A stretch of DNA of 64,000 nucleotides from Pecten maximus. Lineage: Eukaryota. Below the pieces are notes generated by a model that searched no databases, had not been told where the DNA came from, and saw only the letters and a list, made by a program, of their open reading frames with translations. The position numbers and the translations under genes were made by a program. Position 1 is the first letter of the stretch. Each line of letters starts with the position of its first letter. The stretch spans positions 26,412,001 through 26,476,000 of the forward strand of contig NC_047025.1 of the NCBI RefSeq assembly GCF_902652985.1. The letters are read 5' to 3'. Shown piece after piece: positions 1 through 64,000 of this stretch.

Positions 1-230
1 TGTAGATCAGTTTGACAGGATGTAGATCAGTTTGACAGGATGTAGATCAGTTTGACAGGATGTAGATCAGTTTGACAGGATGTTAGATCAGTTTATTTGA
101 AGGTTAGATCAGTTTGACAGAAAGCTAGATCACTTTGACAGGATGTTTAATCGGTTTGACAGGAGGTTTAATCGGTTTGACATAAAGCGAGATAATTGTT
201 TCAGAAGTTTAGATCGGTTCACATATCCGA
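1..230. repeat. 20-bp minisatellite (TGTAGATCAGTTTGACAGGA)n, truncated by window start, decaying rightwards
   Basis: Four perfect copies at 1-80, followed by progressively degenerate copies. Confidence 0.9.
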
Positions 231-1889
231 AACTTGTTTGACCAATATCGTGGGATTTGCGACAAATATCTTGAGATGCATCTAATTTTATACATGCTGA
301 CAACTTTAGCGAGCAGTGTCATTTTAAATGGAGTAAAATCACAAAAATTCAAACTAATTTCACATGCAGACATACTATTGAAGAGCAAGATTTACAATTT
401 GAGAAACGATCAAAACACTGCTTAAAAAGTAGCATAATCTTTAAAAAAAAAAGTTAAAGTTTGTGATGCACTTACAATATTTCAACGAGTCGTAAGATTG
501 TAAATGTTTTTGTGGATGGCAGTGAAGTGTATAACTGGAGTTGAAAAGATAAGATGTTTATGATAGAGTTAAAATGTTTGGGGTACAGAGCAAAAGAAAG
601 TTAAGGAGTATGAGCGCTCCACCTTCTACAGTATCTTACGAGGACTTGGACAAATATTCCTTCACGTATAATTACAAATCTATACATATTTATGGAACAA
701 AATCAAAAGGAATATCGACTTTTAAGTAAATTATCCATAAATTTACATTTTGCATTACTTAAAATGCTACGTCGCTGACAGCGTGTACATGTAACGTTAC
801 ACCGCCGCGGACTTAGATATACAATGTTCTCACAAAATGCATCGAATGGCACCCATGCATAGAAATATACTTGTGTCTAATAAATTAACATAAACAAGAA
901 ATATCTTTAAAAAAGACAAACGGCATAGTTTTAATGCTGATGGTTATAATGTAATAGTTATACTGCTGGTGAAATAAGATCAGTTTGAATCATTTTTGGT
1001 AATAATAAGACTGCATTTGAATCAGGAATATGATTTTATTAATGTGTCATTTGAAAAGATACATCCACTTATTTAGCTTGCATTCAATCTTAACTTTGTT
1101 TCGTTTTTAACTGCATATCTGCATTTTGCATTGACCGCTACATTGACCAATCGCATACTTCATCTTGACCAGAAACGCCACCTGTCGCGTCATATCCGGG
1201 GCCAAAACAAAATTAGACGGCTATGCCGAAAAATGAAATAAAAAGAAAAGAAAATACTAATACAAGCTTCCTAATAATGATAGCTCAAATCGAAACATAG
1301 TGAGCATTTCTTTGGGGTGCATTTAAGTATTTTTCCACTTTAGATATAAAAGATAACTGCTACAAGTTTCAAAATGTTAGAAGGTCAAATTTAAGTATTT
1401 AACTTCGAGTATTTTGTAGAATAGCCTATCATTGCTTTAAATTACGAACGTGATGTTAAAGTGCAGAGGCCGTCATATTAATTAGATATTATATCATGAT
1501 CTTTTGCTTGGTTTATCGCCCCTATTGAACGACCACGCATCCTTCTTGACACCGACATTGATTGTAATCCAGTGTCCGTGGTAACAGTCGTAGACAGCTT
1601 GAGAATATAGGTTTTGAGACGACCACAATAGATATGATGTCACGCGTTGTTGGTTACTTACTAACCAACTTAATACGGTAGTCTAGCAAGGTGGTCGCTC
1701 AACCATACATGCTGCGATAACGTAGCTAATTACTCGACTGTGGGTGAAAAGAAGGAAGGTCAAACATCAGTGTGATTATTTGGATATGAATGAACACTGA
1801 CTTCGACAATATCGTGAAGATACAAAGTTCAATAGTGAAGATACATCTTATACACATGTACGGGAAGGTCGCTTACACATAAAACAAAA

Positions 1890-4800
1890 ATGGCCGACAG
1901 TGAGCGGAAAGTCGTTGTGGGTGTAGATGTGGGCGGTACTAACACTGACGCTGTGCTTGTCCAGGTCAACGCTTCCCCGCCGAAAGTAGTGTCGTCTGCT
2001 AAGAGTTTGACTACAAATGACGTCACTACAGGAATAAAACGCGCTGTTTCAAAATCTATCCTGGAAGCTCAACCGTCCAGTACAAACCCTCTCAACATTA
2101 CTCAACTGAACATTGGAACAACTCATTTTGTCAACGCTATAGTTCAAAGGAAAAATCTCGCGAGAGTTGCCGTAATCAGACTGTGCGGCCCAGCGTCACA
2201 GTCTGCCCCTCCGTTCAGTGACTTCAAAGATGATTTGAGGGATTATATAAATGGCGGCGTATTCATGGTGAACGGTGGATACGAGTTTGACGGGAAAGTG
2301 ATAACTGAAGTGTCGCGTTCAGAGATTCAAGCATGTGTGGAGAAATGTGTGAGAAACGGAATTAACAATTTCGTCATTTGCGGAGTGTTTTCCCCGGTAA
2401 AAAGTAAACAAGAAGAGGACGTTAAAGAAATCATTCAGGAAGTGCACCCAAGCGCTAGTGTTACACTGTCAAACGAAATCGGACATATAGGCTTGTTAGA
2501 AAGAGAAAACGCATCCATTCTAAACGAATGCCTTAAGCCTTTAAGCGGGAATACCATAGAAGGCTTCCGACTGGCAGTAATTGATCTTGGACTAAACTGT
2601 CCGTTTTATTTGACACAAAATGACGGTACAATTGTTTCTGAAAAAGTTGCTCGTAGCCAGCCCGTCCGAACATTTGCGTCCGGACCCACGAACAGTATGA
2701 GAGGAGCAGCGTTTTTATCTGGAGTTAAAAACGCCATTGTTGTTGATATCGGTGGTACTACCACGGATGTTGGCATACTACAGAAGGGATTCCCACGAGA
2801 GGCATCTTCGGAAATAATGGTCGGCGGGATCCGTACTAACTTCCGGATGCCAGACGTAAAGAGTATCGGTCTTGGAGGTGGTTCGTACGTTTCCGTTGAT
2901 CCAGTTTGTGTCGGTCCCAGGAGTGCTGGCTACAATTTAACCAATGAGGCATTAGTATTCGGGACTGAATCTGACGTGGCGACCAGGCGATTAACTGCTA
3001 CAGACGTGGCAGTGGCAGCCAAACTGTGCTGTATCGGGTCACCAGAAAACGTATCTCACATCGAACCGACACCGATTATTGATAAGATACGCGAAATGGT
3101 GGAGGAAGCCACAGATCAAATGAAAACATCTGCCGCCGATTTGCCTGTGATTTTGGTAGGAGGGGGGACAATATTGCTCGACCAAAGCAAAGATCTCCAT
3201 GGTGCAAGTGAAGTCCTCAAGCCGATGTATTATGACGTAGCCAATGCTGTCGGTGCTGCTCTCAGTCAAGTTTCTGGTTCTATTGATAAAGTATACAGCA
3301 TGTCTGACTTTATAGACCAACACGAACTTTCTGCTGCCATTCAAACAAAAAAGAATGATCTAGACGTTACTGCCACAAAGGAAGAAATAGAGAATGCAGA
3401 AAAAGACATAAGGAAGTCATTTTATCAAAAAGCGCGGGAAAGGGCATTAGAAGAAGCTCAAACAATCGCGGTTGATTTGTTGGTGGACGCGGGCGCAAGT
3501 CGTGAAAATATAGAGCTTGTTGAGAAAGATGAGACCCCATTATCATATCTTCCTGGGAACGCAACAAGAATACAGATTAAAGTTGTCGGGGATTTAAACG
3601 TGTCACAGGCGACCGGTAACAAAATCTGTGAGTTTTCCATGCCTAAATCGATCGCCATTGATGAAGAACATCTACAAGGGAAACAGATATCAACAGCGAC
3701 TGGAAAATTGATAGACACCGGGATATTCAAAGAAACAGTATATGATACAGAAATCGACGAAACAACCGGCGAATGGATTCTATCTACATGGGATGTGGAA
3801 TGTATTGGACTAGGTGCAGGGATTCTTGGGTGTGGTGGTGGTGGGAGCCCCTACCTTGGGCGTCTTTTGGCCAAAATGGCAATAAAAGAGGGCAAGGTCA
3901 TTCGTGTCATCACGAAAGAAAAGCTGCGTTCAAAATGTCAACCAAAACAAGGGAAAACATCGAGCGTCGTTGTTCCCGTTGCCTTAATGGGGGCCCCGTT
4001 GATAGTGACAGAGAAGCTGGTATGTGGAGAGGCAGCTAAATCACTGTCGTGTCTTCAACAACTGTACATGGATGGTTATCGCGATGGAAAATTGCCTTCC
4101 CGATTCAACAAATCAATTCAGTCCGATAGTGGTAAAACATACATAGAAAATTATCAATCATTAGAAACATCGACTCCCTCAAATATAGCTTTCAATGACC
4201 AGGAAATTGTCGCATTAGTATCAGCAGAAGTTGGAGGTATGAACTGTATAGAGCCATTGCTGGTATCTGCAGAACTAGGGATTCCGGTCCTGGATGCTGA
4301 CGGTATGGGGCGGGCATTCCCAGAACTCCAAATGTACTCTCCTCTAATATATGGTGGGAAACCATATCCATCTACACTGGCCGATGCCAAAGGACGCAAG
4401 GACGTGGTTTTAAAAGTAGATACTGCTAAAACACTTGAAGATCACTTTCGTAGAACTGTAGTAGACATGGGATGTAGCGCTATCGTCACCATCTCAAGTG
4501 TGCGCGTGGAGGACGAACTCGATACATTGATCCACTACTCTATAAGCCATGCATGGAGGCTAGGACGGGCTGTCCTACTAAGTCGCCGCGAAAACACCTC
4601 GCCGACAGATGCGATACGAAAGGAAACCGGCGGAATTTTGACAATCACTGGGAAGATCATTGACGTCTGCCGGGAGCTCACTGGTGGTTTCAATAAAGGG
4701 TTTTTAAAGATAGCTGGGACTGGTGATTTCACCGATAAAAAAGGCTTGATTGAATTCCAGAACGAGAACCTGATTGTGAAAATTGGTGCTGGATTCAGCG

Positions 4801-5054
4801 GTACAGATGATATGGGGGTAGTGTCCTGTGTCCCAGACCTTATCACTGTTGTGGACAGTGATTCAGGGGAACCTATTCCCACAGAAAATGTCCGATACGG
4901 ACAAAGGGTTAGCGTTCTTACTATTCCCTCTCATGACATGCTCAGGACGCCACGCGCTCTGGAGTTTGTTGGGCCTCGGGCGTTCGGTTACAGCGATATC
5001 GAGTTTAGTCCATGTGGACCTTGTCCAGAAATTGAACCTGTGGGCCCGAGGTAA
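1890..5054 (+). CDS. Hydantoinase/oxoprolinase family protein fused to a C-terminal DUF917 (S-methyl thiohydantoin desulfurase-like) domain; single exon
   Basis: Uninterrupted 1054-aa ORF. Hydantoinase N-terminal motif GVDVGGTNTD, plus GTTHFVNA, SGPTNSMRGA and VVDIGGTTTDVG. DUF917 motifs GAGILGCGGGGSP, AEVGGMN, DADGMGRAFPELQM, EFQNENL and VPDLITVVD. Confidence 0.9.
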   Translation: MADSERKVVVGVDVGGTNTDAVLVQVNASPPKVVSSAKSLTTNDVTTGIKRAVSKSILEAQPSSTNPLNITQLNIGTTHFVNAIVQRKNLARVAVIRLCGPASQSAPPFSDFKDDLRDYINGGVFMVNGGYEFDGKVITEVSRSEIQACVEKCVRNGINNFVICGVFSPVKSKQEEDVKEIIQEVHPSASVTLSNEIGHIGLLERENASILNECLKPLSGNTIEGFRLAVIDLGLNCPFYLTQNDGTIVSEKVARSQPVRTFASGPTNSMRGAAFLSGVKNAIVVDIGGTTTDVGILQKGFPREASSEIMVGGIRTNFRMPDVKSIGLGGGSYVSVDPVCVGPRSAGYNLTNEALVFGTESDVATRRLTATDVAVAAKLCCIGSPENVSHIEPTPIIDKIREMVEEATDQMKTSAADLPVILVGGGTILLDQSKDLHGASEVLKPMYYDVANAVGAALSQVSGSIDKVYSMSDFIDQHELSAAIQTKKNDLDVTATKEEIENAEKDIRKSFYQKARERALEEAQTIAVDLLVDAGASRENIELVEKDETPLSYLPGNATRIQIKVVGDLNVSQATGNKICEFSMPKSIAIDEEHLQGKQISTATGKLIDTGIFKETVYDTEIDETTGEWILSTWDVECIGLGAGILGCGGGGSPYLGRLLAKMAIKEGKVIRVITKEKLRSKCQPKQGKTSSVVVPVALMGAPLIVTEKLVCGEAAKSLSCLQQLYMDGYRDGKLPSRFNKSIQSDSGKTYIENYQSLETSTPSNIAFNDQEIVALVSAEVGGMNCIEPLLVSAELGIPVLDADGMGRAFPELQMYSPLIYGGKPYPSTLADAKGRKDVVLKVDTAKTLEDHFRRTVVDMGCSAIVTISSVRVEDELDTLIHYSISHAWRLGRAVLLSRRENTSPTDAIRKETGGILTITGKIIDVCRELTGGFNKGFLKIAGTGDFTDKKGLIEFQNENLIVKIGAGFSGTDDMGVVSCVPDLITVVDSDSGEPIPTENVRYGQRVSVLTIPSHDMLRTPRALEFVGPRAFGYSDIEFSPCGPCPEIEPVGPR

Positions 5055-5113
5055 AAACAAGCGTATGATATTACCCTAATGGGTATGAAACTGCTGTAAT
5101 TGTTATTTTAAGT

Positions 5114-7020
5114 GTGAGCGGTATGTCATATATATGTGTGTTATGTTTAGGCAGATGCGCAATATGTCCATATACATATATGTGTATGTTCCTGTATTTT
5201 TTTTTATACAGATGTGCGGTATACCCGCCATACGTATGTGTGTTATGTTTATACAGATGTGCGGTATGTCATCAATCGTATTTGTGTTATGTTTATACAG
5301 ATGTGCGGTATGTCATCAATCGTATTTGTGTTATGTTTATACAGATGTGCGGTATGTCATCAATCCGTATTTGTGTTATGTTTATAAAGATGTGCGGTAT
5401 GTCATCAATCGTATTTGTGTTATGTTTATACAGATGTGCGGTATGTCATCAATCCGTATTTGTGTTATGTTTATACAGATGTGCGGTATGTCATCAATCC
5501 GTATTTGTGTTATGTTTATACAGATGTGCGGTATGTCATCAATCGTATTTGTGTTATGTTTATACAGATGTGCGGTATGTCATCAATCGTATTTGTGTTA
5601 TGTTGGTTTTTTTAAAGATGTGCGGTATGTCATCAATCCGTATTTGTGTTATGTTTATACAGATGTGCGGTATGTCATCAATCGTATTTGTGTTATGTTT
5701 ATACAGATGTGCGGTATGTCATCAATCGTATTTGTGTTATGTTTTTTTTAAAGATGTGCGGTATGTCATCAATCGTATTTGTGTTATGTTTATACAGATG
5801 TGCGGTATGTCATCAATCGTATTTGTGTTATGTTTTTAAAGATGTGCGGTATGTCATCAATCGTATTTGTGTTATGTTTATACAGATGTGCGGTATTTCA
5901 TCAATCCGTATTTGTGTTATGTTTATACAGATGTGCGGTATGTCATCAATCGTATTTGTGTTATGTTGGTTTTTTTTAAAGATGTGCGGTATGTCATAAT
6001 TCCGTATTTGTGTTATGTTTTTAAAGATGTGCGGTATGTCATCAATCCGTATTTGTGTTATGTTTTTTTTAAAGATGTGCGGTATGTCATAATTCCGTAT
6101 TTGTGTTATGTTTTTTAAAGATGTGCGGTATTTCATCAATCCGTATTTGTGTTATGTTTTTTAAAGATGTGCGGTATGTCATCAATCCGTATTTGTGTTA
6201 TGTTTTTAAAGATGTGCAGTATGTCATCAATCCGTATTTGTGTTATGTTTTTTTTTAAAGATGTGCGGTATGTCATAATTCCGTATTTGTGTTATGTTTT
6301 TTAAAGATGTGCGGTATTTCATCAATCCGTATTTGTGTTATGTTTTTAAAGATGTGCGGTATGTCATCAATCCGTATTTGTGTTATGTTTTTAAAGATGT
6401 GGGGTATGTCATCAATCCGTATTTGTGTTATGTTTTTTAAAGATGTGCGGTATGTCATCAATCCGTATTTGTGTTATGGTTTTAAAGATGTGCGGTATGT
6501 CATCAATCCGTATTTGTGTTATGGTTTTAAAGATGTGCGTTATGTCCACCATGGTTTGTTTATAGAGTTGTGTGGTTTGTCCTCCATACGTATGTTTTTG
6601 CTTATACAGATGTGCGAAATTTCCTCCATGCCTACAAAGTATTTGTTTGCTTATACCAATGTGCGGTATGTCCACCATACATATGTTTTTTGCTTATACA
6701 GATGTGCGGTATTTCCTCCATGCGTATGTATGATATGTTTATAAAGATGTGCGGTATATCCACCATACGTATGTGTTTTGTTTATACAGACGTGCGGCAT
6801 GTCCACCATCCGTATGTGTGTTGTTTATAAAGATGTGCGGTATGTCCACCATCCGTATGTGTGTTATGTTTATAAAGATGTGCGGTATGTCCACCATCCG
6901 TATGTGTGTTGTTTATAAAGATGTGCGGTATGTCCACCATTCGTATGTGTTTTGCTTATACAGACGTGCGGCATGTCCACCATACGTATGTGTTTTGCTA
7001 ATACAGATGTACGGTATTGT
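5114..7020. repeat. 44-45-bp minisatellite (ATACAGATGTGCGGTATGTCATCAAT[C]CGTATTTGTGTTATGTTT)n, about 40 copies
   Basis: Tandem units read directly; homogeneous core and divergent edges. It starts ~60 bp after the hydantoinase stop and explains the repetitive ORFs called at 5114-7061. Confidence 0.95.
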
Positions 7021-8912
7021 TCAATCTTTGATATTTGTATAGTAATTATATTTCTGAGCAAATATTACAGTGTTTCATGATCAGTTCCCGTTATATCATT
7101 TTTCAAACGTTGATCATGTTATCTAAATAGTAAAATAACCAACTCATGTTTTTAAAATGTTTACCTACAAGAAACAATGCATTGTGTGAATTGCAAGTCC
7201 TTTATGATAATCTTCTGTAGTATCTTAAATCGATTTTTTTGTTTTTTGTTTTTTTTTTAGTCAATTTCCAATTTTTGATATTTTGTTCATCTGAACACAG
7301 TAGTCTGCGTGAATGTTCTGTTGAAATCTAAATAGCTTTCATTTCTGTCGAACCTGGTATACGCGTTTACTCTCATTGATTTCATTGCACGACCAGGTGG
7401 TGTTGATTTCAGGTTTTTCTGACCTCTTCAGCCTTACTGTACATCGTCTCCCGTATTTTTTATTTTCTTTAATTGATATATGATTTTCCAAAGAAGTAGT
7501 GTGTTAAGAATATTATTTTCAGAAAATGAAGATAAAGGACACAACATTTCTAAAAGTTTTCTTTTAACACTTTATAATTTTTGTCCTATTAGAGTTAACT
7601 CTAGTGTGTTTTGTTTTTAGTGTATGTCATTATGATATTGTTGGTTTTCATCTTGCACTGCAACTATACGCCATTTCATTTCTAATTGTTTATACAAAAT
7701 GACCATATTGTTATAAATTAGAAAATACCCACTTTAAACCTGTCCTCATTAAGTGTCAATGAATTGCTCAGTAGCAAGGGAAACAAAACCAAGGAAATCA
7801 TTGAAATATCCCGAATACGACATGTTTCCATTGGAAATATCACAACTAATATTGAAGCTAACAAGACTTGAGTGCACAAGGAAGCATACATACACTACCT
7901 TATCTTCCCTGCATAGCCTACAGGCAAAATATGCAATTTCTGTCTGTTTACATTCAAAGAGCCTTGTTAGCTTTCGAGTATTTTTATGTCTACTCACAGA
8001 AAACATACGTTACTGACAATTTTTGTACACATGAAAATAACTTAATGTAGTTTGAGCTTACACTTGATTTGTTTCCTTACATAAGTTACAATTTGTCCGT
8101 GAGAACAGGTGTATCGTTAGCTTTGGCTTTACAGTTATTCTAGTTTCGGAGTGGATTTTACTGTACAGTGTGTTTATATAGCGTTACTAGTCCATAAATC
8201 AGTTGTGTGTTAATTTGTGCATCGGACGCTTTATTATAGTAGTTTATCCACTGTGTAACAAAATCAATAAAGCAACATTTTCGAACATTAATATTTATTT
8301 TATACCATTTATACATAATATAAAATTCTCAATTTTAAACATGAAATAAATAAAGATGATTGTTTTAACATTGTTATCAGAGGGCAAATTGTCTCCTAAA
8401 AGCTATGAAGGGTATACCGATGAGAGATGATTAATGAATTCATGCACTCTTCATACGTTTTCAAATCAAAATGTATATAATATAAACATGTTATTTGGTA
8501 AAGCTTAACAACATCAAGTTATATAGAAGTACAAATGTGTATATATATAGCATATATTAACAGAAAAACGAAGAAATGATACCATTGGTAATATGGAAGT
8601 GAAATATAAGCATTATTAACTAAGATATATAAAACGAGACAGTACCTTGCAAAACACATACTAAGACTATCATTTCGTCGCTAAATCGCAAGAACATACC
8701 ATACAAAAATTGTATAAAAGCGCGATTTGTTTGCCCAGTTTATCCTGATCACAATAGATTATGCAGTATAAATCCTTATATCCAGAATATCCTGATCCTA
8801 CTAATTTATACGGTAAAAATCTTTTGTCCGGAATATATATATAATGGATTTCACACTGCCTGCCAGACAGGGAAATGGCGTAAAGGGAGTCTGTTTCACT
8901 GTCAGGTGGTAG

Positions 8913-11900
8913 CTATCTCACGTTGAGTATTGCTTTAAATTCTGAAAACAACATAAAACAGAGTACTTACAATCAAATTTCATGCCCCTAGTAAAGCTGT
9001 ATAATTTTAGACAAAACAAAATTAACCTTCGCAATAGGATATTAAAGATATATCAATCTTATAGACAAGCCGCCAAAGCTATTACACTTATGCGTTGTCT
9101 TTTTGTAGCATTTCTATGTACAAAGGTACCTGTAGGATTTTATCATTTCCCTTTAACCCTTTTTAGCTTACCGATATTTTTGTTTAACATTCAATTTAAA
9201 ATGTGGTGATATTGTACAGAAATAAACAGGGTTTTTTGTTTGTAAGTTAACTTCATGTTATCCATTGATTAAGTTTGGAAACAGCAAAAAAGAATATGGA
9301 GGTCATGTGATCCAATGATACCATTTTGAAACAACAAAAGAGAAAAAGATAATATTGAGATGTATACAGAACCCCTAATTTTATTCCGGAACAGATGAAG
9401 GATGCAGTTTTATCTAAATGATTTGTAATATACAAATTCATATTTAAAGGTTTATTCACTGGAAGAGGGGCCATTGAGAACAAGGAAAGGGATAATAAAA
9501 ACAATTGGTTTAATTCCAGAATTTAATGGCAAGAATCTTCTGTTGCATCAATACTAAACAGATAAGAACCTTTCAGAGATATAGTGTTGCCAAAATCTTG
9601 GTTCGGTGATTTGTGATACCTAAAGCCTAGTGCATTGTTACCTCTGTAATCCACCTTGCCATCCATGTCAATGTCTGCTTCCTTGATCATAGCTTCTGCT
9701 TCATCCTATGGGGAGAGAGGAAACATAAGGTGATGGCGTTATTCCTGTTTGTCGTTACATAGTGTTTGATCTCTCATTTTGTCCGAGAATTAAAATGGAT
9801 GATAGGAAAGTGCTCATACAAATACATCAACGCTCTAGGCCAGAATCATCACTGGCAGTACTACAATGATGAAACAGATGTATGATTATGCAGATTAATT
9901 CATTATGGCTCTACTAAAGCTAACTCTTTTGTATTAAAATGTTGGTATCTTCTGTGATTTTCTGTAATAACATTACGGGTATATCAAACATTGGCCGTTG
10001 GTCCAGAACCCATGCCTGCTGTTCAAGAGATAGCACATTAGACTTAGCTATACATACCGACTATTGTGATATCATCATCTAACTTCTGTATTACAATATA
10101 TAGTTCATTAGACTTAGCTATATATACCTACCATTGTGATATCATCATCTAACTTCTGTATTACAATATACAGTTCATTAGACTTAGGTATATATACCTA
10201 CCCTGTAATATTCTCCCCTAACTTCTGTATTACAATATATAGTTCATTAGACCTAGCTATACATACCTACCCTTGTAATAATCTCCCCTAACTTCTGTAT
10301 TACAATATACAGTTCATTAGACTTAGCTATATATACCTACCCTTGTAATATTCTCCACTAACTTCTGTATTACAATATATAGTTCATTAGACTTAGTTAT
10401 ATATACCTACCCTTGTAATATTCTCTCCTAACTTCTGTATTACAATATATGGTTCATTAGACTTAGCTATATATACCTACCCTTGTAATATTCTCTCCTA
10501 ACTTCTGTATTACAATATACAGTTCATTAGACCTAGCTATATATACCTACCCTTGTAATATTCTCTCCTAACTTCTGTATTACAACATACAGTTCATTAG
10601 ACCTAGCTATATATACCTACCCTTGTAATATTCTCTCCTAAATTCTGTATTACAACATACAGTTCATTAGACCTAGCTATATATACCTACCCTTGTAATA
10701 TTCTCTCCTAACTTCTGTAGTACTATATAAAGTTCATCCGGACATATGCCCCCATCTTTGTCATTATCGAACACTTCGAACACCTCATGTAATTCCTTTT
10801 CTGGATCAATAGATAGCTTTCGAGTAAAAATCTCCAAGAATTCCTCAAAATCTATGCTTCCGCTTCCTGAGGAAAAAAACAAGAAATAATGATTAGGAGA
10901 TCTGGGTTTGAATTCAACTCTTCAAAAGGAATTGAATTTGAATGTCTATTATTCGCTTATTTTTGTTCTTACGTTTTAATTTTTCTTATATAAATTCATA
11001 ATTATTTATTTTTGGGTTGAATTCAGTGTTTCAAATGCACTGTTTATGTTAGTGTGTCAAGCATTAAAAGGGACTCGCGAAGATCTGCCTGATATGAATC
11101 AATGTGTCCAACATTCATGAATATCTGCTCAGAACCAATATATCAATATTTACTCCTCAGTATTTATCATTGTCTATTTACTAAAATGGTAGTGTAAATT
11201 TTATTTTCGAGGTATTATCTTTTCGCTGTATTCGAGGGTAGAATAAGAGCATGCAAAATAGATACATTAATAAGTACACCGAAAATTATAGTCCGTTTCT
11301 TATATTTTCTGCGAAAACTCATTGGAACATGTATATGCATTACTGAGTAATGTGTTAGTCTCTGTGAAGAATATTTTTTTCGTTTTGGATATTGTAAACG
11401 TGGTTATTTTCGCTGGGGTTAATTTCACGATTTCGATATATAAACAGTACGCGTGAGAGTAATTTTCGCGAACGATCCACCTTTTGTAGTTCAAGTAAGC
11501 AAACTGATATCAAAATAATACGCGTGGGGGAAATGTTCGAGATCAAAAGGATTTCGCGTAATTGGCGTTAATTTCTCCCTCGCATATTTCCACGTTTACA
11601 GAACGAATCAACTTACTGTCGACATCAACTGATCGCATCAGTCCATTCAGGACTTTCGAAGATGGTCTTTGTCCCAGTTTAAACAAGACCGTTCCCAACT
11701 CATCTGTCGTGATAAGGCCATCACCATTTTTGTCGAATACACAAAATGTATCGTGTAGTTCTGTAACATTTCAAATTATTACAATTAATAGATCATTTTG
11801 CTTCATCTATCAATAATTTACTTTGTCTATTTATATTTAAAATGCAAGCTATATCTTTTTTGAAAATAATACAAGTCAGTGTGTCTATTTTATTGCAGCA

Positions 11901-12847
11901 AATTATCGAGACAATAAAACACTTTAACCTACCCAACCTTAAGTCATAAAATCACTGACATTTGACATTTAAATATTAAGGACATAATAAGCCATGAATT
12001 TATTCTTACCTCTCACTTTTTCTCTATTAAATCCATATTTCTTTCCTGCCTTCTCAAAGGATTTCGCGAACGGTACCTGTGACGAAAATAAAACATTTTT
12101 TTCTTAGAAGACGTTTACTTGAATATTGTTTTCGTGAACTTAGAAGAGATTGGCTGTAATGGTTAGCATGATAAACATCACCAGGGAACTCAAACTCGGT
12201 AAAATGAGAGCCACGTGTAAAAATAAAGGAAAATAAAACATTTTCAAGATTTTCAAGAGTGGTAAGCGTTTTTGGCTTCATTGACGATATTACCATATAA
12301 ATCTAGGTGAAATACAGGTTATAAAAGGTCCTCAAAATGACAGTCAGCAGGATGTTACAACAGAGTATCCAGGTATAGGAACACGAGGCTCTTATTTAAC
12401 GCTTTAGGTATCGATTGTGGAACAATTAATGCACAATTAGTACGCCCAACGTTGTTCGTATCTAAAGTCTTTATAGCGATAGCAGCCTGATTTAAATATT
12501 TCTAGCTGATATTGATTTCAAAACAAGTTTTTCATATGCTTGAATATTTTCCATTTTAAGAGATCATCAGAAAATCCGGGTCAACAGAAGAAGTTGGTTT
12601 CACTAAATCAATTATGAAAACGGCTGGTGGTAAAGGAATAGTTTTTTTTTGTGTTTCATTCAGTTCGTTAGAGAAATACGTACATCTGCAAAGTTGTGTT
12701 TAAGTTGTGTTCTTATGATATTTTAACTTACGATAATATTGTAAAAACACACACATACCGGCAACTATTCAAGTGCAAACATAAGTCTTTCTATATATAA
12801 ACTACACGTGTATACAGACTTACGGGCTGGCGTTTTGGACGACTCAT
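8913..12847 (-). CDS. Calmodulin-like 4-EF-hand calcium-binding protein (167 aa, 6 coding exons)
   Basis: Hand-assembled exons (minus strand): 12847-12824, 12076-12010, 11760-11617, 10866-10691, 9705-9642, 8941-8913. All introns are GT-AG with consistent phases (504 nt total). Protein: MSRPKRQPVPFAKSFEKAGKKYGFNREKVRELHDTFCVFDKNGDGLITTDELGTVLFKLGQRPSSKVLNGLMRSVDVDRSGSIDFEEFLEIFTRKLSIDPEKELHEVFEVFDNDKDGGICPDELYIVLQKLGENITRDEAEAMIKEADIDMDGKVDYREFKAILNVR*. An in-frame stop lies two codons before the ATG. Confidence 0.88.
10036..10737 (-). repeat. 70-bp minisatellite (~10 copies) made of the last ~47 nt of calmodulin-like coding exon 4 plus its donor and first ~23 intron nt
   Basis: Period 70 (AGTTCATTAG, one copy GGTTCATTAG, at 10241, 10311, 10381, 10451, 10521, 10591, 10661). 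On the minus strand units read ...GGAGAGAATATTACAAGG|GTAGGTATATATAGCTAG, the same as the real junction at 10691/10690. Confidence 0.92.
11392..11601. mobile_element. Small MITE-like element with terminal inverted repeats
   Basis: TGTAAACGTGG at the left end and CCACGTTTACA at the right end; ~210 bp, non-coding; ends ~10 nt from the exon 3 donor of the calmodulin-like gene. Confidence 0.5.
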
Positions 12848-15800
12848 CTTTCAAGTCTGCTACAGGCCTTGTACTCAGTGCTACTGTAATTATCAAACAA
12901 AAACAAATCTTTGAAAATGTTATGGGTAGCTATCTAGGCTTCACATCGACATAGAGACATTCTAATTTACGTATTATCAACAAATAAAACACGCATACAT
13001 TTGATAACTATCATGTGCTCTTATAATTAGCTATTATTACCGCTACACTACGTTCCAGTTCTGAAAGCGATGAGCGTTTCACATAAGCAGGATAAAACAC
13101 TGTTTTTAAAAATGTTCAAAGATAATTCTTGTTTATTTTAACTAGACCGTCTTGAGCAGTTCCGCCCGTCCCGACATCGATTACTATGTAAACTAAATGA
13201 TCATTCTGACTAATCTCAGCTCGTATTTCTGTAGTTCCTGTCTTGGTAATGGGGCGTATTGCCTATCCGATGGCAATGCGCCAAATCATAAAGGCTCTAC
13301 CACTTCTCCACCAAGTAACTAGAATTCGTTATACTCTAGTTAGAATAACATTCCCTTAACGACTTTCTGGAACTTTTTCCTAATAGCAGAACTGACTTAC
13401 TCAATTCTACATTATACTGGTATTGATTAACTATGTTTAAACAAATGCATTGACACAATTGCCGAATGATTATTTAAAAAAAAACAAAAAACAAGGACTT
13501 TCAGTCAGTTTTAAAATCACAAAAGTGTTAAAAAAATGTGTTGTTGTGATTTTAAAGAAGAACTCAGTGTGTAACAGGATTGATATTCTAGAACAAAACA
13601 GCTGTATGCTGCATTTTAATGATTTTTGGGCGCTACTTTATCTTACTCAATTTGTACTGAAAGGTGCTAATTTTTACAAGATTTATGTTGGATGCATAGC
13701 TGAGTATGTGAAAGAATATTAGGTGCATCTTGCTGTGTGTACCTGATATATGATAATGAATACTACTGTAATTAACACCGCGTGGTGACCCATCCAAGAG
13801 CTCACCATGCTCAACATTGTACATAGCCACAATAAACCACAAAGGCTAGCTATTGACCTATGGAACTGAAAATGCCTATATATACCTTATGGTATCATCC
13901 CAACAAAAATATTGAATTTTCTAAACAACAATTCAGAAGTTACGGCACATTGTACTCAAAATGCATGTCTTCAACTTTCCAGTGTGTATGTAATAGAATT
14001 TAATCATGATGAAGAGGTTTTTTGTACAATTTCGCGATTATAGTTTCAAAGAAAATCAGATGCGAAAAATAGAGATATAGTTGTATAGAGAGCTTAAGTG
14101 TTTATATATTGTACAAACATATGTAAAATAACATTAGAGAGCCCTCCTACAGAATGAGTTCGATGGAATATATATGGAAACATACTTTTCATTAGTTCAC
14201 AAGAACATCCGCGTGTTTTCGATGGACTAGTTTCTGAGATATATCAGTAAATAAGATACAACCTACCTTTAGTCCATATCTGCACGTCGTAACAACAGTT
14301 GAGTTGCAACAGTCACTTGGACTATACAGCAACCGAGTCCCTTCCTAATTTATCTTACAGTTCGGTGTCAAAATGACGTAACGAATGACTCACAGCCTGT
14401 AGAGATTATTCTTATCTTATGTTCCAAAATTTCCGTTTTACAAGATAATGGTCGAAATTCCTGTTACCATGGAGATTTGACCAGACCAGTGATTGATATG
14501 CTCCAGCGTTTGGTTATAGGTGGACATAGACCAGCCTTAGTACAGACCTACTTAGTAACGTATACAAGCCCCAGTAGATTCGCAGTGTTGAGTATCATAA
14601 CACTGCATGTCATCTATTTATAGATGGTGCGTGCACGTGTCTCTGATGTGATGATGGGTGCTGTGGGATTTGTGTAAAATGTGGACTAGAATGTGAAGGA
14701 AAGGTCGCACGAATTACATCTAACATAAGACTAGCTAGTGCTCATCAACAACAAAGAACTCGTAGCTCTATGGACAAGTTTTTCCCACAATCACCCTTCA
14801 GATGACTTTTACTAAGCGACGTAACAGCAAATTGTTGATGTAGGGAAACGTCGCTGTAAATTACAACGAACATTTAAAGAAAATTTGCTAATATGACAAA
14901 TCCCTGTTATTCTGCGCTTTGATAAAATCCTCGAAAACCGACAAACAAAACAACAAAACTCTCCGAAAGGTTCTAATGCATTTATCTTGATCTCTATTCT
15001 GAAAAAAGTTCCGTTTTTGAGAATCTGATTCCCCAAACTCTCAATAATTTCACATCCGGCATAAAAAGTCACCGATTGCTATAGCTCTCCGTCAAAGAGA
15101 TAAAAATGAAACTGATATATATACATATTTTAATCCAAGAGATCTGTCTAGTGTAACTAATAAAATACATCGGGTATGTGTTTAATATTATAAAAGGAAA
15201 TAACTGCATTATGGTATCATCTACGATGTAACTTTCCAGAAATACATTTCTTAAAATGTGCTGATTCAAAAAGGGTGCAAGGAGAAGTAAAAATATTCCT
15301 GTATTGAACTAAATATTATTTTTTGAAACAGGGATTTTTTGCTTAAAAAGAAAAGGGGGAAAAAACCATATGACCGTGTGCTTATTTTTATCGCGATGAC
15401 CGTTTGGAAATCATAAGTCATTTTGAGCATTTTTGAATCAATGGTTATCTCGCGAAATTTTATGTGCACTTTGACGGCATACCCACACACGTCTATCAAT
15501 AGTTTACATAAAATATGTACAGTCCATCTTTTACAGCTTATGTCTGATAAGAAATGAAAAAGGTGGTGACTAAGGTATACTCGAGACGAAGCGGCGGAGG
15601 AATAAAGTTAACTAATGATTGTTGGGGGTATTTATGTTGTGGGAGCAGCGGGGGACAGGAGAGAAATACACTAGGCCTAAATTTAAAAATATGTTTCTTT
15701 CTTCTCTATTATAGGATGTGTTTATGAAATAGTTATGACATCTTCTCTGTTTTGTAATTGCTCCCCCCCCCCCCCCCCCCCCCCCCCCCCAAAGTTATAG

Positions 15801-16719
15801 TGATAGCATGTATTTTGGCTGCATCTAATTTGATGAATTAGATCCTGAATTAAATGGAGTTAATATCACGTAATTGAATAAAAACAAAAATAACGTTAAT
15901 TGGATGTGCTGAATTGCTTCTGTTGATCAAATAGTTTGGCTGTTTTTATAAAACTGCATTTCAAAAGCGTAAGGCACATATACTAAAAGTTTTGAGGTTG
16001 ATTTATGACGTTTTTAACCATGGAGTGTTGAGGTCAAGATGTACATCCAACGCAATACATACCTAGGGTCATTGCAAATACAATAAAACAATAACTAACA
16101 TTCCTTTGAATTCAACATTGAATGTCATGAAATTAATTATGAGGCTATCGCACCTGCCCATTTAGATTTCAATATTGCATTTGGTTTCTTCTCGTCACCT
16201 CCTCGGTACACTGAACTAGCATCTGTGATATTAGAGTCTTAGGGAATACGAAAACACTGTATGATGAACATATTTCAGTTTTACTGTATTCAATTGTATT
16301 GAAATGTTCTGATATTAAAGTTCATATTTCCACATCATACTGATATTAGTTGATTACTCTTTACCTACCTCGAGGGTTGAATATTTCCCTGTTTGGTCCC
16401 TAAAGCAGGTGTGATTGTTTTTCTCCTATCATAATGTTTTATTTACGCAGGGTCCTGTTGTTCAAATATCTAAAACAAATATTACAATACAACACTAAGT
16501 GGACATAATATGCCTTATAGGTGAGGTCAAGATATATAACACACTACGGCTTACCTTGACATCGCTAGTGTTTGAAAATACGATAATAGATCGATAGTTT
16601 GAAAGATGGCTGACGTGACAGCTACACCTGAACCGCCATACGTAGACGGATTTGTCAAAGACGGGCTTGAAAAAGTCAAAGACGTTTTCAGGTATTCCGG
16701 TTGTTTCAACAACAATGAC

Positions 16720-19700
16720 TTGTAGACAGGTATTACAGCTATTCATTCAGCCCTCTTGAAAGCTCACTCTGTAGACAAGTTTAACAGCTGTTCCTTCAGC
16801 CCTCATAATAACTCACTATGTAGACCAGTATTACAACTATTCCTTCAGTCCTCGTTATAACTCACTATGTAGACCAGTATTACAACTATTCTTCAGTCCT
16901 CGTAATAACTCACTATGTAGACCAGTATTACAACTATTCCATCAGTCCTCGTTATAACTCACTCTGTAGACCAGTATTACAACTATTCCTTCAGCCCTCG
17001 TAATAACTCACTATGTAGACCAGTATTACAACTATTCTTCAGTCCTCGTTATAACTCACCTTGTAGACCAGTATTACAACTATTCCTTCAGTCCTCGTTA
17101 TAACACACCTTGTAGACCAGTATTACAACTATTCCTTCAGTCCTCGTTATAACTCACTTTGTAGACCAGTATTACAACTATTCCTTCAGTCCTCGCTATA
17201 ACTCACTATGTAGACAAGTATTACAACTATTCCTTCAGTCCTCGTTATAACTCAGTCTGTAGACAAGTATTACAACTATTCCTTCAGTCCTCGTTATAAC
17301 ACCCCTTTGAGACAGATTACAACTATTCCTTCATCCTCTTTTATAAACCCTTGTAGACCATATTCCATTCCACCCTTAAAATCATTGTAGACAAGATTAC
17401 AACTATTCCTTCACCTCGTTAAAAACCAGGGGGGAGAAATATTACAACTATTCCCCCTCTTTAAAACTCCCCTTGTAGCCCATATTAAAAACTTTTTCCT
17501 TCACCCTCGAAATAACTCATTGTGACCATTTACACTATTCCAGCCCCTCGTTTTTAAATCCCCTTGGGACCATTTTACAACTTTTCCTTCAGCCTCTAAA
17601 AATCACCTTGAGCCCAAGTTTAAAAACTATTCCCCTTTCCCAGTCCTCTTATAATCACTGTGAAAAAGTTTAAAACTTTTCCCCGCCTCGTTAAAAACTC
17701 ACCTTGTAGACAGTATTACAACTACCTTCAGCTCGTAATTCATTGAGCCCAGATTCAACTATTTTTTATCCCGAATAACCCCCTTGGACCATATACAACT
17801 ATCCATCAGTCCTCGTTATAACTCACCTTGTAGACCAGTATTACAACTATTCCTTTAGTCCTCGTAATAACTCACCTTGTAGACCAGTATAACAACTATT
17901 CCATCAGTCCTCGTAATAACTCACTCTGTAGACAAGTATTACAACTATTCCTTCAGTCCTCGTAATAACTCACCTTGTAGACCAGTATTACAACTATTCC
18001 TTCAGTCCTCGTTATAACTCACCTTGTAGACCAGTATTACAACTATTCCTTCAGACCTCGTAATAACTCACCTTGTAGACCAGTATTACAACTATTCCTT
18101 CAGTCCTCGTTATAACACACCTTGTAGACAGGTATTACAACTATTCCTTCAGTCCTCGTTATAACTCAGTCTGTAGACAAGTATTACAACTATTCCTTCA
18201 GTCCTCGTTATAACACACCTTGTAGACCAGTATTACAACTATTCCTTCAGTCCTCGTAATAACTCGCCTTGTAGACCAGTATTACAGCTATTCCAGTCCT
18301 CGTTATAACTCAGTCTGTAGACAAGCATTACAACTATTCCTTCAGTCCTCGTTATAACACACCTTGTAGACCAGTATTACAACTATTCCTTCAGACCTCG
18401 TAATAACTCACCTTGTAGACAAGTATTACAACTATTCCTTCAGTCCTCGTTATAACTCAGTCTGTAGACAAGTATTACAACTATTCCAGTCCTCGTTATA
18501 TAACTCACCTTGTAGACCAGTATTACAACTATTCCTTCAGTCCTCGTAATAACTCACCTTGTAGACCAGTATTACAGCTATTCCACAGTCCTCGTTATAA
18601 CTCACCTTGTAGACCAGTTTTACAACTATTCCTTCAGACCTCGTAATAACTCACCTTGTAGACAAGTATTACAACTATTCCTTCAGTCCTCGTTATAACT
18701 CAGTCTGTAGACAAGTATTACAACTATTCCAGTCCTCGTTATATAACTCACCTTGTAGACCAGTATTACAACTATTCCTTCAGACCTCGTAATAACTCAC
18801 CTTGTAGACCAGTATTACAACTATTCCTTTAGTCCTCGTAATAACTCACCTTGTAGACCAGTATAACAACTATTCCATCAGTCCTCGTTATAACTCACCT
18901 TGTAGACCAGTATTACAACTATTCCTTTAGTCCTCGTAATAACTCACCTTGTAGACCAGTATAACAACTATTCCATCAGTCCTCGTAATAACTCACTCTG
19001 TAGACAAGTATTACAACTATTCCTTCAGTCCTCGTAATAACTCACCTTGTAGACCAGTATTACAACTATTCCTTCAGTCCTCGTTATAACTCACCTTGTA
19101 GACCAGTATTACAACTATTCCTTCAGACCTCGTAATAACTCACCTTGTAGACCAGTATTACAACTATTCCTTCAGTCCTCGTTATAACACACCTTGTAGA
19201 CCAGTATTACAACTATTCCTTCAGTCCTCGTTATAACACACCTTGTAGACCAGTATTACAACTATTCCTTCAGACCTCGTAATAACTCACTATGTAGACC
19301 AGTATTACAACTATTCCTTCAGTCCTCGTTATAACTCAGTCTGTAGACAAGTATTACAACTATTCCTTCAGTCCTCGTTATAACACACCTTGTAGACAAG
19401 TATTACAACTATTCCTTCAGACCTCGTAATAACTCACCTTGTAGACCAGTATTACAACTATTCCTTCAGACCTCGTAATAACTCACCTTGTAGACAAGTA
19501 TTACAACTATTCCTTCAGTCCTCGTTATAACTCAGTCTGTAGACCAGTATTACAACTATTCCAGTCCTCGTTATATAACTCACCTTGTAGACCAGTATTA
19601 CAACTATTCCTTCAGATCTCGTAATAACTCACCTTGTAGACCAGTATTACAACTATTCCTTTAGTCCTCGTAATAACTCACCTTGTAGACCAGTATAACA

Positions 19701-22700
19701 ACTATTCCATCAGTCCTCGTTATAACTCACCTTGTAGACCAGTATTACAACTATTCCTTCAGACCTCGTAATAACTCACCTTGTAGACCAGTATAACAAC
19801 TATTCCATCAGTCCTCGTAATAACTCACTCTGTAGACAAGTATTACAACTATTCCTTCAGTCCTCGTAATAACTCACCTTGTAGACCAGTATTACAACTA
19901 TTCCTTCAGTCCTCGTTATAACTCACCTTGTAGACCAGTATTACAACTATTCCTTCAGACCTCGTAATAACTCACCTTGTAGACCAGTATTACAACTATT
20001 CCTTCAGTCCTCGTTATAACACACCTTGTAGACAGGTATTACAACTATCCTTCAGCCTTCGTAATAACTCAGCTTGTAGACCAGTATTACAACTATTCCT
20101 TCAGTCCTCGTTATAACACACCTTGTAGACCAGTATTACAACTATTCCTTCAGACCTCGTAATAACTCACTATGTAGACCAGTATTACAACTATTCCTTC
20201 AGTCCTCGTTATAACTCAGTCTGTAGACAAGTATTACAACTATTCCTTCAGTCCTCGTTATAACACACCTTGTAGACAAGTATTACAACTATTCCTTCAG
20301 TCCTTGTTATAACTCAGTCTGTAGACAAGTATTACAACTATTCCTTTAGTCCTCGTTATAACTCACCTTGTAGACCAGTATTACAACTATTCCTTCAGTC
20401 CTCGTTATAACTCAGTCTGTAGACCAGTATTACAACTATTCCTTCAGTCCTCGTTATAACACACCTTGTAGACCAGTATTACAACTATTCTTCAGTCCTC
20501 GTTATAACTCACCTTGTAGACCAGTATTACAACTATTCTTCAGTCCTCGTTATAACTCACCTTGTAGACCAGTATTACAACTATTCCTTCAGTCCTCGTT
20601 ATAACTCAGTCTGTAGACAAGCATTACAACTATTCCTTCAGTCCTCGTTATAACTCACCTTGTAGACCAGTATTACAACTATTCCTTCAGACCTCGTAAT
20701 AACTCACCTTGTAGACAAGTATTACAACTATTCCTTCAGTCCTCGTTATAACTCAGTCTGTAGACCAGTATTACAACTATTCCAGTCCTCGTTATATAAC
20801 TCACCTTGTAGACCAGTATTACAACTATTCCTTCAGATCTCGTAATAACTCACCTTGTAGACCAGTATTACAACTATTCCTTTAGTCCTCGTAATAACTC
20901 ACCTTGTAGACCAGTATAACAACTATTCCATCAGTCCTCGTTATAACTCACCTTGTAGACCAGTATTACAACTATTCCTTCAGACCTCGTAATAACTCAC
21001 CTTGTAGACCAGTATAACAACTATTCCATCAGTCCTCGTAATAACTCACTCTGTAGACAAGTATTACAACTATTCCTTCAGTCCTCGTAATAACTCACCT
21101 TGTAGACCAGTATTACAACTATTCCTTCAGTCCTCGTTATAACTCACCTTGTAGACCAGTATTACAACTATTCCTTCAGACCTCGTAATAACTCACCTTG
21201 TAGACCAGTATTACAACTATTCCTTCAGTCCTCGTAATAACTCACCTTGTAGACCAGTATTACAACTATTCCTTCAGTCCTCGTTATAACTCACCTTGTA
21301 GACCAGTATTACAACTATTCCTTCAGACCTCGTAATAACTCACCTTGTAGACCAGTATTACAACTATTCCTTCAGTCCTCGTAATAACTCACTATGTAGA
21401 CCAGTATTACAACTATCCTTCAGCCTTCGTAATAACTCAGTCTGTAGACAAGTATTACAACTATTCCTTCAGTCCTCGTTATAACACACCTTGTAGACAA
21501 GTATTACAACTATTCCTTCAGTCCTTGTTATAACTCAGTCTGTAGACAAGTATTACAACTATTCCTTTAGTCCTCGTTATAACTCACCTTGTAGACCAGT
21601 ATTACAACTATTCCTTCAGTCCTCGTTATAACTCAGTCTGTAGACCAGTATTACAACTATTCCTTCAGTCCTCGTTATAACACACCTTGTAGACCAGTAT
21701 TACAACTATTCTTCAGTCCTCGTTATAACTCACCTTGTAGACCAGTATTACAACTATTCTTCAGTCCTCGTTATAACTCACCCTGTAGACAAGTATTACA
21801 ACTATTCCAGTCCTCGTAATAACTCACCTTGTAGACAAGCATTACAACTATTCCACAGTCCTCGTTATAACACACCTTGTAGACCAGTATTACAACTATT
21901 CCTTCAGTCCTCGTTATAACTCACCTTGTAGACAAGCATTACAACTATTCCAGTCCTCGTAATAACTCACCTTGTAGACAAGCATTACAACTATTCCACA
22001 GTCCTCGTTATAACACACCTTGTAGACCAGTATTACAACTATCCTTCAGTCCTCGTTATAACTCAGTCTGTAGACAAGTATTACAACTATTCCTTCAGTC
22101 CTCGTTATAACACACCTTGTAGACAAGTATTACAACTATTCCTTCAGTCCTCGTTATAACTCAGTCTGTAGACCAGTATTACAACTATTCCTTCAGTCCT
22201 CGTTATAACTCACCTTGTAGACAAGCATTACAACTATTCCAGTCCTCGTAATAACTCACCTTGTAGACAAGCATTACAACTATTCCACAGTCCTTGTTAT
22301 AACACACCTTGTAGACCAGTATTACAACTATCCTTCAGTCCTCGTTATAACTCAGTCTGTAGACAAGTATTACAACTATTCCTTCAGTCCTCGTTATAAT
22401 ACACCTTGTAGACAAGTATTACAACTATTCCATCAGTCCTCGTTATAACTCACCTTGTAGACCAGTATTACAACTATTCCAGTCCTCGTTATAACTCACC
22501 TTGTAGACCAGTATTACAACTATTCCTTCAGTCCTCGTTATAACACACCTTGTAGACAAGCATTACAACTATTCCTTCAGTCCTCGTTATAACACACCTT
22601 GTAGACAAGTATTACAGCTATTCCTTCAGTCCTCGTTATAACTCACCTTGTAGACCAGTATTACAACTATTCCTTCAGTCCTCGTTATAACTCACCTTGT

Positions 22701-23255
22701 AGACCAGTATTACAACTATTCCTTCAGTCCTCGTTATAACTCAGTCTGTAGACCAGTATTACAACTATTCCTTCAGTCCTCGTTATAACTCAGTCTGTAG
22801 ACAAGTATTACAACTATTCCTTCAGTCCTCGTTATAACTCAGTCTGTAGACCAGTATTACAACTATTCCTTCAGTCCTCGTTATAACTCACCTTGTAGAC
22901 CAGTATTACAACTATTCCACAGTCATCGTTATAACTCACCTTACAGCTATTCCATCAGCCCTCGTAATAACTCACTCTGTAGACCAGTATTACATATATT
23001 CCACAGTCCTCGTAATAACTCACTCTGTAGACCAGTATTACATATATTCCAGTCCTCGTTATAACTCACTCTGTAGACAAGCATTACAACTATTCCACAG
23101 TCCTCGTAATAACTCACTCTGTAGACCAGTATTACATATATTCCAGTCCTCGTTATAACTCACTCTGTAGACAGGTATTACAACTATTCCACAGTCCTCG
23201 TTATAACTCACCTTACAGCTATTCCATCAGCCCTCGTAATAACTCACTCTGTAGA
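16720..23255 (+). repeat. 49-bp satellite (~130 copies; TGTAGACCAGTATTACAACTATTCCTTCAGTCCTCGTTATAACTCACCT) derived from the lactamase exon 2 end and donor
   Basis: The unit aligns to the copy B exon 2/intron 2 junction (CCTTCAGCCCTCGTTATAGCACACCTTGTGGACAG|GTATTA). Edge units keep GACAGGTATTA; most internal units have GACCAGTA or GACAAGTA. Confidence 0.95.
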
Positions 23256-24646
23256 AAAATACATATGTACTAGTATTACATTTATTTTATCCTTAAATGG
23301 ATTGAGTCAATTCTTTTTCAATCTTATTTTACAGATTGAAATGAAAAAAAGATTTAGTATTTATCAGAAATCTATCAACAATTTGTTACTAAACAGAGTT
23401 TGTTTTACGTACAGATGGTTAACAATGCATATCTATGGGGCACGGGACTGCTGCCTCCCTCACTTAATTTCATAGTATGGGGGAGTTCATAACGGCATGA
23501 GGCTGTTGTCAGAGAAGGCTATCCAAAGACAACTGGTGCCCAAGTCCTACGTCAAAGATGCAGTGTATGTAGGGTTGATGTTTAATCTTGGAGCCATGGT
23601 ATTGGCGTCAGTGCACGAAGGTCAACCAGTAAGTAATCGCCATTTCAATTCGCCGGAAAGATACATAGTTTTATCTGTTTTAGTTATACAAGCGATGATC
23701 ATCAATTTAGGATGAAATAATTAATGTTCTTTTTTCCTTAGACTGATATGTATATTTTAAAAAGTATAATGAAAATTACTAAATTAGAAAACATATTATG
23801 ATTTATACAATTGAACGAGTGGTTGCAGTGACTGACACAATGGTAAACTAGCTTAACATTTTCTACCCTCTATATCTTAGACATTTAGATGAAAACTATT
23901 TTGTTATATATACTTAAAAATCATGAGATTTATTAATCAATGATATAAACGTGTCTTAAAATCAAGAAATTGATTGATATGCAATTTATTTGACGTATTT
24001 TCTTCGCCATGACTAATCTTCCGACACTACACTGCCAAACTACAAATGAGAGAAAATGTAGTGTAGGGCACATAAAACATCAAGTCTCAATACAGAAAAT
24101 ACTTACATTAAAAACTCAGTTTTCAACAGAATCCTCTTTTCTATTTTAAGTGATTGTGCTATTTTGATATAGAAATTTGTCCGTACCTTTTATATAAATT
24201 CTTTTTGTTAGTCAATGTAAACATTAGATAGTTTTGCTCGGCGACATCTTCCTTAGATAGTGTCTATAGATAGGTAGGAAGGTCACTATGAGCAACATTA
24301 TCTTTGGCTCTCTGATAGTTTTTCAAATTGAAATAATAGACGAATGCCAATGTTCACACGCCGGGTTCAAAACGCATACAATATTCAATATCGATACAAG
24401 GTTGTCATACACAGAAAGCTTACCATTCAGCCCCTTTCACGTGTTCGGTTGTGTGGTTGATTTTACTTTAAAATGGTATTGATTACTTACCTTTACCAGG
24501 TATATATGCAGTTGGAATGATGTTTCTTAAGAAATTAGATATTTCATTCTTGGCTACTGCCGTTTAAGTTCAGCATATTAATAATAGCTCTATATGTATA
24601 TATACATAAGAAAATATGTTCGTTTACATCGTTCATGTACCGTAGC

Positions 24647-25150
24647 AAGAGTACAAAGTACATTATTGAGGTTGATACTGACCAGTGTTATTCTCAAGAG
24701 TACAAAGTACATTATTGAGGTTGATACTGACCAGTGTTATTCTCAAGAGTACAAAGTACATTATTGAGGTTGATACTGACCAGTGTTATTCTCCAGAGTA
24801 CAAAGTACATTATTGAGGTTGATACTGACCAGTGTTATTCTCAAGAGTACAAAGTACATTATTGAGGTTGATACTGACCAGTGTTATTCTCCAGAGTACA
24901 AAGTACATTATTGTACATTATTGAGGTTGACACTGACCAGTGTTATTCTCAAGAGTACAAAGTACATTATTGAGGTTGATACTGACCAGTGTTATTCTCA
25001 AGAGTACAAAGTACATTATTGAGGTTGATACTGACCAGTGTTATTCTCAAGAGTACAAAGTACATTATTGAGGTTGATACTGACCAGTGTTATTCTCAAG
25101 AGTACAAAGTACATTATTGAGGTTGATACTGACCAGTGTTATTCTCAAGA
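24647..25150. repeat. 49-bp minisatellite (~10 copies; AAGAGTACAAAGTACATTATTGAGGTTGATACTGACCAGTGTTATTCTC) in the last intron of copy A
   Basis: Near-perfect tandem units, period 49 (24647 to 24696). Confidence 0.93.
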
Positions 25151-25879
25151 CAGCTGCGCATGAGTAGAAAGAGTAAATATGAACATGCATGTTGACTAAA
25201 TCATTTGTTTTCAAATATTGAACATCTTGTCTATTCAATTATTTTTTTCAAATTATTATTTTCATTAACTTCATTATCGTTATTTTTATTTATTTATTTA
25301 TTTGTTAACCTGTGTTTTCCTTTGGACATGACAGATTCGGAGGTCAAACGGCCATTGCAGATCCTACCCACAAGATCTCCTTTGCACAGACGACCAACTA
25401 TTTAAACCCGGACATACATGTACAGGAGGAATCTCGCTGGAATGATCTCAGTAACGCTCTGTACGAATGTGTCTATAAGATAAAGAACATTTCCGCCAAA
25501 CGGACAATCTATGAATCCTCTCACCAAATGAAAGCAGCACTGGACTCACAAAATGCATATTGTTGCCCTTCTATGCGAATGTCTAGCCATAAATACTTCA
25601 TTAAATCAAATGTTTTTTTGTAAGAAGAAATAAAGTTACACATCAGCAAAAAATGTCTTTCTTGTCATTGTTTTATCTTTGTTTCACCTTTGTTCGTTTT
25701 TGTTTGTTTTATTTTATTTTTATTATTATATTTTTTCCCTTTTTCTCATATCACATATATGACATACAAACGATTTTTAATGTATGCATGGTGGCCATAA
25801 TTGTCATGATACATGGAAGGAGTCCGAATTTCGATTTTGGGGCACTTTTGGAAAATACCATTCTATATAAAGATATCAC

Positions 25880-26025
25880 TTATTTCTCATGGTCACACTC
25901 GTTGTAATTTCAATCGCCGAGAGTTTCTCATGGTCACGCTCGATGTCATTTCAATCGCCAACAGTTTTCCATGGTCACGCTCGGCGTCATTTTAATCGCC
26001 GAGAGTTTCTCATGGTCACGCTCAT
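25880..26025. repeat. Short ~36-bp degenerate tandem repeat (4 copies) in the 3' flank of copy A
   Basis: TTTCTCATGGTCACGCTCG...AATCGCC repeated; a ~2-copy homologue lies at ~37865-37930 behind copy B. Confidence 0.7.
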
Positions 26026-26665
26026 TATTACTTAAATCATCAACAGTTTTTAAGATAATGCTCATTATTATCAAAATCTTGAATACTTTTTCCGAAAACC
26101 AACTCAAATTTTCAGTCACCTCAATGAACAATGGAAACATTTCTCAATATATATGTAAGATTTATAACCGTACCATGTCGGGAAATTATGATGTTACAAA
26201 GTAAACAAGTGGATCATTTTGACAAACATCTGTAAGTAGAAACATACACAAACAGTCCCGGGAGGATACACATACAGTCCCGTGAGTGTATACAAACTTT
26301 TGTTTATCTTTATTCTGCGTTTCTCCGTAGTCACTGCCGAATTGACATGCCAGATCTACCTAGAAACACTGCAGTATACGATACCATACTAAAACTAGTA
26401 ATTACAGGAATGTACTGTGAGCCTATTTTGCTACATACCAGGTACTTTTTTTCAAACTTGAGAAACGCTTTGGTCCCTGTGTATATATGAACGACCGTTA
26501 ATTGCGATGACGTAGTCATTAACAAGAAATAAAAAAAAAAAATCCCTGTTTTGTATTTCATATTCAATGTAAATTAACTTAAATTATATAAGTTTTCATA
26601 AAAATTAAAACAATCGACTGTTTTAATGGAAACTCATATCTCTACATCACACTGATATTAGATTA

Positions 26666-26790
26666 GGGTGGTCGGATGGCACAGTGGTAACACACTTTCC
26701 TTTCACCTTAGGCGGCCATGGTTTGATTCCTTGATAGGACGTGAAAAGGTATGGGATCACCTGCCCACTTTTTGGTCTTCCTCCCTTTTA
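26666..26790 (+). mobile_element. tRNA-derived SINE 5' part (degraded)
   Basis: Pol III A-box-like TGGCACAGTGG and B-box-like GGTTTGATTCC at tRNA-like spacing, followed by a non-tRNA body; no complete cloverleaf. Confidence 0.6.
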
Positions 26791-27050
26791 AGATCATCGG
26801 TTTTGGTGACGGCCCCAGGGAAATTTAATTAATGAATGATGGTTTAAAAACAAGGGGTTGTTGGTTGGGAATTTTATTTAAATTTAATGTTTTTTTTAAA
26901 AAATACAAAGACACCAGCTTTTACGAGTTAAATAATTCCTTCCCAACCCTTTATTCGTGTTTACTGTTTTCTACTACCACAATAAAAATTGGCTTTAATA
27001 AAGGGTTTTTTTTGGCCATGAAATTTCCGAAAATGAAATAAAGTACCGGT

Positions 27051-27601
27051 NNNNNNNNNNNNNNNNNNNNNNNNNNNNNNNNNNNNNNNNNNNNNNNNNN
27101 NNNNNNNNNNNNNNNNNNNNNNNNNNNNNNNNNNNNNNNNNNNNNNNNNNNNNNNNNNNNNNNNNNNNNNNNNNNNNNNNNNNNNNNNNNNNNNNNNNNN
27201 NNNNNNNNNNNNNNNNNNNNNNNNNNNNNNNNNNNNNNNNNNNNNNNNNNNNNNNNNNNNNNNNNNNNNNNNNNNNNNNNNNNNNNNNNNNNNNNNNNNN
27301 NNNNNNNNNNNNNNNNNNNNNNNNNNNNNNNNNNNNNNNNNNNNNNNNNNNNNNNNNNNNNNNNNNNNNNNNNNNNNNNNNNNNNNNNNNNNNNNNNNNN
27401 NNNNNNNNNNNNNNNNNNNNNNNNNNNNNNNNNNNNNNNNNNNNNNNNNNNNNNNNNNNNNNNNNNNNNNNNNNNNNNNNNNNNNNNNNNNNNNNNNNNN
27501 NNNNNNNNNNNNNNNNNNNNNNNNNNNNNNNNNNNNNNNNNNNNNNNNNNNNNNNNNNNNNNNNNNNNNNNNNNNNNNNNNNNNNNNNNNNNNNNNNNNN
27601 N
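27051..27601. other. Assembly gap (N run)
   Basis: Run of 551 N. Confidence 1.
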
Positions 27602-28959
27602 ATCATCTTTCCACTTAAAAGCATATATGAGGTCACATGTCATGTTGAGAGGACGCAACCACAACAACACGTGACCATTCATAATGTCAACTTCCTGTGA
27701 ATGCAAACTATCCTCCCTAAAGAGTAAATCCATAAATGAAAATAAATCTTTGAAAATGTGGGGTTGAATGCCTGTTTTTGCGAATGTATATATGCATATG
27801 ATATTTTCTTTTGTCATTTGTGTTACTATGTTAAATACTTATGTGATATTTATGTAGAATATACTGAATATTTGTAAGGTAACAGCACAGGTGATTTCGC
27901 CGTCGAAGAAACATATCCGACACCGTCTGTCTATGTGAATTATTACCCGCCACACGTGTACCTATTTTATTCCAGGCAATAAATAAATGCCTCTTATGAA
28001 ATCATGTAGACGCTTCGCCTTTCAACTTTCTGGTCTTCCTAACCACTGTTACAGAATCGAAATATGGTGAGTGCTGGTCAGTGTGTGAAGTGATCGGTTG
28101 TATGGAAAAGTCCTCTCAATGTTGTTTGGTGGGACGTTTTATAATTATAACAGTTATATTGTCTTTTATATTGGTAGAACCGAATCATCATAGACACTTA
28201 TTATCAGCTTTCTACGTTAGCTTATATAGAGCGGGTTATGTACTCGTTGTACCCAACCTTCCAACCTTCTGTGTTTACTGTGTTCTACTAACACAATATA
28301 CAATGTGTATCTACATAAATGGATATTTTTGCAATCTGAACACGTACCGATAATGGTTATAAAAGGCTGACCATGATGTTCATGAGTCCGTTAGCAGCAG
28401 TGCGATTGCAAATATCATTTTTCCATATTCTATTTTTTAATACCAATAATGTTGTCCCTCAGTGAGGTGTTGGACGTGGGATAATCAGGTACGTTGGTCC
28501 ACAGGTTTAAAAACACGTCCCATCAGTTATAAGCAGTGCAGTGTGGGTTCTGCGAGTAAGGACCCATCTGGCCCATGTCAGAGGGTGATGTTCTTCCGTT
28601 CGTTTCTTAATATGGATTGTCGGACAGGGATCAGCATTATGTTAGTTTTATCAGGGATCTTATGGCTAGCACTCTAATGTTTAGGCAAACTATCATTTAT
28701 GATAGAGATGACAACTCTTTCGACAATTTGTCAATGCCCTATATTCCCTCATATTCACTCAGCGTTGCTACTATTAGTTCTGAGCCTATCTATGCAGTAA
28801 ATACCACTCCTATACAAATACACGTACAATACAGTCACATCAAGTGTACATCCACTGACATGGAAGCATCGTATAAGTAACAACTTTATTTTCTTTGCAA
28901 CATTAAACATGATGCTCAGGTAGAGAAGTCTTCGAAATGTTTTTTTTTTGTTTGTTATA

Positions 28960-29430
28960 TAAACATATTGTGGACATTTTTTCCATTCAGTTTATTTAAC
29001 AAAACTATGAAATACAGAATATGTTCCTCAAAGCTGTGTATGTATGCGCATTCGTTAGCAATCGAAACTGGCCGTTTTAAAAATATTGACCGAAATATGA
29101 GATATTGCTTAATATGTATGTCAACAACTGAGAAAGAAGATGAATACCATTTCATCTCAATATGTAATATGTAGAACAATTTAAGAAAGCGCCTCAATAG
29201 AAAATGATCTTGTCAAAAACCTTCAATTTTCAAATTAATACTGTTATTAAGAGTATAAATATCAAAGAATTAGTCGTTTAGGCAAATTTATTTTCGAAGC
29301 CAATAAGATCCGATCTGTATATCTTTAACCCATACTCCACATTGTATCTGTATTGCTATTCTATACCAATATTATGTATTGTGATGTTGCTAATATGTAC
29401 TTATGGGCCGTAAAGAAATTGAAAATAATG
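28960..29430 (+). mobile_element. Degraded 3' end of a non-LTR retrotransposon ORF2 (CR1/L2-like)
   Basis: Translation AHSLAIETGRFKNIDRNMRYCLICMSTTEKEDEYHFISIC matches the typical H.L.IETGR...C..C...EDEYHF..C C-terminal zinc motif; stops follow. Confidence 0.7.
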
Positions 29431-29984
29431 AACTCGTGAGATATGTCCAATTTTGTGAGCCTGGATCAGACTGAATCAGACTGTCCTTGTCGCTATTGAG
29501 TTTGAAGCATTTAAATACGACACAGGGGTCCTTCATCACATAAACCAAAACGTATGGACCCAGAAACCCCTACTTGTGTACACTCCCTTTCTTAACACTC
29601 GTCGAGATACGTACGTATAAGCACGTACCCGCACATATCGGCCATGTCTAAATCAATAGACTCTCCTACCAATTACCAGAAATACACTATAATATTAACC
29701 AATTGTATAGATGTAAGGTAAAATATATATACTCTAAATTACATCGCAGTTTGCAGTAAGATGCATCGCCTAATATGATTTCACTAAACTATGTTTACAT
29801 TGTACATGCATGTAAGAAAGAGGAAAAATTATGACGTTGAGGAGCTATACTATTTTTTTTTTTATATTGTTGATGTTTATTTTAGGTCTTCGATACTACT
29901 TCAATAATGAATTATCTCATGACGTTACGTGTCGGATACGGCTACGGAATTAAGAGGCTTCGTTCCCCCCAGAACTTTATTACT

Positions 29985-30100
29985 AAGCAACCAGAAAACT
30001 CTATTACTAGGCAACCAGAAAACTCTATCACCTGGCAAACATAAAACTCTATTTTTTAGGCAACCAGAAAAACTCTAGTTCTAGGCAACCAGAAAACACT
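29985..30100. repeat. Short ~25-bp tandem repeat (GGCAACCAGAAAACTCTA core, ~5 copies) upstream of copy B
   Basis: Read directly from the sequence. Confidence 0.7.
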
Positions 30101-30371
30101 GACAACTTTTTTTTTCTATTTTCGTTAACTCTATCTTACAACTATAATTTATAATAAATATCCTAATCACATCTTGCATCTGTTATTCGAAGTAAATATC
30201 TTTATCTTGCATCCTATACTAAGTAGGCATGGGATCAGTGTATGTGAGACACTACGGTTTACCTTGATAAGCTGTGATTGTAGTTCAAACCTTTCAGTAT
30301 ACCTAGAGCGGAGGGTGAAGGTACATACCGCTAGTGTTTGACAATACGATAATCAATCGAGAATTTAAACT

Positions 30372-33300
30372 ATGGCAGACGTGACAGCGACACCGGAACC
30401 GCCCTACGTAGATGGATTTGTCAAAGACGGGTTTGAAAAAGTCAGAGATGTATTCAGGTAAACAAAAAAGTAATTAGCCGTTTCGATCATGTATAAATAA
30501 TGTTTGTTATACTGAGGGGAAACATTTGATGTATCAAAATCAAACATGATTATACCATTGCAACAAATAATGCATAATGCATAAAAATCACGACCACATG
30601 ACTACAGAACTACCGGGCCAGTCAAATGCCATCCTTATTGATAATTCTCAAATGTCGGCGAAGCCCGGTATTTTTAATTACAACGTAATGTTTAGAAATA
30701 ACTATTGTACCAAGTCCTACAGATTTCCCGTTCCATTTATTAACCTGTCCTTCACGATAGTGGTCTGATCTTGTAAACTCGTATCAACATGCTTTACTGT
30801 ATGTACAGATTTATATGGTACTATGTGCAAAGGTCGATTATAGTGTAAATGGTATAACATAAGAAAACTTTAAAGTACAAATATAATGTCAACGCATTTA
30901 AAACATCCTGCATTCCATCAGGCCCATGCATATTAAGTCAGCGTACACCAGGATATGCTTGAATCTCGTCAAAATTGATAATTTACATATACGTGCGCTT
31001 GCATGCATACCTTCAGACATGTAAAGAAAATATGCACTGCACTATTAAAAAATATACCGGACAAGTCAAACATAGGTTCTTACCAACTACTGATATTTAA
31101 ACATTATTTTTCATGTTAGTACATTGTATTTCTATTACTTTTGTTATTTTTTGTAATTAAATCTTTACACAAAATAAAATTATCAACATTCTTCAAAATG
31201 TGTGACGTTTACAGCGATCGTATCAGTCACAACTGATGATCTATATTGTCTGACACGTGATCAGTATTACTCGGGTCCAGAGATAAACAGGTGACCTATA
31301 TATATATAAATAGTTAGCTGTGATCGTCCGATAAGTACTAACTATCACATACAGTAATAATATCACACGGTGATTTTCAGTTTCTGAGTAATCCTAACTG
31401 CAAATATACGTTTACAGAAAACTACATAGTGTATATAAAAGAACGGAATATTATCCTACAATAAGTGAGCGCTCCCTACCTGGGAAAATCACGGTATTAA
31501 ACTAATCACTTCATAGTTCAATACTAATTGACCGAGTGAGCACTCACTTCTACTGAGTGCTCACTTTTACCGAGCGCTCACTTCACAGAGTACACATTAA
31601 TTGTTACCGAACACTCAAAATACCGCGCACTAACTGAGCATTCGATCACTAGCATATAGCTAAAAAAACTGTGCTCTCAGACTTCGACTCCTGTGATGTA
31701 CCAATCACATAGACTTACTTAGAGTCCATAAGGAGAAATGAAGTCTTACTCAGGCACGTCTACTTCCGTACTCAACAGTAACAAAGTACAATACAATATT
31801 GGAGACATGGAAACCTTTATTTAGACACATTTATACCTTTATAGTCTTATTGTCTGACCTTACCGTGTCTTCTTAAGAAGTAGCCGCTAGCTAGCTTCCA
31901 ACGACTCCTTTTATACACTCCGAATTTGGAATCTTGTGCCCCCTATTGTAAATCCATGGTCTTTAGAACGTTTCTTAAACTCCTATATACTTGCAACATA
32001 CAAGCTTTTTGACAACGAGTGGAAGACTGGTAGTCCAGAACGACAGGGGTAACACAACCGTGGTTTAGGCTTCTACAAATGTAGCCAGTAAATTCGAACA
32101 CAAGTGCTTGATAATATAATTCAATAATATTCCATAATCTTTATGTTGTTTTTTAATCACTTTTTAGATATATCTTATAATTGTTTTAATGTAATTTAAA
32201 TTAATTAAGCAATTGATATGAATGAGATGTTTTGCTACAGCAAATACTGGATTAACCAAATGTTAGATAGTGTATATGAGCCATCAATCATTGAAATATC
32301 CATATCTGTTTTAGTTTAAAGATTTTTTTATTTGATATAATGAAAGAAGATAAATACATTTCCTTTAAATTTCTAATCAATTTGTTTTATGGCACATAAT
32401 TAATGTATTGTTGTATTTTATTGCAAATCATCAAGTCATCTATTATTGTACACAATTTTCAGAGCCAATTTGGAGAATGGTTCCGACAAAGGTGGCTCTG
32501 TAGCTGTCTACTATGAAGGGGAGTTGGTGGTAAACTTGTGGGGAGGCTGGGTTGACATGACATCTGTGTGGAAATGGAGAGAGGATACCATGTCGTGTTT
32601 CTTTTCCTCTACAAAGAGTCCTTCAGCCCTCGTTATAGCACACCTTGTGGACAGGTATTATGATTATATCAGACGATAGCAAAACAATTGTTTATAAACA
32701 AATCTCATTTCCGAATACCCTTCTGCTCTCTTATCTCATATTGTTTTCATTTTCTGTGTGTCCATTTCTCCTTTGTTAACATATAGTCATTGGTCTAAAA
32801 TACTGAGTCAGAATTAAAGTTTCGTTTACCAATCCGTAACCTGTTGTTTTTGTAGAGGTCTTCTAGACTACAAGGAAAAGATATCAAAATATTGGCCAGA
32901 GTTTGCACAGAACGGCAAAGGTGATATAACTCTGGAAACTTACATCACGAATCGGGTAGGATTATGGTATTCTGTTGGAATACAGGCAAATGCAATGACA
33001 AGTAAATTATGTAGAACAATATAATAAATATAACTCATATGCTAATCATAAGACATGATACGTCCAAATAAGAAACAATTCGTAATCGTATATCATAATG
33101 GAGACAATAAGTCTGTGTAAAGATATATATATTATTTTTAGTTTTAATCTAATCATAATGTGTTTTCGATATCAAGTATTGATTTGTTGAAGGCTGGTCT
33201 AAGCGGGAATGAAGAGCCGATCTCCATGAGACTAATGCTGGAAGACCCACAAAAGTTTGGAGAAATTTTAGCTAAACAGAAGCCACTATGGGAACCAGGT

Positions 33301-36300
33301 ATACACGTTACTCATACAGTGACATATATACTTGTTAAAACTGTAATGAGTTTTATTTCTCTAGGTCAAAAAAAACGCATTTGGTGTATAGGAAATTATA
33401 TTCCGTTTTTATAGATTCTACGAAAATTCATCTTTTAGCTTCAAATGTTTGGTAAAACAACGTAACTTGAACCATAGAAAACACTTTTACATATCATAAG
33501 ACAACATTCACATACACATTTACAGTTCTTCAACCCTAAAAAACACCTTTACAGACACTCAACCCAAAAACACACACATATATATTTATATATCCACAGA
33601 AAAAACACATTTACAGGTATTCCAACAAAAAACAAAAAACAAAAATCATTCATATACAATTTGTTAATTTATTCAAAGAAATAACACCTTTGCATTTTTT
33701 TCTCGTTTCCCTTCTCACCAGGAACGAAACATGGCTACCACCCCTTAACATTCGCCCTATATTTGGACCAAATTGTGAAGAGAGTAGATCCAGAGGGACG
33801 TAGTCTCTCCCAATACTTCCATGAGGAGATGGCCAAACCGTTCGGTGAGATTTGTGACTTTTTCTAATAATCTTCGATTATTGTACATATTTGTGAACAC
33901 TCAAATAGTAGCGTATTTTTGAAATAAAAGAGGATTGATTGGCGTACCGAAATAATCGCCATAAATATACATAGACATAGAATCATCGAATTATAAATTT
34001 ACTTTTACCGGGGAAAAAAGTGTGCAAATAAGATTATCTAAACGTGCGTGTACATTATCAAAACTCTAATGAGAACGATGTTTGTGAATATACTTCCGCT
34101 TGTCACAACCAGTTATGGATTCTCAATACTTAATGATATTGATTGATACATTTATATTAAGAATGGCATCGATGATTATCATTGAATAGGAGAAGATAAG
34201 TTTCACTGCCGTTTGTTTACGCTAAGCATACAAAAATGATGCTACTATTGAAGCACTGAACTGCTTTCATATGGAAGTTATGGGCTGATGAATGCCATCT
34301 GGACAAAGGCAAATTTAATGATAATGAATGAACAAATTATTATCGTCAAGACGGAAAAGCTTTTTCAACAGCCATCTTTCGTTATCGCCGACGTGACAAT
34401 TATGACGTCACTATAATAATGACGTCATAATAAAGATTTGGAAGTTATGGACTCATAACTTCCAAGTAAGCTTGGTAAAGTTATATAGTGGGGCTGCAGT
34501 GTAAATGTAAATATAATTAAATAACATAACGGTCTGTTGTATCCCAACTGTCTGGTGTTTGTTCGAATCAGTGAGGCATCCGCTAGGCTCGTCTGCCTTT
34601 CTGATAACTATGACACATAAAAGCTTTCCTTTGCTACTGCTGTCGTTTATTAACATATACCAAACATACAGAAATTTGTTATTTTGATACAGGAGGAGAA
34701 ACATACATAATTCATATTTCATAGTTCAGTTTACTTATTTCATTCGATGGGTGTAAGCGTCATTTGATTGTTGCCAATGGATGAACAGTATTAAAAGCAT
34801 TGTATTGTGTATGTTCAAGTTCTTCAATGTTGATATTACTATGTCAGATTATACTTTTGTTTATTGATTCAATGTCAACATAGGATGTAATATATTTTAT
34901 ATAGTAGATAACAGATAAAAACTGATATAGTGTCATTTTATACATAACGGTATGTGTATGTTGGCTCGCCATTTCTCCTCTGGAGCACGTTCCACTTCAG
35001 TAAACAAACAAATATTATTTTTGTAGAAAATATATTCCTATCTAGAACTACTGAAACTTCAATATATACGTGTTCCAGATATAGAATTTTATATTGGACT
35101 TCCTAAGGAGTTGTACTACAGAGCTCCCCCGGTATCAATAAAGGACGATGTAGATATGGAGAAAGTCATGAGTTTGATGCAGGGGGACGATCCAGACTTA
35201 ACAAAGCTTGTCAATGGTACCTTCACAGACTTTGGGGTAAGTATTTTGTGTATTTCTATTTATTTTACAAAGATTTTATTGAATTAAATTCAATGGATAT
35301 GGGGCAACAGGCAAACAAGGAGGAGAAAACGTTCACTGTTTTTAGTTAGGGCCGAGAGTATTAAAGCTGTAAATGAAGGCAATTTCAAGCCGAGATAGCT
35401 TATTGTAACGAGAGGATCAGCATTGACCAAGTTTGGAAACGGTTGAGTATCGCCCTGGATTAATTTTGTGTAATACAGTGTACGTAAATAAATAGAGGAC
35501 ATTGAATGGTTTGCCGTAGAATACAGGTATTTCAGGAGTATAGCAGACTATCGTTATAATCTGTCATATGAGTGGATCTTAACGCGCGCGGAATAATTGC
35601 GTTCAAGGGGGACAACTCTTACAATGTCGTCTGCTTGTGTTTGCATCTGACAGTCCTCATCGTCGATGTCGGGTTTAAAATGTTGGACTTAACTATGAAA
35701 ATACATACATTCTGAAGATAAATATATAGCATACCAGCAATAAACCGATAGGGCTACACGGTTAAACGATGAGATATTTTATCTGAGCGGAAATGTGACT
35801 CCGTTACTGTTCCGTAAAATGATCATATCTGTCGAGGTGCAAATCAAATTATATGTAAAATTGGAAACCTCATTTCATCGTTAGTTTTTTCAAAGTATTG
35901 TTGATAGAACTTCTTTTTCTCGAATGTTGACAATTTGATCACGGCCACGTCAAAAGTCGGCCAGGTTACGGCAATTTTTATCGGCGAATTATTCATTCGT
36001 TCATCACTTAACCATAAAAGGAATGAAGTTTGTGTGCAAACTTAGTTTGCCAAAATTGCGTATTTTTTGTAAAAACGTCAAATGAATAAATTTAAAAAAA
36101 AAATGAAGAAAATGGATGGCTGAGGGACACTTTTGCTAGAAATTTGGTAGTGATATGAGAGAAAACGTAAGGGATATGTGTATGTAGGATAGGGATATTC
36201 CACCCGAGAGGTCACAAAATGTGGTGCCGAGGGTTTTGCCACATTTTGTGATCGATAGGGTGGAATAGCCCTATCCTACATACACACATAATGAAATAGT

Positions 36301-37444
36301 CTTATAAACATATAACAGTGATTATATGATTTATATCAAGTTATAAACGATTTTTTCTTGTTTTGTACTTACAGATGATTAACAATCCATATATAAGAGA
36401 AATTCCGAATGGATCAGCCATGGGGCACGGGACGGCTGCCTCCCTCGCTAAATTCCATGGTATCCTAGCTAATGGGGGAGTTCATAACGGCAAGAGACTG
36501 TTGTCAGAGGAGGCTATTCAAAGACAACTGGTTCCCAAGTCCTGTGGAAAAGATGCAGTGTATGGTATAGAGTTTATGTTTAGTCTTGGAACCATGGTGT
36601 TTGCGTCAGTGGACGATGGTCAACCAGTAAGTAAATTCCATTCAATCCGCCGGGAAAATATTTTCATCGATGTTGGATGAATTTATCATGTTCTTTTTTG
36701 TCCAAAGATTGCTTTGTAAACATAATATAATGAAAAATTAACAAGAGTAAAAACATCAATCAGGTTTATACATGTACAATTGAATGAGGGCTTTGATATT
36801 ATGGTCAACTTCATATTTTACACAAAGAAAGATGAACAGTGTATATATCGGTATTAAATGAAAACACTGTGGTCATATTTATTTGAAAGACAGTAAGTTA
36901 ATTAATCAATCATAAAATACATAGGAAAAAACAATCTTGGCTAGTTGATATCTTCCTTAATCAGGCGTGTTTAACTGGCAATATGAATTATACAGTGCTT
37001 AGATATTGTTTAAATTGAGGTAGGAAAAGCTGTCTGTTTTGGCGTAGTTGAAAGGATGACAAGCGAAAAGCCATGTAGAGACTCCGAGTTCAAACTCAAT
37101 AAACAAATGTCACACACAAAACAATTCTAATTAAACAACATGCTTAAGATAAAACATATTCCCCTACTTCAATATCGTTATTGTTTTATTTTTCTAAGCC
37201 TGTGCATTCATTTGGACACGGCGGATTCGGAGGACAAATGGCCATTGCAGATCCTACCCACAAGATCGGCTTTGCATACACAACCAATTATTTGAACCCG
37301 GACATAAAGGAGGAATCTCGCTGGAATGATCTCAGTAACGCTCTGTACGAATGTGTCTATAAGATAAAGAACATTTCCGCCAAAAGGACACTCTGTGAAT
37401 CCTACGACCAATTGAAAGCAGCACAGGACTCACAAAAACAATAA
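30372..37444 (+). CDS. Beta-lactamase domain-containing protein (LACT-2-like serine hydrolase / family VIII esterase-like), copy B, 420 aa
   Basis: Exons 30372-30457, 32463-32654, 32856-32955, 33193-33298, 33722-33844, 35079-35236, 36375-36626, 37199-37444; all GT-AG, phase-consistent, 1263 nt. Motifs: catalytic SxxK (FSSTK), YWPEFAQNGK, PLWEPGTKHGYH and SFGHGGFGG. Confidence 0.92.
36176..36289. mobile_element. Palindromic MITE-like / foldback element (~115 bp hairpin)
   Basis: ATGTGTATGTAGGATAGGGATATTCCACCC..TCACAAAATGTGG pairs with CCACATTTTGTGA..GGGTGGAATAGCCCTATCCTACATACAC; arms ~50 bp. Confidence 0.75.
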
Positions 37445-38099
37445 TGTTGCCATTCTATGCAAATGTATAGACATATAGATTTAATTAAATCAAATGTCAT
37501 TCTGAACTAAATGAAGATAAGAAAAGCTACACATCAAGTGTTTATTTCTATTAATAAAGACGTTTATTCTTCCGAATATATATTATGATATCTTCCTCGT
37601 CAAATTATTTTCTCGTTTAATAAATTTCAAGTTATATTCGGTATTCTTGTGATTTGTCGTGGTAAAATTATACCTGAGTGAATGATAAGTTCTTATTTCG
37701 TAGAGTTCAGTATTGCTGCTTTACTGATTAAACTAAAAGCATCAGCCTTATTGACTGATTACCGTCAAAGTGATATACATTTCATGTCAATTTTAATTTA
37801 TGCTCATGATATTTTTTCTGGAATTTTTGGAAAATAACTTTCTCTATAAAGATATGATTTAAATAGTTTCTCGTGATCACGCTCGTTGTAATTCTAATCG
37901 TCAATATTTTCTCAAGGTCACTCATTATCATTTAAACCATCAGTAGTCTTTCGATATAAGGCTAATTATTATTTAAATCATCAATATATATATATATATA
38001 TAATTTTTTTGAGGTAGCGAGGTAAATCAAATCGTGACTAGTTTTTTAAGAAGACACTCATCTTTATAATATACAAATATGGATACTAACATATCAGAA

Positions 38100-38600
38100 T
38101 TGATCAAACATGAACTTCTGTCTGGGTCAATACGTTGTTATATGAACCTGATAGAGTGATACCAGCCCTAAGTTAAATCCTCATCTAAATTCATATCGTA
38201 CAAGGAAAATATTCCCCAATGACATCATAATATCGTCCGAAAGCCTCTCCATGGTATTCCTCAATACCTAACTCTCCAGAACTTGTATGTAATGTAGGGT
38301 AAGCAGGCGTGATACCAAATAGAAATAATAAATTAACAATGGGGAAATGCATATCATCACGCATATTATACAGCTTAGTTGTAACTGTCCCTGCTGGCTA
38401 CAGGAATATAAAGGTTGAGGTAAGCGGCCGATGTTGACGAGTCTGTAGTACCATTTTGTCTATTCCAAATTCTACATTGTATGTCCGATCGATATGGTCA
38501 ATTAAGCTTTTGTTATTTGAATTTAAACACCTCATCGATATACCTGTAGGTGAAATTGAAAGTTAACGCAAGGTCACTTTTACCTGCACTGTTAAGCTCT
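38100..38600 (-). mobile_element. Degraded reverse-transcriptase fragment, Penelope-like
   Basis: Minus strand near 38580-38525 reads KSDLALTFNFTYRYIDEV, resembling the RYIDD catalytic motif; the rest is frameshifted. Confidence 0.55.
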
Positions 38601-39673
38601 ACAATTTAATCGTATGAAAACAAAAACAAAAGTGAACCAGGAGAGGGCCAGTTTATTTACGTTGGTTTGCCAAAAATCTGGACGATATTGTCAACAGGAC
38701 AAAGACCAGAAACGCAATAGGTTTCATACTTGATGTTTCTTTGTATGTACCTTAATCCCGTATAAACGAAACATGCTCTGACATAGTCCATAACCATGCA
38801 CTTAAAATGTTGTTCGCCTTTCTCGGAAAAGATAGCTCTCCTTACAAAATGTCGTTCCTTAATTTTGGAATGCTGAATAGTAAAGAGTGAAAAAAGCTAG
38901 ATGTACTGACAGACGAGATTCATTAATAATAATCATAAGTACTTTGGAATTCTCCAAAATTCAAATTCCATTTTATTACTTCTGGCGTAAAAATACGACA
39001 AGCCCTGACTTAATAGTAATTATAGGATTGATGTTTTGGTTTTCTTTTGGATTTTAAGCTGCTAATTATTGCAGGAATTATTAACTTAATGGATTTTTAT
39101 CCACTCTGACTGAATCAAATGTGGAATGATTTCGTTTTACCCATTCTCTGGTATATTCTGCCATGACGGTATGATGTGAATTTTGTGCGAGCATACGGAC
39201 ATTGTTTTAAAGTAATCAATCATCAACGGTTCACTGCAACGTCAGTACCAACGTGATCTGTATTCGCATCCGCTTGTGGCACTGGCACAAAAAGTATCCT
39301 ATTCATGAACCAAGTCCAATTGGTACCCTAGAAAATGGCTACGGAACCAAATCTGATTGAAAGGTTCTTTGCATATGATTGATTGTAACGTTTCTCTTCG
39401 GATAAACCCAGCAAGGCAATTTTTATAATCGACCTTTTCACCCGATCTTTCGCAGAAATCTTTCATGTGCACAGCGAAATCTACAATAGTGGTTTGATTT
39501 TCTCCAAAGTCTCATTCATTTTTCTTCTTCTTAATTTTGGTTGCAAGTTTGCCTTTTCGAAAAAATTGCGATCGATGTTAATGTTCATGTCCGATATTGT
39601 AACTTCATGTTTGTTTTAGTATCGAAACATCCTTGAACGAAAGCAACGGATCGTAACTAAGTATTTGTAATTT

Positions 39674-39820
39674 AATGGTATACTGTAATGGTATACTGTA
39701 ATGGTATACTGTAATGGTATACTGTAATGGTATACTGTATTGGTATACTGTAATGGTATACTGTAATGGTATACTGTAATGGTATACTGTAATGGTATAC
39801 TGTATTGGTATACTGTATTG
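39674..39820. repeat. 13-bp minisatellite (AATGGTATACTGT)n, ~11 copies
   Basis: Read directly from the sequence. Confidence 0.93.
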
Positions 39821-40000
39821 TGTAGAACGTTTTAGTTTAATGTACAAGTTGGTAGATTCAATATTTGGTAGACAAAATCACGGTCTCCAACGTCGCCGAT
39901 AATAAAGCGTAAGTAGCAGACTTATAAGCTATGCTTTCATGTTTCAAAATGTTCATGAAGATACATACATTCAAATTGAAAAATACAAGATACAAAATAT

Positions 40001-40960
40001 TTGTATCAGTTGCAAAACTTTTTTCAGTATCTGATGTTAACGTATCAAAATCTTCCAATGAATAACACGATATATACAGACAATGAGAAAAGTCGATCGA
40101 CAATCCTCACTGAAGGATTTTCACTGAGAGGTAAGAAGTTACCCGTCTACAATACCAATCCTAGAAACACATATGACGAAGATAACGTTGTAATTAGAAT
40201 AAAAAACGTCCCATTGTCAGCGGACGATGGGCAAATCAAACGTGCCCTAATTAGGAGAGACATTGAGATAATGAGCTTCTACCGTGAGAAACTTCGAGTG
40301 GAAGGCAGACTTACAAACTGTGAGACTGGTGATAGAATAGCTGTTGTCAAAAAGTTTGTGTCCCACCTGCCTCCATTAATGGAAGTAGGAAGATACAAGG
40401 CAGTGCTATTTTACAGAGGCCAGCCAAATCCAAATAGCAAATGCACAAAGTGCCTTGAACCAGGGCATATGGCTAAAAACTGTACAAATGACGTTAGATG
40501 TAGACAATGTAACAAATCGGGCCATATTAGGTCAGAATGCAAACAAGGGTGGTCTGATGAAGAATCATCAACTCTAAATGAAGATGAAGACTTGTCAGAA
40601 AACGCCTCTTCAAGTTCAGATGAAACTTCATGCGATGAAGATACTAAAGATACAGTTTCAGAGCTAAAAACTTCAGCATCGGCTGTACAAGAGCATTCCG
40701 AAGTGTCACAAACCACAAGTAAACAAACACAGAGAAAGAAAAATAAACAGAAGGCGCACAAAAGAGACACTAAGAGAGATACTGACAATATAACAAACAC
40801 CATAGAAAAGTTTCTGAAACAAGGAAGAAACGGAAATACAACTCCGTCTCGAAAATCCAGTCAGATGACTGCTGAAATACGTACACCACCAACTCCGACC
40901 GAAATGTTGGAGGCTGGAGGAAAAGCTAAGAAAAAATCCAAAGACGATAAACAAAACTAG
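40001..40960 (+). CDS. LINE ORF1, gag-like nucleic-acid-binding protein with two CCHC zinc knuckles (probably 5'-truncated)
   Basis: CTKCLEPGHMAKNC and CRQCNKSGHIRSEC knuckles, followed by an acidic then basic low-complexity tail. The ORF is called from a TTG and its first ~20 codons look like flanking DNA. Confidence 0.82.
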   Translation: MYQLQNFFQYLMLTYQNLPMNNTIYTDNEKSRSTILTEGFSLRGKKLPVYNTNPRNTYDEDNVVIRIKNVPLSADDGQIKRALIRRDIEIMSFYREKLRVEGRLTNCETGDRIAVVKKFVSHLPPLMEVGRYKAVLFYRGQPNPNSKCTKCLEPGHMAKNCTNDVRCRQCNKSGHIRSECKQGWSDEESSTLNEDEDLSENASSSSDETSCDEDTKDTVSELKTSASAVQEHSEVSQTTSKQTQRKKNKQKAHKRDTKRDTDNITNTIEKFLKQGRNGNTTPSRKSSQMTAEIRTPPTPTEMLEAGGKAKKKSKDDKQN

Positions 40961-41730
40961 TAAAAATATTTTGCAATACATATGTAGATCTGTGGAAATT
41001 AGTGACTTTATGGAACTTGTATCCTTTTATTTCCCAGATCTAAAAGTATCAAATATATCGATGAAATACAAAGTAATTAATACAAAACGAAGACATCGAA
41101 AATGTAAGTTCAAAAAACATTTATTAATGCATGAAATGTTCAAAAGATGTAAATATAGATGTGTATACATTGTACATGTATATGTTTATATTTCCTTGAA
41201 CAGAACTACTAAGTAATGCACTTGCAATTGCGTAATATTATAACAAAGATACATTTTCAAATATATAGTCAATATTATAGAGAAATGTTTGAAAAAAGAT
41301 GTGTAATTTACCCTTTTATGAATACATATAGCATATGTGTAATACTTAACCAAATATTAGGTAACCTAAACCATATATGTAAAGATAAATATAATTCACT
41401 GAAAACATGCCTATCAATATATAGATATATACATTACGGCAAGTTATATTATATGTATGAATGTATATTAAGAATCATCCAATATTGTATGATTTACAAT
41501 TATATGTATAAATGTACACAAATATATATACGCAAAGTAGTAATAATTACGTTAAGAAATATTCAACATTATATGATATACTATTATATGTATAAATGTA
41601 CACATGTATATAGATGCAAAATAATAAGTTTACCTCCCAAATATCATATTTATATGAAATTGGATATGACTTTATATACTTGCACAATATTTAGTACAAA
41701 AACAATAAAACAAATAAAATAATCTGCAAC

Positions 41731-44700
41731 ATGACAAACACAATACACTGCATAACCCTAAACACACAGGGTCTAAGGGAAAAACAAAAAAGGAACAGAT
41801 TTTATCAATGGGTAAAAGAACAAAAAGCTAGTATAATTTGCATACAAGAAACACATTTTACAAAACAAATCATCAAATATATTAACACAGAATGGCAGGG
41901 AGACTTGGTACATAACTATGGCACGAGCCAAAGCAGAGGCGTTTCAATCTTAATAAAAAAAAATTCTAATCATGATATTCTTAATACATGGTCTGATGAA
42001 AACGGGCGATGTATAATGATCAACCTTAAAATACATGAAAACATATTTACCATTATCAATGTTTATGCACCAAACGACAAATATCAAAGAAATAGTTTTT
42101 ACAAGAAAATAAGAAATGAAATAGATAGATTCCATCAAGGTGCCATTATAATGGGAGGTGACTGGAATGATATTCAAGAAAACATTGATAGAAAATCAGT
42201 AAAAAAAATAGAAAAGTGTGTACATAGTCTTAAAATACTTAAAAAGGAATTAAAACTAATAGATATATGGAGAATAAAAAACCCTAAAAAAGAACAATAT
42301 ACATGGAGAAGAAAACACTCCAAAAAGGAAGCTAGTAGAATTGATTACTTTTTAGTATCAAGGGAGATAACTACAAAACTAATAAAAGCAGATATTCGTC
42401 CTGCCATGATCAAATCTACTGATCACCTAGCTGTATCGCTAATCCTAGATAACTCTAATCCAGACAGAGGACCAGGTTACTGGAAATTCAACAAAAGTCT
42501 CCTGAACTGTGAAGAATACAAAAATTTAATAAGAAAAGTCATAAAAATGTACGATGAAAAAGTAGAAAATAAAATCATAGAGGCTAACACAGCATGGGAA
42601 ATGTGTAAAATAGAAATTAAAGAAGAATCAATAGCTTTCAGTAAAAGAAAAGCCAAAGAAACAAAAAGTACAATACAAGAAATTGAGCACTCACTTAAAA
42701 ATCTATATGAACAATCAGGCAATGAAAAAAATGATGAAATAAATGAAATGGAGGCTAAATTAGAAAATATATACAGTAAACAAGCATACGGCGCGCAAGT
42801 CAGATCAAGAGCCAATTGGTTAGAAAAAGGAGAAAAGAATACCAAATATTTCCTCTCTCTAGAAAAAAATAGACAAATTAAAAAATCAATAACAAAAATT
42901 AACAATGAAGAAGGACTCATGCTAAGTAAACAGGATGATATACTCAATAGAATACGAGAATACTACAAAAAGTTATATACAACAAACAAAGCTGACCCAC
43001 AACAAATATCTTCCTATATACAACAAACAAAAATCGAAAAAGAATTAGACGAAAAAGAAAGCCAATCATGTGATGGACTAATCACTAATAAAGAAATTAA
43101 AGAAGCAATCAGTCATATGAAGTTAAATAAGTCACCGGGTATTGATGGTCTAACTGTTGAATTCTACAAAGAATTCTGGCCGTACATAGAAACCATGCTA
43201 TTAAAAAGTTTTAACGAAAGCTACCAGAAAAAGAAACTAACAGCTTCACAAAGACAAGGCGTGTTATCACTACTATACAAAAAAGGCGATCCACTAAACT
43301 TAAAAAACTGGCGACCTATCGCGCTCCTAAACATAGATTATAAAATTCTAGCAAAATGCTTAGCTCAGCGATTAAAGACAACTCTCCCAAAAATAATAAA
43401 TTCAGATCAAAATGGATTCATTAAAGGAAGATATATAGGTTACAACATTAGACAAATCAAGGATATACTCAACTACACAGAAAAGCATAAAATAAATGCA
43501 GCAATATTATTTTTAGACTTCGCGAAAGCGTTTGACACAGTTGAATTAGAATTTCTTTACCAAACACTCTCCAAATTTGGCTTTAACCAACACTTTATAA
43601 ACTGGATTAAAATACTATATAATAACATAAACTGTGTAATCAGTAATAATGGTTGGATATCCGAACCAGTCAAAATATCTAGAGGTATCCGACAAGGATG
43701 TCCAGCATCAGCATTACTGTTCGTTATAGTGGCAGAAATCATGGCTACAAGAATTAGGAGTGATCAAAATATATTAGGCTTATCCATAAAGAACAATCAA
43801 CAACGTCCATTCAAGATATCGCAGCTAGCCGATGATACTACATTATTTCTAAAATCAAAACAAGATATTAAAAAAGCCTTAAACATAATAGAAACATTTG
43901 GTTCACTCTCAGGATTAATTTTAAACAGAGAAAAAACTAAAGGTTTAAGACTAGGAAGTCAAACAAAGATTGAAGATGAATTTGAAGACATCACATGGAC
44001 AGATGAAATCATTAAAGCACTAGGGGTACACTTCTGCCTTAATCACAAAAAAATGTTAGAAATGAATTGGAATGAGAAAATAGAAAAAATGAAAAAAATT
44101 ATAAATAACTGGAAAAGGAGAAAGCTAACCATGATCGGAAGGGTACAAATAGTTAAATCCTTACTCTTACCTCAACTAACATTTTTAATATCTATGCTGC
44201 ATATAGACCAAAACACGATAAAACAAGTTGAAAAGATAATATATAATTACATTTGGGAAGGAAAGACAGAGAAAGTAAAAAGAAACACAATGATTAAACC
44301 ATACATAGAAGGTGGTCTGAACTCCATAGACATAAGATCACATATTGACACAGTGAGAATTAATTGGCTTAAAAAACTGGAAACCGAAGATAAAGCACTA
44401 TGGAAAGTTATTCCACAATTTGAGATAAATAAGTTTGGTTCAAACTATCTCATATGTAAAATGAATTTAGACAATTTAAAAAATCTCCCTAACAGCGAAA
44501 ATATATCTCCATTCTATTATGAAATTTTATCAACATGGATAAAATTTAAAAAATCAGATGAACCCAAAAAATACAATGAAATACTTGCACAAATTATATG
44601 GGGAAATAAATATATAAAGTTTAAGGGCAAAACCCTCCTATTCAAAAACTGGATAGACTCCGGTATAATTACAATAAAAGACCTATTACAAAACAATAAC

Positions 44701-45507
44701 AACTTAGATGAAAACAATATATATCGAAAACTCATTAGAAAATGCAACTGGCTATCAGAGATATCGATGTTTAAAAAAGCTATACCAAAAATATGGCTAA
44801 GGAAAATAGAAGAGAGTGATGTAGATCTACAGAACTTTACAGCCAGAATAAAAAATCAACTTATGTTGAAATTCCCAAAACAAGAACCTATCAAAATTGA
44901 AAAATGCACAAATCAAAAAATTTACAAACATATTGTCAGCATGAAGTCAGAAAAACCAATAGCTCACTTATACTGGGAAAACAAGCTAAATTTGAGCGAC
45001 ATAAGTATTACAGTGAAATGTTCAAATGAATTCATATTCAAACATTTACAAAATAATAAACTGAAAGAATTTAAATGGAAATTCTTAAATAAAATTATAC
45101 CAACGAGGGAAATATTACATAAATGGAAAATTAGTAAATCACCGAACTGTAACTACTGCAAGGTAAAGGAAGACTACGAACACTACTTCATAAAATGTGA
45201 ATATTTACAAGTTCTCTCAAACAGATTAAAACAAATATTTGAAACCCTTGGTTATAAAAAAGATATGCTAACATTAAAAAACTTGGTTATTGGATATAAA
45301 ATAGAATACCCCAAATATAATGAAATAAACCACCTGCTAACAGTAATTGGATACAGTATATACAAAAGTTACTACATCAGTGAAGCAAAAACAAAACAAA
45401 TTAATATTATTAACATTCTTAAACAAGACATACAAATGACAATTGAAGAAAACAAATACAGAAAAATCAGTTGTAAAATCTTCCAAGATGTACTTCCCCT
45501 TCTATAG
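41731..45507 (+). CDS. LINE ORF2: AP endonuclease + reverse transcriptase + C-terminal Cys/His zinc domain (1258 aa, uninterrupted)
   Basis: Endonuclease motifs TLNTQGL, CIQETH, NVYAPN, GGDWN, SRIDYF, TDH. RT motifs KSPGIDG, NWRPIALLN, LDFAKAFD, GIRQGCP, QLADD. C-terminal CNYC..EDYEHYFIKC. Confidence 0.96.
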   Translation: MTNTIHCITLNTQGLREKQKRNRFYQWVKEQKASIICIQETHFTKQIIKYINTEWQGDLVHNYGTSQSRGVSILIKKNSNHDILNTWSDENGRCIMINLKIHENIFTIINVYAPNDKYQRNSFYKKIRNEIDRFHQGAIIMGGDWNDIQENIDRKSVKKIEKCVHSLKILKKELKLIDIWRIKNPKKEQYTWRRKHSKKEASRIDYFLVSREITTKLIKADIRPAMIKSTDHLAVSLILDNSNPDRGPGYWKFNKSLLNCEEYKNLIRKVIKMYDEKVENKIIEANTAWEMCKIEIKEESIAFSKRKAKETKSTIQEIEHSLKNLYEQSGNEKNDEINEMEAKLENIYSKQAYGAQVRSRANWLEKGEKNTKYFLSLEKNRQIKKSITKINNEEGLMLSKQDDILNRIREYYKKLYTTNKADPQQISSYIQQTKIEKELDEKESQSCDGLITNKEIKEAISHMKLNKSPGIDGLTVEFYKEFWPYIETMLLKSFNESYQKKKLTASQRQGVLSLLYKKGDPLNLKNWRPIALLNIDYKILAKCLAQRLKTTLPKIINSDQNGFIKGRYIGYNIRQIKDILNYTEKHKINAAILFLDFAKAFDTVELEFLYQTLSKFGFNQHFINWIKILYNNINCVISNNGWISEPVKISRGIRQGCPASALLFVIVAEIMATRIRSDQNILGLSIKNNQQRPFKISQLADDTTLFLKSKQDIKKALNIIETFGSLSGLILNREKTKGLRLGSQTKIEDEFEDITWTDEIIKALGVHFCLNHKKMLEMNWNEKIEKMKKIINNWKRRKLTMIGRVQIVKSLLLPQLTFLISMLHIDQNTIKQVEKIIYNYIWEGKTEKVKRNTMIKPYIEGGLNSIDIRSHIDTVRINWLKKLETEDKALWKVIPQFEINKFGSNYLICKMNLDNLKNLPNSENISPFYYEILSTWIKFKKSDEPKKYNEILAQIIWGNKYIKFKGKTLLFKNWIDSGIITIKDLLQNNNNLDENNIYRKLIRKCNWLSEISMFKKAIPKIWLRKIEESDVDLQNFTARIKNQLMLKFPKQEPIKIEKCTNQKIYKHIVSMKSEKPIAHLYWENKLNLSDISITVKCSNEFIFKHLQNNKLKEFKWKFLNKIIPTREILHKWKISKSPNCNYCKVKEDYEHYFIKCEYLQVLSNRLKQIFETLGYKKDMLTLKNLVIGYKIEYPKYNEINHLLTVIGYSIYKSYYISEAKTKQINIINILKQDIQMTIEENKYRKISCKIFQDVLPLL

Positions 45508-46715
45508 AAAGACACACAAAACAGATATTCCTCTTCAAAAATACCCCACTTCTCCAAGGATCTAGTTACTTCCTCTTCTTAAAAGGGAAATTCCTCTTCA
45601 AAATACTCCGCCCCAAAATCTATAAAACAATACACATAAATTTAACAAGACATTCAATAGACAACATCACAGAAATATACACAGATACCTGACCTCTGAC
45701 CCTATACCTAGTACAGAGGGGCCCTCAAGGGGAACCTGAACCGTATATCATATTGGAGGAACATTCCTCACAATATTTTACAAGTAATAACCACAATATT
45801 TTACAAGTAATAGCAATAAACAAAGCTAAAATAATAAGTATAATTATGTATATACTATATAACCAAATATATACATTGATATATTTCTTTAAACGAAAGC
45901 ATACGTAATTAGGTCGATAAATGAAACACGTGTTCTGGTCCGTGGTTGAGCAGACGAAACCACTACGCCGTAGTCTACGGTACATTAAAGGTAACGAAGT
46001 TTAACTTCTTGTTTCAAAAAATATATGGCATATTTATCGCAATAACAAATAAAAAAAACAAAATAAAATAGTAATACATACCAATTCTAGCCTTCGCCAT
46101 GATACGGCATCCTCGAGAAACACATGTGCATGGCCACGATATCACGCTGAGCAGTCGGAACACCTCGGATTTCATTCTATGACAACACATCCAAGGTGTT
46201 CCGAGATAGTGAGATTAATCTACCAATTCCTTTCTTTACTGATTATTATTGTTATCTATATAGATTTCTATTTCATTATTGTTATAAAAAAAATTAATAA
46301 ATAAACAAAATGTAAATATCCATAAAACGAGAAAAAGTGAAAATATGCTGATTGTAAGGATGACGAGTGAAAGTAGAAAAATATGAATGAATGAGTGAAA
46401 GCCCTCCTGCGAGAGGACACGTATTGTATATACATGTATTATGTGTAATATGAATAAAATGTGTTTTTATCAAAAAAAAAAAAAAAAAGATTTAAGGCAA
46501 TATGCCTGTTATATAATGTGATTGTATGTAGATATAAAGACACTTGTCAGTGCATAGATAGCTGTCATTTAAACACAGTCGGGTGTTTGTACATAATCAC
46601 ACGAAGTAAGCGTAGTCATTAGCGGGGAAAAGTTGTATAACCAAAGTTGTAGGCGACTATAGATTAAGAAAGGCACAGCTAGTGCGTGACATCAATACCT
46701 TACTGAAGACACACA

Positions 46716-49700
46716 ATGACTGACGTTACACCACAAACGCCCTACATAGACGGATTCGTCAAAGATGGTTTTGAGAGAGTCAGAGACGCGTTCAGGTATG
46801 TAGATATTAAAGCTTTAACATTTCCGACAAAGAGTAATTATGATCAGTTTAAGATAAGAATACACACAGCTAGGATTCGATGTGTCGATTACCTTACCTA
46901 CCGAGGACACCAAATCACTGACGTTTCACCAGAGCCGGATTCGTCAACGACGGTTTTGGGGAAGTCAGTTACGGGTATATTAATTTTATGGAGGATTAAT
47001 ATAAATATTTGTGCAATCAAGATAAAATGCGTTTAGCTTGGTTCAGCGTAACTTATCAAATCGATTGTTTTAACGCTGTTCTGTATGAATTAGTAATACC
47101 ATATATATCTATCAAACTCGAAAGTCTTGAAAATAAGCCGTACGTTTTACTAAGTCTTATTTCTTATTTAAAAGTTGTGAGCTATTTAATCATTGAACTA
47201 TTGAATTTAGTTCCATCAGTGAATTAATGCTTACAGAAAAAGTTGTTTGAGTTTAGGTGGGATTTCCTCACCCTGGAACGTCACCTACATTAAGGCAACT
47301 CTATTTTAAAAAAAAAGCTTATTTAATCTTCAAAGTAAGAGTATCTTTATAAACAGACGAAAGTTTTTAATGATATTCGTAGTTAATTTTATTTAAGATG
47401 TATATAGGGTGCATCTTGAAAGGTCCGGAAATGGTTATATATTATACTCTCCATTTTTTCGGACCAGACAGTTGATCAATTATGACGTCACCAAATCATA
47501 ATGCGATGTCATCGACCACCAGAAAATTAATATAAAATACATAATACATAAACGAGAATAAATAATGATATTCTGTGCCTTTATGTATTAAACAAAAACA
47601 TATCTTGTTGATAAGTGTTCTGTATATAACCGTCCAATCCATTTTAAATATCAAAATTTTGAACACAATCATCTCCTGTGTGATGAACAGTACGATTTAT
47701 TGACCTATACGTCCAATCTCAGGATGGGTCTGTATATAAATCTTCGCTGTGGTTATCTATACCTTCTCAGTATGAAGCGATTACATCATTGCCACTTAAC
47801 CACACGGTAAACATCCGGGGGCATATTTCAATATAGGTACATGTTTGTCCGTGTTAATCTTGGGAAACATAGATCTACCGTTATATAACTTGCTATAAGA
47901 CATTTAGATGACAATGTCTAGTGACACAAATACAACGTAACAGTCGTCTGAATAAGTTATTCATTACCCATACCTATACACGGATGTCGTCCACACACGA
48001 ACATACATATGTGTAGCTCTCGTGGCTAATATAACATAAAAGCCTTCAACCATTTAACTCGAGCATTTGATGCATGTCATTTAAATTGATACTATAATTA
48101 CAAAACATAAATGATAAATCTTTATATTGATATTGACTAATGCTAAATCTGAGCTAGTCAGATTCAGGACGGTGCCATACATCGGTATCGATAAAACAGC
48201 AGTTGAAGTTTCAACAAATGTCATTTGTAAAATAGTCTCTTTTACATTTTGATCGTTACAGGAGAACACTTTAAAAAAAATCTTCTTGGTTTAATTTCTA
48301 CTGATTGATAAGAGAAATGATTTTTCATTTTATACTGTTTTCAGATCCAATTTGGAGAATGGTTCTGATGAAGGAAGTTCGGTAGCTGTTTACTATGAAG
48401 GAGAGTTGGTGGTAAACTTGTGGGGAGGCTGGGTTGACAAGGAATCAGGATGGAAATGGAGAGAGGATACCATGCCGTGTTTCTACTCTTCTACAAAGAG
48501 TCCTTCAGCCATCGTAATAGCACACCTTGTTGACAGGTAGTATAGCTATTCCCTCAACCATCGTGATAGCACACCTTGTTGACAGGTATTATGGCTATTC
48601 CATCAACCATCGTTATAACACACCTTGTTGACATGTATTATAGCTATTCCATCAACCATCGTTATAACACAACTTGTTGACAGGTATTATGGCTATTCCC
48701 TCAACCGTCGTGATAGCACACCTTGTAAACAGGTATTATAGCTACTCTCTCAACCATCGTGATAGCACACCTTGTTGACAGGTAGTATAGCTATTCCCTC
48801 AACCATCGTTATAGCACACCTTGTTGACAGGTAGTATAGCTATTCCCTCAACCATCGTTATAACACACCTTGTTGACAGGTATTATAGCTATTCCATCAA
48901 CCATCGTTATAACACAACTTGTTGACAGGTATTATGGCTATTCCCTCAACCATCGTTACAGCACACCTTGTGGACAGGTATTATAGCTACTCCCTCAACC
49001 ATCGTGATAGCACACCTTGTTGACAGGTATTATAACTATTACGAAGGACAACAAGATTCGGTTTCAATAGCACAGTAAATAGATAATCAATAGTTTAGCA
49101 TTGACAAATCAGCCTCGCTTTTAAACACGTCTCCTCAACCCATTTGGCGCCAAAGCATGTAGTGAGCCTACCTTTTTATACCGACTTTATTTGTATTCAA
49201 TGCTGATTTTATAAGTTTTATATGAAATGGTCAATGGAAATGCATAATAGCATACCCATTACTGCTTCAAATTGCTACACTTAAATTAGGTTATGTAAAT
49301 GATATGTTATTTAATATTAACGATACTATCGATGTAATATTTTTTTCAAACTTAAAATATTTACAATATGGCCATTATCTTCTGTTTTGTTCAGAGGACT
49401 TCTAGACTATAAGGAAAAGATATCAAAATATTGGCCAGAATTTGCACAGAACGGCAAGGGGGACATAACTCTGGAAACTTACATCAGTAATAAGGTATGA
49501 TTCAGCTAAATTAAATTTTTACATAAAGTAACACATATAATCAAATACAATGTTTGTTGGAGACGATGTATTTGCAGGAGACCGTTTTTTATTGTTATCA
49601 TTTTCCCTGTATTTGACGAAGGCTGGACTAAGCGGAAATGAAGAACCATTTTCTTTACGGCTAATGCTGGATGATCCCCGGAAGTTTGAAGACATATTAG

Positions 49701-52080
49701 CTAAACAGAGGCCGCTATGGGAACCAGGTGTGTTAGCAGGTCAACACGGTCTTTGTTGGATTTTCCATTTATAATATAACAGTGTGGGTTATACTAGTAT
49801 TTATAATCTAAGTTCATTATGTTTATCGAATGCAAAGAAGAACAATTTAGTTTTTTTATCTTAGGTATTTTATGGTAGTATTTGTAAAAAGATATATGAA
49901 AAACAATATCCATTTGTTTCCGAGGAGTTCTTTTACATAAATAAATGATGCAATCTTAACACTAGAAGAACCAAAGCTTAATAACAGACAGAAACTAAGA
50001 GAGAGAAAAATAAGACATAAAACATTAATTAACTGATCAAGAAATCAATACTACTAAAAAGATACGTATGTATCGATGGAAATAGATACTTTATTTATTA
50101 TGAAGTTGTTACGATGTAATACTGATATTTTTCAACAGGAACAAAGCATGGCTACCACCCATTTACATTCGCTATGTATTTGGACCAAATTGTGAAGAGG
50201 GTGGATCCGAAGGGGCGTAGCCTCTCCCAATACTTCCATGAGGAGATGGCCAAACCGTTCGGTGAGGTTTCGACATTTCCAATTTAACATTCCATAATAC
50301 ATCAATACTATCAACTATCGCCAATTGCTAGCGATAAGAACTCCTTAAAACAACGTTATTTCATTGAGTCATCGGAATGTTGAATTGTGTTTTGTAGATA
50401 AGTTGTGAATGAAATATATAATAAAACATGAAGTTGATGTGTGCCGCTCTTGATCGGACATCGGGGTATTGACAGTTCATGTTAATGTAACGTTGGTGTT
50501 AATTACACTCTAATTATTATACCTTAGCAGAATACTTGATATGACCAAATGAAATACCTGGTAGGATCACCGTGCTGAAGAACGCTACATTATAAAATTG
50601 ACGATTCGATCTGCATACTTAATCATAACAAATGTATAAACATGTATTACAGATATCGAATTTTATATCGGGCTCCCCAAGGAGCTGTTCTACAGAGCTC
50701 CTCGTGTTGCCATGATAGGAAACGTAGATGAGGAAGAGATCAGAAAACGGATGCATGGAGGTGATCCGGAATTAACAAACATAGTCAATATGACTGTCAC
50801 AGATATGTCGGTAAGTATTCGGTGGACCTTAAAATATTGCAATGCTGGTCAAATACACTCGTACATCATAAATTTGGCCAGGTCAACCTGATATTGGGCA
50901 ATACTCGGCCTTGATGTGCCCAATTATGAGAATTACTGTAATCACAAGTTATAACTTTACATTTGATAAAAAAAACTTTTCAGAATCAATTTTAAAATCT
51001 AAAACGACCAAAATAAATTTTAAGCATAGCAAAGACATTCAGAAAAAAAATTATCATTTGATATACTTAAATACAATTTCATCCCTTGTCAACGCATTGT
51101 ACATGGTTAAATGTTCGTTTACATATGATTCACCCTCCAAAACTACCATAAAAGAAAAAAATGTTCAAAATATAATATTGTAATTTGGTTTTTATGTTGT
51201 GTATGGGCAGCATACTAATAACCCATATATAAGAGAGGTTCCATTGGGGTCAGCGTTGGGACACGGGACTGCTGCCTCCCTCGCTAAATTCCATGGTATC
51301 CTAGCTAATGGGGGAGTTCATAACGGCAAGAGACTGTTGTCAGAGGAGGCTATTCAAAGACAGCTGGTGCCCAAGTCCTGTGGAAAAGATGTGGTCTATG
51401 GCTTCGACTTCATGTTTAGTCTTGGTACCATGGTACTAGCTTCGGCGGACGATGATAAACTAGTAAGTATTGTCATTATCTGTAATAATTCAACCATGTT
51501 TATGTAGTCTCTTTTTCTCGGTGCAATGTTTTATCAACCATTTTATATTTTAAATGTTGTGACGGCTCTTAAGGCAATGCATTTTTTTCCTTAAATACAT
51601 GAAAATAACACTAGTGTCGGAGTGTTAAGTCCGCCTAACAGAAGTTAGTTATATCAGTTATCTATAATAATAATACTTTAAAACAAACTATTTTAAACTA
51701 AAGTAAATTTTGCTTTACCAACTGGGTGGGGACATGCACACGATGCACGTTTTTATAAGATAGGATGCGTAAATATTTACCAATGCGACACTCATTTAGT
51801 TCATTATTTGTTTAATAACCATTCCTTAACTTTTCAGCCTGTATTTTCCTTTGGACATGTCGGACATGGAGGACAAATGGCCATAGCAGATCCTACCCAC
51901 AAGATCGGCTTTGCATACGCGACCAATCATCTAAACCCAGATTTGACGGAAGATAATCGATGGAAGACCCTTTATGATGTCCTGTATGAATGTGTCTACA
52001 AGATAAAGAATATATCAGCCAAAAGGACACTCTTACAGAATTACAGCCAATTGAAAGAAGCTCAGAACTTGCAAACATAA
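46716..52080 (+). CDS. Beta-lactamase domain-containing protein (LACT-2-like), copy C, 417 aa
   Basis: Exons 46716-46795, 48345-48536, 49395-49494, 49622-49727, 50139-50261, 50653-50810, 51211-51462, 51838-52080; GT-AG, in frame, 1254 nt. Motifs YSSTK, HGYH, SFGHVGHGG. Confidence 0.92.
48501..49040 (+). repeat. 49-bp minisatellite (11 copies) spanning the exon 2 end and donor of copy C
   Basis: Unit GTATTATAGCTATTCCCTCAACCATCGTTATAGCACACCTTGTTGACAG; junctions run from 48536 to 49026 (10 x 49). Confidence 0.95.
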
Positions 52081-53710
52081 TAAAGTTTCAATTCAATACT
52101 GATGTTTAGTCTTAATCATTTAAACACATTGTTATATTATCCTTAACCAACGTAAGTTAATCGTAAACTACGTGTATATTGTCTGTTTACATTAATAAAA
52201 CAGCAATGTTACCATCCCTTAAATTGTAAAACAGGTCATTTTCCATTCATTATGTGTATGTCCATAATAAACCTTCGACTTATCCATTGAATATTTTAAC
52301 AAAGAAAGTAACCTGGTTTGTATTTTTGCAAGCATTAACTTTTTCAGAAAGTATACATTTGTCCGTGGTGTAGTAAATAAGACACAATATAAGGTAAAGT
52401 TGTATAATTACCTGGAATAGTGAGCGGATGACACATGGCAAACAAACCTTTGTATGCTGCACCATCGGGATATTCGTTTTTATATTTACAGTATATTTTC
52501 TCTTTATGGACTCATACTTTCAATATTTTAATAATCAGATCTATATACTGATACAAACTTGTATATCAGGTATATATACGTCTCTGTACAAACGTTATCA
52601 ATGAGATGCATACCAATGTAATACACAAAAAAGGATATGTATATTTGAGCATGGAAGCATCAACATCTTACAAGGGTTAAGACCAGAATGTTTTTATGTT
52701 CTCATTACACCCCATATAAAAAATAAAATTCATCATACAGATGGTTTGAGAATAGTCGTCTGCAGTTTGATTTCAAAACCAAGAAAGAATACCGACACAT
52801 CAATTTATCCATGATTAAACCAAAATAGATTTTAAAAAAAAATCAAATCTCAAATATGAGTTAGGGTTTTGACAACAAAACCTCTTGGAATACAAACAAG
52901 CATCAAACACGTTTGCCTTCATATCACATGTGGAATAAGATTATGGCGTTGACCATTAAACGTCCCCATGGTCTCAATCAACATGCATCGCTCGAACCTT
53001 GTATTGTTAATGTTGCCGTCAGTAGTCGGTATCTGACACAGAAAACGTGATAATGAGAACAAACCCTTAAATATCAAATCAGCTGACACATGTAAACAAA
53101 AGGAAGGGAATGCAGGGGTTTGGCTATGTAGAAATGGAATGATACAGCTTAGTTGTATGCTGTATAAAAGTCGACAGCTTCACTAATCTATGTCATCGGA
53201 CTGTCCCACACGACGTACATGTTACTGTCTCTATGGTTGACATATAGTTATCAGTATTAGAATGTGCTTGAGTGAATTAAAACATAAGTTATGCATAGCT
53301 TCCCGACTAACGTGTACGCGTAATTTCTGCAACACCGTGTCAGTTGGGGGGTTGTCTCCCCTGAAATGTTGGGTTCAATCGTCTATAACGAGAATCGGCT
53401 ATAACGAGAGAAATTTTAATAGTTCACTCGACCTCGTTATAATTATGTGGAGTTTGCTGTACTCGTATTATCGATAATACATGTGGCATGTGCACTATTA
53501 ATTCATGATGTTTGTTCAAAACAAAAACATAGTAATGAGGTTAAAGACGATTTCCTCCGGTGTGTTGTTTCAGCCCAAGGTAAATGGACATTAAATGCAT
53601 AATCAGGGATTTGCCTGATAAAATGTTCATAGTCCATAGTTGATACATATTATCAGTAAACATGCACGCGACTAGTGTTCGGCGTATCAGTTATCTACCG
53701 AGGGCTAAAG

Positions 53711-56700
53711 ATGACTGACGTCACATCAGTACCGCCTTACGTTGACGGATTCGTCAAAGATGGTTTTGAGAAAGTCAGAGACGTGTTCAGGTATACAAAA
53801 TTTGATATGTTTAAAAATAATGAAGTTCTCTATTTTACAATTTGAATAAGGAAATTCATGTAGACACTTTTGACGGTGTGCATACCCAGATAACATATAT
53901 GCTCTGATAAATGTAACTGAAATGTTGAACTATGTTTACGTGAAATATACATATAATGTAGATTTCTTTTGATGTGTTTAACTCGTTCTATTGTGTTCAT
54001 TTTATTTAGCAATACATAATTAAATTTCAAGAAAATAAAACAGAGTTGCTATTCTGTTTGTTTGGAATATTTCAGTATTCAGTATATATACTTTCTTTGA
54101 ACATCACACTTTCCTCATTATCGCATAGCAGATGTGTCAATCAGTGAATAACACTCATTTGACTCTAAACGTCACCTAATGCCTTCCATATTAGGAATTC
54201 AAGGTATTTGGAGGAATCCTATACCTGTTCATCAATCACATTTGAAATGAAAAATCTTGGTAAAAATCCCCTGATATTAGACTAGTTATGGTACTTTATT
54301 ATGGATATTTGAATATAGCTACATCCAACTCTTTTACCTTAAATGAATTTTGTTATATCAAAGATCCTGTTAAACTCGAACGAAAATTCAGCTCCTATAA
54401 CATATAATTTTATAAAGTATATAAGGTAAACTCGAATGCTCGTGATATCTCGAAGTTGTTTTTCCTGGCCCCAGTGAGATCGAGGTAACGAGGTTCCACT
54501 ACACTGAATCACCAAGTGGTGAACATTCCGATAATTGACCTACTCCTTTCGATCTGAATTTGCATTTGTTAACAACTAAGACCTACCGCCTATGGAGTTG
54601 TTTAATTGTATAAACATTTCTGTGCTAGCACATCGGAAGGTCGATGGACATAATCAGTGCCCTTAAATAAAAAATATCATCTAGCTGTTAGATCAATAAC
54701 GATAAATCTAACCCCGTCTAGAAACATGGGCACGTTAATGAAAGATACTGTTGTTATCTACCACGTAGGTCTGACGACGCATTACCTGGAGTGGTAAGAT
54801 TGAACGCTGGAGATAGTCATTCTTAATAGCCAATGAAACGAAACTCGCTTATTAATTAAACACATATCCAGTAGTTGATTGTTTGAGGAAATAAATGATA
54901 ACAATGCATGTTAATGAGGCTATCTTGTCATTTTAACCTGAACTTAATGCAGATTTGATCCTTAAACCAAAATATCAACGCAATAAACACTATTTGAATA
55001 GTTTTACATGTATACCCTAACTATTTGAGAAACTCAAACCAATATTAAATCGTCGAGGAAATGTTTGTATATATTTTTCATTAGTGTCTTCGGGGAAGTT
55101 ATCTAGTTATGTTTCAAATCGATAACAATTTGTCGTCACCTATTAAAGGATAGAAAAATACATGCTAATGAAGCTATAAGATATTTTCAGAGCCAATTTA
55201 GAGAATGGTTCTGATGAAGGAAGTTCGGTAGCTGTTTACTATGAAGGAGAGTTGGTGGTAAACTTGTGGGGAGGCTGGGTTGACAAGGAATCAGGATGGA
55301 AATGGAGAGAGGATACCATGCCGTGTTTCTACTCTTCTACAAAGAGTCCTTCAGCCATCGTTATAGCACACCTTGTAGACAGGTATTATAGCTAATCCCT
55401 CACCATCGTTATAGCACACCTTGTTGACAGGTATTATAGCTATTCCCTCAACCATCGTTATAACACACCTTGTTGACAGGTATTATAGCTATTCCCTCAA
55501 CCATCGTGATAGCACACCTTGTTGACAGGTATTATAGCTATTCCCTCAACCATCGTAATAGCACACCTTGTTGACAGGTATTATAGCTATTCCTTTAGCC
55601 CTCATTATAGCACACCTTGTTGACAGGTATTATAGCTATTCCCTCAACCATCGTTATAACACACCTTGTGGACAGGTATTATAGCTATTCCCTCAACCAT
55701 CGTTACAGCACAACTTGTGGACAGGTAGTATAGCTATTCCCTCAACCATCGTTATAGCACACCTTGTTGACAGGTATTATAGCTATTCCCTCAACCATCG
55801 TTATAACACACCTTGTTGACAGGTATTATAGCTATGCCCTCAACCATCGTTACAGCACAACTTGTGGACAGGTATTATAGCTATTCCCTCAGCCATCGTT
55901 ATAGCACACCTTGTTGACAGGTATTATAGCTATTCCCTCAACCATCGTTATAGCACACCTTGTGGACAGGTATTATAGCTATTCCCTCAACCATCGTTAT
56001 AGCACAACTTGTGGACAGGTATTATAGCTATTCCCTCAACCATCGTTATAACACACCTTGTTGACAGGTATTATAGCTATTCCCTCAACTATCGTGATAG
56101 CACACCTTGTTGACAGGTATTATAGCTATTCCCTCAACCATCGTAATAGCACACCTTGTTGACAGGTATTATAGCTATTCCCTCAACCATCGTTATAGCA
56201 CACCTTGTTGACAGGTGTTATAGCTATTCCCTCAACCATCGTTATAACACACCTTGTGGACAGGTATTATAGCTATTCCCTCAACCATCGTTACAGCACA
56301 ACTTGTGGACAGGTAGTATAGCTATTCCCTCAACCGTCGTTATAGCACACCTTGTTGACAGGTATTATAGCTATTCCCTCAACCATCGTTATAACACACC
56401 TTGTTGATAGGTATTATAGCTATGCTCTCAACCATCGTTACAGCACACCTTGTGGACAGGTATTATAGCTATTCCCTCAGCCATCGTTATAGCACACCTT
56501 GTTGACAGGTATTATAGCTATTCCCTCAACCATCGTTATAACACACCTTGTTGATAGGTATTATAGCTATTCCCTCAACCATCGTTACAGCACAACTTGT
56601 GGACAGGTATTATAGCTATTCCCTCAGCCATCGTTATAGCACACCTTGTTGACAGGTATCATAGCTATTCCCTCAACCATCGTTATAGCACACCTTGTGG

Positions 56701-59700
56701 ACAGGTATTATAGCTATTCCCTCAACCATCGTTATAGCACAACTTGTGGACAGTTATATTACACAACTTCTTGACAGGTATTATAGCTACTCCTTCAGTC
56801 CTCATTATAACACACCTTGTAGACAGGTATTATAGCTATTCCCTCAAACATCGTTATAGCACACCTTGTTGACAGGTATTATAGCTATTCTTTCAGTCCT
56901 CGATATAGCACGGCCTGTGGACAGGTGTTTTTTTAACCTCTTAACTCCCAGCATTGTTCAATGAAATGAAAATATATTTTTTTGTTTCAATATGATTTTG
57001 TGCTTCTTTGCTTTAAAAGTGTGAGTGAGCAACCCTTCTTTATATGTATTGATCAACTGATGTATTGATCAACTGAAAGTCAGAAAAACGATTTTTTTTT
57101 CAAAACAGAAACAATAATACTAAAACTTTTTGTCAAGTTAAATCTTGATTGCATCAATGGTTGATGGATATTTGCACCTGTATCACAATGTAATCAGTTA
57201 CTAAATATTTCCAACAATAGAGTAGGCATTTTAAAACATTGACTGAAACCTCCTAATTTGTAATTAGATAATTAAAGATGCCTGACTTCTATCGACAATT
57301 TTAATGTTCGAACATTTGGAGACCTTCACAATAAGATATACCTGTCTTGTTTTATAGAGGACTTCTAGACTACAAAGAAAAGATAGCCACATATTGGCCA
57401 GAGTTTGGTCAGAACGGCAAGGAGGATATAACTCTGGAAACTTACATCACCAACAAGGTTAAGATTGTCTTTTATTAACTTACAATATTAGAATTACACA
57501 AAACATCCACTTAATGAAACACGTACTTCTTTTGGTGTCATTTTTAGTTCAATATCAAATAGAGAATACCCGCATTGTTTGTTATGTAGATATGTAGTAT
57601 ATGGGGCAGAGTTGATCGAAAGGTGATCGTATATCAATTAGGCTAATTAGTTTTAAAACAATGTTTATATCCTAGATAAATAATTTCTGGCACAAAGATC
57701 TTGACAACATTTTATGAAAATTCTGAAGCAATATTCAGTTATTCCCTACCTGCCCAATTTAAGGAATACACACACACAATGGTTTCGAAATAAAGGAGAA
57801 ATGAGATTTTCACTAATCAAGTGATTAAGCTAATCACCTTTTGAACAACCGGGCCTAGAAAGCGTAACTAGCGCGAAAATAGCACAATGCTGCAATCCTG
57901 TGCAAAAGCGTGAAAATGAGAGATCTAATAAAATATACGTTTACAGAATAGCGGTTTAAATTGTTAGAAACGATTCCCTAAAGACAATAATGCATTAAAT
58001 GTAAGAATTGTGAGGCAATTATTACGCAAAATAAAACATGCCTTTTTAAAATATCAAATTAGTGATATTGAGATACAAAATTAATTAAAAATAGCAATTA
58101 GTTATTATTTGAGACGACAATTCTATATTTTAACATAAATAGGCAGAGTTGTATACGATTCATGTTAATTGTACAAGTGTGTGGTATTGATATTGTTGAT
58201 TATATTGTCCTGGACAACACTTTTTATTGGTTGGTTCATTCTAACATGTTGTCTGTATCCTGTATTGGTGTGGTGAAGGCTGGTCTAAGCGGGAATGAAG
58301 AGCCTTTTCCTATAAGACTGATGCTTGATGACCCCAAGAAGTTTGGAGAAATCTTAGCCAAACAGAAACCCTTGTGGGAACCAGGTACGTACTAGTTTCT
58401 ACTAAACTCCTCCAGAATCATATTTTGAAATAATTGGAAGAATATATCATTTAACGAAAATAGGTCAGAAAAAACACACATTATACATTTGAAAGAGCGG
58501 GTTAATGAAATATAAAAAATAACACTACAGTAATATGTATTATCTATAACTACATTAGTGAAGATGAATTAAATCGTGATTTCAATTGGAGACTGTTCGG
58601 ATTGTCTTTTTATCAGGAACAAAGCATGGCTACCACCCGTTTACATTCGCCCTATATTTGGACCAAATTGTGAAGAGGGTGGATCCGGAGGGACGTAGTC
58701 TCTCCCAATACTTCCATGAGGAGATGGCCAAACCGTTCGGTGAGGTTTCGACATTTCTTCATGCCTTTAATATAACCTTGTAATCGTTTGAAAAGTGACA
58801 TTTGATCATTTTTGGTTAAAATAGCCCTCAGTATGAAAAAGAAAATGTAAAATTACAACTCTATGTCTGTCTCCTGAAGTGTCCATAATACAAATGTTAT
58901 GTTGCCGTACTGTTAGGGCGTAAGAATGGTGTCTGCTGCCCTGAATGCATGAAGAGGCGACTAAGGGGGATCTTATTTGTTCCTCTTCTTTCTACACAAC
59001 GTTCCTCTGTCTAAAGTTTCCCTTCACACTTCCTCACTTTTGGAGTTGAGTTAACGAAGGCTTTAGATTCTGTCCCATGACCGAGAAATACTGCCCTTTG
59101 TTAGTGCTCTGCCTGTCAGGCGTGGGACGACTGGTTCGACTTTCCGTCCTGTTAGCCTGTCTTTTTTTCATATGTAGTTATACCTATGATAAAGCTTACT
59201 ACTGCTTGGAAGCAGTATACCTCGTCTTTCTGGTCATTTGAAGCATCCCCAATCAGGTTTCCTAATAACGCACAGTAAATCGATCGAAACTTTAGGAGAA
59301 TAGGTTTGGAATTAGCAATGTTTTCTCCAATGACATTTTTTTTTTATCAAATGTCACTGACGAAAACAACAAAAGGTAATGAGAGATACATGTTAATGAA
59401 GACCATGGAGAAGTTAAATGGATAATAGTATGATCTAACCATGGAGAAGTTAAATAGATAATAGTATGATCTAACCATGGAGAAGTTAAATGGATAATAG
59501 TATGATCTATTCGGGGATTCTAGCTCCTTGTGCCAGAAGTGTTCGATGCTTGTAACCATCCTACTTGTTATTTTGAGAATGTGACTTTACCGGATTTGAC
59601 CTAGATTTGCATTGCGGCTGTCACGGATGACGTAGAAGACGCTTCCCCTTCCGGAATATGCAATGGTCTCCATGCAAATGTGTAGATTATGCTACAATAA

Positions 59701-62688
59701 TATATATCGTTCATTTTAGCTCTCATTTTTATCTATCCTGAGTTAGAATTGCGATTTCGTTTTAATTTTTGTCTTATCTGTTGATTTTTAGGGGAAAGAC
59801 ATTGTTTTTTATTAAAACATCTGCATCAATGACCATAATTTACAAATATTTTGAGGCATTATGATCATCTAACTGATCCCGTTCTTTAATTTGATGCAAC
59901 ATGATGAGCCCAACATAATTTTCATATACAGTAGTGAAATCGCATAAACGTGTCCGGGTGAAAACGTTAAGTGATACTTGTACATCGTGTCTTTCTTGTT
60001 CTAAAATACTATAAGTGAATAAGATTGATGTCATTTGTAAGCATGCGGTTTTTATGTTGATAGAATGTTTCCTTGATGTAGAAATTAGGGAAGGATTTTA
60101 TTGAATGTGAATGATTACATGTTAGGAAAGAAAGTATTTGAGGTTTCAAGAGAATACTGTTCAATTCTTATTTTTTACCAGACAGTATTGATTTTAAAGT
60201 TAAAAACTCCACACACTTCTCTCATACTGGTAAGAAATGACGAAATGCAACAAATATTAAAGTACAGCGATAACATTGAGGGGTTCTGACTTCTGAGTTC
60301 TGACAAAACTTCAAATAGCTATGTACAATGTATACTCTGAAGTTTTAACAAGTATTCATTCATTAATCTTAAACATCATTAATTTTGGATGATTTTTTAA
60401 GGAAATCCATACGGAAACCCACGAATAATTCAAGATTATCTCACTTAAATGATCATATTTAAATGTGTACGTGCTTTCCAGATGTTGAATTTTACATTGG
60501 ACTCCCCAAGGAACTATATTACAGGGCTCCTCGTGTCACCATGATGAAGTTTGACATGCAAGAAGTCATGAAGCAAATGACAGGGGATCCGGAATTGTTT
60601 AAGATTGTCAATTCGACCGTCACAGATGTACAGGTATATATTATATAGTTAGGGTCACAGACAGGTATATATTATATAGTTAGGGTCACAGACAGGTATA
60701 TATATTATATAGTTAGGGTCACAGACAGGTATACATTATATAGTTAGGGTCACAGACAGGTATATATTATATAGTTAGGGTCACAGACAGGTATACATTA
60801 TATAGCTAGGGTCACAGACAGGTATATATTATATAGTTAGGGTCACAGACAGGTATACATTATATAGTTAGGGTCACAGACAGGTATATAATTATATAGT
60901 TAGGGTCACAGACAGGTATACATTATATAGTTAGGGTCACAGATGTACAGGTATATATTATATAGTTAGGGTCACAGACAGGTATACATTATATAGTTAG
61001 GGTCACAGACAGGTATACATTATATAGTTAGGGTCACAGATGTACAGGTATACATTATATAGTTAGGGTCACAGACAGGTATACATTATATAGTTAGGGT
61101 CACAGACATGTATATATTATATAGTTAGGGTCACAGATGTACAGGTATATATTATATAGTTAGGGTCACAGACAGGTATATATTATATAGTTAGGGTCAC
61201 AGATGTACAGGTATATATTATATAGTTAGGGTCACAGACAGGTATACATTATATAGTTAGGGTCACAGACAGGTATACATTATATAGTTAGGGTCACAGA
61301 CATGTATATATTATATAGTTAGGGTCACAGATGTACAGGTATATATTATATAGTTAGGGTCACAGACAGGTATATATTATATAGTTAGGGTCACAGACAG
61401 GTATACATTATATAGTTAGGGTTACAGGTATACATTATATAGTTAGGGTCACAGACAGGTATACATTATATAGTTAGGGTCACAGACAGGTATACATTAT
61501 ATAGTCAGGGTTACAGGTATACATTATATAGTCAGGGTTACAGGTATACATTATATAGTTAGGGTTACAGGTATTTATTATATAGTTAGGGTTACAGGTA
61601 TTTATTATATAGTTAGGGTTACACGATATTGGTCCTATCACATGTCCATAAAGGTTGACTTTATTGTTCTTTTTAAATCTGTTTAACATGCTCTATCAGT
61701 CGGAAGTTAACAATAAGAGCCTTAAAAAAATATCAAAAACATAAATATATATCATACAAAACGCTAGGTATATGACTAACAGTTACGCTTCATTGGGCAT
61801 TTGATGGTCTTTAATCACCGAAACGTCAGGAATTAAAGCCTACTTCATACCGGTTGTGATATACTTACATTTCAATCATTATACGTAATCACCAACAGAA
61901 CAAAATGATTATGTTTTATGCGTACAGATGATTAACAATCCATATATAAGAGAAGTGCCCGTTGGGTCAGTCTTCGGACACGGGACAGCTGCCTCCCTCG
62001 CTAAATTCCATGGTATCCTAGCTAATGGGGGAGTTCATAACGGCAAGAGGCTGTTGTCAGAGGAGGCTATTCAAAGACAACTGGTGCCCAAGTCCTATGG
62101 CAAAGAAACAGTATATGGACTAGATTTGATGTTTAGTCTTGGAACCATGGTTATAGCGGCTGCTGACGATGGTCAACCAGTAAGTAATTCCTCTCGATTC
62201 GCCGATGTTTTTATCAGTTTACCTGCTATTAGCTTTTAATACTTAGGATGTTGTTTGAAAAATGATTTGGTATATAATCTTCCGTACAACTTAAAAGCAA
62301 ACTCAATCGACATGTTTCTGTTATGTCAAAACTTTGTTTTTAACTACAAGTGAACTTGTGTTGAACTTTTGTGTGTAATTGTGAATATTCGAACAAGAGT
62401 TAAGGAAATTCATAATGTTGTTCAATAACGATGTCCTTACCTTTTCAGCCTGTGTATTCCTTTGGACATGGCGGACTGGGAGGACAATCCGCGATGGCAG
62501 ATCCTACTCACAAGATCGGCTTTGCATACGCAACTAATCATTTGAATCTGGACCCCACTAAGGATTCGCGCTGGAAAGATCTCTATAATGCGCTGTATGA
62601 ATGTATCTATAAGATAAAGAACATATCTACCAAACGGTCGGTATTCGTCAATTACAGCGAATTGAAGGCAGCAGGCTATGACTTGTAA
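53711..62688 (+). CDS. Beta-lactamase domain-containing protein (LACT-2-like), copy D, 414 aa
   Basis: Exons 53711-53790, 55191-55382, 57358-57457, 58279-58384, 58617-58739, 60482-60633, 61928-62179, 62449-62688; GT-AG, in frame, 1245 nt. Motifs YSSTK, HGYH, SFGHGGLGG; AATAAA at ~62895. Confidence 0.92.
55347..56926 (+). repeat. 49-bp minisatellite (~32 copies) spanning the exon 2 end and donor of copy D
   Basis: Same unit as in copy C; nearly every copy keeps GACAG|GTATTA. Confidence 0.95.
59403..59508. repeat. 36-bp tandem repeat, 3 copies (CCATGGAGAAGTTAAATGGATAATAGTATGATCTAA)
   Basis: Read directly from the sequence. Confidence 0.88.
60619..61623 (+). repeat. 31-bp minisatellite (27- and 35-bp variants, ~32 copies) spanning the exon 6 end and donor of copy D
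   Basis: Unit GTATATATTATATAGTTAGGGTCACAGACAG. The 35-bp variants reproduce the true exon end GTCACAGATGTACAG|GTATAT exactly. Confidence 0.95.
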
Positions 62689-64000
62689 AATCATAGAGAT
62701 CCACCTCCTCTCGAAAATGATTCAGTCACATAATAACTGGAAAATAGTAACTAAATCGTGAAAAACAATCTTCTCGGAGATTTGAAAAATATTGCTGCAC
62801 ATATCGGAATATTATAATATTTAGTAATATTTCTGTTTCGAAAATCGGATGATGTCCTTGTTTTTATTTGTGATTATGTATCCAGCTCAGTTTCAATAAA
62901 ACGTGTATGTTTGTCGCATTAAAAGTGATATTTCTGTACAAGTGTACTAGATTTTTTACTGGAGCTATATCGATTGACTCTCAAGGGCTCTATATCAATT
63001 GTTCATCTAAAGTCCATCGGAATGGAATGATATTTAATGATATTTTAGCATTTTAGTGTTGTCTGGGCAAAGAATTTTAGCTCATATTTTCAGCTAGAAG
63101 ACAAAACATGTTAGCTAATTTTAAGTTTGATAGAAATTACTGACACAAGTTTGATAGAAATTAATGACACTACCAATATGATATTAAAGAGTGTGACGTT
63201 TCCATGACTACACTGTCACCTTCATCAAACTAATGCCCAATGTGAAGCATACGGGCACTGTCTTATGTAGTGTCCGAGATGGTAAAAGATTCTATCTACT
63301 CTGAAGGAGGTTTCGTCTTCATCATGATCCTATTGACACCCAAGTTCGAATTAGTGTGACCAGATGGTAAAAATAAAATAGAATCAAACAAGTGTACGAG
63401 ATGGTATGATGTACTGTACTGTTAACTTCTATCATATTTACTTTACCAACCTGAAGAAAATGTTCCAGAATATGTAAATTAAGTTTTTTTCTTTTTTCTT
63501 TTCTTTTTACCTTATCACAAATGTTCCAATAAATGGATGTCGTGGTTGTGATCACATCATTCCACTGCTACTGGTCGCTCTTGTGTGTTAACACTATGGT
63601 ATAGTATGTGGTCTTCATTTCATGTTGAACTGTATACGACTCTGCGTTCCGGGATGGTAAGCGTCTTGTGTTCATCCTGGTAGCAATGAATGAAGTTATT
63701 GGTATCTAAATACTTTCCAATGTTTGAACAAATGCCGCCTGTGGCTTTAAATAGTCGAGGACAATTACAGGAATCTCCTAGAAATGTTTCCTATCATCAA
63801 CCTAAGTGCTTTAACTAGTACTATATATAGCCCTATCAACATTTGGTCCTAGCTAGAGCTCTATGTTGACCTTTGACCTAAACAGAACATTCACACCCAG
63901 GTCTATATAAAACACTCAAGTATCACCCCTCAGTTTCATAGTTAGCAAGCCTAATGTTTGTTTGATTTCTTTTCCCACATACACAGACCTTCTGATCTTT

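What the first reader, a model, noticed from the sequence alone, without database searches (positions are those of the whole stretch)
16692..23414. Gene death associated with its own splice-junction repeat: a 6.5-kb satellite stands where exons 2-6 of copy A should be
Seen: the array starts ~30 nt after the exon 1 donor and ends ~160 nt before exon 7. Its 49-bp unit is homologous to the exon 2 end and donor of the paralogues, yet the body of exon 2 (with catalytic SxxK) and exons 3-6 are absent. In this dead copy the CAG|GT consensus has mostly drifted to CCA|GT or CAA|GT, whereas arrays in intact C and D keep CAG|GT. The array is also 4-12 times longer. Inference: coding DNA was converted to satellite; expansion and flanking deletions either killed the gene or ran free after it died.
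Basis: partly seen in the sequence, partly recalled or inferred. Interest (0 to 1): 0.7.

Follow-up and report, generated by a model that had tools for sequence, protein, structure and literature searches.

The report
Splice-site repeat outlives its dead gene
In a scallop, a broken duplicate of an enzyme-family gene lacks the middle half of its coding sequence, and about 134 tandem copies of one exon's end and splice signal stand in its place; the repeat likely existed before the gene died and likely grew unchecked afterwards, so this is an unusual arrangement of a known kind of repeat, not a new mechanism.

Summary
The structure is real. Copy A of four tandem beta-lactamase-domain genes reads exon 1, 27 nt, about 134 x 49 bp, an intron 6 remnant, exon 7. 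Both junctions are bridged by contigs from three samples; the array interior is not spanned. The unit is 35 nt of exon 2 end plus 14 nt of intron. It is confined to this cluster.

It is a splice-donor-spanning minisatellite ('mirage'), known from amphioxus and human F7. Intact C and D carry the same family. The scan noted two others in this genome (unchecked).

A has evolved without constraint since splitting from B (29 replacement to 7 silent changes; B 2 to 9) and carries further frameshifts. The array shows recent kb-scale internal duplications, so its present size likely postdates the gene's death.

The CAG|GT to CCA|GT drift is real (4 of 122 units keep CAG|GT) but is not evidence of released selection. 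Decoy donors in C and D are not conserved beyond chance, and C and D are not independent.

'Coding DNA converted to satellite' holds for 35 nt only; the rest was deleted. I found no published mirage orphaned by flanking deletions in five searches. Modest interest.

The parts
16606..16691 (+). Copy A exon 1, open frame, donor GT at 16692
   Evidence: 89.5% identical to B exon 1; translation
16692..16718 (+). 27-nt spacer, presumed start of A intron 1; the 5' deletion junction lies at its end
   Evidence: No significant match to intron 1 or exon 2 of B, C, D; bridged by one contig each in X1, X4, X5
16719..16729 (+). Last 11 nt of exon 2 (or of a first unit), still followed by CAG|GT; likely the authentic donor
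   Evidence: Sequence; unit list; old-type variants in edge units
16719..23255 (+). 49-bp donor-spanning minisatellite, about 134 units (35 nt exon 2 end + 14 nt intron 2)
   Evidence: TRF; units; mean pairwise identity 0.915 and an 11-unit identical block repeated 25 units apart
17290..17800 (+). Noisy part of the array, likely unpolished assembly sequence
   Evidence: 85 gap positions and 25 homopolymer runs against 3-8 and 0 in three control stretches
23256..23293 (+). Degenerate terminal unit of the array
   Evidence: Local alignment to a late A unit, shuffle p 0.002
23294..23414 (+). Likely 3' end of intron 6; the 3' deletion junction lies in or just before it
   Evidence: Best match among 44 intron pieces is D intron 6 end under 2 of 3 scorings, not under the third; bridged in X4, X5 and marginally X2
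23415..23628 (+). Copy A exon 7 with deletions of 25, 10 and 3 nt and a stop codon relative to B
   Evidence: Alignment; codon table; laid contigs carry the same form
25309..25560 (+). Copy A exon 8; acceptor AG absent, FGHGG motif altered
   Evidence: 87.8% identical to B exon 8; translation
30372..37444 (+). Copy B, intact 420-aa model, sister of A, no exon 2 array
   Evidence: Model; tree support 87 for A+B; no significant second unit in intron 2, p 0.145
46716..52080 (+). Copy C, intact 417-aa model; donor array of 11 units at about 48502-49040
   Evidence: Model; identical to database protein P0001
53711..62688 (+). Copy D, intact 414-aa model; donor array of 33 units at about 55348-56926, with A-like relic units near its 3' end
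   Evidence: Model; identical to P0002; unit 56818 groups with the A units
60619..61623 (+). Second, unrelated donor-spanning array (31 bp, 32 copies) at D exon 6
   Evidence: TRF; sequence; exon 6 ends at 60633

Best explanation
Copy A is a broken duplicate of gene B in which a splice-donor-spanning minisatellite stands between two deletion junctions; the array likely predates the gene's death and likely reached its present size by neutral turnover afterwards. Steps: (1) a 49-bp duplication across the exon 2 donor arose once in the cluster and was amplified by slippage or unequal exchange (shared period and register shown; mechanism inferred). (2) In live genes the first donor is likely used and the copies are spliced out with the intron (inferred from F7 and amphioxus). 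(3) A split from B and was unconstrained for at least about half, probably nearly all, of the time since (pN/pS shown; timing inferred). (4) Two non-homologous junctions, from one or two events, removed intron 1 to the last 11 nt of exon 2 and everything from the array to the end of intron 6 (junctions shown; they may be the killing lesion). (5) Variant units CAA|GT and then CCA|GT swept the interior, sparing the edges (pattern shown; order and neutrality inferred). Whether A inherited the array with loss in B, or received it from a paralogue by conversion, is not resolved.
For: Junctions are bridged by single contigs: 5' in 3 of 3 DNA runs laid (X1, X4, X5); 3' fully in X4 (23144-23497) and X5, and with under 31 nt on the array side in X2.

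A-branch changes are 29 replacement and 7 silent, B-branch 2 and 9, 13 of 60 unpolarised, over 178 codons; Fisher p 0.0003. The interval for A's ratio is 0.49-3.1. A has further lesions in exons 7 and 8.

A, C and D share period and register, and D unit 56818 is closer to the A consensus (6 differences) than A is to the C/D consensus (11). The paralogue on C7 has the same boundary and no array. Identical blocks of 5-11 units recur inside A. Edge units keep older variants, as described for amphioxus mirages (PMC3087553). Long minisatellites are common here: 127 arrays in 520 kb sampled, 32 of at least 1 kb, 4 of at least 3 kb.
Against: No read or contig spans the array, and part of it looks unpolished. 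The identical internal blocks could be assembly artefacts. None of the 127 sampled arrays reached 6 kb, though 10-kb stretches truncate them. B, the sister of A, has no array, so simple inheritance needs a loss in B. Both deletions end in or at the array, which fits a causal role for it. pN/pS is simple site counting on 36 changes without transition correction, and conversion between paralogues can distort it. Sample S1 may be the source of the assembly, so it is not independent support.
Confidence: 0.7

Rival explanations
1. The array killed the gene: an expanded, unstable array in a working copy A caused breaks repaired by deletion on both sides, or decoy donors ruined splicing first.
For: Both junctions end in or at the array. 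Unequal crossing-over between arrays cannot give these junctions, so break repair at the array is plausible (inference). A's array is the longest in the cluster.
Against: A shows no period of purifying selection. C and D are intact with 11 and 33 units. F7 pseudo-donors stay silent (PMC1557585 abstract) and mirages did not disturb splicing in amphioxus. Any breakpoint inside a large array later looks like an edge, so the coincidence is weak evidence (inference).
Confidence: 0.14
2. A never carried the array as a working gene: during its birth as a copy of array-free B, one template-switch event replaced intron 1 to intron 6 with a piece copied from a D-like array, which then grew.
For: B has no array. 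A's 14-nt intron part differs from the C/D consensus at 2 positions and from B at 4. The nearest relative of A's units is a D relic unit. Exon 2 of C and D is 98% identical while their overall pS is 0.375, so ectopic exchange occurs at this spot.
Against: A's exon part keeps the ancestral Leu-type base shared with B and lacks the C/D sweep. Loss of the array in B by one deletion explains the same pattern. No junction microhomology could be established because A's original intron 1 is gone.
Confidence: 0.09
3. The interior is misassembled: exons 3-6 or other sequence lie between two separate arrays, or the array is far shorter.
For: Noisy stretch 17290-17800 and exact internal duplications; no contig spans the array.
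Against: No spare exon 2 or exon 5 in the assembly. No paralogue has this unit in intron 6. Unit types left and right of the noisy stretch are shared. The exon 2 body is absent from the bridged 5' junction in any case.
Confidence: 0.06
4. The 49-mer is a dispersed satellite family that inserted here and resembles the exon by chance.
For: The genome is rich in minisatellites.
Against: 29 of 35 positions match B's exon end in register. All 89 A-type and all 30 C/D-type matches lie in this cluster, controls 0. No match in 52 sampled 10-kb stretches; among the 8 targeted stretches only the C7 exon end matched.
Confidence: 0.01

Closest known systems
Amphioxus 'mirages' (Adh3, globins BflGb6/BflGb9, TnC, PGBD5): PMC3087553 (passages and section 16 read); PMC3902484 (one passage read)
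   Same: Tandem units span an exon-intron boundary; concerted evolution of the interior with edges excluded; many but not all units keep the splice signal; allelic length differences.
   Different: The cases described in these passages lie in working genes (3-6 units for BflGb6). Here there are about 134 units, and the host exon and four more exons are deleted.
Human F7 intron 7 37-bp VNTR: PMC1557585 (abstract and outline only)
   Same: First unit spans the exon-intron boundary and is followed by copies of the donor; this is the layout of C and D.
   Different: F7 is intact and the silence of its pseudo-donors was tested. Donor use was not tested here, and A has no exon to splice from.
Variable internal tandem repeats in human segmental-duplication paralogues: PMC2812944 (outline and first half of Results read)
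   Same: Minisatellite number differs between young paralogues, including at exon-intron boundaries, with a trend to expansion under relaxed constraint.
   Different: In the part read, arrays average 4 units of 30 bp and modify transcribed genes; no multi-kb array in a deleted pseudogene was described there.
Unprocessed (duplicated) pseudogene in a birth-and-death tandem cluster (general knowledge, recalled)
   Same: Introns retained, same orientation as neighbours, frameshifts, lost acceptor, pN/pS near 1.
   Different: The only surviving piece of the middle of the gene is its amplified splice junction.

Membership tests
Donor-spanning minisatellite ('mirage', F7-type VNTR) | Repeat unit spans an exon-intron boundary of the host gene | tested here: met
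   35 nt exon 2 end + 14 nt intron 2; first unit is the authentic exon end in C and D; 29 of 35 match to B for A
Donor-spanning minisatellite ('mirage', F7-type VNTR) | Head-to-tail units of minisatellite size, specific to the locus | tested here: met
   Period 49; 89 of 89 and 30 of 30 genome matches in the cluster
Donor-spanning minisatellite ('mirage', F7-type VNTR) | Interior homogenised, edge units excluded | tested here: met
   Edge units of A and D keep older variants; interior identity 0.91-0.92
Donor-spanning minisatellite ('mirage', F7-type VNTR) | Length varies between alleles | tested here: inconclusive
   One X5 contig lacks 94 nt at the 3' end of A's array; whole-array lengths cannot be read from contigs
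Donor-spanning minisatellite ('mirage', F7-type VNTR) | The first donor is used and splicing is normal | not tested
   Both read-laying runs went to A's junctions. Database proteins equal to first-donor models of C and D are annotations, not splicing data. Does not apply to A.
Unprocessed pseudogene | Disabling lesions with retained intron structure | tested here: met
   About 668 of 1263 coding nt missing; exon 7 frameshifts and exon 8 acceptor loss
Unprocessed pseudogene | Neutral evolution of remaining exons | tested here: met
   pN/pS 1.13 against 0.06 in B, p 0.0003; interval 0.49-3.1
Unprocessed pseudogene | No functional transcript | tested here: inconclusive
   No listed holder is on record as RNA; contigs cannot show silence
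Dispersed satellite DNA family | Arrays at several unlinked loci | tested here: not met
   No match outside the cluster at up to 2 mismatches in 33 nt; more diverged copies are not excluded
Serine beta-lactamase-domain proteins (PF00144), intact paralogues | Pfam match and SxxK motif | tested here: met
   B exon 2 scores 38.8 bits, cut-off 27; SSTK in B, C, D. Activity not tested.

The most novel reading that the evidence does not exclude
The donor array is an active mutator of its gene family. It seeds ectopic exchange that rewrites the coding exon it came from: C and D exon 2 are 98% identical despite old divergence, and a Leu-to-Ile change four residues after SxxK is shared by both exons and nearly all their array units, but absent from B and from all 6 relatives in other scallops. 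Its fragility also produced the two deletions that killed A. Donor arrays would then be a hidden driver of conversion and gene death in repeat-rich invertebrate genomes.
Probability: 0.2. Interest if true: 0.55.

Novelty: new variant of a known kind. Interest (0 to 1): 0.3.

Why it matters
As it stands, it is a clean natural comparison of one repeat in four states: absent (B), short and long in working genes (C, D), and orphaned in a dead gene (A). It shows that a multi-kb tandem array can be the sole trace of a lost exon. It also warns that a drifted splice signal in a homogenised array is one or two sweeps, not 100 independent losses. If the array drives conversion and deletion, it would link a common repeat type to gene-family turnover and be testable genome-wide; one cluster cannot show that.

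Tried and rejected
1. Donor motifs enriched in this genome's minisatellites. AG|GTR was in 28 of 127 units against 13.8 under base shuffles. After collapsing to 106 families and using dinucleotide-preserving shuffles it was 19 against 19.8, p 0.65. Rejected; four patterns were tried each time.

2. Selection keeps decoy donors in live genes. No depletion of variants in the donor window (5 of 27 in 37 C/D units; 4 of 22 in 91 A units; both p 1.0). The post-hoc chance that exactly positions -2 and -1 are both hit is 0.009-0.018, which leans the other way, but those positions were chosen after seeing the data.

3. A decayed second unit in B intron 2: p 0.145. Not supported.

4. A's tail being homologous to B intron 2: p 0.12-0.55; intron 6 fits better.

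5. Origin of the 27-nt spacer: no significant match, p 0.125-0.99.

6. Expression: no RNA holder listed. X6, a guessed RNA run, has exon 7 contigs with B-type and C-type loose ends, but contigs cannot rank genes or show that A is silent. Not used.

7. Copy number from contig depth: summed depth over the third unit was 2694-4873 against 19.5-74 on the flank. The tool states this is no copy number; not used.

8. A megablast search for internal duplications printed nothing; it was replaced by unit-run comparison.

9. An intact A orthologue: none among the 9 proteins found, in a search limited to 215 candidates; A groups with B. Most other tree nodes have support under 50.

10. Literature: five searches listed no donor array orphaned by deletions and no account of this cluster. 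Listings only; the library lacks most subscription papers; no supplements were read.

11. Scan notes near this place or with matching words: none.
Full report
SETTING. The window is G000:C11:26412001-26476000. Self-comparison shows four tandem plus-strand copies of one gene. B (30372-37444), C (46716-52080) and D (53711-62688) give 8-exon GT-AG models of 420, 417 and 414 residues with no internal stop. B exons 2, 5 and 8 match Pfam PF00144. Models C and D are identical to database proteins that the source names beta-lactamase domain-containing protein 2-like from Pecten maximus; relatives come from three other scallop genera. Three more distant paralogues lie on C7, C1 and C2.

OBSERVATION. 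Copy A has exon 1 (16606-16691), 27 nt, a 49-bp array of about 134 units, about 120-160 nt, then exons 7 and 8. In register, the unit is the last 35 nt of exon 2 and the first 14 nt of intron 2; the A consensus matches B's exon end at 29 of 35 positions. The SxxK codons lie just upstream of the repeated part and are absent from A. No exon 3-6 remnant lies in 7000-30300, and the assembly has no spare exon 2 or exon 5. About 668 of 1263 coding nt are missing. Of 122 resolved A units, 80 read CCA|GT, 29 CAA|GT, 9 CAA|GC and 4 CAG|GT; C has CAG|GT in 10 of 11 and D in 30 of 33.

IS IT REAL? Single contigs bridge exon 1 into the array in X1 (15850-16848), X4 (16589-16817) and X5 (15850-16835), from three samples and three studies, with no listed loose end at the junction (one loose end of 18 was not shown). 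The 3' side is bridged in X4 (23144-23497, no differences), in X5 (an allele lacking 94 nt at the array end) and marginally in X2. Sample S1 may be the source of the assembly. These are contigs of at most 1.5 kb here; none spans the array. The stretch 17290-17800 looks unpolished, so the junctions are secure and the exact length is not. The unit is not dispersed: 89 of 89 A-type and 30 of 30 C/D-type matches lie in the cluster.

HOW OLD IS THE DEATH? A is sister to B (support 87). Over 178 codons of exons 1, 7 and 8, polarised with C and D, A's branch has 29 replacement and 7 silent changes and B's has 2 and 9; 13 of 60 differences could not be assigned. pN/pS is 1.13 against 0.06, Fisher p 0.0003; the interval for A is 0.49-3.1. 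Silent divergence is similar on both branches (0.061 and 0.078). A also has 25-, 10- and 3-nt deletions in exon 7 and no exon 8 acceptor. Inference: A died at or soon after its birth.

HOW OLD IS THE ARRAY? A, C and D share period and register. D keeps relic units of the ancestral Leu type, one of which groups with the A units (a 49-nt tree, weak on its own). The C7 paralogue has the same boundary and no array. So the array family arose once in this cluster and exists in working genes. Its bulk in A looks young: an identical block of 11 units recurs 25 units away, with four further blocks of 5-6 units, unless these are assembly artefacts. Edge units keep CAG|GT and other older bases. B has no array and no significant remnant (p 0.145). 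Either B lost it or A received it from a paralogue. Exchange does occur here: C and D exon 2 are 98% identical against 72-94% for the other exons and an overall pS of 0.375, and their array consensuses are the same.

THE DONOR DRIFT. It is real but carries little weight. In a homogenised array each majority change is one sweep. A differs from the likely ancestral unit at 5-7 of 49 positions, two of them in the 9-nt donor window (p 0.22-0.38). C/D units show donor-window variants at the expected rate (5 of 27, p 1.0). The GT itself remains in 113 of 122 A units, and CCA|GT is the exon 7 donor of A, B and D when followed by AAGT. In F7, downstream pseudo-donors are silent because the first site is chosen (PMC1557585, abstract), so a live gene has little reason to keep them. 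One route to constraint remains possible: units exchange bases with the authentic exon end, so a donor-breaking sweep could be selected against in live genes. It is not shown here.

MECHANISM. Unequal crossing-over between arrays at the same intron would give whole hybrid genes, not these junctions (inference). Both junctions join array to non-homologous sequence, so they are likely non-homologous repair or template switches, in one or two events. The 5' break falls 11 nt before a donor that still reads CAG|GT. The 3' break joins the array end to what best matches intron 6. These deletions may be what killed A, but nothing shows that a long array caused them. A breakpoint anywhere inside an array later looks like an edge.

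BASE RATE. In 52 arbitrary 10-kb stretches there were 127 minisatellites covering about 89 kb of 520 kb; 32 reached 1 kb, 8 reached 2 kb, 4 reached 3 kb, none 6 kb. Within this gene family, donor-spanning arrays also occur at D exon 6 and, short and degenerate, at exon 3 of the C2 paralogue. Of 21 donors in B, C and D, 3 carry arrays, from 2 origins. Two scan notes report others in this genome (not checked by me). A genome-wide donor-motif enrichment did not survive a proper control.

COMPARISON AND NOVELTY. The array meets the tested features of amphioxus 'mirages' (PMC3087553, section 16; PMC3902484, passage) and of the F7 intron 7 VNTR. Variable boundary repeats among young paralogues are described in PMC2812944 (first half of Results). 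What differs is size and orphaned state. Five literature searches listed no such case, which is weak evidence of absence.

VERDICT. Observation confirmed; interpretation partly supported. New variant of a known kind. Best explanation 0.70; interest 0.30. The bolder reading, that the array drives conversion and gene death, has probability 0.2 and interest 0.55.

Noticed in passing
window 48338-49040 and 55184-55885: Exon 2 and the array of C and D are far more alike (exon 98%) than the rest of the genes; both exons and nearly all their units share a Leu-to-Ile change absent from B and from 6 of 6 relatives in other scallops, including D's likely orthologue P0008. Likely recent conversion centred on the array.
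   Followed up: partly
window 60619-61623: Independent 31-bp donor-spanning array (32 copies) at D exon 6.
   Followed up: partly
L032 2564-2763 (minus strand; paralogue on C2): Short degenerate repeat of about 57 bp starting at the exon 3 donor, about four donor-like copies.
   Followed up: partly
window 24646-25150: A second 49-bp array (10 copies) in A intron 7 with a different unit; no significant match elsewhere in the window or in 60 fetched stretches.
   Followed up: partly
window 39980-45507: Non-LTR retrotransposon between B and C with a 326-aa zinc-knuckle-like ORF and an uninterrupted 1270-aa endonuclease/reverse-transcriptase ORF; it looks recent.
   Followed up: no
window 1893-5054: Intronless 1053-aa ORF with hydantoinase/oxoprolinase and S-Me-THD N and C domains in one chain; origin not examined.
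   Followed up: no
window 16698: Runs X4, X5 and X6 read A instead of C here, which makes the first 8 nt of A intron 1 a near copy of the last 8 nt of exon 1; may be chance.
   Followed up: no
window 17290-17800: Error-rich stretch inside the array, likely unpolished assembly sequence.
   Followed up: partly
window 5203-7017 and 10036-10737: Two further minisatellites (45 bp x 40 and 70 bp x 10) upstream of the cluster.
   Followed up: no
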